A stretch of DNA of 64,000 nt from contig OZ281495.1 in NCBI GenBank assembly GCA_965637545.1, forward strand, positions 20,150,001-20,214,000. The letters run 5' to 3'. The notes beneath the pieces were generated by a model, which searched no databases, was not told the DNA's origin, and worked only from the letters and a program-made list of their open reading frames with translations. Shown here in pieces: positions 1-64,000 of this stretch (positions within the stretch are counted from its first letter, which is position 1; each line of letters opens with the position of its first letter). This DNA is from Phallusia mammillata. Its lineage: Eukaryota. Both the position numbers and the translations under genes were made by a program.

Positions 1-28
1 TTTAATAGCAGGGTTGTAACTTAAACAG

Positions 29-2011
29 ATGGAAACTGATCAACAACAAATCGAACATGGTTCAACCGAAAATTCAAGTCATTTCGACCCACAGTTGAGT
101 TATGTGTCCCAACAACAGATGGATGTGTTACCAACTCATCACCAACAACACGATCAACATCACGAACCTGTGCAGTTTGTGGCAAAGATCAACCAACAAA
201 TGCCACACACTGTAAACCATATAGAAGTAAGAGTTTGTATCATATCAAAAATAACACTTCTAAACGCATTCTTCCAATTGTGCGTTTCAATTTTAAATGA
301 CACAATTTTCATTTTTTTTTTCTGAATCAGAAGTAAACCAAACAAGAATAAAATTTATGCACATATAGTAATAAATAGTTAGTGCAGCTTTATTTATTGT
401 ATTGTTCAGCCAATCCGTGAACCCTTGTTGTGCGACTATTCTGAAGTAGGACGTGAATTAAATCGACCAAATGAGCCAAGTGTCACCCAGGTTCGTATAT
501 CTGTTTGGCTTGGGGGATCAGCTGTAGGATTTGGTGGTCGTGTACGGTTTGCTACATAATCTCTGTTCTCCGACCTGTTGTTGATTATCCCACCTGGCAA
601 ACACACCGTGCGATTATCTCATAAACTTACCTTCAATGCTGTTATCAGCGATCGAAACTAGACGTCCTTTTCGTACAAGGCACGATTCTGAATAATAAAT
701 ATTTGCTGTTGGTGGTTTACTAAGTTGCCTTAATGACTATGGCAATGTGAAGTAGTTTTGCGTTTTTAATTTCTTGTCAATCTGCATTGGTTTGTTGTAT
801 TTGTTGCAGAGAAATTACTATCGCCCACGTAAACACCACCTTCTTCAAGCCAGATGTGAAAGCGAGAAATCGGCTCAAAGGTGTGCACTTTTATGGTTTG
901 ATTTCTTATGTTTTTTGCCAATAAACAAACTTAATAAAAGAACAGTTGATTTTTTAAATGACTTGCTTCGCTTGTTTATTTTTGCAATGAAATTTGCTTT
1001 CATTCATACTCTTTTTATAACTGTCAAATATATTTTTTCGCCTTTACCAAAAATATACTTTAACACAAACTAAACGATAAACAAAGTTACCATGGCGTTG
1101 GGAACATACATTTAAACTGCGTTTTTTGCAGAAAAAGGTGTTTGTGGTTTTTGCCTGTTGTCGAGGTGAACATTTCTTACGTGTTCTGCATATAACCTCA
1201 CATCACTTAAAGCAGTGGTTCTCAACCAGTTTGCCTTTGCGGACCCCTTTCGGTACTGTCAAGCTAATCGCCGACCCCTTTGAAGGTTTTGGTATTTTGT
1301 ATCCTTTTTTAACAAGCAACCCAAAAAAGGTGCGGAATATACCAACCACGCTTGGTCCAGGACCAAAATTGTAATCACTTTGACTGGGCTGCGACATCGG
1401 AACTCAAAGATAAAGAGCCATTACATTGTGATGTGACGATTTTGCCACTGAAAATTTACCTTTGTTGCATCACAGTGGGGTTAAAATGTCACAATGCATT
1501 TTGGTTTGTCGCCTATGAAGAACGATTTTAAACAAGTTTCATGCTATTTTAAAACGCTGAGACATGTTTTTTTAATAGCGCTTTATCAATATCGTTGCCT
1601 GCCAAATTAGGAAGTAGCCGCGGACCCCCTGTTGAGAACCACTGACTCAAAGTTTCCTCGTTTAACTGTTTTAAAATTGTTTTGAAAATTTGTGGCTAAT
1701 TAAGGTTTTATGCCACAGCCTTCAAGCTCCTACAGTATATCAACCTCGAAACAACATTGATCCCACTTTTAACCAATCCCACTTCGTAATTCACACGGAA
1801 ACAGGCGAAATCCAACCGCCGTGCAAGATCGACATGCAACCTGTTTACGCCACCCAAAATGTGAGTCCTATAATGTCATCAGTAACTGCGTTTTATAAAT
1901 AGTTTTTGTTCTTGATGGCAGACTGACGTATCGCAGTTACCAGGTTGTTCCTCAAACCGAAATCTTCAATGGGCAACGTTTGTTGAATATCAACCAATAA
2001 ACGAAAACAAG
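29..2011 (+). CDS. Uncharacterised Gln/His-rich protein; multi-exon, both ends uncertain
   Basis: Exons 29-226, 410-490, 810-880, 1719-1860 and 1922-2011 join in frame through GT-AG introns (METDQQQ...HIE/PIREPLL...TQ/RNYYRPRK.../LQAPTVYQ.../TDVSQLPG...ENK). No domain recognised. Confidence 0.6.
1213..1644. mobile_element. hAT-type MITE (intronic)
   Basis: TIR cagtggttctcaac...gttgagaaccactg; 8-bp TSD acttaaag/actcaaag (1 mismatch). Confidence 0.85.
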
Positions 2012-5000
2012 GTAGACAAAAGTTCGTGTTTTAAAAGTTTTTAATGTTACTCGCCCTTGGTCATGAAAAAACGGACCAGGTTCAAGAATATATAAACTGG
2101 GTAACTTAAGGTAGTCAGGTATCACATCAGAAACAGTAGTTTGTTGGTTCTATTTTTAATAAAAGCGGTTAGCTTGCACGAATGCTGCTTATAGGTTGGG
2201 ACTTATTGACAAAAATTCAGTGTAACATTGATTGATCAAAGTGTGGTTACCGTTGATGCCAATGGTGTTAGAGATATTTCCTAGTATGTAAGTATTTCCT
2301 TTGGATAAATTAAAAGGCCGATAAAAGAGACTAAACTACCTCCTTTTTAATGGCAAGTACATAGTCGACAAAACTTTCGGCCGCATTAATGCAATTCTGC
2401 CTTGTCATTGCGTGGATGCGTTGCAAGCATAACATTTACGCGAATAAATTACAATGACATAGAGTCCCTTCGGAGAAACCACAATCGGTGGTAAATTGTC
2501 TTGTGACAAGCGGCGATGTCGATTAAATCCGATGTTGATTATGCTTGGATTGTTTGTTTAATTGTTAAATACGAGTCGGATTGTTAACTGCTGATCGATT
2601 TTAGTCTGCATTCAGTTGTTAAATGGACCGATTTGCTTTATTTTAAATGTCCTTGATTGATCCAGACAAGAGCAGTGCTTTTTAACCTCTGAATATTGCA
2701 ACTGTAACATTATGATTTGGGGCTTGGTGATAAAATGCTGGTATTTATGACGACCCCACAATTACAGTTTGATATTTACTCGTCAAATTAACTGATTTTG
2801 AAACATTTTTGCATGTTTTTTAGCCTATACTGTGTACAACGAACAATGGTTGGGAAAAACTAATGTAGGGATCTGTCTTCAGACCGACATATATTTCCTG
2901 TAGGACCAAGCGGGGTGAAATTGTACATAGAACGCAACTGTGTTTCTTCGATAACATCTAAATATAATTTGGAAAATGTCAGCGCTGCAACCGTTTTTTG
3001 TTGTAAGTTCCTGCCTTTTTTGGCAAAGTGTGGATTAAGTATTGTTTTTTAATTGGATTCCAAAAGTTATTTACTCGATACTCTATTTGAATAAGGCTTA
3101 TAGCATTCTGTTAACGCTTATAAACTAGACATAAAGAGGGCATTGACCGTGTTGTAGCAGTCCACAGAGATTTTTACTGTTTTGACTTTTGCCCACGACG
3201 CATTTTTTCATCTGCAATTTTCTGACACGTATGCCGCCACACTACGGTCTTAGCAGACTACAACGATCACTTTACAAGCGCAGGGATAACTTACGAAGGT
3301 TTTTCCACTATTCTCCAAAACCCAACAGATCTCATTTACACATTCTAATCGCGAACAACCGAAAAAACAGTTCATGAACTTTAACGAATTTAGATCCGAC
3401 CATCTCTGTTTATTTTTTACATTCCTCTAAAATCGGTACCAGGTGATGGAACCCACATGTTCGTGCAATTAGTGCAATTGCTCCCATCGGCAAACTTTGT
3501 AGATTCACCTGTTTGTGAACCTAAGGCCTTTGCGTTCTTTTTTTAAAAGTCAACTCGCATTCTCGACTGACAATCTGTTTGTATTGCGGGTGGTAAACTT
3601 TCAACAATCCGATATGCGGTTTTGGTTTCTTATCGTCTGGTCGTGCTGTGACCTGAAATGCAGTTTATACAACACAAACTACTACATGCAAAACATTAAG
3701 CGCATTTTTAGATGCGTTTTTACACCGAGGTGCACTATATCACACTGATGAATAAGGGACTGGATTAGGCTTTATGTCAAATGCTTCGCGTATGTTGAAA
3801 GAAATTTTATTTTTCCAATTTTTTGTTGGCTTGGTATACAAATGAAAGAAATATTAAACCTCGTACCCAAGATAGCTTCTATGCCTTGTTTTCGACAGCA
3901 ACTAAGTTATACCAAACTTTTGCAAATATTTAATTTTACATTAGCAAGTACTTTTTTGTTAGAGTGCCAGGCGCCCTTTGCCAAAATATTTCTTACTGCA
4001 GATAGGTGGCGCCCGAGCTCATCAAAACATTAAATTTCAACCGTTCTTAAGGATTGAGGTTAAATGCGGATTCATGTTCAATTCTGTGTGGATATAAAAC
4101 AATCGTGTGTTTTATGTTGTACAAAGAATTGGAGCCAGTCAGTTGGAAAAGGCTGGAGTTGAACCGGGTTGGCACGCGCTTGGTTTACGTGCCAGAACCC
4201 ACAACTGAACGCTTGAAGCTGAATCTTTCCACGCTACGTAATTTGAAAATCGAGATTCAGTGCATGTTCAGTTTCTATTTTGTGATTAGGCGTTACGACA
4301 AATAACGAATACTTGATTTCTACTACTTTAAACACCAAAACAAACATGTGAAGTCACGAAACTGACGATCAGTCGGCGATAAACAAAACGCACGATAACC
4401 ACGAAATAAATCAGTAACGCCGCTAAAAATCGATAAATATTTTCAAATTTAATAAGTTTATTATTCGGACTGTCAGCCAAAGTAAACTTGTAAAATAATA
4501 ACAGGAGCGTTTCCTTAAGGATTAACTACACACTATTATTTAAAAGGTATTTAAAAACTGATCGAACTCATCAAAACAAAGGACAACTCAACGACAGTGG
4601 ATCGATAGTAAACGTTGCGTAAATATAGAGCACTATGTTTGGGGGATTGGAATTAATGAGCAAACGGGTGGGTCGGTTTGCGAAACCATTTCTGTTGTTT
4701 AACTTACTCCTCCCGAAGGACTTCAAAGAATATTGGTCGTTTCGCCATTCAGCTGGTCGATGTGGCGTGCAGTGTCACTCAGTCAAAATAAAAATCGAAG
4801 TCAAAGGAGTAGTGCATCATGTGTCGTGACATCGCGGCGCTTTGTGATGGCAATTTACAGGAGTCATTATCAATTTCTCTGCCGCCACTCGAATGAATAA
4901 TTAAGTTAAAGATGGAAAATGCAGCTGTGTAATACTTAAATGGACACGTTCTGATAAGAAGTGGAAACTTTAAAAATCTGTAAAAATCCGGAACATCTTC

Positions 5001-5373
5001 AAAAGCATTTATAAAATGCAATACAAAAAACTAATTTCAGCACCTTATCATGCTGTGCAAAAAATAATAAAATTTTACTAATGCCGTTGTAGGATCAGGT
5101 ATTAACAAGTTTCGACGCGGATATCGGAAAATGACCTCAATGTATATGGCGTGGTTGGTAGGATTTAAGTCGTAACATTTGTGAAGTGTTTAACAGTTAG
5201 AATCACTTGCTTAATTGTGTACAATACCTTTTGCGACATGACCCATACAAGATATACAGTTTTGCTGGTAACATTAATTTTCATGATTTCGGTGAAAAAG
5301 TTCATGATTTCGGTGACGAAGACCCAAACCGCACCTTTTAATTGCAAAAACTTAGTTTTTATCTTTAAATTCG

Positions 5374-7612
5374 TCAGTCCTCTCCTTCTTCGTGTGGAAG
5401 AGCTTGTAGCGCAGCCATGAAAGCGAATCCCACCAAGAGACACACTGTGTTGGATATTCTGTTGTTTGTTTCATCGTTGAACTCGTGTGGAATGATTTCA
5501 ACGAATATTATGTACACAAACGTCCCCGATGCAAATGCCTAAAATAAACAAGAAAGTTAATGACCAGATTTTTTTGTAGTCTTACATTAAAGCGAGTTGA
5601 TCGTTCTTCCATAATAAATAAGTAGCCTAAACTTTAAGATAAAAAAACTTGCAGTTGAAACAACCCACCTGCATCACTGCAATAAGCTTGTCGACACGAA
5701 CACTGTCTGAATATGAGCTCAATCCTGTTCCCACCCCGATACCGATTGGTGCCATGATTGAAAATATCACCATTGACATTAACACAATTCGAAGCGATGC
5801 TCTGTTGACAAAAAAACTGATCATAAAGACAAGTTCACAATACATCACACTTCCGTGCATTTTTTCATTATACTTCAAAAAATAAATCACAACCTCTTTT
5901 AAAATGGAACGTTAAAGAATAATAAAGAGTAAGAGACGTTTAACTGGAACCTATATGTTTTGTCAACGTTGCTTGATTTTTGCATTTTTAGTTGAGCTTT
6001 TTTTTACACTGTCAAAGTTTTTGTCGTTTACACACAACGTACTTGTTTGTCACCAGGCTCATTCCGTAGCTGAAAGCCAATGTCATCTTATGTATGATGA
6101 CGGCGATCACCAGCGTCCTTAGAGCTGATGCATTCCTCTGGAAACCGATCGCTAAGCCTTCAAACAAGGCATGAGCGGAGAGGGCCAGCAACAAAACCAG
6201 CGCTCGGACGGAAGAGTGTGCCTCGTGATCAAAATGACCATGAGCTTGTTCCTCTTGCAGTGTGGCTTCCGTGTGGGCCGTTGCAATGCTGATTTCGACC
6301 TCTGTGAAAGAGTTAGATTGTCGCACCATGGTGTCATGCTTTTCCGTTGTGTATGATATGGCGGGTGGTGGAACGATGGGTGATGCCGCGCGTTTATCGG
6401 TGGTTGTACATTCCGTGCTCTCCTCCGAAGACTGCCTAAGTGTGTTGTAATTCGCGCTCTTTTCTCGAGACTGAAGTAGTATTGATTTATCTTCACGGTT
6501 GTATTCGAGCACTTGCTTGTTTTCAACTGAAAAAAACACATGTATTTTTACCTTTTAACAATATTGTTATATGTAACTTGCGTTGGTCCTTCCAATATAT
6601 CAGTATTTTGCACGTGCGTTTTTGAAACGTATACAATTTTAACCTTGCTCGTATGGGGATCAAAACACTTTTCGATTCATTACAAAACTAACGCAAATTT
6701 TTAACATGTAACAACACCAACTTGCCAAATTGTGTTTGAAAGGTAAATACCCAAAAATGTTAATGGTGATGTTTAGAATTGTGATTTAAACGTTGCTGGT
6801 TTATACCATGCTTACCTCACATGGTTAAGTCTGCATTTAGCGTTTCCATTCCTAATTTTAGCAAATTTATTTTCTTTATTACACAGTTTTGTGCAATATT
6901 TATTAAACCCACTTGTCGTGCTGGCTTCATTTGTTTCGCTTTTGCTTCCAAACCAACTCATGACCGCCTGTTCGAGAAACAGGACGAAGAAGAAACCGAA
7001 GCATATGATAAGTTCGGCAAAGGGATATTCCAAATCCTCACCGAATTGTTCTACTATCTGCTCCTGGGCCTAAAGGTAAGTGTATAAACGTACTGTGCGC
7101 AGTTAATATTTTAGCAAGGGGCTTAAATTGCATGCACGAAAGGGCTGACAAGTACGATTGATTACATAGCCAGAACTGGAATGGTACAAAATGTCTTTTT
7201 GTGCTACGTCTCCAAAAATACGTCATATTTTGATTTTCCTAACAGGTTAACTTAATTTTTAGCTACCCCCAAAAAATCTTTTTAAACAAGCAAAGACATT
7301 TTTTCACAAACTTCAATATTTTACATGCAGTCTGTGTAGATGGTCATACCTCTGGCAACATGTGCATGAAGAATGTTGCGAAAAATATTCCGGCAGCGAT
7401 GCAGTTCAGAAAGCTCACCAACATATCCCGAAAGTGACTGTCATAACAAAGAAAACCTGTCTTTTATATTCTTTAAAAATATCCTTAAATCTTTACTATA
7501 CTGACCTTGGCGAAAGGCATTTGTTTTTCAACAAAAAAGGCGTAAATCCAGTCCCGAAGCCAACTAAAAGAAGCAAGACCAACAACAGTATTTTTTCGGA
7601 GGCTAAATCCAT
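5374..7612 (-). CDS. ZIP (SLC39A1/2/3-like) zinc transporter
   Basis: Spliced product MDLASEKILLLVLL...LNCIAAGIFFATFFMHMLPE...EYPFAELIICFGFFFVLFLEQ...HGHFDHEAH...LALSAHALFEGLAIG...AVIIHK...AFASGTFVYIIFVEIIPHEF...GED*. Carries the ZIP TM4 HxxxEG and TM5 HK motifs and a His-rich loop. Confidence 0.93.
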
Positions 7613-8210
7613 GTTTCTCTAGAAATTTGCTGGAAAACAACAATTGTAATTATTACTATTCCAAATCGTTTGGTTTGTTTACAGAGATTCTTCGAACGGA
7701 GCACATTTGTCACTGCATTTGATAGCTTTCATGTATTTTGCCCTTCTGCTTCCGATGCAGTATCTACAAGAAATGTGACCTAAGCGGCAAACATAATGAG
7801 CAGAAGCATACACCATTGGCCGCACTAGTCGTTTAAATCCCTAAGGATTAAGGTAATTTTAGCCAGTCATGTTGACCAAACGATCGATGAGTGGGCTCTC
7901 CAGAAACGGTCATTGATAATAATGGATTTACAAACTGATGACAGAAAATTTACGTGCCAAAGACAAGTGTAGGCTATGCAGACATACAGGCCATGTGTTT
8001 CCCATGCGACATTCAATTGACTTTAATCCTGATGTACCCAATTGCTTGTAGACTTTTCAAGGTGAGCAAATATGAACATTTAGTGAAACTAAGAAAATTT
8101 TTTGGATTGACCCTTTTTTGAATTTCAAAAATCCTTTATCCTACAAAAATACCTAAGTTATAAGCTTAATGCACAAAAAAAATAAAATAAAATGCAAACC
8201 ATTGAGGATT

Positions 8211-8260
8211 CATAGACGCTTCAGGGCTGACCCCAGTTATGAATTTATGTTCATCTTAAC
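8211..8260 (+). mobile_element. 50-bp truncated copy of the element at 45392-45688
   Basis: Reverse complement of 45392-45441 (1 mismatch); flanked by the direct repeat cattgaggatt (8200-8210, 8261-8271). Confidence 0.85.
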
Positions 8261-9495
8261 CATTGAGGATTGTGTCAAATTTTGCAATAAAATTTGACAT
8301 TTTTATGTTATATTAAGAAATGACAGCTTTATAATGATTTGTATCGTTTGACCGATGATGCACAAAACACTAGTGTTATTCATGTTGACTTTTTCAAGCA
8401 CAAATACAGAACATCTACCACAAAAGAGCGTAGATCGCTTTAGGCGTAGCTGCGGGAAGGAATTTTCCGATAAAATCTGGGGATAAAATTTCTTGACATG
8501 GATTTTGTCTGAGATATCCACAAAACTACTTTATCCTTTGCAAGTAACTTTTTCTTTCCGTTTATGGACACACAGTCTTCTGTGTGATAACTATGTCCGT
8601 TGCCGTCAGAGATATTCTTAGATCTTTCATGCGTATTTACAATGGTTAGGGCTCCAGATAAATCCATCATGGCCTGAGGGTTTAGCGCCAGGCCAAGCAG
8701 TCTGTCCGTTACTCAATCTATGAGTTCATTTTAATCCGTTTCGACGATAAGCTCGTGTTTGTGTTTACCGTTAGTGCGTCGCCGCTCAGTTCAAGGCAGT
8801 GTGTGATGAACCTGTGTTAGCCAATGTCAAGCGGTGCGACAGTACGAGATTGCTCTGTGGGGATGTAAGAAGATTTCCCCGCTTGCTGGTTGAGTACAGC
8901 ACCGAGTTATCGAACTATGCTGGGTTAGGATTAGTTCGCATGTACTTCTGTGTGTATGTCACGAGAGGAAAACTTAGCCTTATTGACTACATAGAATTAA
9001 ATAGCAGGGATTTCCCAAATAACCTTGGATCGTAGGCCGTCGCTCAAACTATTAGATTGTTGTACCTGTATATGCGTATGTGCGAAAAATAACATTTAAC
9101 TTCTTTTGATAGACGATAAAGCAATGTTGAAAAGTCAATCATAGTATGTAACTTTACCACCTTTGCCTTGGGTGCTGAATTTTATGTTTCTGCTTCAGGT
9201 AAGTGGTGATAAATATTAAACATTATCAACGTTCATTTTTTGGTATTTTTGAACGTTCATACAGTATTCAAATTAGCGCTCAACTAAGGCGAAATTCGCG
9301 ACCTATTGACCTTAACTTCGTTTCGCCAGAAAGAAGAACTTTTCTGGCGTGTGGTGGTACCAGGTCGTTGGTGTAAACAAATCGGATCTGTTTAAATATC
9401 GACTGCCACATTTCAAATACGGACAAGTTCAAATGTAGGTGGCTCGGAGAATTTAATGTGAAAGTTTTACAGGTACCGCTTCTGCTTCAAGTGCG

Positions 9496-11499
9496 ATGAA
9501 AACTGTGTTATCGCTATTTTTCTATATTTTGTACCAACAATCCCTGTGCGTTGCAGGTGAGTGCAATGAATGCTTCAGTATTTTGCGTAAACCTTCCTTC
9601 AGCTAAATTACTGGGTTTTATTGGACAACAATTAATAAAACCGCACCGACGCCGTTGAAGAATCAACTTTATTTTGTGGCTTGAAATACTTTGGTTTATT
9701 GGTTTCTTTTCTTACCTCTTTAATTTTAGAAACGAAAAATTCTACACATAAATTTATTTTAGATGAACGGAGATGTCATCCGCAAGGGACACCTTTGTAT
9801 GGATCGAAATGGTGCAATTTCACACTAAGTTCCGATGAGCTCGGATCTAAATGTTATTTCTCCTGCAATGAAGGTATAAACCAGAACAAGACAAAATTAG
9901 AAGCGATTTTTTGACAGGGGTTTTCCGTGCTTAAAACGTTTCTGATTTCATTGGCTCGGGAAATTTTGACACAACCATTCAGTTTCGGAATAAATATGTG
10001 ACGTATATACTGTCGAATTTACAACGAACGAAACTTTAAAAAACACTGCAAAAGCACAGATTAAAATTTACCATGGTATGCTAACCAACTAATTATTACA
10101 TTTTTTAGTCTTAAATATTTAAATGTTTGTATTTTGAACACACTATTTTATAGGATATTACCTAACCAAAACACAATCAAACGAATGCATTGAGATACAC
10201 CTGGGAATGATAAGAATGTTTGACAAACAAATTGGCGCGTGCCTTCGTAAGTACCTTCAGAGTTGTTGTCAGTTTAAGCCATATATTTTTAATGGACAAC
10301 CTTTTTAGCTCGACCGCCGTCTCTAAAACCGGGAGAAAACGGACCGTTTCAGCTCAGGGTGAAGATGGGTTCATCACAGTGGGGTGTCATCAATGGAAAA
10401 CTGATAGACAGTTATCTACACAAAAGCACTTTTTTTGTAAAACTACCCGGTCTCAATAAAAAGAATAACACCGTGTCTATCTACACTGGTGGCAAACACA
10501 AAGATTTTGTCGTGGCCATGGAGGATGAATTGGTGGTTGATGCCACTTCAACAACAGACAAAGTAGAGGAAAAGTTTTCCAATCAGGCTTCGTTTATTTT
10601 TCACCAGGATTTGTTTTATCCGGTTGGTGTTTTGCTGTTAAAAAAACAAAGCGTTAAAGGTGTTCTATGTTGTATTAAAAAAAACTGCTTTAGCTCACAT
10701 ATAAGTGATTCGAACTTTATCTCTTTGTTTTAAAATACCAAAAACAATTAATTTAAACCCAAAATTGCCAATTTCGTTCTCTTGGTACAGTTTCTGCATA
10801 AATGTTTGCTTGTTCGTAACAAAACCAAAGCAATTTAATACCTAAGTTGGTACAATGTGTATTGTTTTTTTTTTTTTTTCTAGAATAGTTCAAAACAGTA
10901 TTCCATACACTGAAACGAGCAGTGTTACAAGGTTTTTTTCTAGCTACACTATTTTCGCCTGTTAGCGCACTTTAAAGTAATTTTATCTGAATTTATTCCC
11001 TTAACATTTACATCCAACCACAAGATGCTTAACGATGACAGCCAAATCGTAAATCAGTCACTCCCACCATAAATAGCGCCGACTCACCCACAGGCTTGGC
11101 TTGATAAGCCTTGCCACATTAGCAGCCAACACTTGACCGATTAACGTAAACCCGACCTTATTTCGGTTACCAAAACTCGATGTGCGAGCGTATATTTCAA
11201 GTTCACGTAGACGCGACGTCGTATGCAGGATGTTGCATCGTTTCAATCGTCACAAATGATTAATACATATGCCGAATGTTTTATCATTGCAGGGTTTTGC
11301 TTCTTTCGAATCGTCGCAAGAAAGCGGGAAATTCATAACTACGAGCAAACATGGTGATGGAGTTATCGTTTTGACTGAACCCCAAACCGTGATGGAGAAA
11401 CAGAGAGCAAGCTTTCAATGTTAGTTTTTCTTTTTTCAAAACCAGGGGAATTTGTTTTAATCACACGTATTCAATTTATCTTCAGGGGCTCCAGCATGA
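9496..11499 (+). CDS. Secreted protein: signal peptide + Sushi/CCP domain + AbfB (otogelin-type/CBM42-like) beta-trefoil
   Basis: Exons 9496-9556, 9763-9872, 10154-10246, 10309-10622, 11293-11419 and 11486-11499 splice in frame. Sushi-like CHP..P.YG...C...GSKCYFSCNEGY.L......C...C; AbfB-like FFVKLPGL...TVSI...ASFIFHQDLFYPGFASFESSQESGKFI...RASFQW. Confidence 0.75.
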
Positions 11500-14400
11500 C
11501 GTGTATTGTCACGTGCTTTGTATCCCCGTAACAAACAACCGTCAACATATGCTGTAGTTCACGCACGTGCATGCCATTGTGTGGATGGCGACATTTGATC
11601 GTGTATAAATTCCTTTCAGTCACACGTTTCATTATTATTGCTTTTTTTTAGTTGTCCATTTTGTGCTAATTAAACTGTTGCGCAATCTTAATTGTACAAA
11701 ATCGACGAAAGCGAATTGTAGTTTTTGTTTGTGAAGTTACTATTAGCTGTTCATGTAGCAGTTTTAAGTGTTACTGGTTTCTAGCTTTTTAGCAACACTG
11801 TTTAGCCATTGTTTACCTATCCAATTTGCGTTTTTCCTTACTGCTTAATTGGAAAAAGACGAAATTATGACCAATTTCACATTTATCGAACCATTGTACT
11901 TTTTTACCACACATTTATGATAAGATAGTAAGCCGAAACATACATACATTATTCTGTGATAACTTCTGTTGCTGTAAATTTGTAATTTTAAACGTTCGTT
12001 TTAAGCCATTGTTACATAGATTTGTCATTATTGTTTCTTTTTGAAATAATTCATCTTTTATACTAAACGATGTCTAAAAAACGACTATAAAACTTCACAA
12101 AGATCACAAAGCCTAAATTATTCCATTGTCTTGAACCCAAAAATTGTAAAATAAAATGTTGCGCCACGTAAATAAAACTGAATTTAATTTCTTCCACTTT
12201 TTTATCCCAATTGTTTCGGCAATAAAATGTCGACACCTGTGCATTCAATGGAAGCAGCGCAATATTGATAAAATCCAAATCGGTGGTTATGTGACCTCGG
12301 CAGGTCACGTTTTGTTTCGCTTCACTGAGCAACCGAAGATCGCTTCCGATTAATATCTCGCTCGTGATTTCTCGCCATTAGAAGGAAGTGAGCGGAAATC
12401 GAGCGTCACCCGGACGCGATTGTGGGAAAACATTTAATAATATCTGCTCCCTCACCTGGGACGCCGGGGGAAGAATTTTTATTAACTCCCCAAAGTTGAA
12501 CAGTGCCTGAGAGAAAATGGGGCAGAGGGTACAGTGACATGAGAAAAAATAAACGTTCCTTACTTTTCTCGGCCCTGGAAAAGTTATCTGGGCCTTTCCC
12601 ATAGTAAAATCATAATGTGGCTATAGTTCATTACGGTTCTGTGTCATTTAACATGATCAAAATACTGTAGCACTTCTATGTCAGTCAGACATCGACTGCA
12701 TTTGAATTCAAAATATTTTATTCTGTCGAAATCGTTGAATGTTTACTGTTTGAGTTTGATTGACGCATGTGATCATTTATCGCAGGAAGAAATGTTACCT
12801 AAGTGCCCCTATTCAAGTTTGCTCAAGCGCGGTACCAAGCGGAAGTGTTGTCCAACCATTTGCGCCGCGCGGTATTCTTAAAAAAGACTAATTTGAGATT
12901 TTGTTTCTTTTCAATTTAATTCGTTTTGTTGAAAAATTAAATTCGTTTTTTTACTTTGCTGGTAAAGAATCAGCCATTCGAATGAATAACTAAGTTTATA
13001 CGTTTAAAATGTACCATGCATTATCAATTAGGCTTAAAATGTTGATAAATCGGGTTATCCGCAATTAAGTTTGTGTTTGTAATGCATCCGCGCCTGGTTG
13101 CCATTTCAGGATATTGGATTCGGTTTTGGGAGCGCGTCCTAACCGACCGACGCCGGGGCCCAGCGCGACGTAATGGCCGAGATTACAAGTCGATGGAGGA
13201 GGCAATTTCGCTCGCTCGTCGCTTTACAACAAGCGGAACGTAAACCTGATCGTGACATCTTCTGCCGTTGGAAGTCTTAATAAAGCTGGGGGCCACACAT
13301 TGGCCGCCCTGCCCTTGTTTGCCTTTTCGTTTGCGCACTTTGATGCGACCGCCCGTTAATGACTGCGACCTCGCCCGATGGCCGGGGAAACAAACGACCG
13401 TTAACATGCCAATGTTTCCGTTTTGTCCTTAGCTCAGGGCCACCTGCGCTTATTTTCCCTTCATTACTCGCTCCCCGACATTTATCACAGTCAGTTCGCG
13501 GATCATCGAACACTTGTCAGCCATTTTTCGTAAACGTTTCACTCAGATAATTCGAAATGTGTTTTACAAACGGACTATGATTTTGTGCCAATAATTTCGA
13601 ATCTTTTCGATCCATGTCCCTGTTGTAACAACTCCAAGAATAAATAGGAAGTTGTAAATAGAAATGAAAGGGCCTTCTTTCGTACTTTTATAATTCTTTC
13701 TTGGGGTAATAAGTTTTCTCTTAATCCCAAAATACACTTCTAAGCGTGTATTAGAAAAAAACAGATGCGTAAATAAAACGAAAATTTGAAATGATGTTTC
13801 CGCTGATGCCCCATCAAGGCACGGCTATAATGCTAATCAATGAAATGAAAATCTCTTCTCTGGATGTTGAAGCTTGCTTCGCTGCACCTCAGTACAATTA
13901 ACTCGTAATATCACGGGCTAGCGAGATATAATGGGATATTTTGTCAAACGTCCAACAGCAGTCACTTGCGATAAAGTTCATTTATTGTCATTCACTACTT
14001 GGTTGATGTGAAGAGAGATTTTCTTCGTTGGTATTTCATTAAATGAATCAAAGAGTCGCGTTTTGGGCACAAACGCTTCCTATCGCAAGATAATCGAAAC
14101 TTAATTGCAGTCACACCTCTTTCAGTACTCCATGATTCTGTTTGGGCTTCGAGGTACATTTCCGCAAGTTTCATTCATGATCAAGAGTGGTTAAGGCTTA
14201 ATAGTAGTGATGCACCGCGGTTTCAGTTAACAGAAAGGGACTTTTGGCGACGTTTTGGCTTCGGCCTTTATGTTGTATATTAAAGGCAATCAAAAGTTTT
14301 GCAACGTGATTAGCAAATTGTTAATTGTATCTGAAACAAATACCGGTCACATGATATTGTCGGCAAAATATTGAATATATTTGTGGAATTTTGTACAAAT

Positions 14401-14939
14401 ATTAAACATTTTGAAAAGTGTGTGCACAGTTTGTCGGGTCATAAGTTGATCTACTTGCATTACTATGCTGGCTCTTTCTCAAACATTCATTTGGAGGAGT
14501 TGTTTGGGGTTGAGCCAAAATAGGCCGCAAATGTTTACTTTAAGATCGACTATAAAAACACACTACACACTATAAAATACGTTATTATGCAAGACGGTGT
14601 CCCAAAAACGTTTTACCGAGCCCCCACCCCCCAAAAAAATTCACACGCTAACTGGAGAAATAATTATTCTGGTCCCTCAGAACAGATTTAACCGTATTAT
14701 TTTGTTAACTACCAAAACTTTATTTCGTTGGATGCAAGAAATTTCATTATCAAAACAGTATAGCATACACACATGAGAAAAACAAAACACAAAAATAGAA
14801 CACAGTTATTAATGTACCGAATTGTTTCAGACACAATACAAACAAGAATTAAAGTCAAACAACAAAAAACATTGATGGTAGAATGATCAAACACAGCTTT
14901 ACTGCAATCATAACTTTGTTTCGTATCAGTACATTAACT

Positions 14940-17900
14940 TCACGCACGATAAACCGGTTTCGGGATGTATGCCGCATTCAGAGCTTGATCCAGTGGTTTG
15001 CGATATTCATCAGAAGTTTGGCTGGGATTCATTTGTGACCGAAATTGTCTCATATGTTCGCCTCTGGGATGGCCTACGGGAGATTTAGTTGGTGATCCTG
15101 TGTTTCTTGAGTCATGTGGTTGTGGATCGTTTGTCCTTGGGGGTGCTTTGTAGCAAGAACCCGATTCGGAACTTTCCAAAACGCTGTCGTTCGAAGATTT
15201 CTCCTGTTCTGATTCGTTTGAGGAGTCGGACTGTTGGACCTGGGTGAAAAAAATTAACATTTAGACTAGAGTTAGTCGTTAACTTAAAATACATGTCTTC
15301 ATTGTCTTACTTTTTAACATTAAAATTAGTTTATATTGTGTAATTAGTTTATATTGTGACCAAGGACCATTGTTCGAATAATAACTGAATTTCATAGAAT
15401 GCATAAAAGTGGTAAGTAAATCAAATAACATTGTTGCTAAAAAAATCTGAAATCGCAAAAATATTCGACTTGCATTCCCAGGATTGCCCAAAATCTCTTG
15501 CTGTCGGGTTTGTGGCAAGTCACTAAAACGAATCAGAGATTATGATTAAATCGCTCTCGAGACTCTTCCTTTTCACCTGTTCCAATTCAGACTGACAAGT
15601 CAATCGAAAGCACAGCTTTGCTTTGAAGTGCGACATTAGGAGCCATGTTTAGGGTTTGGATTTCTAACAAAGGGCCGCGGTCGTGTGAAGTGGTCATAGT
15701 CAACGGATAATTTGTTTGTGCTTTACGCTTGCTTTGACGAGAAACAGACAAGAATTTGGTGAACACAGGGAGCCATGTCAGTCGAAGCTGCCTGCGGAAG
15801 GGTTGTACCCATCATGTATGATAAGCGTACCCCGGTGAGTGCCCTAACAAGTCGAAACAATGTCACCACTCCGAAAAAATTATTGCAACAATTCAAACAT
15901 CACCACAAGATGAAACATGTTTCTGTAGTGAGTCGCATCGGGGGTTGGCCATTATCTGATCGATTAGTCGGGCGCGCGTGACAGCGGTACAACATCACCC
16001 CACGTGCTTTCATGTTGTTTTGAGGCGGCGGTCACTAGCTGTTTCGCACCGACGAAGCATGACAACATAAACTCGCGGAAGACATTACCCCGGCGTGATC
16101 AAGTGCGACCAGCGACCTTCGCGTTTCGATTTCGGGCGATCAACTTTGATGCTACATTACAACGACCCTGGCCGTCGGGGTATCAGCCGGCCGCCCAACC
16201 CCTTGTTTAACTTCCCGTTACCCTTCGCTTGCGGACACCTGGTTTCGAGTTGAGTCACAAATTGCCACCACCTTCCTGTTTTGCCCCTGTGACAAATATT
16301 GCCTTCTTTAGGCACTGAACCTCAAATCACATTAAGTCCGTGTCAAAGCGTTCAAATCGATCAAAATGGCGAATCGTCGACAAGAGTTTCGGAGCGCCGC
16401 CTGAATGTTCGGCGAACGGTTGTGACCACACAAATACATAAAACTGTTATAAATGCTTTGCCGTTTTAAAAACGGTATCAGTTTCTTTATCGAATGTTCT
16501 TACATTTTTCGCTCTTGTTTTTGATTTTTTCGCAAGTGTATACCGCTATGTTAGAATGCGTTGATACAATTCGGCCGACTTAAAACCTGACTTTATTTAA
16601 AACGTGTGTTTTCGACGTGGGACATAGGAGCAACATAGGAATGTTCAGATAAATTGGACTGCGTTTTGTCCATTGCTCTTTCATTATTGTCTTGTTATGG
16701 GCGTGCGCAAAAAGGTTGGGAAACAATGTTTCAAACTGTTGGTGTTCGTATATTCAACGCAGCAAGCATGCTATTTAAAATTTACCTTGTTTAAACAAAA
16801 CTATATTTACCTGCTTTTTCCATTTCATGCGGCGGTTTTGGTACCAAGTTTTGACTTGCAATTGTGTTAAACCCAATGCATCGGCAAGCTCCATCCGATC
16901 CGGCGTCGACAAATATTTCTGCCGCTCGAAACGCTTCTCCAAAGCCATCAGTTGCAACTCGCTAAAAACAGTGCGACTCCTGCCAAAAACAATCAAAAAA
17001 TATTTGTAAATACAAATCAATAGACAAATGTCATTAACGTTTCAAACCTTCTGCATTTTCTTGACCCACTGCTATCGTACTGTAACAAGCGATCCCGAAT
17101 AAAAAATGGCACATGGTCGAAAGTTGTGCTGGGTCCATACGGATGATATGGATTCAAAAAGTCTGAAATAAAACAAGCACAACGGTTGGCAAAACATAAC
17201 ATAGTGTTACCTTAGTCACCAGACGTTAGTGCAGCTTTCTGCGATTAAGCGGATCGATTTATTTTGTAGACAAAGGTAAAATATATGGTCACATTATTGC
17301 AAGACATCTTTGACCCGCTTTATCGGGAGTAAATATTATCTATTCGAGATATAAGAAGTAAAATTTGTTGGTTTAATCGCCAATAGAGAATTTTTAGAAA
17401 GCTTTTATCAAAATTCACTTGATTGTTTGTGTTGTTTTAGATCAACTTTACTTGCTGCGCAGAATTTTACGCATAACCAAAAATTGTTAATTAAGTCTGA
17501 ATATTGTTGAACTTATTTAACAAATGCATAAAACATGAATAAAACAAATCAAAAATTTGAATTTTAAAATTTTAAAATTTATGTTCCCACTCTCACTTTT
17601 TCCTGATAAAATGAATCACTTGATCGAAAAGTGTCGCAGCTATTAAACATTCGCAAATTCGCATAGTAATACTTCAAATGCCTACCTCGACCAAACAAAT
17701 TGTTGCTGGGCAAAAAGTTCAACCCAAGTTTAAAAAGTGGATTGTACGGGTATGAACAAGGAATAGAAGATTGAAGAAGTTGCTGCTGTCTGTGATGATG
17801 TTGAAACGCGGCTAGTGAAAGAGTGTCCATGCTAAATGGATTGTGTTGAATGACCTGAGGTGGTGAACTTGGGCTTGTACTTGGAGATGGGGAAGATTGA

Positions 17901-18512
17901 TCATTATGATGTGTGTCTTGGATCTATGAATACAGCAATTTTAAACATTTGCTTTTTACTTTCTTGCCGAATCTTAACAAGTATATACGCATGAGATGAC
18001 GTTTCGGTTAATAGTGTGATACAAATTATAGCTTATAGTAGGTTGTAACAAGTCAAGTGACGTTAAATGTTACCAACAAATATGCAATCTTTCATATTAG
18101 GCCAAATAAGCAAAATGTTTATTGGATTCGATTAAACACTACATATGAGGTTGCCACAGTAGACATAATAATTTGGTTTTATTAAGTTTAAAATAGAAAA
18201 AAGTTTTTAACGTGGGCTTTTATTACCCACCGTGCATCACAATTTAAAACAATATACGTACGCGACGTCACTAAACATTTCAATGTAGCATCTTCAGAAT
18301 AGTCAAGTCGTGTAATAAGATCATAGTGTATTTATAAATTGTTCTCATACACCTACCTCATGTTCGTCAAAACGATGAGTAGAGTGTTTCTTTAGCAAAT
18401 CGTCAATACGGAAAGATGAGCGACCGAATTTTTCCTTTTCATCTTCGAATCTTTCCCGTCCCAAATGAAAGGCAGATTTTGCCATTAGCATGTGAGCAGA
18501 TTTTCCTGACAT
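14940..18512 (-). CDS. BARX: Barx-family (NKL/ANTP) homeobox transcription factor
   Basis: Exons 18512-18357, 17923-17686, 17162-17048, 16979-16811 and 15239-14940. Homeodomain [57 protein letters not shown] is near-identical to vertebrate BARX1/2; N-terminal eh1 motif SSFRIDDLL. Confidence 0.92.
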
Positions 18513-21191
18513 TTTCCGTGAATATTTCGCTTACAATCAATGCAGTTTCTACAAACACTATGTTACCACTGTTGTAGGAGTATTTATTCAATGCTCAGTA
18601 AAGGTCCCGCTACGCTTGGACTGAATCATAGGTTTACTCGAGTCGCGACTTTTATTTAGGCGACTGTCTCGCTGTTTTTTTTCTGCCCCACGTCATTGGG
18701 CACGTGTGCAGGTGTTGACCCAACACACTTTTGATCGTCTTGGGGAATGTGAAGGTAAATCAGATTTTGTCCATTGTATTCGTCTGTAATTTATCCATAA
18801 CAATATTAACACAATAATATGTGATAAAATTTCAAAACTGTATAATAACCGGTCTTTTTAAAATACCATAATCCACCTTTTACGAAATATGAAAGCCCGT
18901 ATTAGTTGTTTGAATACAAAATACACCCATAAACTAATTTGACAAGCACGCTTTTCTTGTGGTCTTACCAGCTGACCAATTTGTTCCGACGAAGTTTTGA
19001 TATTTTTCACCTGAACAGTAAATCAGTTTTAAATCATAGTTCAAAATAATTTGTAACATAATAATTGACTATATACTCATAACAAAATATGTTCGACATC
19101 GCCATAAAATGGCCATAAAAGTGTGCTAATTTATTTTGTTTAAAAAGCAGTAACGATTCTCAAGGCAATATTTGAAAAAACAAAATGCACAAATCTAAAA
19201 TAAAGATTAAAAAGACTGATTTCGTTGCTATTTCCCTCCGCAAAGCTTCTATAATTTTTGAAAAATAATTTGTTGTTTTTGATAACTATAAACACATGAG
19301 CAACACGAACCTAAAATGTGATTTTGATTAAAGAACATTGGGTGGATACATTTGTTTCATAAAAATATCGCGTTTATTTTTTTGTTAAACGAGAAGTATT
19401 AGATTTAAAACACTCGCATTTCATTGGCGCTTCCATACACGCCACAATCTAGTTTTCATTATGTCTTACAATATTCCAAAGAGTACGACTAATAAAACGT
19501 TTTGGCAACAAAACAGTGGTGTTTGCCACACAATGCTTCAATGACAGTTGCCCTGGGCACGTCTAAACTCAACAAGGTTTACTTTAATATCTCATTACCA
19601 CACCACCCGAAAAACAATAAAGCTTGTTGCTATTATATTTTCTATTCCAGGTGTAAATTAAACCACATACGGAGCGTTCACTTCGAAGAATAACGTTTTA
19701 CCAACGACATGAACTTTTTGATGAGCGTTGACGCTTCGACAAGCTTGATAAAACGCGAACACAAAACACAAACAATTCAACACCAACCGCTTCTGTGCCA
19801 TACTATCAAGCAAGCTGTGCCTTAATTAAAGTCTTATTATTTCAGTGTCAGTTTCAATAACAGTTGACTTGTACACAAGGCCAGCACAATCAGGTTTTAT
19901 TTGAATTATTAGCGTCGTTGTTTGTTTTGAACTTTGCATTGTCTATTTCCTTTTGAATCAAAAATGAATTGTTCGATCGTTGCCTTGAAAGCGCACACAT
20001 AAAAATAGGCCACAGAGTTTTCAAAAAGCTTTGCATTTGTATCAACCATTGAACGCTTGCACGTGCGAATGCGACCCCCGTGGAATCAATTTGTCTTTCA
20101 AGACGTGTTTATTGACAAACCTGCCATCCGGTATTAGAATTCCGCGAGTGGCGATGCATTTTAAGGTTTGGCCCCAAGACACCTGGGCCCCACTAATGAG
20201 ACGCTGGAAATACCTACGAGCGACAAACAGAGCTACACCGGTCGGCCATGAAAGCGAAACTTTGGAATCTCGGTGTTCCGGAAAATTGTGATTGTTTCTT
20301 GTTTTGGCAACATCGCCACGTTCGCGTTTTAAGGTTCAACCGCCAAAAGCAGCTTTTCCACTTCAAAATGTCAATTTAGAAGTGGGCCGCAAAACTTGTG
20401 TCCACTGCCCAAGCGCGAAACACTGATGATGATTGACGTTTTATACGCAGCAACATCAGAATAAAATGAAGGAAAAATCTAAGTTATGTTCTTCTAAGTT
20501 ATGCCGAAATGCTATGCTAAAGGCTGCATAGATAATTTACCTACCAAACAGCACATTTTAAGTAATGTGCAGTTTCTCAAGCAAAACAAACATAATAAAG
20601 TGATATGGCTTAAACACCTTTCAAAATTGCAAAACATTTGAGTTTAAAAACATTTACAATGTTAGGATTTGCAATTAAAAAGTCTATAAAGGCGTTTCTG
20701 TGGACAAAAACAGTCGTAACATATCAAACTAGAAATGCGTTTTGCTTATTTAGGTATTCTATATTAAATTTGTACATGGCGGAGTTGTTGAGTGAATATC
20801 CATAAAAAAATAATTTGTTTATTTAAGGTAACTTCTTTGCACATTAATACACCAATATATGACAACTACAAAATGAATGGTCACATTTTACCCGTACAAA
20901 TTGTCACAGTGCGAAGCAGAAAAATTTTATTGCCATTCGACGCTCAAAACAACACGAAATCTAACAAACATTTTTGACAGAAATCTTTTCGCCTGAACCT
21001 TCGTGGTGCCCTTTGCAGCAAATTTTTCTACACTTAACAATGCGCTGTAAATCGCAGTATCGTTTAATGACAATGTGCTTTAAATTATTTCGTTTATTAA
21101 TCCAGTTAATTTAAGCAGGAGCAATTATCACGTTACAATAGAGATTGTTTCAAATGTAAAGAAATTATAGGTAGGCGGTTCGAGACAACCT

Positions 21192-24100
21192 TTAGTCAGA
21201 TGGTTTGGTCTGAAACAAAAACAAAATGTCACACACTATCCCAAACAGATTAGTATAATAGCAATCCTTACCCCGCAATCAGGTGGGACCATGTTTTCAA
21301 AATTACATAATGCACGATATTCATCATACACAGTACCCGGAGGACAGCTGTAGACGTATGGACCGCCGTTGTTTTGTGTACAAGTGTAATATGTGTAGCA
21401 GTCATATTTGTAACTTCCAGGAACACCGTGCTACAATGGAAACCACTGTCTTTACTTGATTTTTGGAAACAAAAACTCAGTACTGACCTGACAGGTTGGT
21501 CCACCGTCTACTGGTGGCACTGCTGGGGTTGTCGTGGTGGTTGTCGTTGGTGACAGAGTTGTAGTACTTGGCTTATCCAAATCTGCAGTCAGAGTGGTTG
21601 CAACTTCATACTGTTAAATATCGCCACTTAAAAAGCAAATACATTCGAAAAGGTTGTCCATTGTTTCAGGCGCAAGTATAGCCCATTAAAAAAAATCGTG
21701 TAACTCGATTTGGACAGACGACTTAAAGTGCTATAGTCGCATGATAATAAGCGGGTAACTTTCTTACCCAATTAGGCGGAGCAACAGTTGGTACGTCGCC
21801 AATAGCAATATCTGCGCATCCGTAAAACTCCTCCTGTGGTCCGCATCCCACACAGCAGTCTTCGACAATGTCAGGGTCAGGGTTAGGATCACAACCATGC
21901 GAGTTTGCTAAAGAATAGGCAAATTCGAAGTATCGGTTATGCAAAAAAATATCTTGTATTTGTGTAGTATTTACAGTAATTCCACAATGACTTCTAATTT
22001 AACAAGTTACCAGTATGGTATCTCCATTGTAGAACGCACTGTGTGCAGGTTAAACCTGGAGGTAACTGAACTTTCGTTTCGTAAACCCAGGGCGGCCCGC
22101 TTTTCGGATCAGCTACGTATTTTGTCTCTCCGGTTTCAAAAATGTTCAGCAAGTTTCTGCCGACAATTGTGCAATGCATTATTAAAGTTGATCGAACACA
22201 GTAAAAACAATAAAAACCAATTCAAAGAAAAGTTATTTAGAGTCCTTATAAGACAGACAAATTTAGATGTTTTAAAAATAACGCTTTTTTAATATACCCA
22301 ATGTGTGCTTCTGTAGCCATCAATGGTAAATTTGGTTTACCGACAGTTTTGGAACAAGACAAGATATTGAATGTTTCAGTTCCTGGAATAACTTCATAGA
22401 AAGTTCGTAATAATGTACAGAAAACCGTAAATACACTCTTTCCAGAAGCCAAAAATTGTCAATGTGCGCAACTTGTCTGTGTAGACACAGAAAGTATATG
22501 TGCTTTTTATTTTTTTATTTTTTATTTTTTTTACGGGGTTCGAACCCAGGATTCTCCCGGGGACGAATCCCGATCAGGTTTTTTATGTCTGTATATGGGT
22601 CAGGCGCGCCAAACCGTTCGGCCAAGCTTTTTATAATATCGTTTAGAACAGGGGTTCTTAACCAGGGGTACATGTACCCCTTGGGGGTACGAAGCACCAA
22701 AGTAGGGGGTACGACAGTCAATGTGAAATTATACATTATTTAGGCATATTTGTGAAGAATGTGTAACAAGTTACTTTGTTATGTGTAGTTGATTTTAATT
22801 GACTGATTGTTGGTGTTCTGTAAATTTTGTTGAACTTACAAGACTGTTTTAATGCATGCATTCAACATGTAAGTTATAAATACACTGAGATTAATTCCCA
22901 TTATTGTTTGCTTCCGTCGGCCATTGTAGAGAGGGGGTACGAGAAAATATCATGAAAGCTCAAGGGGTACAAGCGCTAAAAAGGTTAAGAAACACTGGTT
23001 TAGAATGTATCAGTGCTCCGCAACCGGTGTGCCGCGGCACACTGGTGTGCCGCAAGACGATGCTGGGTGTGCCGCCGCAAAACCGTAACTTTTTGTTTAA
23101 CATTTGTTTTTGTGTATTTTATCATTGTAGCAAAAGATACAGTTCACACCACAAAATTAAAGCTACACTACTCACTACACATTCATGTTTTATTACGTCA
23201 TAATATACTTTATACTGGCTTAATGCAGGGGTCTCAAAACACGCGGCCCGGTGTGGACCAACGAGGGTTTTTGTGCGGCCCGCGAACTAACTTCAAATTT
23301 AGGTGGTTACCTTAGGTGGAATACCCTGTCAGACCACCGATTTTAGGAAACAATCATTCTTTATTAGTAATGGCTAGAAATAAATGGGACGTTTTAATCG
23401 TATGATGGAAATAGGCTGGTCCCTCCTGTTGAAAATCGGCAATTCCAATTGTTGCGGCAAATTTTTTAATTTTTTCGTCATTGTACGCCATTGTTTCACA
23501 CATAGTGGTTTATTGCACTTGTTTTTTTAGTTTGTTACACTCTATATCTGTTTCTTATTTATTGCAATACAAATGTTTTATGTACATGATATGGCATAAA
23601 CGCACGACATTTTTAAATACATAACATTTTTGTTCATGTTACTTTTACCAAAAAGTTCCAACATTACGGCAGTTTACTAATGTTTTTGGCCCTCAAAAAG
23701 TTTAAGACCGATGGCTTAATGCTTCTTTTAGTCTTTCGAAAAATTGGGTGTGGCGCCAAACATTTAAAGCTTGTATGGTGCGACGTGAGTGAAAAAAGGT
23801 TGCGGAGCACTGGTTTAGATACTCCCAATTTGAATTTAAATTGTAAATGTAAACGAAATTACTGATTCAGGCATTCATGTGTAGCTGGCACTTCTGGATT
23901 GTTCCATTCGCACAGACGAAACTCAAAAAATCCCATGTGGTGAGCTGTTAATTCCACTTTAATGTCCATTACTGAACCTGCAACATAAAATAAATAGACT
24001 TTTACCCTAAGAATGGACGGAATATAAAATGTTGTGAACAGACCTGGTGCATAATCGCGTACAATAATTCCTTTCGCATAAGGTCCACCGGCTTCGTGTT

Positions 24101-25371
24101 CTCGGACTCCGTCCCATGGATCACCGCAAATTCCGCATTTCCCACCTTGTTCTTCTTGCTGGTACTATATGCAAGACATCAAACCTTTAAATCAGGGGTG
24201 TGCAACCTTTTTCGGCGGTGGGCCATATAACCAATTTCGGACATCAAGCGAGGGCCACACATTTTTTTCATGTACCGTATTTGCACTTTTTTACACTACT
24301 GTTTGTGCGGCTTGCATTATAATATCATGTCGATATTATTTCCACACCCCTGCGTTTTGTTTTATTTTGCTTTTAAAATCAACGTTAAAATGTTAGGTAC
24401 AAGTAAGTTTCGTCGTAACACTGCCTTTCACAACAAAGTAATTGTTTACGAGACAAAGAGGTATATTACGTCACATTCGGTATAGTACGCAACAAGCACC
24501 TAGTGCGAATAGAAGACCATAGGTCTGGGTGAATTAAGTTCCATGCGCTGGTTTAGCTTATTCTTGTTACGTATAGCAAATTAGGAGTTTTACCGAAAAC
24601 TAATCAGAGTGTTGTTGAGGGCCACACCAAATGGCTTGGCCGGCCGGATTGTGGCCCGCGGGCCGCGGGTTGCACACCCCTGCTTTAAATAGTCCAATTT
24701 AATCAAATTCCTTAAAGGGAGGCACATTTTTTGGTAGAGCTACTAACACGGTGCCTCCTGGGTGATCCAAAAGTCCTTATTTTCGATAGGTGGCATAAAG
24801 AGCTGAATTATTTATTTAGCGGCTAAAGAGGGTTGGTTTAGGATGCAAATGTTTAAAAATTTTACATTAGTAACTATTTTTTGGGGTTAGTTTATTTTGG
24901 GTTTTATATTTAAATGCTAATACCTTAACCCGACCCTAATGGCCCTAACCGTTATCATTTTTTGAGATATACTGTTTTAAAAATTGTTTTTTTATCAAAG
25001 ATTATTTTAAACTCTTTTTCAGTATCTGAGCATTTACAGACCTGAAATCCACCACAAAACAGTTGGTTGTCGTTGTAGTTTGCTTTCACCATAGATTTGT
25101 ACGGTTTAATAGCTGGATCAGTTTCTTTCACTCTCCACATGCTTGAACGACGTGGAGGCTCCAAAAGACGTCCATGAGAATTCACATCGCAAACAAGAAA
25201 TGCACCAAGAAATGCCACTGAGGAAAAAGGCGTGTTATTATTCTTTATAAGTGCGAAAAAATACCTCAGTATGTTTTGGTTACTTTTAAATATATATAAA
25301 AATTCGCTTTAAAGTTGTGAGGATCAAAACTCGTTTACAATGAATAAATGCTGTTTACCTGTTAGAATCAT
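21192..25371 (-). CDS. AA15-type lytic polysaccharide monooxygenase, copy 1 (signal peptide, LPMO, Thr-rich linker, CBM14/peritrophin-A)
   Basis: MILTVAFLGAFLVCDVNS|HGRLLEPPRRSSMWR...NYNDNQLFCGG...GKCGICGDPW...ELTAHHMGFFEFRLC...LTCTQCVLQWRY...GCGPQEEFYGCADI; then a T-rich linker and six-Cys CQHG...DCYTYYTC...YSCPPGTVYD....CNF....PDCG-TKPSD*. Nine coding exons with GT-AG introns. Confidence 0.92.
22511..22625 (-). mobile_element. Short tRNA(Leu)-like SINE with A-rich tail
   Basis: On the - strand: A box tggccgaacgg, B box ggttcgaaccc, A-rich tail; 9-bp TSD gctttttat (22502-22510, 22626-22634). Confidence 0.75.
22649..22997. mobile_element. hAT-type MITE
   Basis: TIR caggggttcttaacc...ggttaagaaacactg; exact 8-bp TSD gtttagaa. 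Confidence 0.88.
23011..23812. mobile_element. hAT-type MITE containing a nested MITE
   Basis: TIR cagtgctccgcaacc...ggttgcggagcactg; TSD not clean. Confidence 0.8.
23226..23713. mobile_element. Nested hAT-type MITE
   Basis: Left end caggggtctcaaa, degenerate right end tttaagaccgatg; exact 8-bp TSD gcttaatg. Confidence 0.78.
24193..24682. mobile_element. hAT-type MITE
   Basis: TIR caggggtgtgcaacc...ggttgcacacccctg; exact TSD ctttaaat. Confidence 0.9.
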
Positions 25372-25448
25372 TTTCGTGTTTCTTAACCAAGGCCTCCTCA
25401 AACGACTACAAGTCTTTATTTCTCTGGATTTGCAGAAGTTTTCAGAAC

Positions 25449-25455
25449 ATTTATA
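25449..25455 (-). promoter_or_regulatory. Candidate TATA box of LPMO copy 1
   Basis: TATAAAT on the - strand about 80 bp upstream of the ATG; the same motif sits at the same position in copy 2 (31258-31264). Confidence 0.55.
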
Positions 25456-25643
25456 CCAAAATTCAACTGTCGTAATAGCTAATAAAATAAAACATTAAAA
25501 TGTCGTTGACTAGTTTCCGCCAAGTGCAGTAGTTAAACTGTATTGTTCTGTCAGTTTACACTTCAAGCCGTGAAAATCTCCACATCATTATGTCAATTTA
25601 ACATCGGTTAATTCATTACTCAGCGGAAACTTCAGGTGCCATA

Positions 25644-25905
25644 CATGGGCGCCGCCACGTAGGGGCAAGAGGGGGCACTTGCCCCCCCTTGGAATTTCAG
25701 TGTACCTCAATTTAACATATTTAGCAGCAAACCTAATTAAAGTGGCAGCGCGGGGATTTGTTACATCGTTATAAATGCTTTAACTTTTAGGCAACTCAAT
25801 TGTGAAGTACACGATTTATGGCTTCATATATAACAAATTCTTTGATGCGGTAAAGTATCAGCCAAAATTTGCCCCCTCTTGCAAAATTTTCTGCCGGCGC
25901 CCATG
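25644..25905. mobile_element. hAT-type MITE in the LPMO copy 1 upstream region
   Basis: TIR catgggcgccg...cggcgcccatg; exact TSD gtgccata. Confidence 0.88.
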
Positions 25906-27143
25906 GTGCCATATCAAAGCTCAAGAACATTTTTTTTCGTCTGTCATCACACACTTAAGATCACAGCGGTAATTGTAAAAAAAGAACTCAGGTCACCTCC
26001 ATCGAAAACAGAGTCATTCCGTTGTTTGCGTTTTTACTGCTTAAGTTTATGTCATTTTCAAGGTTAGTTAAGGTCGTTTTTTTGCTGTCGTCACCTTTTT
26101 TGTGGGTTTAAGCAGGGAGTGGTTAAACGAAATAGCCTACTTGACACTTGACACCCATTGGTTTTGAAGTTGTAATCTGCGAATATTTAATGTTGCGAAA
26201 CAGCTAACCTTAATGATTAAAGGGTGCGAAGTTCTGGTTAAATACAAATTTACCCACAATTTAGAACGCACTGGCTGATGCAACAAGCAAACACTGTACA
26301 GACCAAACATTTTGTTTGTGGTGCCACTGTTGGTAAAAGCTACGATGGGATTTTGCATACATATACGTCCACTTTAGGACATATAACAGGGTGTAACTGA
26401 TGTGGCCATCATATCAGTGATGATGGCATGAGCATTTGCCGAAACCTTTCAAAAATAAAGTACGTCTTTTTTACGTCTATCTGGGCCGCTATTTTCATCA
26501 TTAAACTTAAAATGAAAAAGTTTTTCCAATCAAGGTACTTATACCATACTTACCTACAATTTTGGGATGTGCGGTGACTTTTGGAAGTATGAGACTACAA
26601 TAGTTTTTGTGTTGCGTTTCTAACTGTTGGATCTTTGGATATAGTTTTTACCAATGAGCGGCCTTGTGAAGAAACCGTCCCGAACGTCATCTTTTACCTG
26701 TTCACCACTGTTTGATGTGAACGAGAATGTATAACATCCAGATACGTAAAAAAAATGTAGGCGCGTTTTTCTTTCTGTGTGACGTAATTACGCTTTTAGA
26801 ACCGATGTGTGTTCATGTGACGTTCATCTTATTGACGTTAGTACAAACAAGTATAGCATATAGGCTTCTGAATAATAGTGTGTTACACGGGAATAAAATC
26901 TAGCTAATGGGAAATTTACGCCCGCGACCCTATTTTTGTTGTGCGCCTGCTCAAATGAAATGACCAAACCACCAAAAGTAATGCTTTTTCCAACTTGCTC
27001 CCTACTTTTTACAAGGTACTAAACAAATGTATGGGACACAAATTTATAAAAGGTATTTAATTGTTGATTGGTCAGTCGTTACACAAATGGTCATCATCAA
27101 CGGACATCGCCAAGTTTATTTGCTTGTATTACTATATATAGAA

Positions 27144-27373
27144 CAGTGGTTTCTTATCCGGTGAAAATTATGTACATGTATACGGAAATTATATTAGTCA
27201 ATGGTACCTACATTTTTGTTTTAAGTTTCACTCAAATATCTAAAGGTCATAAATCTAAATATTTAGTCACAAACTTAAGTATTTTTAATCGAAAAGCCCA
27301 AAAAACGAGGGGCAATTTAAACTTAGTGACTGATATCAGTTGGAAAACACGCTAAGAAGTTTAGGAACCACTG
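27144..27373. mobile_element. hAT-type MITE
   Basis: TIR cagtggtt...aaccactg; TSD atatagaa/atgtagaa. Confidence 0.75.
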
Positions 27374-29167
27374 ATGTAGAACCTGCGAAGTTTCACCCAC
27401 AACGATAAAGTCGCTACCAAATCCATATTGAATGACAAAGGCAAGAGAACGAGAAACAAAAGAATCGTCGCTAAAATGATGCGTGGCGCTCTGGCGCTAG
27501 GCGAAAAGAAATTAAATATTACTTTAAAACGCTTTCTGCATATAAACCCACAGTTGAATTGATTCGGGCGTACAAATAGAATGGCGGCTTTCTGTTAATT
27601 GCAAAAGCGCTTTTTTCGTCACCTTTTTTCGTCGCTTCTTTCGAAGTTTATTTTTACGCCACCTAAATTTTTGTCTGATGGTACTAGAACTAGATGTATC
27701 TTTCAGATTTGTTGAGGGTAGTGGTTCTCAAACTGTTTAAATTTTTCGTCATGGCGCTCGTTTCGCAATTCTTCAAGCATTATAGCGGCCCAAGCTATAT
27801 ATCTTGCTAAAAATGAACATAACTTTGTAAAACAAAACCTGTAGTTAACAACTATAAGTAAATTATTCCTTACAAAAGTATTCGAACAACAGCACACGCA
27901 GGATGAGTTTTGTTTTGCTTCTTAAGATTACTTTAAGGGGGAATAATCCAATGGCAGTTTATTACGTCACAAACGAGTGTCGTTGAAACGACTCTAGAAC
28001 AATATAAATATTGTGCGCAAACCATACCTTTTCTGTTACTTGAAATGGAATAAAATTCTCTTTTTGTTACAGGATCCTCGTTACACTTATTACTTCTATG
28101 CCTATATGATTGCAATATTTAATAATACAAAAAAGTAGAAATTCTTTAAGCTGCTCTCGGTCCCTTTAAATTCGCTTTATTTGCCCCTCAGGGACCACAG
28201 ACCCCAATTACAAAACATTTGGTTTCCAACAAACCTCTTATTGCGAACCGGTCCTACAAATATCCGTGGTTCGGTGCATGGATTTTTTTCATATTTTAAC
28301 AACCAACAATTATCAATAAGTTTGTTAAATGGGATTCTTTGAGTTGCTTTGTTTCTAAAGGTTGTCGGGTAAAAATTGTCACTAAAATTTCGTGTTACAT
28401 AAGTCAACAGGAAGCGAGACCTTTTTTTCGCAATTGATGGCTACATTACAGGCAGAGGCTTGGCAGCCAACAATTTCGGGAGAGGTCAAATATTTTGTGG
28501 CCTAAAATCGTTTGCGTCTGTCTCAAAACGAAAACACAAGTTTGGCGACCTCTGGTAAAGAGTGTATAAGCATCAAAAAGCCAATAGTTTGCACACAATT
28601 TACCCATGATTGCTCTGGTTTGTGACGTAACAAACTTTGAGATATGTAAAGTATACTCACGAAAATAAGTGAAAAATAATCTTGCGTGTTTTTGTAGAAA
28701 TAACTCGACCAGGATTTGATTGCCTTTTAGTTAACTGCTGAAATAGATCTAATTGTATTTATAGAATTGAGTAAGCGGTGTAACAGACATTCATCGAGCG
28801 GTTTAACAAAACTGTTTATGACGCCATGATCCTGGTTTTTAGGCTTTTTGTCGATTACTTAGTTAGGTTTTCATTGTAGAAAGCTCTATAGTCAACTAAC
28901 AATTAATGCCTTGTTTTTGGGTGGCCCCGTAACAAATCCTTTAGAGATCGGCACGGGTCGCGAAATATTTGCTTTGTGTACGTCTGAATCTATTAATTAC
29001 ATTTTTTACACATTAGGAGCAATGACGATTTTTTAATTTCTCTCGTTGTGAACTTGATTGATTGTTACACGATCAATTATACTTTAAATGTACAGATTGC
29101 TTCGAAGAAGTTAAAGATAATAACCAAGAGCAGAATTAAAGATATATAAGTTGCTCCATTTTCACCA

Positions 29168-31181
29168 TCAAGCAGTTGTCTTGGTCTAAAACAAAAACAA
29201 AATGTTATTGTAAAACCTAAAGTAGAATTCGGCGTAATGGCGGTGCTTACCCCGCATTCGGGTGGGACGTTACTTTCATAGTCACATATCTGGCGATATT
29301 CATCATACACTGTGCCAGGAGGGCAACTGTATACGTATGGACCGCCGTAGTTCACTGTACAAGTGTAGTATGTTGTGCAATCATATTTGTACTTTCCAGG
29401 AACACCGTGCTAAAATGGAAATCACTTTTAAGATTGCATTTCTTCTGTACAGAAATTTAACACTGACCTGACAGGTTGGTTCACCGTCTACTGGTGGAGC
29501 TACTGGGGTTGTCGTGGTGGTAGTTTTAGTGGGGGTTGTCGTTGGTGACAAAGTTGTTGCGCTTGGCTTACTTGGCTCAGCAGTCGGGGTAGTTGCAACT
29601 TCATTCTGTTAAATATCGCCACATAGAAAGCAAAAACATTTGAATGCAGGGCCGAAAAAGGAACAGAATATCCCGGTGACTTTGCTCTCTTACCCAATTG
29701 GGCGGAGGAAGAGTCGCAACGTCACCAATAGCAACATCTGCACATCCGTAAAATTCCTCTTGTGGTCCGCATCCCACGCAACAATTCCCGTCCGAGTCGC
29801 ATTCATACGTATTTCCTGATAAAATATCAAAATCGAGTAGTTTTTGTCAAACCTAAGGTCTAAGTTGTAGACAGTGCACACTGTTTCGACCTATAAGGTC
29901 TCATCAGTATTATTGCAAGTCACTTGCTTCCACAAGGATGGTTTAATTCTAACACAACTTACCCGCATGATATCTCCATTGCAGAATACATTGTGTGCAG
30001 GTTAAACTTGGAGGTAACTGAACTTGTATGTGGTAAACCCAGGGCGACCCGCCGTCCGGCTTAGCGAAGTATTGAGTTTCTCCGGTTCCGACGAATTTCA
30101 ACAAGTTCCTGTGGATAGTTACAAAGCTCCAGTAAACTTTATTGAAACTGATTACAACGAAAACACTATTGAAAATAAGAATTGTAAAGTTTGTTTGCTG
30201 ATGTGGGAGTTCGCAAGTCTAACGTTGTTCGAAATAATGTAAATAAAGAAAATGTACGAATAAACAATTATTAACTTATGTTTTAATGCCTAAATGAGTG
30301 TAAGCCTGATGACATTTTACTTAGTTTGACAAAATTAAAGGGATTCACTGCAAATCTCAAATATATCACAAGAATATTTTTTCCAATTGTGCAACTTGTC
30401 AATATAATGTTCACAGGTTCGCGTATTTAGAATTTAGACTCTAAAAAGTGTGAAAACATTTACTGATTCAGGCATTCATGAGTGGCTGGCACTTCTGGAT
30501 TGTTCCATTCGCACAGACGAAACTCAAAAAATCCCATGTGGTGAGCTGTCAATTCTATTGTAATGTCCATCACTGAACCTGTAACGCACACAAAGTAGAT
30601 TTGTACTATAGGAATATACGGAATGTAAAATGTTGTGAACAGACCTGGTGCATAGTTGCGTACTATAATTCCTTTCGCATACGGTCCACCCGCCTCGTTT
30701 TCACGAACTCCGTCCCATGGATCTCCGCAAATTCCGCATTTTCCATCTAGGTTCTTTTGATGCTACAGAAGGTCAAGTTGAAACGTTTAATCTAGCACAA
30801 CCATTCCATTTGGTGCATGAAATCTCAGACATGTTTGGATTTTATGGAAAGTATCAAAAACTATTTTACAGACCTGATATCCACCACAGAACAGTTGGTT
30901 GTCGTCATAATTTGCTGTCACTATGGATTGATACGGTTTAATGGCTGGGTCAGTTTCTTTCACTCTCCACATGCTTGAACGATTGGGAGGCTCCAAAAGA
31001 CGTCCATGCGAATTCACATCGCAAACAAAAAATGCAACAAGAAATGCCACTGAGGAAGAGAAACAAATTCAACTAAGTATAACCATCTTACGATGGAATT
31101 GGAGACACATTTTTATTTACGTTAAAGCTTTTTGTACATTTTCCTCTTCAAAAATAATAATATGTTACCTTTTAGAATCAT
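29168..31181 (-). CDS. AA15-type lytic polysaccharide monooxygenase, copy 2 (signal peptide, LPMO, Thr-rich linker, CBM14)
   Basis: MILKVAFLVAFFVCDVNS|HGRLLEPPNRSSMWR...NYDDNQLFCGG...GKCGICGDPW...TAHHMGFFEFRLC...CTQCILQWRYHAGNTYECDSDGNCCVGCGPQEEFYGCADV...YSCPPGTVYDEYRQICDYESNVPPECG-TKTTA*. Same intron positions as copy 1. Confidence 0.92.
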
Positions 31182-31257
31182 CTTCGTGTTTCTAACCAAG
31201 GGCACTTAAAACAACCACGAGTCTTTGTTTCTCTGGGTTTGCAGAAGTTTGCAGAAA

Positions 31258-31264
31258 ATTTATA
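31258..31264 (-). promoter_or_regulatory. Candidate TATA box of LPMO copy 2
   Basis: TATAAAT on the - strand, positionally conserved with copy 1. Confidence 0.55.
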
Positions 31265-33118
31265 CCTAAATTCAAGTGTCGTAATTGCCTATAAACTAAA
31301 GCATTAAAATGTCGATGACTTGTTTTCCACCAAGCACACTACTTTAATTGTATTGTAACGTCAGTTTACTCTGCCAGTCATGAAACTCTTCTCATCATTG
31401 TATAAATTTTATATCGCTTTTATTCGATGGGCAACGGAAACTTAAAAGGGCCATTAGTAAAAGTCGTTATTAGTAAAAACCGTATGCGTAGTACCACAGC
31501 AGACACCGTAAAAAAATCTTAGGTCACCGACACCGCACACACAAAAGGTTTAGTTGTTAACCAGTTTGCGGCTTAAAATTTATTTCGTTTTAAGGTTAGG
31601 TCACTGGGATTATTTGGTACTATCGTCTTTAGTGTGCGTTAAGATTTCAACCGGGCGAGTTTTCTCTTTCTTATTTTAATACTTGTCAGCCACGACACTT
31701 GACGCTTCTGAACAAAACAATATTAACGACTTGGTACAATACTTCAACAGTTTGAGTTGCTAATGCGAAGATTGAAGACAAATTCAGCCACAGAACACAT
31801 TGTTTATTGCAACTAGTCAAGCGGAAAAATTACGAAACTCTTCATCGGCGACAGTAGTTGCCCAAAACTAAGCTCACAAGAAATACCAAACACTGTACAG
31901 ATATAGAGACGAGAAAGCAAATCGAATTTCACAAAACACGTCTAAAGTTTGTGACCAGAAGGTAGCAGTACTGCAAGACAAGACAAAAATGGGCTGCTTT
32001 CAAAATGCTCAGCATAGAACTTTTTCAATATCGTTGCAGGTCGTTTGAAACTGGAGCAACATAAATGTACAGTGATGGGTACATGGGAATTCTCACGTAT
32101 GGTACATGGGAATTCTCACATGTGCTTGTGACCAAACATTTGTTTTGTGGTAGGGGAGGAGGAAAGATTAAATGTAAATTTGAAAGCATTCACTTTACAA
32201 GCAAACTAAAGGGGAGTTTTATCGGTAATTAGACCAGAAGCTGGGCCGGTATGCACAACACAGAGTCTAATTGGATCCTTTGTTAGTTTCAAAGTGGTAC
32301 GCAAAAAGTGGGTTTGGTTACTGGGACCAAAAATGATTTCTGGACCTTAAAACAAATTGAACCCTTCATGTCGCAAATGGGATTCCGTTCTCGGTTCGTT
32401 TATGCTCGTTTCCACAAGCCCTTATTCCAAAAAAAACAAATATCACATTATGCTTGTGATAATTGTTTTTTTTTTCAATAAAGGGCTTGTGGAACATCTT
32501 TTCTGCGCACATACAAGCAATTAATTGAACATTGTGTGTTACAAGCCACAAGTATGTGCAGGAAATTTATTTTTGCGACCCTGCTTCAGCTGTATACATG
32601 CTTGCGTTTTTTTATCCAGTCTTGGCTGCATTGGTCTGCTTGATTGAAATACCAAGCTTATTCATACATGAAGTAAAGGCAAAAAAATCACATTGTTGAA
32701 TACGTTTTAATAAGATAGATTGGTAAATTTATACAAAGGGACCCAATTAGCAAACCGTAATATTTTTTTTTGCAGAAACATTATGTTTCGGGTATTAATC
32801 AAATTCGGGTAATAATTGTGGTGCACCTGTAAAAGGTTATGTAAATTGCTAAGTCATTCAATGCATAAATATTCCGAAATCGCGCAATGACAATACTATG
32901 TAACTAGTGAATGATAGAACTCTGAAAATCAGAGCAATAATAATCAACAGACATTGTCAAGTCAATCTGCTTTTACATAACTCACAACAACCGAGTCCCT
33001 ACGAACAACCACATTGAGTGAAGAGGGGGAAAGTAAGAGAAACGAAAGAATCGGCGTGAAAATAAAATGAAGATAACACGTGAAGTACTGGCGCCTTCGA
33101 CCGGCGAAAAACTTCAAA

Positions 33119-36100
33119 TTACTTGGTCACAATCTGCTTCAAATCCCACAGCTGTAAAACAACACATTTTAAGGATAAACAATGACTCATTTAAAGAAAT
33201 TCCATACAACTTGCGCCATTGGCATACTCGCGTTTTTTTTTGATGACAATTAATCACTGAAAATAGAATATATAGATGTTAAAACATATCCCCTCTTTTT
33301 AACTTTTTGAAAACATGCCTTTTTGCATTAAACACGAGTGAAGCCATAGGTTGCAAACATCTTAATCAATGCTTAGTAGGCACTAATAATTCGGGACAAA
33401 AGTTCTACATAAATGTATTTTATGTTTTGTAATTTATGTAAAATTGTTTACTGCAGTCAAACCGCAGAAACGCAAGTAACTTATCTAACAGTTTCACAAA
33501 AGTGGTTTAATATCTAAAAGTTTCAAAAAATCGGATGACCAACCCGAAGTGTTCTGTCGGAACCGGAAGTGACCAACCAAGATCTCGACCAATCAGGATA
33601 CGAGTTGATCACGTTGTGCTTCAGGTCGTGGAAAGTAGCAGTTGGCGCGCGACTGATGAAACAAAGGAAGTGTTTCAAGTAGCGGAACATAGACACAAGT
33701 TCAAGCAAAAACGCACAGAAACAGTTATATACTATAGCAAACTTACACCCAAGTTATTGACATGGGATTTAAAGGACACCCGCGAAAGGATAAAGTATGG
33801 CAGTTTGTTTTTTGTTTTTTGGAAGTTTCCTATCGTTCGCAAATAGTTTCAAGTGTAACTGCTATCCTAGTTGTGTCATTTCCAAACGTGACAGCCTAGT
33901 TTCGGTTTGGCAAAGGCCCAAAAATCGATTTTAATAGTCGTTTGTTCCACTGCAGTTGCAAAATAAATGTTCCTTCTCAATTTATGGCGTCGTAAAGCAG
34001 GTCAATAATAAAGAAACACTAATAGGTTTATTTGTTATTAGCTAATTGTTAGTGTTAGTGCAATATTGTTGAGCACCAGGTGCATGTGATACCACAGGAA
34101 AACATGTTTATTGTCAGACACTCTTAACTTACTCTTGTTCAGTGACAGACTGAAAACATTCCTCGCACACTCGAACCTCAAACTCAAAACCATACAGTGG
34201 AATGGTGGTTCGACTGGAACTGCAACTAGCACACACAGCAATACCACATTTCCTGTAAATTAAGAAAAAAGAGGCTTACATATGCTTGGGGCAATATCGG
34301 TTGTTACAAAATCATTGAGTCAGAAAACAGCAAAACCCACTAAAATGGTGTTTTTCCACAGTTATATTAAACGGGTATGTTTTGTTGGTATTCCTTTCAT
34401 AATACATTATTTAAAACAGTAAAGTTTTGGTTGCAGACACAACCCTAAAACAGACACCAAATCAAGCATGACAACATAAACCAACCTGCAGTGGTGTTGT
34501 CGCAATCCAATTGTTTTATCACTCCACATTTGCTTGAAGTTCCAGAAAAATGGTTGCTTGCATTTTGTACATTGGTTGCTCTCTTGCCATATTGGAGTCT
34601 GTTCCACAAACAATATTTCACATTTGACAAAAGAAACATTTCAAAAGCAAACAAATCATATGTTGCTCTAATTCTGTTGGTATTTTTTTAATTTTCTAAC
34701 AGTTAAAAATGTTTAATGCATGGATGTTACGCAAACAAAAACAAACATATAAACCAAAAATCGCAACAAACATGGATGTTGTTATTTTTACCATAACAGT
34801 TAACAGATCATAGGCAACAAGCTTATACATGTGGTCCTTGGAAGTTTAAATGATTTCCAAAAGGTGGTGGTTGATTTCCAACAACAAAAAACACTTTTTT
34901 ACCGCTACCAAAAGGTGAAAATAAAAAGAATTCATTTTGATTTGAATAAAAAACTGGACTGTTCAAAAGTGGGCAAAATACAAGGTACATTTAGTAAATA
35001 TATACAGCAACATTACTTCATGTCTTTTAATCTCCATGTTCCACACAACAAGTGATCCATCATCACCAGTAGATAGTAACTGTCGTGTGTTTGCAGAATA
35101 ATGAAGGGAAGTTACTTTGCCACTAAAACATAGTTTACATTGTTTAGGCAGAAGTTTAACATTAAGTGAACACCAAACAAAATGAGTGTGCTTTTCAGAA
35201 ACTTTGTTGGTTTACTATGCATAATGTATATTATGTTGCAACTTCAATCACTTACTGATGGCCTTGTAGTTCAATTGCAGTTCCTTTATTGCTACCAATA
35301 TCCCACAGTATAACTGCTTTGTCAGATGATCCAGAATATAAAATTTCACCAGCTGGGTCCCAGCAAAGGCAGGCTAAGAAAAATCGGAAATATTTATTTG
35401 CATTAGCATTGCTAAATGTGCAACTTTACATAACAATTGATGACACTGGTTCAATCATTTAAACACACCTGACAAACTTTAACAATGATGGAAAGAAAAG
35501 TGTAACATTGCCCTTAGATCTAACACAACATGAAAATCACAAATTGCTTTGAAAACCAAAAGCTTAAATTGTGTATTTTGTGACGCAGTTAAATGAAGTA
35601 CTTACATATTGCTCCAGAGTGACCTTTAAGTGAAGTGACTAGTTTGCAATCATTCTTGTCCAACTTTAAAATGGTGATTTCACCATTGTTTAACCCAGCA
35701 AACACATAGTAAGACTGTGCGTCATATCTACAAATCAGATACTGTGTTATGCAAACTCATAGAACAGATATTTGTTTGGCTTATACTTACTGCAGGCAGT
35801 TTGGTACAGAAGCGGTCTGGTATCCTCCCAGTCGCTGACCATTCTTGGTCAAATGCCAAGTGATGTACTTGTCCTTTCCACTGGCCACAAGCACTTCATT
35901 TTGGTGGGCATATACACACCCTGTTACTTCTCTTTGGTGGGCTGCACAGTAATAATAAATCAGGTATGTTTCTTGACTGCTGTTGGTTGTAAAAAATCCA
36001 AAAAGTTAAAACAGAGCACAGACTTAATCATACCAAGATATTTTCTTTTGTGTATAAGTTGATTGTAATCATCTGACACTTGAAACTCCTGTAACATAAA

Positions 36101-37463
36101 AAACACCTTTACAAGTGTTAAAAAAATGTACAAACAGGCTTACATCAATATTTCCATTATCTTGTCCAACAAACAACAACTTGCTGTCCTTCGCAAAATA
36201 CAGTACAGAACACGGAGCTACAAAAAAAGCTGTGTTAATTTTATGCCAAGATGTAGATTACTTAAAATTAAAAGATTTAAATGTAGTAAAATATCAAATA
36301 ATTTATTTGACAGATTTTTAGGCCCAAAAATTAGTTTTTTTACCATAGAACACAAATTGGTATGGAATTTTTTGATTTTGTTAAAACTGTGAGGTACAAA
36401 GGAAACCAGTTGCTGCACAAACAAGTTCTAGTAACTGAATGATCTATTTAGCCATTCAATAGATCGTTATACATAACGAACTGGCTGTGTCCTATAAAAG
36501 TCATTATTTGCATTTACTGTACATTCTTGAAGCATACCCCACAAGCTGGACTTTTATCAAACTTCCTTTAAAAATCTTGCCCTCACGAAGAGACTTAAAT
36601 GTAAAAGTTTGTGCGATATTGTTTAACCTATTTTTATTTTTAATTTACACACTATATGTAACTGTCCCATTCTGAAAACTAGCAGCAGTCCACGCCCTAA
36701 ATAAAACCAGCTAATCTGTGCTTATTGACTGGCATACATGCAGAACCAAAATTTAGTAGTCCATTTAAAAATAAAAAGGTTTGAACATTTATGTGCTGCT
36801 AAGGTTTGATGGAGCAAATAAATCTACTAGTTATAAAATGTTTATTTAAATGCAAAGCACATACGAGTGAGCTGTAGGGAGGGGAACAATAAAAACAGTG
36901 TGTTGTCTTTGAATTTATAATTAGGATTAAACCTCTGAAGCTTGAAATTTTTTTTGCAACAATAACATTGTGTAATAGAAGATTAGGTGTTTTTAAAAAA
37001 ACAATCTGTCAAACAGATAAAAACAAACAAAAAATATTTCAAACAGTGAGCCACTTTTAAATATTTGCTTATAATCATTACAACCCACATGTTTATGTTT
37101 TTGTCTTGTCAAAAAATACTTACATGTTTGAAAGTGACATACACTTGGCCAATATTGTCCACTTTCACGCTTCAGCCAAATCCTAATTGACCTTTATTAT
37201 AACACAGTTTATTAGTTGTGTTGACAAAACATGTATATTTTTACCAAAGAAAAATTAACATCAACCATTTTATTTAATAATTTAGTAAATAAAAGTAATA
37301 TAAAACAATTAAACGAATAATACTTGTCTTCACTGATGGTAATAACTCCTTCTTCATTAGGTGTAAATACAGCTGCAGTAACAATATCTTGTGTATCATC
37401 TTCAATGCGATTGAGAAGAACAGGCTGTCTTTCCTGGGGCTTCGTTTTAATGGCAGCAGCCAT
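33119..37463 (-). CDS. WDFY2: WD repeat and FYVE domain-containing protein (WDFY1/2 orthologue)
   Basis: Starts MAAAIK...PVLLNRIE...[10 protein letters not shown]; FYVE motif [38 protein letters not shown]; ends [21 protein letters not shown]; many WD40 exons. Confidence 0.93.
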
Positions 37464-38094
37464 GGTGAATTATTTCATCAGTTTGACTGTATTAAACAAT
37501 ATGGCTACTATTTGCTTTACAAGGAGAAACAAGTCTAAAAAAATACATAAATTTCTTAATAGAGAAAACTGTTAAGCACCTTTGACATACTACAACTAAA
37601 ACAACTCACCACAAAAACATTTATTGTTTGTTTATATAAAACACGCGAACAAGGTTAATTTAAATTTCTTTACACCAAAATAACATCTACACTTAAGTCT
37701 GGTGAAAAACAACAACTTCTTGCAGATGATGATGAACCGATTTCGTTATCTTCTTTTGTTTTGGCTTAGCTTTTCGTCACGAGAAAACACGAAGCTTACT
37801 TAATCGTTCACGCGTAACGTTTTGATCACAAAACCAGGTGTGACGTAATAATTAGAATTTTTACAGCTTTTGTGATACAAGAGTACAAACAGCAGAATGT
37901 CTAATTATTAAAAAATACAGGTATCTGTACAAAATTTTATTTAACCCAACCTAGTTATTTGTAACTTTGGAATTGTTTTTTAATAGATTTTTTACATTGA
38001 TTTCTACAAAGAAATTCTACATTGATTTTATGCTGGTTATAGTACATGCATATCAGTTGAATAATTAAGTTATGTAGGTAAATTTGGTAAATCC

Positions 38095-38285
38095 ACTAAC
38101 ACAGGAACTCACAGGACGCCCGGTTTGGGAATTTCTGGTAAGTAGCGCAACGGAGCATAGGCGTTAAAAGTGACAATAATTTCTGATTGCTGACTCAGCA
38201 ATTAATATCACCGTAAACGCCTCTGCTCCGTTGCGCTGCCTAGCGGAAATTCTCAAACCTGGCTACTGTGAGTTCTTACGTTAGT
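38095..38285. repeat. Imperfect palindrome / foldback element
   Basis: Arms actaac..ggaactcacag..ggtttgggaattt..agcgcaacggagcataggcgtt and aacgcctctgctccgttgcgct..aaattctcaaacc..ctgtgagttc..gttagt are reverse-complementary. Confidence 0.8.
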
Positions 38286-40638
38286 AGCTCTACCGGTGAA
38301 TTTAGGTAGAGTAAGCAAAGAATAACATAACATGAATATTTTTAACTTTTTAACATAGTACATAAAATAAAATTTACCCATAAAAAAATATTATCAGGGC
38401 TGCCCCTCTAGATATTTTGTAGCAAGATCTAGATAGTTTTGGTTAAACCTAGAATCAAATTTGCGATAGGATAGATAATGGCTATAAAATCTAGAACGTT
38501 TCTTCAACGTTTATAAGGACGATAGGAACAGTACAAGCCTACGAAACATCCACCCAGATAACAACAAAAGCCTCAACATCAAGTGTAACAGAAAAAAAGA
38601 GTGATGATGAGGACGATTGCCCATGTTATATGTTTTCTTCCGGTTGCCAAGTTGGTGAGCTTTGAGTTACATTCATACTTGTAAAGCGCAGTGTTAATGT
38701 CTTGCTTTATGTAGAAAACGTCTCCTATCGTCTCCCTTGTTCTGCATTCGACATGTTCGTTTAAAAAGATCTGCAAAACACTTTATCAGCGTGGACTGCT
38801 TGTCGAAGGCCTTTAGGAAGCGCGTTTTAATTCTCCCCTCGTGTGACGTTCCGCGCTATAACCAGGGAGCATTCACGGGACGTTGCAATATTCCTGAGCT
38901 TCTGGGTAGATACTGCATATATCACGGAACTAGACACCTGTTGTTGTTGTCTTTATCGATTTAGTGAATTGCATTATATATTACATAATATTAAAACTTA
39001 AAATCGTATTGTGAGGTATAACGTTATTGCTTAAATACAAATTAAGTGAACTGATAAACGAACTGATAAATAAACAATAATAATATATTTGTCAATAAAT
39101 ATATACTGGTAATTGGTGTCTGACTAAAGATCAGGACATTTCCGCTGACCGGAAGAAACGCAACGACAGAGCCGGGACGTTTGACAAGCCTTTCTAGATA
39201 TACGGCTGTACGCAACGAATCAATGTACCCTTTGCCCATACACATTCGTGCAAAATATAAAAACACGATGAACGTGACGTATAGCAAAGATGAGACTCTG
39301 GCTTATATTTGAAAAGTCTCAAAAACATATAAGCTCGAGCACGGTCCGAACCCACAAAGCGTGCCGGACCCACTTTAGCGTTGAGGTAAAGGTAAACTAT
39401 ATAGACGTAGTAAGTGACCTTAAGGCGGCATCCCATTTGTAGTTTATGGCGTAGCGTGACGAAATCGGTGTTCAATGTGGGATGAAAAACCCTGGAATCC
39501 ATATTCTTTCGTTTGGTTAACAGAAAAAGGTTTGCCGTTACATGGTGGCATCCGAACGAAACAAAATCGTATGAAAACATCCGTTTGAAGCATCTAGTTG
39601 TCGAGTGGCGTCAGACAGTGCACAGTGTAACATGTAACGAAATAATAAAAAATCAGCCAGAGGCTTGTGTAGTCGGCAACCAGTGTCGACAAATTACACA
39701 GTTCTTTGTTTGGATTAGGCATTATGAGGCAAAAGTATTTCATGTGTGCAATAAATCCAAGTTTTATCTTCAAGTTGAAGGTGATGTGAGGGTATTTTCG
39801 CATGTATGAAACGCTTCGGAATGTTGTTTAAAAGTTTTCATAATGATATTTTTACCTTGCGATTGCCGTGATTAGCTTGGTCGGTTGTGTTTTTCCAGAG
39901 TAAGGGTAATGAAATCTGTCAGCGAATGCTCCAAACTCAGAAAGATTATTGGAACCAATTATAGTGCAGTTACACTTGTACCTCTAATGGCTTGAACAAA
40001 GTAATAAAATTTGTTGTGATAATTTTCCTCGTTGTTTGTCTTGGAGTCTTGACTAAGCTTGCTTGTACCTTTGTACTTTTTAACTGTTGTCAACTAGACT
40101 ACTAGAGTACTATAGACAAGCCTTTGTAAGTGCAAGCGTGCTTAATTTTATCGTTTCGTAGTGGTGTTTGTCAATTGATTTCTTTCAAACAATATTGATT
40201 ACATTCAAATTAAGTGCACTAATAAATGAAACATAATCATTAATAATATAAGTGTGCGTCAATAAGATGTACTGGGCATAGTGGCTGACGAAAAAACGGG
40301 ACATTTCCGCTAAACGGAAGGGACGTCCCGTAACTGTTTTCAACTAGACAGGCCTCGTTTCATCTTTTCGTAATGGTGTTCTCAATTGATTTCTTTCAAA
40401 AGCCATGTGTTCACCCGTTTGCACCTTTTTTACTATTTACAAAAAATGTGAACCACACTTCTTTGTAACATGCTTTATTGACTTTTTCCTTCCATTTGTG
40501 CAAAAATCGAAAGGAAATAGATCAAAATTTGTATTTTTTTAAAGCGGCAGCCGTCGCAAGAGTCTAAGTTGAAAACAGCAAACCTTACCCTACCTGCAGA
40601 TAAGCGACAATACTATTTCAAAAAGAGCCAGCTACAGC

Positions 40639-41161
40639 CAGGGAGTCGAACCGGAACTGAACCCGCGAACCGGTTTGAGCGGTTAATTTCAGTAAACCCG
40701 AACCGAACCCGAACCGCTATTTACGATTTTCTAAAAACCCGAACCGGAGTTGAACCCTATATTTTGTTTGGCGTTGGACCCGAACCGGAACCGAACCAGT
40801 AAAAAAATGCAGTCTGTTTTATATTTTATGATTTTTTGTTCAAAACAGCGCACTGAAGAATACGCGAGATAACACATAGCCTATAGGGCGTGTCAAAAAT
40901 AACAGCATACGGGCAAAATTATTTTGGCGTTTGATAAGGCCAGGTAGATGATTGGTAGAATTAAATTGAAACGAATAAAAATTTGAACCGGTTTAAAAAC
41001 CGCAAACCGGTTCGGACCGGATAATTTGCCCAAACCGGAACAAAACCCGAACCCGAAAATGCACATTTTTAAAAACCGGACCTGAACCCGAACCATTAAA
41101 AACAAAACCAAGTGAACCCGAACCGAACCTGAACCCATATGACAAGCGGTTCGACTCCCTG
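40639..41161. mobile_element. hAT-type MITE with subterminal aaccgaacccgaacc repeats
   Basis: TIR cagggagtcgaaccg...cggttcgactccctg; exact TSD gctacagc. Confidence 0.9.
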
Positions 41162-41393
41162 GCTACAGCATAACTAATCAAAAAGTGAAAATACCCCTAT
41201 TTTCGCCCAAACAATGTTCGTTACCGTCTTGGTAATGTATTTTTATTATTATAATAAACACCTGAAGGACTAGAAAGCATAAAATACATGATCACAATCA
41301 TGATCGAAGGCAAGGAATGCTACATGTCTGTTTGATAGCAGTGTGTCTCAACTTTCAACCTAATCATTCGCATCAGGCGGAATGGGACAGAAA

Positions 41394-41500
41394 CTTGGCC
41401 GAATAGTCCAAGGCGCCTGGCCCATAATTAGGCAAAAAACTTTTTACGGGATTCGTTCTCGGGAACGCCCTGGGTCGAACCCCGTAAAAAAAGAAAAAAA
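41394..41500 (+). mobile_element. tRNA(Leu)-like SINE copy
   Basis: Homologous to 22511-22625: ttggccgaatagtccaaggcgcc...cgggattcg...gggtcgaaccccg followed by an A-rich tail. Confidence 0.7.
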
Positions 41501-41925
41501 GTTTGCGGAATGGTCTGGCGCGTGCTACTCGTATGTGAAGTGATGGGGTACTAGATTCTAAACCTGTGAACAGAAACACTCACTTTGAGTTCGAAACTTC
41601 GAGCCCATAAAAACGGCAAAGTAAGCGTAACATTTGATTCCCTAAATCAAAAGTTAGCTGGAAAGCTTATTTTCTTCTGTTGTCAAACATTTGTCTATTT
41701 TCTGCCCATGTTAAATGAGAAGTGTTGAATATCTAACGAGAAATCATGGACATATTTTCCGATTAAGTTTAATAAACTTGGCATGTTGTTTTATTTTACC
41801 AGTTTCTCTTTTGAGCCCCACTTACGCAAAATAAAAATCATAAAGTCATCGATTTTTTTGCAAAGAATATGTGAACGAGCCTCTCTAGTGCCATTAAAGC
41901 TTAAATGACTTTTGCAGAAAGTGTC

Positions 41926-42325
41926 CAGGGGTCACCAACCTTTTTGGGTGATCCGGATAATCAAAAATGTTACGCGAGGCCCAATGCAACAGTTCAAAAA
42001 CTGTTGTTAACGAAGACAATGGTACTATTGTGGCGAGTATTATAACGTTCTCTCTACTGAGCAATACTCATTTATTCCTTCACAATTAACAAAACGTTGT
42101 TTGTGCAAATAATATTAATACTTTTAATCTTGTTTGTTATGTGACAAACTGCCTCCGTATTATAGTGTTATGCGTTTTGCGAAACTGGGTGAAATTAATC
42201 TCACGTGTTGTAGCGGAAATACTTTTGCAAGAAGTATATTAACTTTTAACGTTCACTCAACTTTCTATTTTTTGTGTAGATTTAGACCAATTACCTTCGG
42301 AGCCGAATAAAATTACGTCGCCATG
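41926..42325. mobile_element. Degenerate hAT-type MITE (caggggtcaccaa family)
   Basis: Left end shared with the copies at 45784 and 51668; right end not resolved. Confidence 0.5.
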
Positions 42326-45300
42326 TAGTTAGGTGCATCCGTTAAGTCATTAATGAGGCTTATGCCCAATTGAAGGTTACATACTGTTTCAGACAACTAG
42401 AAATCTGCTAAATCAGTGGTACACCCAGATGCAGTAACGTTTTGCGAAGCGAACATTTATAAAATGTTGACGGTTAAAAATATTCGCAACAATAAAATTA
42501 ATAAATCTGTCCAAGGTTGTAGAATGTTTAAAAAACTTGTTTATTTGACGCTCGGTGCGTATCAATGGGAGCTTGAACTTATTTCTTTAGCCGTTTACTA
42601 TGACATGTCTTGCACAGTACATCTTGGGTGTGTCATAAATCCAACACACAAAACGGTCAAGAACGCCGATGTTTCTATTTGAGAGGAGCACGCATTTCAC
42701 GACAGTAGTATTGCAATTCTTTCAGGTTTGGACATAGACATAAAGTGCCAAAGTGGAGTAGGCAAACAGCAAAATTACGTAAAGCAAGGCGTCGATTTAA
42801 CATTGTGTGAAAACAAATTATGAAAAACGGAAAGCTAATCCAACAACTAATACATGAAAAATTGTAGTTCGGTAGAAACAGGATAAGCAAAACTAAGTTA
42901 GTTGTAACATTACTGCTGGGACCAGTCAGCTATATCACATTAGGGGCGGCATAAATATCTCGGCTATAGTGGTAAAATACGTTGTTCATTGGACAGCCCC
43001 GAAGCTTAAAAATGCGACCAAGAAGAGATTGCAGTGTTCCAGTTTCAAATGGGTATTGATAACAAGAAAAATAGCAAACTATACTGTTACAAAAATTGAT
43101 TGCATTGCGGAAAAGTTTGTGTATTTTTAATATTCACTAGGTCAATCATGGCGTTACTAACATGGAGTGTGAACAGTAATGTTTTTTTTCATATACTTTT
43201 GAGACGTTTTCTATCAATTATAGACAGATCTTGGAAATAAGTTCTGTATGGCGCCTCTGGTTAATACCAGGAATCTTATGTCACTAAAATTAAACCATAA
43301 AAACGGGGGAATTTGGCTAAAAGCTAATTCGGGCAATACACGATAAATGGTGTACATATAGGTCGCGTTGAGTTTTTTCTGGGTCGAATTATGTAACGAC
43401 TTCCAGGATTTTTTCGCTTCCGTCTGAGAACTATTTCTGCTGCATAAATGTCTGAACACGGTACTGTCTCAGGTGCTTCTGTTCTTGCGAGAATACCGGA
43501 TGCTCCACGACAATTTTCGTGATGGTCGCTGCTATTTGTTGATACTTGGGCATAACAAAGTGACTCGATTTAACACGACGCTTGTGACAAATAAATACAA
43601 CGCTTGCTGTGTCTTCCCGGAAATCGAATTAATCGTGAAATGCGGGACGTTTTATAAAAGCAACGTGTTCCGACAAATACTGACCCAGGTTTGCACCCAT
43701 TTAAAATAGCTATTTAAAATACCACGAATAATTTAGTTGTTCGCCTTAATTGTTCGGATAAAATTTCCAAAGAAAGATTTTTCGAGAAGTTATTTTAAGG
43801 CTAAGCTGCAGACTGACTTGATGCTTTTACATATTTTAAGGTTGTTTGGAAAAAAAGCGGAAGCGCAACTAGTATAAAAGACCAAATCATTTTAGTTACA
43901 CCAACATTCAAACGGCGTTGAGGTCACTATCGCTTTAAAAGACTATAGGGGACTAACTCAAACTTGGACAGCTCGTTTTTTATTCGTTTTTTCAAATAAG
44001 GTTAGAATAAAAAAATTCAGTTTTTACAAAATATAGTTTAGAATTGGAATTACAACTTTCTCAAAAACTAGAAATTAAACTAGAAATGTAGATTTAAACC
44101 AACCAACTGTGTTACATTTCAAAGTTGAACTTAAAGATTTGCACCTTTTACACTGTGTTATTCGCTGACATGGATAAACTGTGTTCAAATGGGGCTAATA
44201 TGGCGGTCATGTCAACTGGTTCTTAAACAGCATTATTTCGAAAACGGTCTGTTATTTTAACCTGAGAATTTCGCGAGGCGCGATTTTTGTAACCACGTCA
44301 GTTTTCGCATCCCTGTATTTGCTGTTATCTTTCGAGAACATGCAAGATAATTGAGCTTAATTCCCAGTTAGACAACTAGTTTTTGAAGAAGCTAGGCAAT
44401 GCTGGGAGCAGACATTTTTTTGGTTTTGGCCTTGTGACGTAGCTTGCATGTTTCACACGCTAAAAAATGCCGTCGGACAAACAAGCGTTTTGGGGAAACT
44501 GGTAAATTAGATTAGAATTAGAGCTTAAACTTAATTTTTCTAAGTTAAAGTGGAAATAGAATTGCCGTCATTTTTCTCTTATTTGCCGAATTAGACAACT
44601 AGAATTTGGTTGTTTAAGTCTGGAACTTACCAGGTCAGTTTCACCAGCATATAAGGATTCGCGATTGGTGAAATCGAGCAGCTTAGACTTACAAAAATGC
44701 GAAAAAAGTGGAAACTATATGGAGACAGGGTTGCCAATTTGGCGGTTTTGCCGCCAAATACCTCAAAATTGGCGTTTTTTTTAATGTAGTTGGCACCAAA
44801 AATAGCAACTGGCGGTTTGGCGGATATTTTTGTAAAATTTGGCGGTTTATGGTAATGGTTGGCACCTAATTGTTTTATTTGGCGTTTTTGCTTTTTTGCA
44901 AAGGTTTGCGCTTCTAAAACAACAAATTACTGCTTAAATCCGCTAGCTGCTTAAATCCGTGAATTCCCGTATACGTCACACAAGCCCTTTTTGACAAATC
45001 AATGCAACAATTAAGAAAAAAAAATATTAACTGTGGGCTAAAGGAGTTTGTTGGACATCATAAAGTTTGTGTTCCAGAGAACATGTCAGCGCCGGCAAGT
45101 AGCATCGAGTTTATTTAGTTTAAAAAGTTCAACAATGTCATGCAAAAAGTGGAAACCATCGTACGACAGCGAGCGAAAGTATAACAGAAAGTAGGAGGAC
45201 ACTTTTAAGTGGTTGAAGAAGGCTGTTGACTGTTCGGAAAACGGATATTGCACAGTTTGCCATCGTACTATTGGGCCACGGTTAAGTAAGTTCAAAAAGC

Positions 45301-45391
45301 ACGAACAGACAGAAAACCACCGGGAAAAAAATACCATTTAAAGGACAGGCTACACTTAACCTGACAAAAAATCCTAATTCAAATATTAACG

Positions 45392-45688
45392 GTTAAGATG
45401 AACATAAATTCATAACTGGGATCAGCCCTGAAGCGTCTATGCAGACCAGCGATCACGGCAGACTCATATATGAGTACTGGTCAATCTGGCGATCCCCTAC
45501 TACGAAGCTGATTTCCACTGAGCCTGTGTAGCTCAGTTGGTAAAGCGCGAGTCCCGGAAAGACTCCTGTCGTGGGTTCGAATCCCACCGCAGGCTAGATT
45601 TTTCTAGCCTCCGCCTTGCCATATGGTGGTGAATGCTTGGTGACCGACTGATTCGGTATAGCGCCTTCAATGGGCCTGGCGTACTGTG
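45392..45688. mobile_element. 297-bp SINE-like insertion with an internal tRNA-like module
   Basis: Exact 15-bp TSD attcaaatattaacg (45377-45391, 45689-45703); interrupts the hAT transposase remnant. Confidence 0.85.
45522..45595 (+). ncRNA. tRNA-like cloverleaf (anticodon position GGA) with a T5 Pol III terminator; probably not a translating tRNA
   Basis: Acceptor GCCTGTG/CGCAGGC, D arm GCTCAGTTGGTAAAGC, stem GAGTC/GACTC with loop CCGGAAA, T arm GTGGG-TTCGAAT-CCCAC, then agattttt. Confidence 0.65.
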
Positions 45689-45783
45689 ATTCAAATATTA
45701 ACGACAAGGTTAAAGCAGCCGAATTGCAACTAGCCGTAAGCATGACTTGTCATTGTGCCATGCGTTCAGTCGATTACCTAGGG

Positions 45784-46283
45784 CAGGGGTCACCAAACTT
45801 TTTTTTACTGCGGGCCGGATAAGTTTAATAATGATTCGCGCGGGCCGCACAGTTTTCATACCCTAGCGCCGTCTTTCCAAACTTAGCCCGCGAGGCGATT
45901 TTTATAGGGGCGCCAAGATATGGTCTTTCTACCAACCCATTTAAAGTCTAGTGATGCGACTTTTAAACTGTATAGTTAGACTTATACTTAGGACAATGCT
46001 TGTATCTTTCGTCAAAAGTAACCAAAAAAGGCGATTGTTTGCGCACAATTAACACTTGTTTGTGACGTAACAAACTGGTTTTGGTTCAATCCATGGCGTT
46101 GTAATCCTATGTCACCACGTAACATAAAATCTACATATCGCGACAGGAAAAGTTTCGTAAGGAGTAGATTAATTTTTAAATGCTACAAAATTATCAATAT
46201 GATTTGGCAAACCAAAAAATGTGGTCACGGGCCGGATAAAATGACCTCGCGGGCCGGATAAAATGACCTCGCGGGCCGGAAGT
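45784..46283. mobile_element. hAT-type MITE nested in the defective hAT element; right end lost
   Basis: Left TIR caggggtcaccaaac; tandem gggccggataaaatgacctcgc repeats at about 46229-46280. Confidence 0.6.
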
Positions 46284-46313
46284 AAAATGCTTAATTGTGA
46301 GTAAATAAAATCC

Positions 46314-47015
46314 TTTCTGCATCGCGTTTCCACCAAAAGAGCGCAAAATACCATATCATACGCCAGTTCCAAAATGTGGGACACTCTGCCAAACGCCATA
46401 AAACATCATGTCAGCTTGTTCACTTTCAAAAAAAAAGTCAAACGCTTTATTGAAGCCAGATATGTCCCACCTTGAACGTTTGGTAAACTGAATTGGTAAT
46501 GACATGCAGCTTCGCCCACGTGCTAAACATAAACATGCCTCGCATTGTTTTTCCACTAATTGATCACACCCCAAATTCCAAATTCAGCAATTAAACGCAT
46601 TTGCCCTCGAGCTTAAATTACTCACATCGTCAGACTCCACAACGATTCGTGCAATTTCTTTCACGCTGTTTGACAGTACTGGTTTCTTTTGTTGCATTGC
46701 GATGTTCCTTTTCTGGTACTCCCTTTGTTGTTTATTGCATTTTGTGTTTTTGGCCTTATTACTTCATATATTTTTCTTTCAATGCCAACATTAGCATCAC
46801 ATAGTCCCTTTATTTCTCTCGTCCCCTTTTCCTTCAATTCTTAAATAAACAGAAACGGGTCAAGTGACTCGATGGCCAATGTTTGGCTCTCACTGGCCCG
46901 GTCGCGCGCATATTACTTTTGTTTATGTTTATGTATTACTATTTTGTTTATGTGTTACTATTTTGTTTATGCAAATGTTTTAATGTCAAGCGTGACAAAT
47001 AAAGTATTGATTGAT
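46314..47015 (+). mobile_element. 5'-truncated non-LTR retrotransposon (CR1/L2-like) 3' end
   Basis: 46314-46475 reads FLHRVSTKRAQNTISYASSKMWDTLPNAIKHHVSLFTFKKKVKRFI...*, typical of an ORF2 C-terminus (W..LP..IK...S...FK..LK); followed by a T-rich UTR, aataaa and an (attg)n tail. Confidence 0.65.
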
Positions 47016-47860
47016 AAGGCGGCATTTTGTGCGCATGCAGGGTTTAGGGCAAAAACGATGTTTTGGGAGTGATTTGTAAAGAATTGTTGGTAAAACTGAT
47101 TTAAAATGTACACCGCCAGGTGGTGCTCTATTTCTGTAAAATTGGTTTAGCGGTATGTTTGGCATCAAACATTTTTGGTTTGGCACTTTTTTGTTGTGTT
47201 TGGCGCTTTTTTGAGAGTTTTTGGCACTATTCTGCGTTTTTTTATCTGGCAGCCCTGTATGGAGATGAAGGTTAAAAAAAAGGTTTTCGACACTTTGCAA
47301 ATAAACTAAATTCTCAAAACAAGCACAAATCAAATTTATACGTAAAGAAAATATGAGTTCCGAATTTTTTTGCCCTTAGAAATCGACACTGTTTAAATTC
47401 AATTACGTCAAACCATCCATGCATGACTGAGCATCATTGTTACTCAAGCGTAACTCTTAATTGTTAAACCGATCATACGCTGTAGTAGATTGAGCTTCGA
47501 GCATTTTTTCCTACGTTTTTCGTAACCCTTTTTTAGGACGAACCGTCTAGGATACTATTACCAATACCCAAAAGGTCGTCAAAACATAAAGTGCAACCAG
47601 CAGCTTATTTAAACAAACATCTGCTTTTAAATACATATACTTTATATCGTAGTTGGCTTGAGTTAAACTGTGTTGGTGCTGCCTTATGCGTTCGTGAACG
47701 TCATCAGCCATCATTTCTCGTCCAAGTAGGTTAACCGTTGTGTTTGTGACATTTACGACATGCACCACATGTGTTCTGTGCGTCTAGACAAGCATTCGTT
47801 TTGTTTAAAGAGGGTTGCAAAATTGATTAACCGACTTTATTGAAGACTGCTGGAATAAGA

Positions 47861-50800
47861 ATGCATCAAGACATGACACAGAAGTGCGAAAAGAAAGATG
47901 TTGCTCGGGTCAGGAAAACATTTATTCATCGGCAAGTTTACTGCCTTGGAGTTTCGACAGCTTGTATGTTTGCGGCCTTTGCCGGGGTCCTGTGTTTGCA
48001 GTCATCTATCAACGTCGCCGAAGAACTGGGAACTACCACATTGGCAGTAGCTTACGGGACAACCGTTGCATGGAACTTACTTGCAACGTCGACAATGCTC
48101 AAGGTTTTAGGTCCAAAAAAGTCTATTCTTGTTGGTGACTTTTTCTATTTGGCATATACTTTGGCAAACATATACCCAAGTAAGCACTGTTTTTTGTTGC
48201 ACACGGGGTCCCAAATCTCTCGCGGATCAAAAGGTTCTTTTTTATGTAATCTTTCCTAGAGCATGAAGCGTTAAGGCTAAGTAAACACAATCCGGTTACA
48301 TGTGCATTGACACTACTGTGAGGGTTAAAGCGAATTCGTCGTACTTTGCCAGCACAAGTGTTTGCATTGAAACGTTTGCTTTTCACAGCACCCGTGACAG
48401 CAGCCTAAAGACAAGCACCAATATTGACTCGACTCTTAAGCGCGCTTTAATTATTATCTATTTCTATTTAGATAGAGTCAAAGGTTTGCAAAGGCCTGTT
48501 TCCAACCTATTCAACAAATATTTTTAATCAAAAAATATAAAATGGCATCTTTGTTTTCGCTCATGAGCTTTAAAATCTAACTACACATTTTTCGAACAAG
48601 ACATAAAACGATTTTGTGTTTGCAGGTTTTGCGGCGCTTGTTCCCGCTTCGATACTGCTAGGGATCGCACAATCTGTCACTTGGTCCAGCTTTCCGCTTT
48701 TCACTGGCCATTTTGGCAAGCAATATGCCATTGTCAAGCGCAGAGAGGGAAAGGCCGATCATAAAAACGCGACAACGGCCGAGGAGGATTACACTTGCCG
48801 ATTTGCTGGACTTTTCTTTTCGATCGAATCGGGATATCTGGTGTGTATCATACAACATATGTCCATTTGAAACAAGTGTTTTCGAGTATTTAATCATGCT
48901 GGACTCGAGTGTCGTGTACAATATATTTTGTCACACGCGATTTCCTTCAGAAAGTGTGGCTGCGTAAATTCAAATTTGAGCAGACATAACTGTGCTGCGG
49001 CAACGATCAGGCATATATTTTGTGGATAATTACTAGGGCGATTATTTTTTGACCTAAAAAACGAAAAATTGTGACTTTAAAAAAGATTTTTGACAACATT
49101 TGGACCTATTAAGAATTCAAGTAGTTAAGTTACGCATTCATGCACGAAAAGTTAAAATATGGCTGTAGGGCGTGTAGGCTAATCTAACTAGAGCGAAAGA
49201 ATGCGCAAAAGTCCAACAGAAGGTCAAAAATCTGAACACAGACCTAGCCTATTCTAAAAAGGGAAATCAGCTAATTAAAAATCACTGCCATAAAAAAAAA
49301 AAAATCAAAAACTGCAGCTAAGACACAACGAAAATTGTTTAATGCATTTATCTAAATAAACGAAAGATACATGAAGTATCCAAAGCAAAACCGAATCAAG
49401 AGGTGCACCTAACCTGCAGCTGCCATAAAATGACTTGGGACCTACCAAGATTTTGCACGTTTTGAGGTGTGTTGAGCATCACGCCATATCAGCCTAATTA
49501 TTTCACTCACTCGATGGTTTATAATTCACATTAAATATAGACAATTGGCCATTTACAACAGTATAAAGTAGGCTACAAGGTGTAAAATGAAAAGTTTGCT
49601 GACAGTGCACCCTCTACAACACCACGACAATGCAGTTTGTAGGCTAAACAATTTTAACTTTGTAAAAATTTTGACTTTTAAAGAATTTTGACAATTTTTG
49701 ACCTATTCTAAAAAATTTGACCAAATTTTGACTTTTTTGACAAAATAATCGCCCTAATTATCACAAATTATAGTTTAACACTAAACTGGCAGAATTTTAT
49801 AAGCGTGGCTTTTGTTAACAGATCTTTGGAAATTTGACCTCTTACGCGATTTTAAGATTTTTTCAGTCGGAACCGAGCAAACTCAGTGGGTAAGTTGCTT
49901 TAAAATTGCATAGGGAAATATTCTATCTGCCAAAAAACATCCCCACTATATATTACTGTAACTCAAATTTGCACTTTATCCCTTAGAAACGATTCCTTAT
50001 CTTACATGTTTGGGACAAATAATACTGCAAATAGCACACAGAAGTTATGTGGCGCATATCAGTGTAGCTTTAAAGAAGATATGACATCAAATGATTCGCA
50101 AAAGTATGAAATTCAAGACTGGGAAACGCGAATTTGGCTTTTTCTTGGATTTGCTTTTATGCAGCTTATCGCAATCGGTATGCATGTATTTCTACTGCAC
50201 GACCCTAGCAGTTACAACTGGGAATTAGCTTTTCATGAGGCAAAAGATTTCGAGAAGGAGTTAACTGTGGACGAGCAATGTAGCAGTATTTCCGTAGACC
50301 TTTCCGATACGAAAATATGCAATCCACCACACGTAAGTTTGTCAAACATATAAGAATACTTAAGTTTTATACTTGTGAAGGTACAACTAACTATTCCTCA
50401 ATGCTATTGGTTATAAATCTATTATATATTAGTCATGCACATTTATTGCGCAACATTGTCAAAAGTCATCTCAATTGTGATGTCACAAAGCCATCATCAT
50501 AAACTTTACGATGAAGTGCCACTTAATGACAGACCATAAGCATAAATATTACAGGGTGAAACAAAAGCAACTTTCAGAACATAAAACAAAACGTTATTTG
50601 CTGTAGTATTTACCATGCGTTGCTCTTTAAGTGTGTTTAAATTTTGGGTTTTAACTGATAGTAGCGTCCTTTGACACAGTTTTTGACACTTATCCGAAAA
50701 TCTTTTTTTACAGCACATCAAGGAATGCGGAAACGGTGTATTGGCAACACTACGACAACTGACCGTCGTTCAGCAATTGTTGGTTGTGCCGTTTAACTTA

Positions 50801-51474
50801 TGTAATGGAATGATCATGGCATTTATTTTCGGAGATATAACGCGGTCATATATATCTTGCCTCACCAGTGTTGTCCAGGTGTTGAAAAGCGAATCATTTC
50901 GACGATAAATTATGGAGTCGTTTTACTAATGGTCTTGTTTTCAGGTTGGTTTAGTCATGTCCGTTTTTGGATTCACTGAAATCATTGCAAGTTTTGTTTT
51001 TAACCGCTTCGTTGCAAAAGTGGGGAGAAACGTTTTTATGGTTTTGGCCTGTCTATTGGACGGAGCCGCCCTTGTATTTTCGTTGCTATGGTATCCCGAC
51101 ACCAATGAAGTATGGGTTCCTTACTTGCTGGTTGCTTTTTTCGGAATTTCTGATGGACTGCGTCAATGCTTGGTCATTGGTGTGTATTTTTGTGTACGGA
51201 TAAGTTATTACGACTATTTCTGAAGTAAACTTATTGTGTACTTGCAGTAACATACGTGCAATACTTTCGAGACAATGGTGCCGAAGCTGCATACAGCTGC
51301 ATGAGTTTATTCACTGGAGTAGGATCTGCACTGATGTACATCTTCAGTCAATTTATGTGCGTAAATGTAAAGATTATCACACTTCTTGTAGTGTTACTTG
51401 TTGGCTGTAGTTGTTACCTTGCTGCTGAATTGCGACACAGACGCAACAAGTCCAGATCATTGATACAATATTAA
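47861..51474 (+). CDS. UNC-93-like MFS membrane protein (UNC93A-like)
   Basis: MFAAFAGVLCLQSSIN..EELG...LGPKKSI...YTLANIYP/...LVPASILLGIA...FAGLFF.../IFGNLTS...CGAYQC...FGDITRSYISC...EAAYS; about 7 coding exons. Confidence 0.85.
49034..49756. mobile_element. MITE (intronic)
   Basis: TIR tagggcgattatttt...aaaataatcgcccta; subterminal tttgac repeats; TSD degenerate (ataattac/attatcac). Confidence 0.8.
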
Positions 51475-51667
51475 AGAAACCTTTGAATCGGAAACTTTAA
51501 CTAATACATAAAAATCATACCAATGAAGCAAAAAATTAGGACGAAATTGAACTTTTTTACAATTATAACTTTATTTTGCTAAACCGTTTGCTTTGAAATA
51601 AAGTGAAATGCTTGCGGTGATGTTTTTTATTTTAGCGTTTTCAAAGATGGGGTTAATGAGAAAAGAC

Positions 51668-52140
51668 CAGGGGTCACCAAACTTGTTTCAAACGGGGCGG
51701 AAAACACTAATCATGCGAGGGCCACACACAGGTTATAAGATTGAAATCTTATTTAGAATCAGACAGTGTTGAATGTTATAGAATCTCCCATATTGGCAAA
51801 ACTCATTTGTTTTAATCACAAGTAACAAAAAGGTTTGTTCGCGCACGATAACGAAGGCATTTAGCCTATACTTTTAGTTGGTGTTTTTTAGGTGGCACTC
51901 ATAGGCCACTATAGTCCTGTGAAACTAGGTGAAGTTAATACTAGCTAGTCTAGCATGCATGTTGTTGCGACAATACGTTTACAGTAAATTATGTTCCAAT
52001 AGCTAATTCAAGCTTTAGTTTTGATATATATTAGATATGTCTAAAAAAATATGTTAATACTTAATACCATAATATCTTAGCGGGCTGGATGAAATGACGT
52101 CGCAAGATGTTTTATGTTTGTTAAAATAATTTTTGGTCAC
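51668..52140. mobile_element. Degenerate hAT-type MITE (caggggtcaccaa family)
   Basis: Left TIR plus an internal gcgggctggatgaaatgacgtcgc motif shared with the 45784 copy. Confidence 0.5.
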
Positions 52141-52162
52141 TATCTAGTATCTACACTACAGT

Positions 52163-52355
52163 CAGGGTTTTTTAAGGTTTGGTTTGGGTGACCGCTAAGT
52201 AGTTTTAAGAGACCGCAAGTGTTTCATTTAAATACCAAAAAATAGCCATATTTGCTTAAACGAATTATTTATTAGGCTACTGGCAAATTTTGGAAAACCG
52301 CTGGAGAAATTTGGGGGACCGTTTCGGTCCCCCAAAACACCTTAAAAAAACACTG
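52163..52355. mobile_element. hAT-type MITE
   Basis: TIR cagggttttttaagg...ccttaaaaaaacactg; exact TSD actacagt. Confidence 0.85.
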
Positions 52356-52499
52356 ACTACAGTACGTTACGAATCCCTACTGTAACGGATAAAATATCGA
52401 TCGTTTACGGTTGATTGCACTTCACGCGCGCTATACGTACACTTAATTATTTATTGGTAACGGTAAGTAAGTGTTAAATGAGTCGTGATTGTGATTCAT

Positions 52500-52899
52500 G
52501 GGCTACTCTAAAATACGCAATCTACGCAATCTACACAATCTATGCAATCTATGCAATCTATACGCAATCTACCCAAAAAAAACTAGTTAATATGTTGACG
52601 GTTAGGGCTATTAGGGTCAAGGTGAGGGTTTGTAATACAAATAACGTTATAATTTAATCTCAGATACCTTTTGGGCCTAATTTTTGTTAAGGTGCGGTAC
52701 CCTACGGTGTTTGGTACCACTCTCAACAGATATGAGAATAATAAGCCCAAACTAGGCATCTAAAACAAAATTTTAGTATTATTTTCATTACAAACCCTCA
52801 CCCAGAGTCCAGACCCTACAAGCTCTAACCGTCAACATATTTAAAAGTTGCATACGTTTTATAAGTAGATTGCGTAGATTGCGTATTTTGGAGGAGCCT
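52500..52899. mobile_element. Mutator-like (9-bp TSD) MITE
   Basis: TIR ggctactctaaaatacgcaatctacgcaatctac / gtagattgcgtagattgcgtattttggaggagcc; 9-bp TSD gtgattcat. Confidence 0.8.
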
Positions 52900-52920
52900 G
52901 TGATTCATAAGCATATAGAG

Positions 52921-53137
52921 CAGTGGTTCTCAAACTCGGTTTTCGGGGCCGCATGCGGCTCCCAACTACTTATTTTGCGGCTCGCACCAGACCTCAGAAA
53001 ACCACCAAACATTGCTATTTTAGCTTTCAAAGTCATCTTCTTTAGTGATTTTCTCAAGGTTTCGTTTTTTTGCGGCTCCCTACACACTTAAAAAAATACC
53101 ATTTGGCCCCGACAATAAAAAAGTTTGAGAACCACTG
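52921..53137. mobile_element. hAT-type MITE
   Basis: TIR cagtggttctcaaact...agtttgagaaccactg; exact TSD atatagag. Confidence 0.9.
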
Positions 53138-53826
53138 ATATAGAGCCTGGACCCCCCTATATAATGTATAGGGAGAGTCCAGACTCCATTTGTTTATGAC
53201 TTTATTCTTTTGGTAAAATGGATCAAACAATAAGTTAAGGTTAAAATGGTGTGCACAGCACACTGCGGCATGGAATCTGTCTCTGGGGGGCAACATTTCT
53301 ATTTGTGTATAGGGGCTGGGGCCCTGTTGCAAAACTAAGTTTGGTTGTACTTGTAGTTTAACATAGACAATGAAAAGGAGGAGTTTGTGAAAACATAAAT
53401 TCAAAATTGCAAATAAAGAGGTTGAGAAAGAAAGCATTTTTCCAGGTGCCTATCGTAGTGTTGTTATTAGTGTATGTGGAGTGATGGAAAAGAGCTATGG
53501 GCTGCAGCTTGCTTTAGGACATTTGCAAATCTGACAGTGTACATGAAGTTTATTTTAGCATGACATTTTGTACCTATACTGCATAGTTAAACTACTAATT
53601 ACAAAAACAAAAATATATATATATTCAATATTCTAGAATTTTTTTTTTTTACTTGCCTAAAGTGACACCAACACACTATCTTTCATGCAATGCTTCATAC
53701 ACAATTTAGCAAGCTGTTACAGGAATAATTGATTTAGCTGTCACATTTTATTTGGCTGTGTTGTGTGGAAAGTAACATGTTTAAAGTAGAACTGTTATAT
53801 ATATCTTCTTATTGCTTAGATAAAAA

Positions 53827-55086
53827 ATGCGGGTCAAATGCCAAGTTGAAGTGGTGAACAGAAATGTTGCATCACAAGGGATGAGAGGTGGGTGTGGAAA
53901 AGCTGCTCAAGCAACATTATTCCTGGCAAGAAAACCGGGAGATGTTGTTTTTTTAATGTACTGCACTGCACGAGACAAGCAAGGAGTTAAGTACAAGGTT
54001 AAAGAAAACATCAAACAAATTTTCGGGAAGTTTTTGTCTGATGGAAAAGCAACCATTCGTCTGAATGAGCCAATGGTTGATTTATGCATTAAAAAGGCTG
54101 ATCCGATTGAACTGAAACGTATTTTAAATGCACTTGCAATGGCACACAAAGGACAAGCGTTATCTGGTCAAAGTGTTCTTTCATCTATGGCACCTGCCAA
54201 AACAAAGCATATCGAAACACCTAAAACAAAGATGAATATTTCCACGAGAAAAGACTACCCAACAACTACATCATTTCCAACAAAGCTTGAGAAACTTAAG
54301 GTAAATGACTGTCAGTTAGTAAAAGTTGATTCAAGGATACTTGCTTTAAAATATTTAACATCACTGGATTTGAGTTCGAATAAAATCAAGATTATACCCG
54401 AAGCTATAAGTGAAATGCAGTCATTGGCTGAACTGGTTTTGTCTCATAACTTACTGACAGAACTTCCAAACCTTTGTAAAAAGTCTTCAATGCTTTGCAC
54501 AACTTTAAGAACTTTACATCTGGACAACAACAACTTATCCAGTTTGCCACATTGCATTTGTTTGTTAAGTGAACTGTGGCAACTTCAACTTAGCCACAAC
54601 AAGTTAAAAGAGTTACCCAAGGAAATTGGAAACTTAAGCAAGTTGAAACGATTTGGAGCTTCACATAATCTTCTCACCTATTTGCCATATTCATTTACTA
54701 ACCTTCGTCTGGAGAAACTGGATTTGTTTATGAACAATTTTGGTGATCATGATAGGCCACTGAAAACGAATGGAGGATCAATATGCAAAATTATATCACT
54801 GAAAGAATCCTGTGCACGAGTTGTAAGAAGAAAAAGAATGTTTTTCAATAATAAAGAACTATATTCTCATGTGATTATCAGGTATCTTAGGTGTGGTAAA
54901 CAGTGCCCATGTACAACATACTGCTTTGAGTCATATGTGTATTTTATGGTAGATTTTGATCTAAAGCAAATATGTGAAAATCTTGTAGGTTTAGATTCAT
55001 CAGGTCGCACTAATGTGATGGTAGAAGCTGTTATCTGCTCTCATGAATGTATGGCAAAATATTTGGGACGGGGTTTGTTTCTGTGA
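53827..55086 (+). CDS. LRR1: Leucine-rich repeat protein 1 (CRL2 substrate receptor), single-exon CDS
   Basis: 419-aa ORF: MRVKCQVEVVNR...KENIKQIFGKFLSDGKATIRLNEP (LRR1 N-terminal PH-like region), LRR repeats, BC-box-like SLKESCAR, and a C-terminal Cys cluster ending CSHEC. Confidence 0.92.
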   Translation: MRVKCQVEVVNRNVASQGMRGGCGKAAQATLFLARKPGDVVFLMYCTARDKQGVKYKVKENIKQIFGKFLSDGKATIRLNEPMVDLCIKKADPIELKRILNALAMAHKGQALSGQSVLSSMAPAKTKHIETPKTKMNISTRKDYPTTTSFPTKLEKLKVNDCQLVKVDSRILALKYLTSLDLSSNKIKIIPEAISEMQSLAELVLSHNLLTELPNLCKKSSMLCTTLRTLHLDNNNLSSLPHCICLLSELWQLQLSHNKLKELPKEIGNLSKLKRFGASHNLLTYLPYSFTNLRLEKLDLFMNNFGDHDRPLKTNGGSICKIISLKESCARVVRRKRMFFNNKELYSHVIIRYLRCGKQCPCTTYCFESYVYFMVDFDLKQICENLVGLDSSGRTNVMVEAVICSHECMAKYLGRGLFL

Positions 55087-55317
55087 CCGTTTTTTTATTT
55101 GCAAAATATGTGTTTGTTTCTCACTGTGATTGCTTTGTGTTTCTTGCACTGTTCTGTTTGGTAAATGCTTACAAATCAATTCATCTCAAAATGCCTTATT
55201 GTCTGAAGAAAAACAACGGTAAATGTATCTTAATGCAATCACATTTGGACTGACCAATTTATGCGAATAGGCAAGAACTCCGAGTATTCGAAGTTGTTTA
55301 TTTTGAAGTCACGACCA

Positions 55318-55833
55318 ATCAGGTCTAGGTTTACTTATATCTGTAGCAGGGATGACTCAAGTCAAAAACAAGGACATTTCTTGGAAATAAGGACGATGAT
55401 TTTTTTTGAGACATTGCCCTTTAAAATAAGGACAAATCTTAAAACAAGGACGGTATAGCTCCCTGGCTATTAGTTTTGGGGTCGGGGTTTGTAATTACAA
55501 TAACGTTCGTTCTATTGACAGGGTTGCCGTATCGTCCTTATTTCGAAGATTTGTACTTGCTTTTGACTCGAGTCCTTATTTTGTCTTTTTTTCAACAATT
55601 ACAAGTCTAATTTCTGCAAAAAGTAAACCTAGACCTGAGCGGTCGTGAGATGCACGAGGTATTTTCCACGAACAAGAAGTTGCTGAAACAGATTGTTTCT
55701 GGCCAAACATATGGCATGCGATATGTCATGGCTCATATAAATGCAAAGATTTCTTTAAAAACGTTTGTTTGTTTCACATGAGGATTTAATTTTTCGGTTG
55801 GCCATATTTTGGGGTCCATGTCAATGGCAACCT
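55318..55833. mobile_element. Two oppositely oriented copies (one partial) of a cagggttgcc MITE family
   Basis: 55519-55833 is the reverse complement of the 56755-57134 family; 55318-55460 is a same-orientation fragment (caggtctaggtttact...aataaggac repeats). Confidence 0.7.
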
Positions 55834-56069
55834 ATTGCACATAATATTCTCACATACGGGGTTTAGTTCGTGGTTTGGTTTGAATAGTAGACTAGAACAA
55901 CTGTTTGAAGCCTGGGCATTGCATTGGTGACGTATATTAATAGAGTAAATTCCTGTAACTGCATGCGAAGACAGCGAAAATTGTGGTGCCCAAACGACAT
56001 TTGAGCAGAAAACACGACAAGTGTGTGGCACGTTATATTCCCTATTATATGTTACGTCAACACATGAAT

Positions 56070-56158
56070 GTTCGAACCCAGGACGCTTCCGGAGACGAAT
56101 CCCGATCAAGGTTTTTTATCTGTATGTGGGTCAGGCGCGCCGAACCATTCGGCCAAGT
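56070..56158 (-). mobile_element. tRNA(Leu)-like SINE copy
   Basis: gttcgaacccagga...gacgaatcccgatc...tgggtcaggcgcgcc..aacc.ttcggccaag aligns with 22538-22626. Confidence 0.75.
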
Positions 56159-56569
56159 TGCTGCTCTGTATTTACCAATAAAATGAGCAAACTGTTAGGC
56201 CTACTGCTATTGCTCCATCTAGTGAAATTTATAATAAGGTAGGTTAAATGTGAAAAAGTCAATACTTTTTGCATGTTATTCGATTCAATGTTACATCAAC
56301 AATAAAATAAAATAAAACTGTTGACAACACGACCTTGCATTTGGAATAGGGTTATTTTTTTGAAGCAGCTTGTTTATTTAAATGCCACTCACTTATACTT
56401 AAAGTTCTTGTCCTAAATTGCAATTGGTATAAAGTTGGCTAAGGCACGTTCAAGTTTTGACATTTCCTACGGCACTGCTGACAGTTAGGGCTACACGCTA
56501 TCTGTATTTTGCAACCTCCTACGAGGTACCAGAGATTATACCAAAATAGTCTCTCGTGGTACTCTCAAC

Positions 56570-57447
56570 CAAGGATGGCAGTACGGTACGGTACGTATTG
56601 CATAGACCGTACCATGTACCTCGTTACGTAGAGCGTATCGTACCGTACCAAATGTCAAAAATGAAAACGTACCGTACCTTCAAATAAACCAATCGGGATT
56701 AGGTTGGATACGTTTTATGACATGCACTTAAAGAAGAGGTCCCTAACCTCTAAACAGGGTTGCCATCGACTTGAAACCAAAAATAAGGACAATCGAAAAA
56801 TCCAATTTTCATACGAAACGAAACAAACGTTTTCAAACAAATCTTTGCATTGATACGAACTATGACATACCACATGTCATATTTTTTATGCCCAGCAGGA
56901 ACAATCTGTTCCAGCAACTCCTTGTGCGTAGAAAATACTTCGTGCATCTCACAACAGCTCAGGTCTAGGTTTACTTTTACCTGTAGCAGGGATTTGACTA
57001 GTAATGGTTGAAAATAAGACAAAATAAGGACTCGAGTCAAAAATAAGGACATTTCTTAAAAATAAGGACAATGAACTTTTTTAAGACATTGCCTTTCAAA
57101 ATAAGGATAAATCTTGGACGGTTTGGCAACCCTGACTCAAGCTGCCCCACTGCAACCAGCTTATTCGAAATGAAAGGTTGATGTGTTTTCTATGATGGGC
57201 TCGTGCAGCGACAATGTGTAATTTTTAACCGCATGTTTCTTAAAATCATTGCCGCGAAAGAGACAATGATACAAACACTAGCTAGCTTTTTTAACTAACT
57301 TGAGAATCAATTACAAATGCCGAATTAATCTCTGTTCTTGTCATGTGCGCATTTCAATAATAGGCCTACAGTGCGTGTAACCCTCCCATTGGATAGCAGT
57401 CAGCTCGTAAGCACAAAATATTTAGTACTATCGTACTGCCATCCTTG
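56570..57447. mobile_element. hAT-type MITE containing a nested MITE (56755-57134)
   Basis: TIR caaggatggcagtacg...cgtactgccatccttg; exact TSD ctctcaac; inner element cagggttgcca...tggcaaccctg. Confidence 0.88.
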
Positions 57448-58216
57448 CTCTCAACGGAACATGCATATAGCTTTAATTGGTTAGATTTGGATTAGGCTAG
57501 GCATATACATTTTTCTTTTGCATCGGTGCAATTTTTTTCTGTTCCATTTTGTGTAAGTTTTTTTCACATTTTTGAAAGGTTTTCTTTAATATACAAGGCC
57601 AAATTTGAACTTTGCTGTGGTTTATGGCAACACACATTAAACGATGTTCATTCCTTGTAATGGAGATACATATGTCAGTAATACGGATTTAATGAGGTTG
57701 GCAGCCACAAAGCCCCCAATACGCCCTTGAACCCAACCACTACTCCACTGCTAATGGCCCCTGAGCTTACGTATTCCCCTGCCCTGCGGGAATAGATTAG
57801 CAACAGTCGTCAAATATTTCACGCATGACTGCGTAGACGTGTTTGCACTTTATCAGAGTTGGCTCGCGCTAAAAATGCTATTTTTAAAAACGTAAATTTG
57901 TAAAGTTTACAATATCTTTCATGCTTTTCGTTCTTTCTCATTTGGGTTTTGTTTTAGAAATATTGAATTCGATAAAGAATCGTTGTCCAGGTGAACAAAA
58001 CATGCAGCCACTTATTCAACGACATGTTTTGGTGAGAGAGATCAGAGGACACTAGGACAGCACGTTACTAAAATTCACTGAAGTTCAGACTCTTTGTTGT
58101 GAGCTTGTTACTAATTGTCGTTAGTTTAAGGAGTGTATTTAATAAAGTAAGATTGATGAAATGTTGTATTCGGAATAGTTAAGTAATGATCAAGATAAAT
58201 TGAGCATTACGTTGAA

Positions 58217-61200
58217 ATGGATGAAGAAGAACGCAAACAAAAGCTGGAAGCTGGAAAGGCTAAGGTATTTTATTTTAAGAAACCTAAATCAATTTTCGTT
58301 TTGAGGTTTCTTTGATAAATTATATACCTTTCAAGAAAACATCAATATTTGTTTGTACATTCAAATCTTGAGTACAAGAAGTCTGAAAAAGATACAGGGG
58401 GTGGTTTGGATAGGAGACTGGAATAAAATTTAAAACCTAGGCATTTCATTGATTTGTAATTCATTGCGATAAATTCTGTAATCGCATTGTCTGAATAATG
58501 GATTGTGTACGTCCGAGGAGCATCTTAAACATAGAAACATGAGATCCACAGTTTTGTCCCTATTTTAAAACAACGTCTTAAAAATTATCATTCGTCATTT
58601 GCCCTTTCTTGTCTTAAAAAAATAAAAGGTTCAACATATGGCCAATAACAAATTGTGTAAACAGCTTTTTTACCTAAAGTCAAAAAAATGTTTTAATGGT
58701 GAAAAAATCTTTCCTAATAAGTTGTTTGAAGTCAATTTAATGTGAACTGTAAAAGCTTTATGAATATAAATAAAAACTGCAATGAGAATGTGCATTAAAG
58801 TTGGGGAAAAACCTTTAAACTTAACAAAACAATCATCGTTATATTAGCTAACATATTTGCTTTTTTAGCTGCCACTGTTCGTGTTATGCATAATATTATT
58901 AATTTTTTTGCAGCTTGCTAGCTTTCGGAAGAAACGTTCTGGTAGTAAGAAAAAGAAGAGGACAACTGATTCAGTGGTTGTTACTCCACGTATGTCATGT
59001 GTTTAGAATTAAGAAAAAAAAAAATTATGTAAATTTTCACCAGCTATTGAAGGGCTGCATGTAGTGTAATTTTAGGATGAACACTATTATAGAAATTCAA
59101 AGAAAAGTTATGACCATCTTGTTTGTCAATATCTTTTTATTGTAGGTGATGGATCTCATTCAGAAGAAGTTGGTGCAGGAGACAGTATTGCTGTACAAAC
59201 AGGGGATGACACAAGTTTAAGAGCTTTGTCACCATTTGATGAAACTGATAGGTCTTCAACTACGGCTGATGAAATTTCCACAGAGGTGATTAACTTCTTT
59301 ATTTGTGTTTTAATCATTTTTGCAATTCGTGGTTCAGTTTGTTTGTTTTGTGCATTGAATTGTATTTTTTCGGATCTATATGTTCGGCCAGTTTATAGAA
59401 CGATTTGGAGTTTATTTATTTTATAAACAGTTTGGTAACTATGCATGCAATTATTGTCACCAGGAAGAGAGTGGCTACAATGTTGGCCTATCTCCCATTG
59501 AGAAAATTCAGGAACTGGAAATAACTGTATCAGATCAACAGGTTGCACTACAAAAGTTGACACTTGAAAACAAAGAGCTCCGAAGCAACAGTAAATACAA
59601 TGTTGTTTTACATATTAAACAAAAATTGACATTCTGTATAAGTACATTGTTTCTAACCACAAGTAAAAGATTTGAAACAGGATAAACTTGCAACTTTTCT
59701 ACTCTATGTTTAGAAGCACAATAAGCAAAATAACATATTTTATTATTATCATGATGACTTTCTTGAGCTGTAAACTACTTGGTGACATAATTTTTGATTT
59801 AGATCAGGTGACACTTTTGGAAACCAGTATCAGTGAAAGGGATGCAATTATATACGAACTGCGAGACAGTGTAACACAAACTGCAAACCATGTTAGACAC
59901 CTACAACAGCAACTGACAAAGGCCACTGATGCTGTGATGGATTCTGGTGGTGAACAGACGGAGGTAATTACATGTAAACTGTTTAAAAATGTGACATTGT
60001 TTGACTTTAAAGGTAAACTGAATCTAGTACAGATGTGATACTCTCCTTTTATTATATTGTTTTTAATTTTGCAGATTGTGGCAGAACTGACTGAAACCAG
60101 AAGTAAACTTGACTTGTACAAGGTGGAACTTTCGAAACAGGACCAAGTAATGCAGGCAATGGCACAAAAGTTGGCAGAGAAAAGTTTAGAAGTCGGAGAA
60201 GTGGAAGAAAAATGCAGATCGCTTAGGTCTGAGTTGGAAAAAAGTCAGCTTGCAACTTCCGAGGATAGTTCAGGTTTGCAAGCGAATTTATTTTATATTT
60301 TTTTACATTTTTGTGTACCTTTTTTGAAGGTTCAAGTGGGGAAGTTGGTGAAATTACCTTTGTTTTTATGCAGCTTTAAGGTCTGTCCAGGATGAAATCG
60401 AAAAAGCAAAAACTATGATCAGAGCTGAGTTGGAAGAGCAACATGGATTACAAATTGCAGCCATTAAACATGAACATGCTGAAGCACTTAAGGCTGCAAG
60501 ACAACAGGTGAGTTTAAAGTATTCTGTCAACATGTTGGTTTATAATTTATTAAACTGCAAAAAATATTTTTTTAACTTAAAAATGACTGCACTGGATATG
60601 ATTGGTTATGACAAAAATACCCTGTTTTGGGGGCATTGATCAATGTATAGATGTGTTTTATTGTAAGTCGTATTACATTGTTGTACATGTGAAATATTTA
60701 TTAATATCTTACATGTATTGACAGCCCAGCAATACTGATTTGCTTACCTCAAATTAACAATGCTTGTTGCTAGTTGTTTTACAACCCTGGTATTAATATT
60801 TAAAACTTCTCTTGGTCAAAGCATTTAAATTGTGTTCTGGTAGAGTTATAATTGTGTATGTTTTTGTAAGTTGTGTGGGTCAGCTTGTTGTGGGACAATT
60901 TAAATTTACCGGCTCTATTTGTTGTTCAATACGCTTTCAGTTGGGTCATGCCTGATTGAGTTACACTACGCACACATGAGAGAAAGAAAAGCAAAACAGT
61001 GCTTGCCTATTGTAGTGTTGAGTGCCTGCCATTCATTGAAAACCGTTTAAACTCCTTGAGACATTAGTGACTGTTGTTTGGGCTATCACATGAACCAAAT
61101 TGTTACAGGTTAAAGAATTTGTTGTTTGCATTTTGTTTGCTTCCATGGTACACAATTTAGCACAATAGGTTAATAGCATAATGGCAAAGAATGAATGTAC

Positions 61201-63215
61201 AAAATTTACCGAACTGGAATTAACAAAAAGCTGCACAAAAAAGTTGCAAAAAATTTAACAGAAAATAATGTACGTATTATTTTCTTGATCTGTAACAACT
61301 TCCACCTGCTACATCATTTTTGCTATCTGCTTCACCTTCAAATATTTTCTTAACCACCTGTGTTTTTGCTATTGTTATGTCAAGCAACAGTACTTCACAC
61401 TGAGAGGTCCCAGAAAAATGCCAGGATATCTCTGAGCACTTATTTCTTATCCCGGCCCTTACTTCTAATGTCAACACTCCTCACTCTACACAATTGCCAT
61501 GTGGCCACAAGTGTTTTGATTGTCCCATAGTTGGCAAAGCGTCATAATGGTGACGGATTGTAAATTCCAACTGTTTTGATTCAAATATTTGCTTTCATAA
61601 GTTTCCACTCGATCCCCACGCTAAGGCAGTTTCTAGGCAGCATATTGGTACTAAGTAGTGTTCAATATTTTGTCATTTTTTAATAGTATATTCTTTGTGA
61701 CATTGGGAATGTGATTAAATCTTGCAGAATGTAAAATATGTTACAATCAGAGTTTTGTGTTTAGAAAAATGGTAACTTGTTGAGTAATTTTACACCTGAA
61801 ACAGGTAAGCACCAACTTTTATTTAAAGCAGTTGAATAGTTTATTAAGAGTTTAGTGACTACTCAAATGCATATTTATTGGTGTTGCAAATCTTATTACC
61901 AATGTTTTGCATTTAAGATGGAGGGTGCCCAATCGAATATGAACACTGAGTCATCATATGATCCTGAGGATGTACGTGCATATCGTGAGCAAGTTGCCAT
62001 GCTTAGTGCTCAGCTTGAAAATGCTTACAGGGATGTGGATAAATTAAAACGAGATCATGATAAGGAGGTTTGCAAACTTTGCTTTGTAATTTTCTGATTT
62101 AACTCCTGTTTCGGCATTTGTCTGGATTTGTATTTTTTGCAATTTAGGTAATTCAACTTAACCAGCAGTTAGTAAGCACTGTAGATGAGTATGAAACCAA
62201 ACTTATGGAAGAAAAGGCTTTATGTGAAGATTTGGAAAACAGACTGGAAATGTCAGATACTGGTAGGTTTTACTTGGTGACAAATTTTTTTCTGTTCACT
62301 GTATGTTAAATGTTTTGTGATTGTAATGTCCATCAACTGTTCTTATTTTGCAGTAAGTTCTGAAATACAAGCCTCATTTAGCAAACAGCTTGAGCAGTTG
62401 GAAGAGGAAAGAGACACATTACGACAACAACTTCGTCAATCGCAAACTCGTGCTAAAGAAAGCAGTGTTTCCAAGAAACAAATTAAAGTAATTGCCATTG
62501 TTTTGCACCTGAATTGGTATGTGTTGATGATTTTTTTTAAATTTGTGTTGAAAGGACTTGGAAGATGAAGTGGTTTCGTATCAGAAAGAACTTGCAGATG
62601 CAACACAAAGAATAGAGGAGACAGAAAAAGCAAAAAGAAACCTACGAGATGATATTGAGCGAATGGAAGAATCTGCTGATAAACTGGTATTTATGTTTCA
62701 ATACACTCTTTTTCCTATAATCCTTAGCAATGCGAAATATAAAAATTGAACAGCTTTTCTGTCGACACAGAAAAGTTACATATTTATATTTGTAATCCAC
62801 TTGCTATGAATTTCCTAAACTTCTTGAATGTTTATAATCTCCTTTAATAAGTAGTTGACAAATGTTCATGTGCAGAAAAAAACAAAGTCTGCACTTGAAA
62901 CTGAGCTTGAAGCAATGAAAGACCACCTCAATGAATCCAAGCTTGAAATGCAACAACTCAATGAAATGCATGAGAAGAAATCCAAAGAGGTACAACAGGT
63001 TCAAATGTATATTGCTAAGCAAGCTTTGTTAAATTAATTAAATGTCTCTCCCTTTTTCAAAGCATGAAGATTCACTTGCACAATTACAAGCCGATCTGGA
63101 CACAGTAACACAAACTGCAGTGCAGGACAAAGAAGACAATGAAAAGAAACTTCAAGACTGCAAGAATGAACATTCAGAAGAATTAAAAAATCTGCATTCA
63201 CAACACCACAGACAG
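58217..63215 (+). CDS. Pericentrin/AKAP9-like large coiled-coil protein, 5' portion (probably continues beyond the window)
   Basis: MDEEERKQKLEAGKAK/LASFRKKRS matches the PCNT/AKAP9 N-terminal motif; followed by many short E/Q/K/L-rich heptad exons. Confidence 0.78.
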
Positions 63216-64000
63216 GTAAAATTTTGTGCTGAAATCTGCTGCTGTTGTCATATTATTCTCAAATATATTACTTTACAAATTAAAACTTCTGCTCAAATTA
63301 TTGTGACATATAGGTGCAAAAAGTTTATTTTATTAGCTTTATTCAAATTTATACTTTCTAAGTTGTATGATTTTTTTAAATTTTGTTTAACTTCTCAATT
63401 AGAATAGTTTTGCAGAATGCATTTTTGTCATACAAGGTGAACCTGTATAATTAACATTCAAACAATAATAATAATAATGTATGTCATCTCCCGTTATCAT
63501 TTACATGTTGATATTACGTAGCTAATACGCTTACCTGTGCACACAAATTTGGCTAAATTATTGATGCAGCAAGCTAGTTGCATATGCATATAAAATATTC
63601 ATAGCTTTACTCTTTTTCCATTTCCCCAACTATTAGCACAAAACTCCGCTACACCATAGAGAAAGCTTCTTTCGAAAGTTTAAAGGTGCTTAAACAGTCC
63701 AGAATGGATGATTTTAGCCCTGAAAGTCAGTTGTCTTCAATGTTTGGCAGCAGTTCACAGACTTCCATGAAACAGTGTTCATCATGTGGTTGCGTTCGAG
63801 TGGTTTCTCGAATGCCCAACAGTGAGTTGAGGTTGATCAAATTTGGTCCAGCAGCCCTTGCTAAAGCTGCTGCTTTAAGTGATGACTTGAGTGACAGCGA
63901 TACAGACTCATGTTGTTGTATTTGCCATTTGGAAGATATTTCCCATTCCCCAAGTTTATCACCTTCCATGGAAGATTTAAGTTCGATACATGATGATCAG

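Follow-up and report, generated by a model that had tools for sequence, protein, structure and literature searches.

A tandem pair of AA15 LPMO-CBM14 genes in the ascidian Phallusia mammillata, predicted to encode secreted enzymes with chitin as the likelier substrate

Organization of the locus

The window analysed here, a 64,000-nucleotide stretch of genomic DNA, contains two paralogous AA15 LPMO-CBM14 genes arranged in tandem. The gene models were obtained by direct reading and checked by script:

29168..31181, minus strand: gene 1, AA15 LPMO-CBM14, 9 exons, 334 aa
31181-31169, 31049-30874, 30762-30645, 30578-30464, 30108-29963, minus strand: gene 1 exons 1-5
29815-29694, 29605-29468, 29409-29251, 29185-29168, minus strand: gene 1 exons 6-9
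21192..25371, minus strand: gene 2, paralogous AA15 LPMO-CBM14, 9 exons, 334 aa
25371-25359, 25217-25042, 24158-24044, 23977-23863, 22156-22011, minus strand: gene 2 exons 1-5
21907-21768, 21610-21488, 21430-21272, 21209-21192, minus strand: gene 2 exons 6-9

Each coding sequence is 1005 nt long (334 aa) and free of internal stop codons, all 16 introns are bounded by GT-AG, and genes 1 and 2 share the same intron phases. Introns 2 and 4 of gene 2 are swollen by repeats. The original prediction of two intact, co-oriented, 9-exon genes at 21192-31181 agrees with the rebuilt models; its outer coordinates are exact, 21192 being the final base of the gene 2 stop codon and 31181 the A of the gene 1 ATG.

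A blastn comparison of the two loci revealed a duplicated block of 607 nt, 76% identical, which takes in the 5' flank, exon 1, intron 1, and exon 2. The conserved 5' flank is probably a shared promoter/5'UTR. Candidate poly(A) signals were found by direct reading downstream of both genes:

31182..31443 (gene 1) and 25372-25632 (gene 2), minus strand: 5' flank shared by both genes
29032..29037, minus strand: candidate poly(A) signal ATTAAA of gene 1, 131 nt past the stop
21093-21098, minus strand: candidate poly(A) signal AATAAA of gene 2, 94 nt past the stop

An open reading frame at 29077-29355, in another frame of the last exon of gene 1, would provide a hydrophobic C-terminal tail mimicking a GPI/TM signal. 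This candidate was rejected, because it requires a non-canonical donor and has no counterpart in gene 2.

The host genome is that of a tunicate. A genome search with PF13632 and PF01341 revealed two GT2-GH6 cellulose-synthase-type fusion loci, in both of which the two matches lie on the same strand, 3-4.5 kb apart:

C3:28.4808-28.4845 Mb: GT2-GH6 locus, PF13632 and PF01341 on the same strand
C6:17.8084-17.8133 Mb: GT2-GH6 locus, PF13632 and PF01341 co-linear

To our knowledge, among animals only tunicates have this fusion cellulose synthase. Within the window, the LRR1 open reading frame (53827-55086) matches UniProt entry A0A6F9DBY7 of Phallusia mammillata, a phlebobranch ascidian (Ascidiacea, Phlebobranchia), at 100% identity over 419 aa, the runner-up matches being from Ciona (55%). 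The earlier guess of a tunicate or ascidian host is thus confirmed, and the species is P. mammillata.

Signal peptide and catalytic domain

Searches of Pfam, PDB, and other databases were conducted with single exons or public orthologues as queries; the spliced 334-aa models were used for frame checks, local pairwise comparison with homologues, alignment, tree construction, and dN/dS calculation. The following features of the N-terminal part were identified:

30995..31181, minus strand: predicted 18-aa signal peptide of gene 1, encoded by the 13-nt exon 1 and the first part of exon 2
29694..30994, minus strand: AA15 catalytic domain of gene 1, His1 to about residue 225, from the remainder of exon 2 through exon 6
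21768..25162, minus strand: AA15 catalytic domain of gene 2, His1 through exon 6, from sequence and partial LPMO_10 matches of exons 4 and 5

In both proteins the leader consists of a basic n-region and a 10-residue hydrophobic core and ends in VCDVNS|HGRLLEPP. Judged from sequence, V at -3 and S at -1 match the usual cleavage rule, and the predicted cleavage would expose His1 on secretion, as had been proposed. The His after VNS aligns with His1 of mature TdAA15A (5MSZ) and is invariant in 55 homologues.

The catalytic domain of gene 1 contains His1, the second brace histidine His116 (the second H of TAHH), an axial Phe211 in GPQEEF, and 12 Cys; gene 2 has a loop six residues longer in exon 6, ahead of CCVGCGPQEEF. 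When the exons of gene 1 were used individually as phmmer queries, exon 2 matched residues 1-33 of 5MSZ, exon 3 residues 42-76 (8e-5), exon 4 residues 78-116 (3.5e-7), exon 5 residues 138-160, and exon 6 residues 166-193 (3e-4). Exons 2-6 are therefore collinear on residues 1-193 of 5MSZ, which was the best match every time, with the nearest AA10 chain at an E-value of 0.33. His116 (precursor numbering) aligns with His91 of 5MSZ in a column that is invariant in a 55-sequence AA15 alignment; His1 and His91 are the copper ligands that Sabbadin et al., 2018 (PMC5823890) name for TdAA15A. Genes 1 and 2 keep every one of the 31 columns that are invariant in the alignment. The AA15 assignment made earlier is upheld by these matches and columns, and the TAHH brace histidine and GPQEEF motif on which it drew are present in both genes.

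Phe211 aligns with the axial Tyr184 of 5MSZ. Phe occupies this position in 16 of 16 tunicate sequences and in most of the animal AA15s compared, and both axial states, Tyr and Phe, occur within AA15 according to the 2018 paper (PMC5823890). The axial Phe was considered as an unusual feature relative to Tyr184 of TdAA15A; this was rejected, since Phe is the common animal state and is discussed in that paper.

The Pfam check suggested with the original prediction was clear for CBM_14 (see below) and partial for LPMO_10 (PF03067). Single exons scored 15-19 bits against a cut-off of 23 bits, a six-frame stretch spanning exons 5-6 reached 24.1 bits in a search of the animal's own genome, and full-length orthologues scored 68-75 bits. 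Evidence on the fold comes from the Clavelina orthologue (P0164), which lies 0.62 substitutions per column (tree path length) from gene 1. This protein matched 5MSZ at 1.2e-46, with no AA10 matches at E<0.01. Its AlphaFold model (pLDDT 83, and above 90 over most of the catalytic domain) superimposed on 5MSZ with a TM-score (TMt) of 0.90, an rmsd of 2.5 A, and an E-value of 1.3e-22, AA10s being far behind.

Linker and CBM14

The catalytic domain is followed by a linker and a chitin-binding module:

29468..29605, minus strand: gene 1 exon 7, Thr/Pro-rich linker by composition, ending with the first CBM14 Cys
29251..29409, minus strand: gene 1 exon 8, CBM14 (peritrophin-A) with five of the six Cys; Pfam CBM_14, 4.3e-11, 43.2 bits
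21272..21430, minus strand: gene 2 exon 8, CBM14; Pfam CBM_14, 1.7e-8, 34.9 bits

The gene 1 linker has 15 T and 11 P in 47 residues. In each protein the CBM14 cysteines occupy positions 275, 287, 293, 305, 318, and 328; exon 7 supplies the first of them. The Thr-rich linker and six-Cys CBM14 noted earlier are thus present in both genes, and exon 8 of each passes the CBM_14 gathering score of 22.1 bits. The full motif set in both genes is far beyond chance, and we regard them as almost certainly genuine AA15-CBM14 genes.

Duplication and family

The proteins encoded by the two genes are 76% identical. The pair has a dS of 0.47 and a dN/dS of 0.24 and is under purifying selection. The paralogues differ mainly in exons 5-6, where identity is 62-67%, versus 95% in exon 4. 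A genome search with a Styela homologue as protein query revealed at least six AA15 genes, in tandem arrays of two and four; a genome-wide PF03067 search, which under-counts because the exons are short, gave two matches.

The AA15 phylogeny called for by the original prediction places genes 1 and 2 as sisters (100/97) inside a tunicate AA15 clade (96/90), their nearest neighbour being Clavelina lepadiformis LOC143446325. The pair is a lineage-specific tandem duplicate that arose once the Clavelina lineage had diverged. The closest full-length homologue is Styela clava XP_039266276.2, 52% identical end to end (LPMO_10 1.6e-18, CBM_14 4.5e-8). Orthologues with LPMO_10 and CBM_14, annotated as 'uncharacterized', are present in NCBI and UniProt for Ciona, Styela, Clavelina, and Oikopleura.

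Expression

Four presumed RNA runs (X7, X13, X15, X19; small, tissue and stage not given) were compared, as contigs, with positions 25000-30990 of the window, and no contig lay on any exon. The contigs that did fall at the locus were short repeat pieces (25643-25906, 26392-26449, 27192-27232, and 29861-29908). Likewise, about none of the sequence words of the locus occurred in the RNA-like runs; the words were found in DNA runs only. This result is neither support for expression nor proof of silence.

Proposed function and alternatives

We consider that the pair are functional tandem secreted AA15 LPMO-CBM14 genes with chitin as the likeliest substrate, a reading to which, taken as a whole, we assign a probability of about 0.7. 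Both copies are very probably functional, and chitin is probably the main substrate. Signal-peptide cleavage after VNS would make His1 the N-terminus. The amino group and imidazole of His1, together with His116, would form the histidine brace and hold one copper above the axial Phe211. In the presence of a reductant and O2/H2O2, the enzyme would use its flat face to oxidise a glycosidic carbon of crystalline chitin and nick the chain; characterised AA15s oxidise C1. The Thr/Pro linker, potentially O-glycosylated, would join the LPMO to the C-terminal CBM14, which may keep the enzyme on chitin. The chitin could come from the animal's own gut chitin-nanofibre membranes or from filtered food, tunic cellulose being a less likely target.

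Chitin is favoured over cellulose because of the axial Phe and the CBM14. Sabbadin et al., 2018 (PMC5823890) contrast CBM1 (cellulose) with CBM14 (chitin). They link an axial Phe to chitin activity: most chitin-active AA10s have it, and so does TdAA15B, which they describe under the heading 'chitin-specific LPMO'. Ciona gut membranes have a chitin-nanofibre frame with CBM14 proteins on them (PMC6109156); the part examined of a proteome table of Ciona gut chitin membranes (supplement part 3) does not list an LPMO.

A rival reading, in part that of the original prediction, is that the enzymes act on cellulose, either that of the animal's own tunic, by oxidative remodelling of the CesA product, or that of dietary algae. 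We do not favour this and consider it unlikely. The genome does contain two CesA-type GT2-GH6 loci, tunicate CesA having been horizontally acquired, and TdAA15A, an AA15, is reportedly active on cellulose and chitin. Because at least one AA15 is thus said to cleave both polymers, some weight must be left to action on self-made cellulose. In a broader version, the clade of tunicate AA15-CBM14 proteins, apparently the sole LPMO lineage retained in chordates, acts on extracellular cellulose made by the animal itself or on a composite of chitin and cellulose (tunic, fibre-bearing gut membrane). This is improbable; if true, these enzymes would be the oxidative counterpart of the horizontally acquired CesA, and they would be the first LPMOs of an animal to work on self-made cellulose. 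A tunicate LPMO orthogroup has been tied to cellulose degradation, by annotation only, in the 2021 Didemnum genome paper, and AA15 seems confined to tunicates among chordates (PMC8704543); Oikopleura is the only deuterostome among the taxa looked for in the AA15 list of Sabbadin et al. (PMC5823890). However, the appended module is the chitin-specific CBM14 and not a cellulose-binding CBM. At the axial position stands Phe and not Tyr, which is typical of the digestive set expanded in Thermobia and which the same source calls 'reminiscent' of cellulose-active AA9s (PMC5823890). Moreover, molluscs, annelids, and arthropods, none of which make cellulose, generally have this Phe-type domain as well.

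Two further explanations were considered. The proteins may be mainly chitin-recognising defence or adhesion factors, for example ones that target fungi and parasites containing chitin or that, like VCBPs, organise the barrier of the gut, with the LPMO domain serving in binding or redox chemistry rather than in bulk chitin turnover. AA10 relatives take part in host-microbe interactions (GbpA, CbpD, and fusolin are among the structural neighbours), the gut chitin of Ciona forms an immune barrier with CBM14 proteins on it (PMC6109156), and both the expansion of the family into arrays of two and four genes and the divergence of the paralogues mainly in exons 5-6 would fit such a role. Yet the full catalytic set (both His, QEE-F, and the invariant columns) is under purifying selection, as an active enzyme needs, and we judge the defence role quite unlikely. 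A silent or decaying state of one copy or of both, without present function, is more doubtful still. The four RNA runs without a contig on any exon point in this direction, as does the absence of Phallusia proteins from the best 120 homologues of the Styela protein, though the neighbouring LRR1 is in UniProt. Against decay stand frames intact over nine exons with canonical splice sites in both genes, a dN/dS of 0.24 at a dS of 0.47 with all invariant residues kept, and the conserved 5' flank; moreover, the sampled RNA is probably embryonic, and genes of the gut or the adult would escape it. A functional pair of secreted enzymes acting on chitin remains our preferred reading.

Significance

The family, its tunicate CBM14 fusion, and its tunicate-wide presence are already in print, and orthologues are in public annotations. 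The discovery value is modest: these are two further genes of the known AA15-CBM14 type. The pair provides clean gene models of an ascidian used in the laboratory, from which the roles of LPMOs in the sister group of vertebrates can be approached, be it gut chitin barrier turnover, planktonic chitin digestion, defence, or tunic remodelling, and it is usable as a starting point because no expressed or assayed chordate LPMO was found in the literature searched. With their divergence concentrated in exons 5-6, the two genes offer a natural comparison.

Comparison with known systems

The novelty claimed in the original prediction stands in part. No biochemically characterised chordate LPMO was found in the literature searched, as had been stated; the AA15-CBM14 architecture of tunicates was in print in 2018 and a tunicate-wide LPMO orthogroup in 2021. 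Sabbadin et al., 2018 (PMC5823890) have 11 Oikopleura dioica AA15 entries (Supplementary Figure 4 and alignment table), all with CBM14 according to the figure legend, and also mention tunicate AA15-GH18 fusions. Orthogroup ENOG5028N9R was found in all tunicates studied (Parra-Rincon et al., 2021; PMC8704543).

The window genes have their catalytic domain in common with TdAA15A and TdAA15B of the firebrat Thermobia domestica (CAZy AA15; 5MSZ); His1, the other His of the brace, and GCGPQEE(F/Y) align exon by exon. According to the 2018 paper (PMC5823890), TdAA15B has the axial Phe of chitin type, as in the window genes, and TdAA15A has Tyr184; the Thermobia enzymes consist of the catalytic domain only, to which the window proteins add a Thr/Pro linker and CBM14, and the catalytic domain of the latter has 12 Cys versus 10 conserved in arthropod and mollusc AA15s. 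The hosts differ as well, an arthropod in one case and a chordate in the other. Insect group-I LPMO15 (development/moulting) and midgut AA15s (Drosophila DmAA15A/B) resemble the window genes in the axial Phe and GPQEEF, but the insect AA15s compared have GPQEEFR(A/S)C and lack CBM14. Remodelling of endogenous chitin structures, including the peritrophic matrix, has been proposed for insect AA15s (Sabbadin et al., 2018; PMC5823890). Identity to one arthropod, a spider, is about 50% in the catalytic domain.

Closer relatives are found within the tunicates. The Oikopleura dioica proteins have the same AA15 plus CBM14 architecture and belong to the same subphylum; an Oikopleura protein with LPMO_10 and CBM_14 (P0274) groups with the window genes in the tunicate clade and, like them, has TAHH. 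The Oikopleura set and ENOG5028N9R are catalogued only, whereas the window genes are an ascidian, recent tandem pair. The ascidian orthologues, Clavelina lepadiformis LOC143446325, Styela clava LOC120341781 and LOC120339509, Ciona savignyi H2ZB..., and Ciona intestinalis LOC104265352 and LOC100181283, are alike in having LPMO_10 and CBM_14, a length of 333-376 aa, TAHH or TAEH, and GPQEEFYGC; they differ in that all are annotated 'uncharacterized protein'.

Structure of the tandem gene pair

To define the two LPMO genes, both loci were read base by base and rebuilt by script, which gave the following features:

31181-29168, minus strand: gene 1 (ATG at 31181; stop codon ends at 29168)
25371-21192, minus strand: gene 2
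29037-29032, minus strand: candidate poly(A) signal of gene 1, ATTAAA, 3' of the stop codon
21098-21093, minus strand: candidate poly(A) signal of gene 2, AATAAA, 3' of the stop codon

The coordinates coincided exactly with those of the original prediction, and its description of an intact, co-oriented pair of nine-exon genes was borne out: all introns (16 of 16) are GT-AG, the two genes agree in their intron phases, and each coding sequence comprises 1005 nt (334 codons) and was free of internal stops in a scripted frame check. There are no N runs in the window. Exon 1 is a mini-exon of 13 nt (the start codon followed by a further three and one-third codons), and is conserved between the genes together with ca. 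260 nt of 5' flank. Gene 2 is about twice as long as gene 1, solely because repeats enlarge its introns 2 and 4. In these introns (window positions 22500-24900), GC-rich palindromic repeat insertions were seen, for example at ca. 24600-24690, 23230-23300, and 23040-23110.

Read in another frame, the gene 1 last exon region (29077-29190) would encode a hydrophobic tail similar to a GPI or transmembrane signal. Since a canonical donor site cannot reach this tail and gene 2 has no counterpart, it is probably due to chance.

Assignment to the AA15 family

Exons were searched singly, with public orthologues serving as full-length stand-ins for the spliced proteins; splicing in script was used for frame checks, local comparison with homologues, alignment, tree building, and dN/dS estimation. 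The best PDB match for each of gene 1 exons 2, 3, 4, 5, and 6 was 5MSZ, the AA15 enzyme of Thermobia domestica, and the matches were collinear (5MSZ residues 1-33, 42-76, 78-116, 138-160, and 166-193, respectively). The residue following the leader is a histidine that aligns with His1 of 5MSZ, the second histidine of TAHH aligns with His91, and the phenylalanine of GPQEEF aligns with Tyr184; every motif quoted in the original prediction was present at both loci. According to Sabbadin et al. 2018 (PMC5823890), His1 and His91 form the copper brace of 5MSZ and Tyr184 is its axial residue.

Exon 8 matched Pfam CBM_14 with 43.2 bits in gene 1 and 34.9 bits in gene 2 (cut-off 22.1), the six-cysteine pattern being completed by the last cysteine of exon 7. 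Individual catalytic exons scored 15-19 bits with LPMO_10, under the cut-off, because they are too short; a six-frame stretch spanning exons 5-6 scored 24.1 bits, over it. Full-length public homologues share the architecture of the window genes and score fully for it; for example, Styela clava XP_039266276.2, with 52% identity to gene 1 over its entire length, scores 1.6e-18 for LPMO_10 and 4.5e-8 for CBM_14. The nearest orthologue, Clavelina lepadiformis LOC143446325, matched 5MSZ at 1.2e-46, and the AlphaFold model of this orthologue (mean pLDDT 83, over 90 in most of the catalytic domain) superimposed on 5MSZ with a TM-score of 0.90; AA10 structures scored far lower. All 31 invariant columns of a 55-sequence AA15 alignment are kept in both window proteins, which deviate from the alignment at just two near-invariant glycines. 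The predicted assignment of both proteins to AA15 with a CBM14 module is thus well supported by exon-wise 5MSZ matches, CBM_14 scores, full-length homologues, the fold of the orthologue, and the invariant columns.

Host genome and evolution of the pair

The original prediction had named a probable tunicate as the source, which proved correct. Among animals, the GT2-GH6 cellulose-synthase fusion is known from tunicates alone. Searches of the P. mammillata assembly itself (G000; 240 Mb, 312 contigs) revealed two diverged loci of this cellulose-synthase fusion type, each with a GT2 domain (PF13632) and, a few kb further along the strand, a GH6 domain (PF01341), as well as a second AA15 array. These loci and the neighbours of the LPMO pair are:

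G000:C3:28480812-28484498, one strand: GT2-GH6 locus, PF13632 and PF01341
G000:C6:17808396-17813296, one strand: GT2-GH6 locus, PF13632 and PF01341 (loci L001/L002 cover the GH6 parts of both)
G000:C3:27080240-27097253, one gene plus strand and three minus: second AA15 array, four genes, from protein search (loci L003, L004)
Window 53827-55086, plus strand: LRR1 (PH_LRR1 and LRR), single exon
Window 6012-6539, minus strand: ZIP zinc transporter exon
Window 47840-48259, plus strand: UNC-93-like exon, weak match

Over 419 residues, the LRR1 frame shows 100% identity to UniProt A0A6F9DBY7, from the phlebobranch ascidian P. mammillata; the runner-up matches are from Ciona (55%). The usual description of ascidians is a single CesA alongside a separate GH6 gene, so a second GT2-GH6 copy in P. 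mammillata may be of interest. No chitin- or cellulose-related gene was found among the window neighbours of the LPMO pair.

The four-gene array shares the exon pattern of the window pair, carries a TAEH brace motif and QEEFY, and has CBM14-like C-termini in at least two of its four genes. Together with the window pair, this brings the AA15 genes of the genome to at least six, in two arrays. A maximum-likelihood tree built from the catalytic domains placed genes 1 and 2 as sisters (100/97), with Clavelina LOC143446325 as nearest neighbour. They fell inside a clade (96/90) that was nested within other animal AA15s and consisted of the full set of 16 named tunicate sequences and two unnamed environmental sequences. 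We conclude that the pair arose by lineage-specific tandem duplication of a gene that ascidians share. Between the paralogues, dS was 0.47 and dN/dS 0.24 (0.21 in the catalytic domain), indicating that purifying selection has kept both copies. Identity was 95% in exon 4, 67% in exon 5, and 62% in exon 6, the divergence being concentrated in two stretches:

Window 21768-22156, minus strand: exons 5 and 6 of gene 2, relative to exon 4
Window 29694-30108, minus strand: exons 5 and 6 of gene 1, relative to exon 4

A six-residue indel lies directly upstream of CCVGCGPQEEF, near the axial residue.

Expression data

Contigs of four presumed RNA runs matched no LPMO exon (window 25000-30990), their matches being confined to short repeats, and a search of sequencing runs for the LPMO locus gave matches in DNA runs only. 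The RNA runs were small and of unspecified stage, so the missing exon coverage is absence of evidence, not a sign that the genes are silent. Repeat pieces at 29861-29908 (gene 1 intron 5), 25643-25906, and 26392-26449 lay inside many RNA-run contigs, with high word depth and unrelated flanks; they probably represent a dispersed, transcribed repeat family.

Proposed mechanism and substrate

In their sequence, both genes bear the features of a secreted copper enzyme with a histidine brace and an attached chitin-binding module. Predicted cleavage of the leader after Ser18 would free His1, which, with His116, would bind copper above Phe211; given a reductant and O2 or H2O2, the enzyme would oxidise chains of crystalline polysaccharide.

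Chitin is the favoured substrate, based on CBM14 specificity, the axial phenylalanine, the presence of this residue in every tunicate sequence compared, and chitin nanofibres in the ascidian gut. In Sabbadin et al. 2018 (PMC5823890), CBM14, unlike CBM1, is treated as chitin-specific, and axial phenylalanine is assigned to most chitin-active AA10s and to TdAA15B, headed "chitin-specific LPMO". An axial tyrosine, typical of the expanded firebrat set, is there called "reminiscent" of cellulose-active AA9s. Tunic cellulose is a minority possibility as the substrate. In Ciona, chitin nanofibres frame the gut membranes, which carry CBM14 proteins (PMC6109156). However, no LPMO appeared in the portion examined of the proteome table for these membranes, which, as far as that portion goes, counts against a resident role there; alternative roles are in the use of dietary chitin or in defence.

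Relation to known LPMOs

No characterised chordate LPMO was found in the literature searched, so the original statement to that effect stands. The gene type itself is not new: tunicate AA15-CBM14 genes are already in print (PMC5823890), and the window genes are further members. An LPMO orthogroup is present in all tunicates studied by Parra-Rincon et al. 2021 (PMC8704543) and, among the chordates compared, only in tunicates, while LPMO_10-CBM_14 orthologues from Ciona, Styela, Clavelina, and Oikopleura are deposited in NCBI/UniProt as "uncharacterized". Sabbadin et al. 2018 (PMC5823890) also mention AA15-GH18 fusions in tunicates. They include 11 Oikopleura dioica AA15 entries and, in the legend to Supplementary Figure 4, give CBM14 for all of these, a module that both window genes have as well. 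Thermobia 5MSZ differs from the window genes at the axial position, with Tyr184 in place of their phenylalanine.

Follow-up and report, generated by a model that had tools for sequence, protein, structure and literature searches.

A tRNA-bearing tandem retroelement of Phallusia mammillata that probably depends on Penelope-like elements and may use host tRNA splicing to make its template circular

The window analysed here, 64,000 nucleotides of Phallusia mammillata DNA (contig OZ281495.1, positions 20,150,001 to 20,214,000), contains a rearranged copy of a short retroelement whose family unit is a 355-bp head-to-tail repeat carrying a tRNA-like gene. The structure of this unit, its mobilisation as tRNA-sense RNA, its resemblance to Penelope-like elements (PLEs) and its dependence on them are together highly probable, which would make it a non-autonomous PLE. 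Mobilisation in trans by PLEs of the Neptune/Nematis type is likely. More tentatively, we propose that an element encoding neither an enzyme nor a ribozyme poses as an intron-bearing tRNA, and that the circle made from it by TSEN and RtcB would be copied by a Penelope-type reverse transcriptase; the chance of this full account lies somewhat below even.

Self-comparison of the window reveals a 297-bp insert (45392-45688) between identical 15-bp target site duplications (TSDs; 45377-45391 and 45689-45703), with neither poly(A) nor a terminal inverted repeat on the insert, as an earlier sequence-only reading had described. Mapped on the monomer of locus L014, in which m1 is the first tRNA base, the copy consists of the tail in inverted orientation (m250 to m172) followed by a direct arm from m255 round to m169, and is short of about 50 nt of leader. 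The inverted arm (45392-45471, minus strand), opposite in orientation to the 355-bp unit, holds the 81-nt tail; its outer end corresponds to S2, one of two sites at which ends cluster (see below). It includes a GTGATC box (45451-45456, minus strand), identified in a shared-helix comparison as the 3' arm of a helix that spans the other site, S1, in the intact unit. At the arm junction lies a 14-bp palindrome (45462-45475), a short fold-back found as a self-inverted match. The direct arm, on the plus strand, begins with a leader remnant (45475-45521; m255-355 with the ~50-nt deletion near 45511), the last bases of which can pair with the D arm in fold predictions, and continues into the tRNA-like cloverleaf (45522-45595).

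ARAGORN calls this cloverleaf tRNA-Ser(gga), and it matches Rfam RF00005 with 50.6 bits (E = 2.2e-9), compared to 55.3 bits for the family, from which the window copy differs by one change in the D stem. An A box (~45529-45540) and a B box (~45574-45584) can be read from the sequence. The anticodon-like arm (45549-45565) has a 5-bp stem, with CCGG at 45554-45557 and AAA at 45558-45560. It is followed by a hairpin (45591-45610) with five T residues (T5; 45599-45603) in its loop, the sole T-run of at least 4 in the unit; upon transcriptional read-through this hairpin is predicted to tie up the 3' acceptor strand. The cloverleaf, its CC-GGA-AA loop and short variable loop, and the 8-bp T5 hairpin were all correctly recognised in the sequence-only reading. 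Further downstream are the 5' arm of the conserved S1 helix (45643-45659, with a CTGATT box at 45648-45653) and S1 itself (45686-45690; m167-169), the outer end of the direct arm, whose last 2 nt overlap the right TSD. The second copy noticed in the window (8211-8260, plus strand) is 98% identical to the insert over 50 bp and flanked by an 11-bp TSD (8200-8210 and 8261-8271; up to 14 bp with overlap); it is a plain 5'-truncated sense copy of m201-251 ending at S2. About 80 bp to the right of the insert, from 45781 onward, a different repeat begins; its first bases look like the end of a hAT-type non-autonomous DNA transposon.

A genome-wide search with the 297-mer shows that it belongs to a real family but is not the family unit, since most copies match it in pieces of opposite orientation and the repeat, as at L014:1517-1871, is 355 bp. 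In the unit the tRNA-like gene (m1-74) is followed by the T5 hairpin, a body to m169, the 81-nt tail to m250 and a 105-nt leader. Exact 27-nt patterns gave 427 tail matches and 341 tRNA-arm matches in 240 Mb of genome, and older copies with 70-90% identity are common. From 151 loci entered, 89 distinct insertions were left once repeats and edge cases had been removed; 61 of these, termed young, share 92% identity or more with the unit, and 28 are older. A pattern scan of metagenomes for relatives of the unit returned 0 matches. Three old copies lie within 10 kb at L092 (G000:C6:15708700-15718600), and one of them, immediately after the final exon of a kinase-like gene, is present in long contigs of several runs. 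A 2374-nt contig considered as the autonomous partner was dropped because it led to an old decayed copy beside a host kinase-like gene, and a second lead to an autonomous partner gave no match.

The outer 3' ends of the insertions are concentrated at two fixed sites. With start-site windows of m160-177 (S1) and m241-260 (S2), together 38 of the 355 positions, 82 of 92 outer 3' ends of the 61 young inserts fall at S1 or S2, whereas few outer 5' ends (4 of 30) or inner ends (6 of 64) do; the two sites are 81 nt apart. Because the first search had selected for the tail, we repeated the count on 26 insertions found by the tRNA arm alone, with 35 of 41 outer 3' ends at the same sites. Adding the 28 older inserts to the young set gives 106 of 129, and in contigs of other runs loose ends accumulate at S1 and S2 too. 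The young inserts comprise 31 with two arms, which are inverted, and 30 with a single arm. In all 31 of the former the arms diverge, with the tRNA-sense 3' ends outward, and they never converge. The clustering of ends and the diverging arms imply that the copied RNA is tRNA-sense.

The sequence-only reading had instead taken the mobilised RNA to be antisense to an internal tRNA-like gene. The two copies in the window, taken alone, do look so, and the antisense strand of the unit folds better than shuffles (z = -3.9); the sense strand gives z = -2.4, and we dropped whole-unit folding energy as an indicator of strand. The proposed polarity is nevertheless wrong: intact units carry the fixed ends 3' of the tRNA on its own strand, all 31 inverted inserts diverge, and the PLE helix described below scores 25.2 bits in sense and 2.0 in antisense, leaving the antisense model a minute probability. 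The window copy seems antisense owing to the inversion of its first 80 bp, an arrangement present in 31 of the 61 young inserts; the tRNA seems internal since copying of the head-to-tail repeat begins at fixed start sites inside the unit. Other parts of that reading fared better. A non-autonomous, target-primed retroelement without poly(A) is supported, as is the view that the end retained by the 50-bp copy is where reverse transcription starts (S2). Random truncation at either end, named there as a refuting outcome, is not what the copies display, as 3' ends are fixed at S1 and S2 and 5' ends are random.

S1 and S2 are used together. Both ends can be classified in 24 of the 31 inverted inserts, and 23 of these have one S1 end and one S2 end. 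Abutting TSDs of at least 8 bp are found in 36 of the 61 young inserts, with a mode of 13. TSDs of 9-15 bp and 5' inversions occur with LINEs as well, which counts for an ordinary LINE-driven tRNA SINE with twin-priming inversions. Judging by the insertions and PLE 3' ends compared here, we consider this explanation very improbable: the junctions have no poly(A) or simple-repeat tail, the outer ends lie at two fixed internal sites, a pattern whose S1/S2 pairing weakens it further, the helix is common with PLE 3' ends and the tRNA is not the 5' end. The pairing of one S1 end with one S2 end per inverted insert points to one protein dimer that primes both strands at different sites, and the pairing result holds even if the circle model fails.

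Stops of the cDNA show no comparable preference for the tRNA end. Only 4 of 72 cDNA passes stop at m1 and the other 68 run on beyond it; stops in the m1 zone are not enriched (4 versus 5.8 expected), there is no pile-up at m1 or m75, and none at the predicted splice site (3 versus 2.9). Single arms reach 1041 nt, and the stop rate is near constant. Lacking a fixed 5' end, the copies agree with a circle or with long multimers and not with a tRNA-headed SINE transcript. This bears on two alternatives that accept PLE mobilisation. One is a SINE-like unit in which the cloverleaf serves solely as an internal promoter for Pol III, the templates are linear read-through multimers and the bulge-helix-bulge (BHB) described below arises by chance. 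The intact A and B boxes, the single T5 per unit and all the PLE hallmarks agree with it, and selection on the promoter accounts for the conserved D and T arms. Starts at m1 should, however, leave 5' ends at m1, arms of 2-3 units require several read-throughs, and the invariant anticodon arm is unexplained; we therefore regard this alternative as unlikely. Somewhat less probable still is the copying of long Pol II transcripts through tandems, with the tRNA as a captured passenger or an RNase P/Z site. It accounts for the absent fixed 5' end, PLEs do insert into host tRNA arrays (L123), which offers a route of capture, and hammerhead cleavage is dispensable for the element PAc in vitro, as described in the available text of PMC11167929. 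A passenger should drift like the body, yet the tRNA part is the least changed; in addition, m1 and m75 lack a pile-up of stops and the acceptor stem is predicted to be sequestered within long transcripts.

We observe a weak excess of stops near S2, 11 versus 4.6 in all 107 arms (P = 0.007, uncorrected) and 7 versus 3.8 when the 83 young arms alone are counted (P = 0.10). In the window copy, and likewise in L002, the two arms cover one unit between them and each stops close to where the other starts, a weak additional hint. Within young inserts, 40 variants are common to all passes of an insert and 111 are pass-specific; the shared variants fit a circle and a uniform tandem master alike. Among 19 distinct variants at template level, six read A to G on the sense strand, with three found in L312 alone, and RNA editing of the template is one possibility.

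Candidate partners are present in the genome. We find 148 GIY-YIG matches, and PLE frames of 700-970 residues with a reverse transcriptase (RT) and, at the C-terminus, a GIY-YIG domain, behind which lie hammerheads; among them are elements with RT, Zn-finger linker and C-terminal GIY-YIG. PLEs with the Cys linker appear to fit Neptune/Nematis as defined in the accessible text of PMC8557442, an assignment made from the linker. Tails of the local Zn-finger PLEs are ~80-87 nt, their TSDs are 11-15 bp where readable, and the tail is at one end only in 9 of 10 autonomous PLE loci with output (15 entered). As far as the available text of each goes, PMC8557442 attributes to PLEs partial tandems, an inverted 5' copy and a tail at one end, and PMC11167929 has PAc extending both strands from two internal sites and models it as a dimer. 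The insertion hallmarks, together with an S1 helix common with autonomous PLEs, make the Penelope-type partner suggested from the sequence alone a good guess.

At BLAST level no identity was found between the unit and autonomous PLEs among ~160 PLE loci, apart from loci with a unit copy close by. The unit was also missed by a profile built on a free alignment of 18 PLE tails. Pairwise comparison places the L135 family among the closest to the unit (1 of 300 shuffles), with the same bases at S1. With a three-box model whose training set was 11 of the 18 autonomous tails, the unit scores 25.2 bits, located between S1 and S2. None of 128000 window positions and none of 2000 shuffles score as high (best shuffle 25.1); the boxes and training families were picked after the unit was known and one spacing was widened by 3 nt. 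Poseidon-type tails score ~1 and five other Zn-finger tails below 10. Boxes one and two are the arms of a single helix enclosing S1. Across the unit and seven autonomous Zn-finger families, 70 of the 80 flanking pairs are formed between cognate arms, a value reached by 146 of 40320 permutations, which is not a clean probability because the families are related. The arms of the unit pair 14/14 with each other and less with those of any partner. The link between the unit and PLEs, as judged from sequence comparison, thus lies at the level of motif and structure. The cloverleaf is located upstream of the first box, the position of the hammerhead in autonomous elements. The conserved S1 helix is a candidate RNA signal bound by Neptune/Nematis-type proteins, and this stands even if the circle model fails.

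Several PLE loci deserve separate mention. L125 (G000:C8:5586000-5595900) is a perfect 3300-bp tandem with an intact 942-residue PLE frame in identical copies, and the family is likely active, judging by its sequence. L127 has an intact local Zn-finger PLE frame of 959 residues. The tails of the Zn-finger PLE families L244, L252, L149, L279 and L235 fall outside the three-box model, which implies more than one kind of start-site signal in the genome. At L123:1817-6891 (G000:C4:7515500-7525400) an inverted-pair PLE with a 12-bp TSD lies inside a host tRNA-Leu/tRNA-Met array with a period of ~486; such insertion is a possible route for a PLE end to capture a tRNA gene. The tRNA genes near PLEs at L098 and L123 were considered as pseudo-LTR components and rejected, being the host Leu/Met array. 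On the minus strand of L343:1130-1540, a decayed L179-type PLE pseudo-LTR follows, within ~20 bp, an old copy of the unit that ends at S2, through either a template jump or nested insertion.

The tRNA mimic is the most constant part of the unit. Subfamily B is identical to subfamily A over m1-89 and has ~26 differences in the 266 positions elsewhere (Fisher P = 0.007 without 27 ascertained sites), so the cloverleaf is conserved in the family, as the sequence-only reading required; recombination between subfamilies could also cause this identity. The two template-level changes inside the cloverleaf, T6C and A38T, preserve its structure. The anticodon arm is invariant in both subfamilies, and no compensatory changes are seen in the CCGG or the anticodon stem. 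Both promoter boxes are intact in the sequence and in the Rfam alignment. Features of a decoding tRNA are absent, as C33 replaces U33 and a GGA anticodon is combined with a short variable loop. One extra base is present between the D and anticodon stems, which could shift the TSEN ruler. Comparison with potential parent tRNAs shows that the D arm matches host Tyr, while the T arm is closer to a Lys/Thr-type gene. The genome also contains a large tRNA-Lys(TTT) tandem array with a period of ~324 (L187-L212; G000:C1 ~30.95-31.01 Mb), in some units of which base 37 is changed and the loop ends in GA. At L161:1321-1395, a tRNA-Thr(CGT) call has a body nearly that of host tRNA-Lys, possibly an anticodon switch or a pseudogene. 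A 74-nt contig with exact tRNA ends was rejected as RNA evidence because both its ends are graph branch points, where records overlap by 30. We found no ribozyme in the unit: no Rfam ribozyme family matches at E up to 10, and the hammerhead core CTGANGA occurs on neither strand, although the same pattern detects the PLE hammerheads.

The loop sequence suggests another function for the mimic. Bases 32-35 are CCGG, a palindrome, and bases 36-38 are AAA; some palindrome is expected at these four places in 1 of 16 random loops. Combining the 5' half of the tRNA of unit 1 with the 3' half of that of unit 2 gives a predicted stem, AAA bulge, four-pair helix, second AAA bulge and stem, a strict BHB of the kind defined in the available text of PMC6614914 and PMC10485636. 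The predicted splice site is at the canonical 37/38, corresponding in the window copy to a point between 45559 and 45560 on the plus strand of a two-unit transcript, and the predicted C32-G proximal pair, 3-nt bulge and 6 nt to the 5' exon end agree with the fly rules as given in the text of PMC6614914. The "intron" of the split tRNA is exactly one unit.

For a natural stretch from the tRNA start to the next T-run, the unconstrained fold is the split tRNA. Of 14 natural dimers, in which the BHB probability ranges over 0.00-0.95 (0.22 for L014), 8 have the BHB as their minimum-energy fold. None of 8 host tRNA-Lys dimers does so, and among 45 spacer shuffles 2 do; because the 14 dimers are related, this amounts to about two independent cases. 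L089, whose forced energy is invalid owing to a changed stem base, was scored as a miss. The split acceptor stem was dropped as support because it forms in all 45 shuffles and also in 6 of the 8 host dimers. In the dimer fold the T5 hairpin sequesters the inner 3' acceptor strand and the leader sequesters the inner D arm, and extending the RNA past the second T5 is predicted to abolish the split acceptor. Some observations are less favourable. Full pairing between anticodon and intron reduced tricRNA yield in fly and human reporters, according to the text of PMC6614914, and the helix here is fully paired with four G-C pairs, at odds with a TSEN substrate helix that is "not too strong". Host tRNA-Lys genes end in T5 too, so read-through may be rare. 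A splice-junction footprint gave no signal, with an A missing in 1 of 91 loops. The host does possess two tRNA-endonuclease catalytic domains and an intron-bearing tRNA-Tyr. RtcB closes ribozyme-cut monomers in retrozymes, as presented in the available text of PMC7229834, and TSEN would thus supply the same end chemistry.

In the splicing-circle model, Pol III would start at the tRNA of one unit using the A and B boxes, sometimes pass the first T5 and stop at the next. One cloverleaf is predicted to arise from tRNA 1, contributing its 5' half, and tRNA 2, contributing its 3' half, with the two CCGGs paired between two AAA bulges. TSEN would cut both bulges and free exactly one unit, and RtcB would close it as it does for tricRNAs. 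A PLE protein dimer would then bind the S1 helix, nick both target strands ~13 bp apart, prime one strand at S1 and the other at S2, and copy round the circle until falling off, which would produce partial tandems and back-to-back arms. That the tRNA mimic makes the template circular through host tRNA splicing has, in our estimate, a chance falling just short of even. With the same reservation, no other single model would explain as well the unusual loop, the hairpins on either side, and the lack of both a ribozyme and a fixed 5' end.

The element combines features of several known systems. Like tRNA-derived SINEs it has A and B boxes in a short retroposon. In those SINEs the tRNA head marks the 5' end and loses its cloverleaf by decay, whereas the unit retains its cloverleaf at a place other than the 5' end and lacks a LINE tail. 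SM-alpha of Schistosoma is a tandem repeat with likeness to tRNA and a hammerhead; the present unit has no hammerhead. Animal non-LTR retrozymes, as far as described in the available text of PMC7229834 and bioRxiv 10.64898/2026.07.22.740005, share with the unit non-coding tandems of ~350 nt and long TSDs and, with its proposed route, an origin in or dependence on PLE pseudo-LTRs and the proposed RtcB-closed monomer circles; the text of the 2026 preprint (bioRxiv 10.64898/2026.07.22.740005) derives them from PLE pseudo-LTRs. As defined there, non-LTR retrozymes have a type I hammerhead per unit, whereas the 355-bp unit has none and carries a tRNA mimic instead. MRC1 of Chlamydomonas, a non-autonomous PLE, shows head-to-tail multicopy insertions and likeness to an autonomous 3' end, as here, and the Chlamys/Naiad group has no canonical hammerhead, like the unit (available text of PMC8557442). 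That text makes no mention of a tRNA module in MRC1, and the likely partner here differs in having a C-terminal GIY-YIG domain and hammerheads. In PAc and Poseidon, as presented in the text of PMC11167929, two internal starts also define the tail and both target strands are cut and extended, but the tail is 30-40 nt compared to 81 nt here, a length in line with the local Zn-finger families, and the template here is non-coding. The tricRNA pathway, in the available text of PMC6614914 and PMC10485636, resembles the predicted fold in its cloverleaf body, C-G proximal pair and 3-nt bulge, and the model in its cut at 37/38 and intron closure by RtcB. It differs in that the "intron" here is a whole unit holding both tRNA halves, the BHB is strict and fully paired, and the circle would be a transposition template. 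Overall, the element would work like a non-LTR retrozyme without the hammerhead that defines one, and its insertions behave as those of a non-autonomous PLE and not as those of a SINE.

Our literature search, which covered mostly open-access main texts, found neither a tRNA-bearing PLE parasite nor a tRNA-splicing retroelement. Screens based on hammerheads miss such elements, and tRNA finders label them tRNA-Ser. If the splicing-circle model is true, a self-complementary tRNA mimic replaces the ribozyme that such parasites usually carry, host tRNA splicing serves transposition, and animal TSEN would have a natural job outside tRNA.
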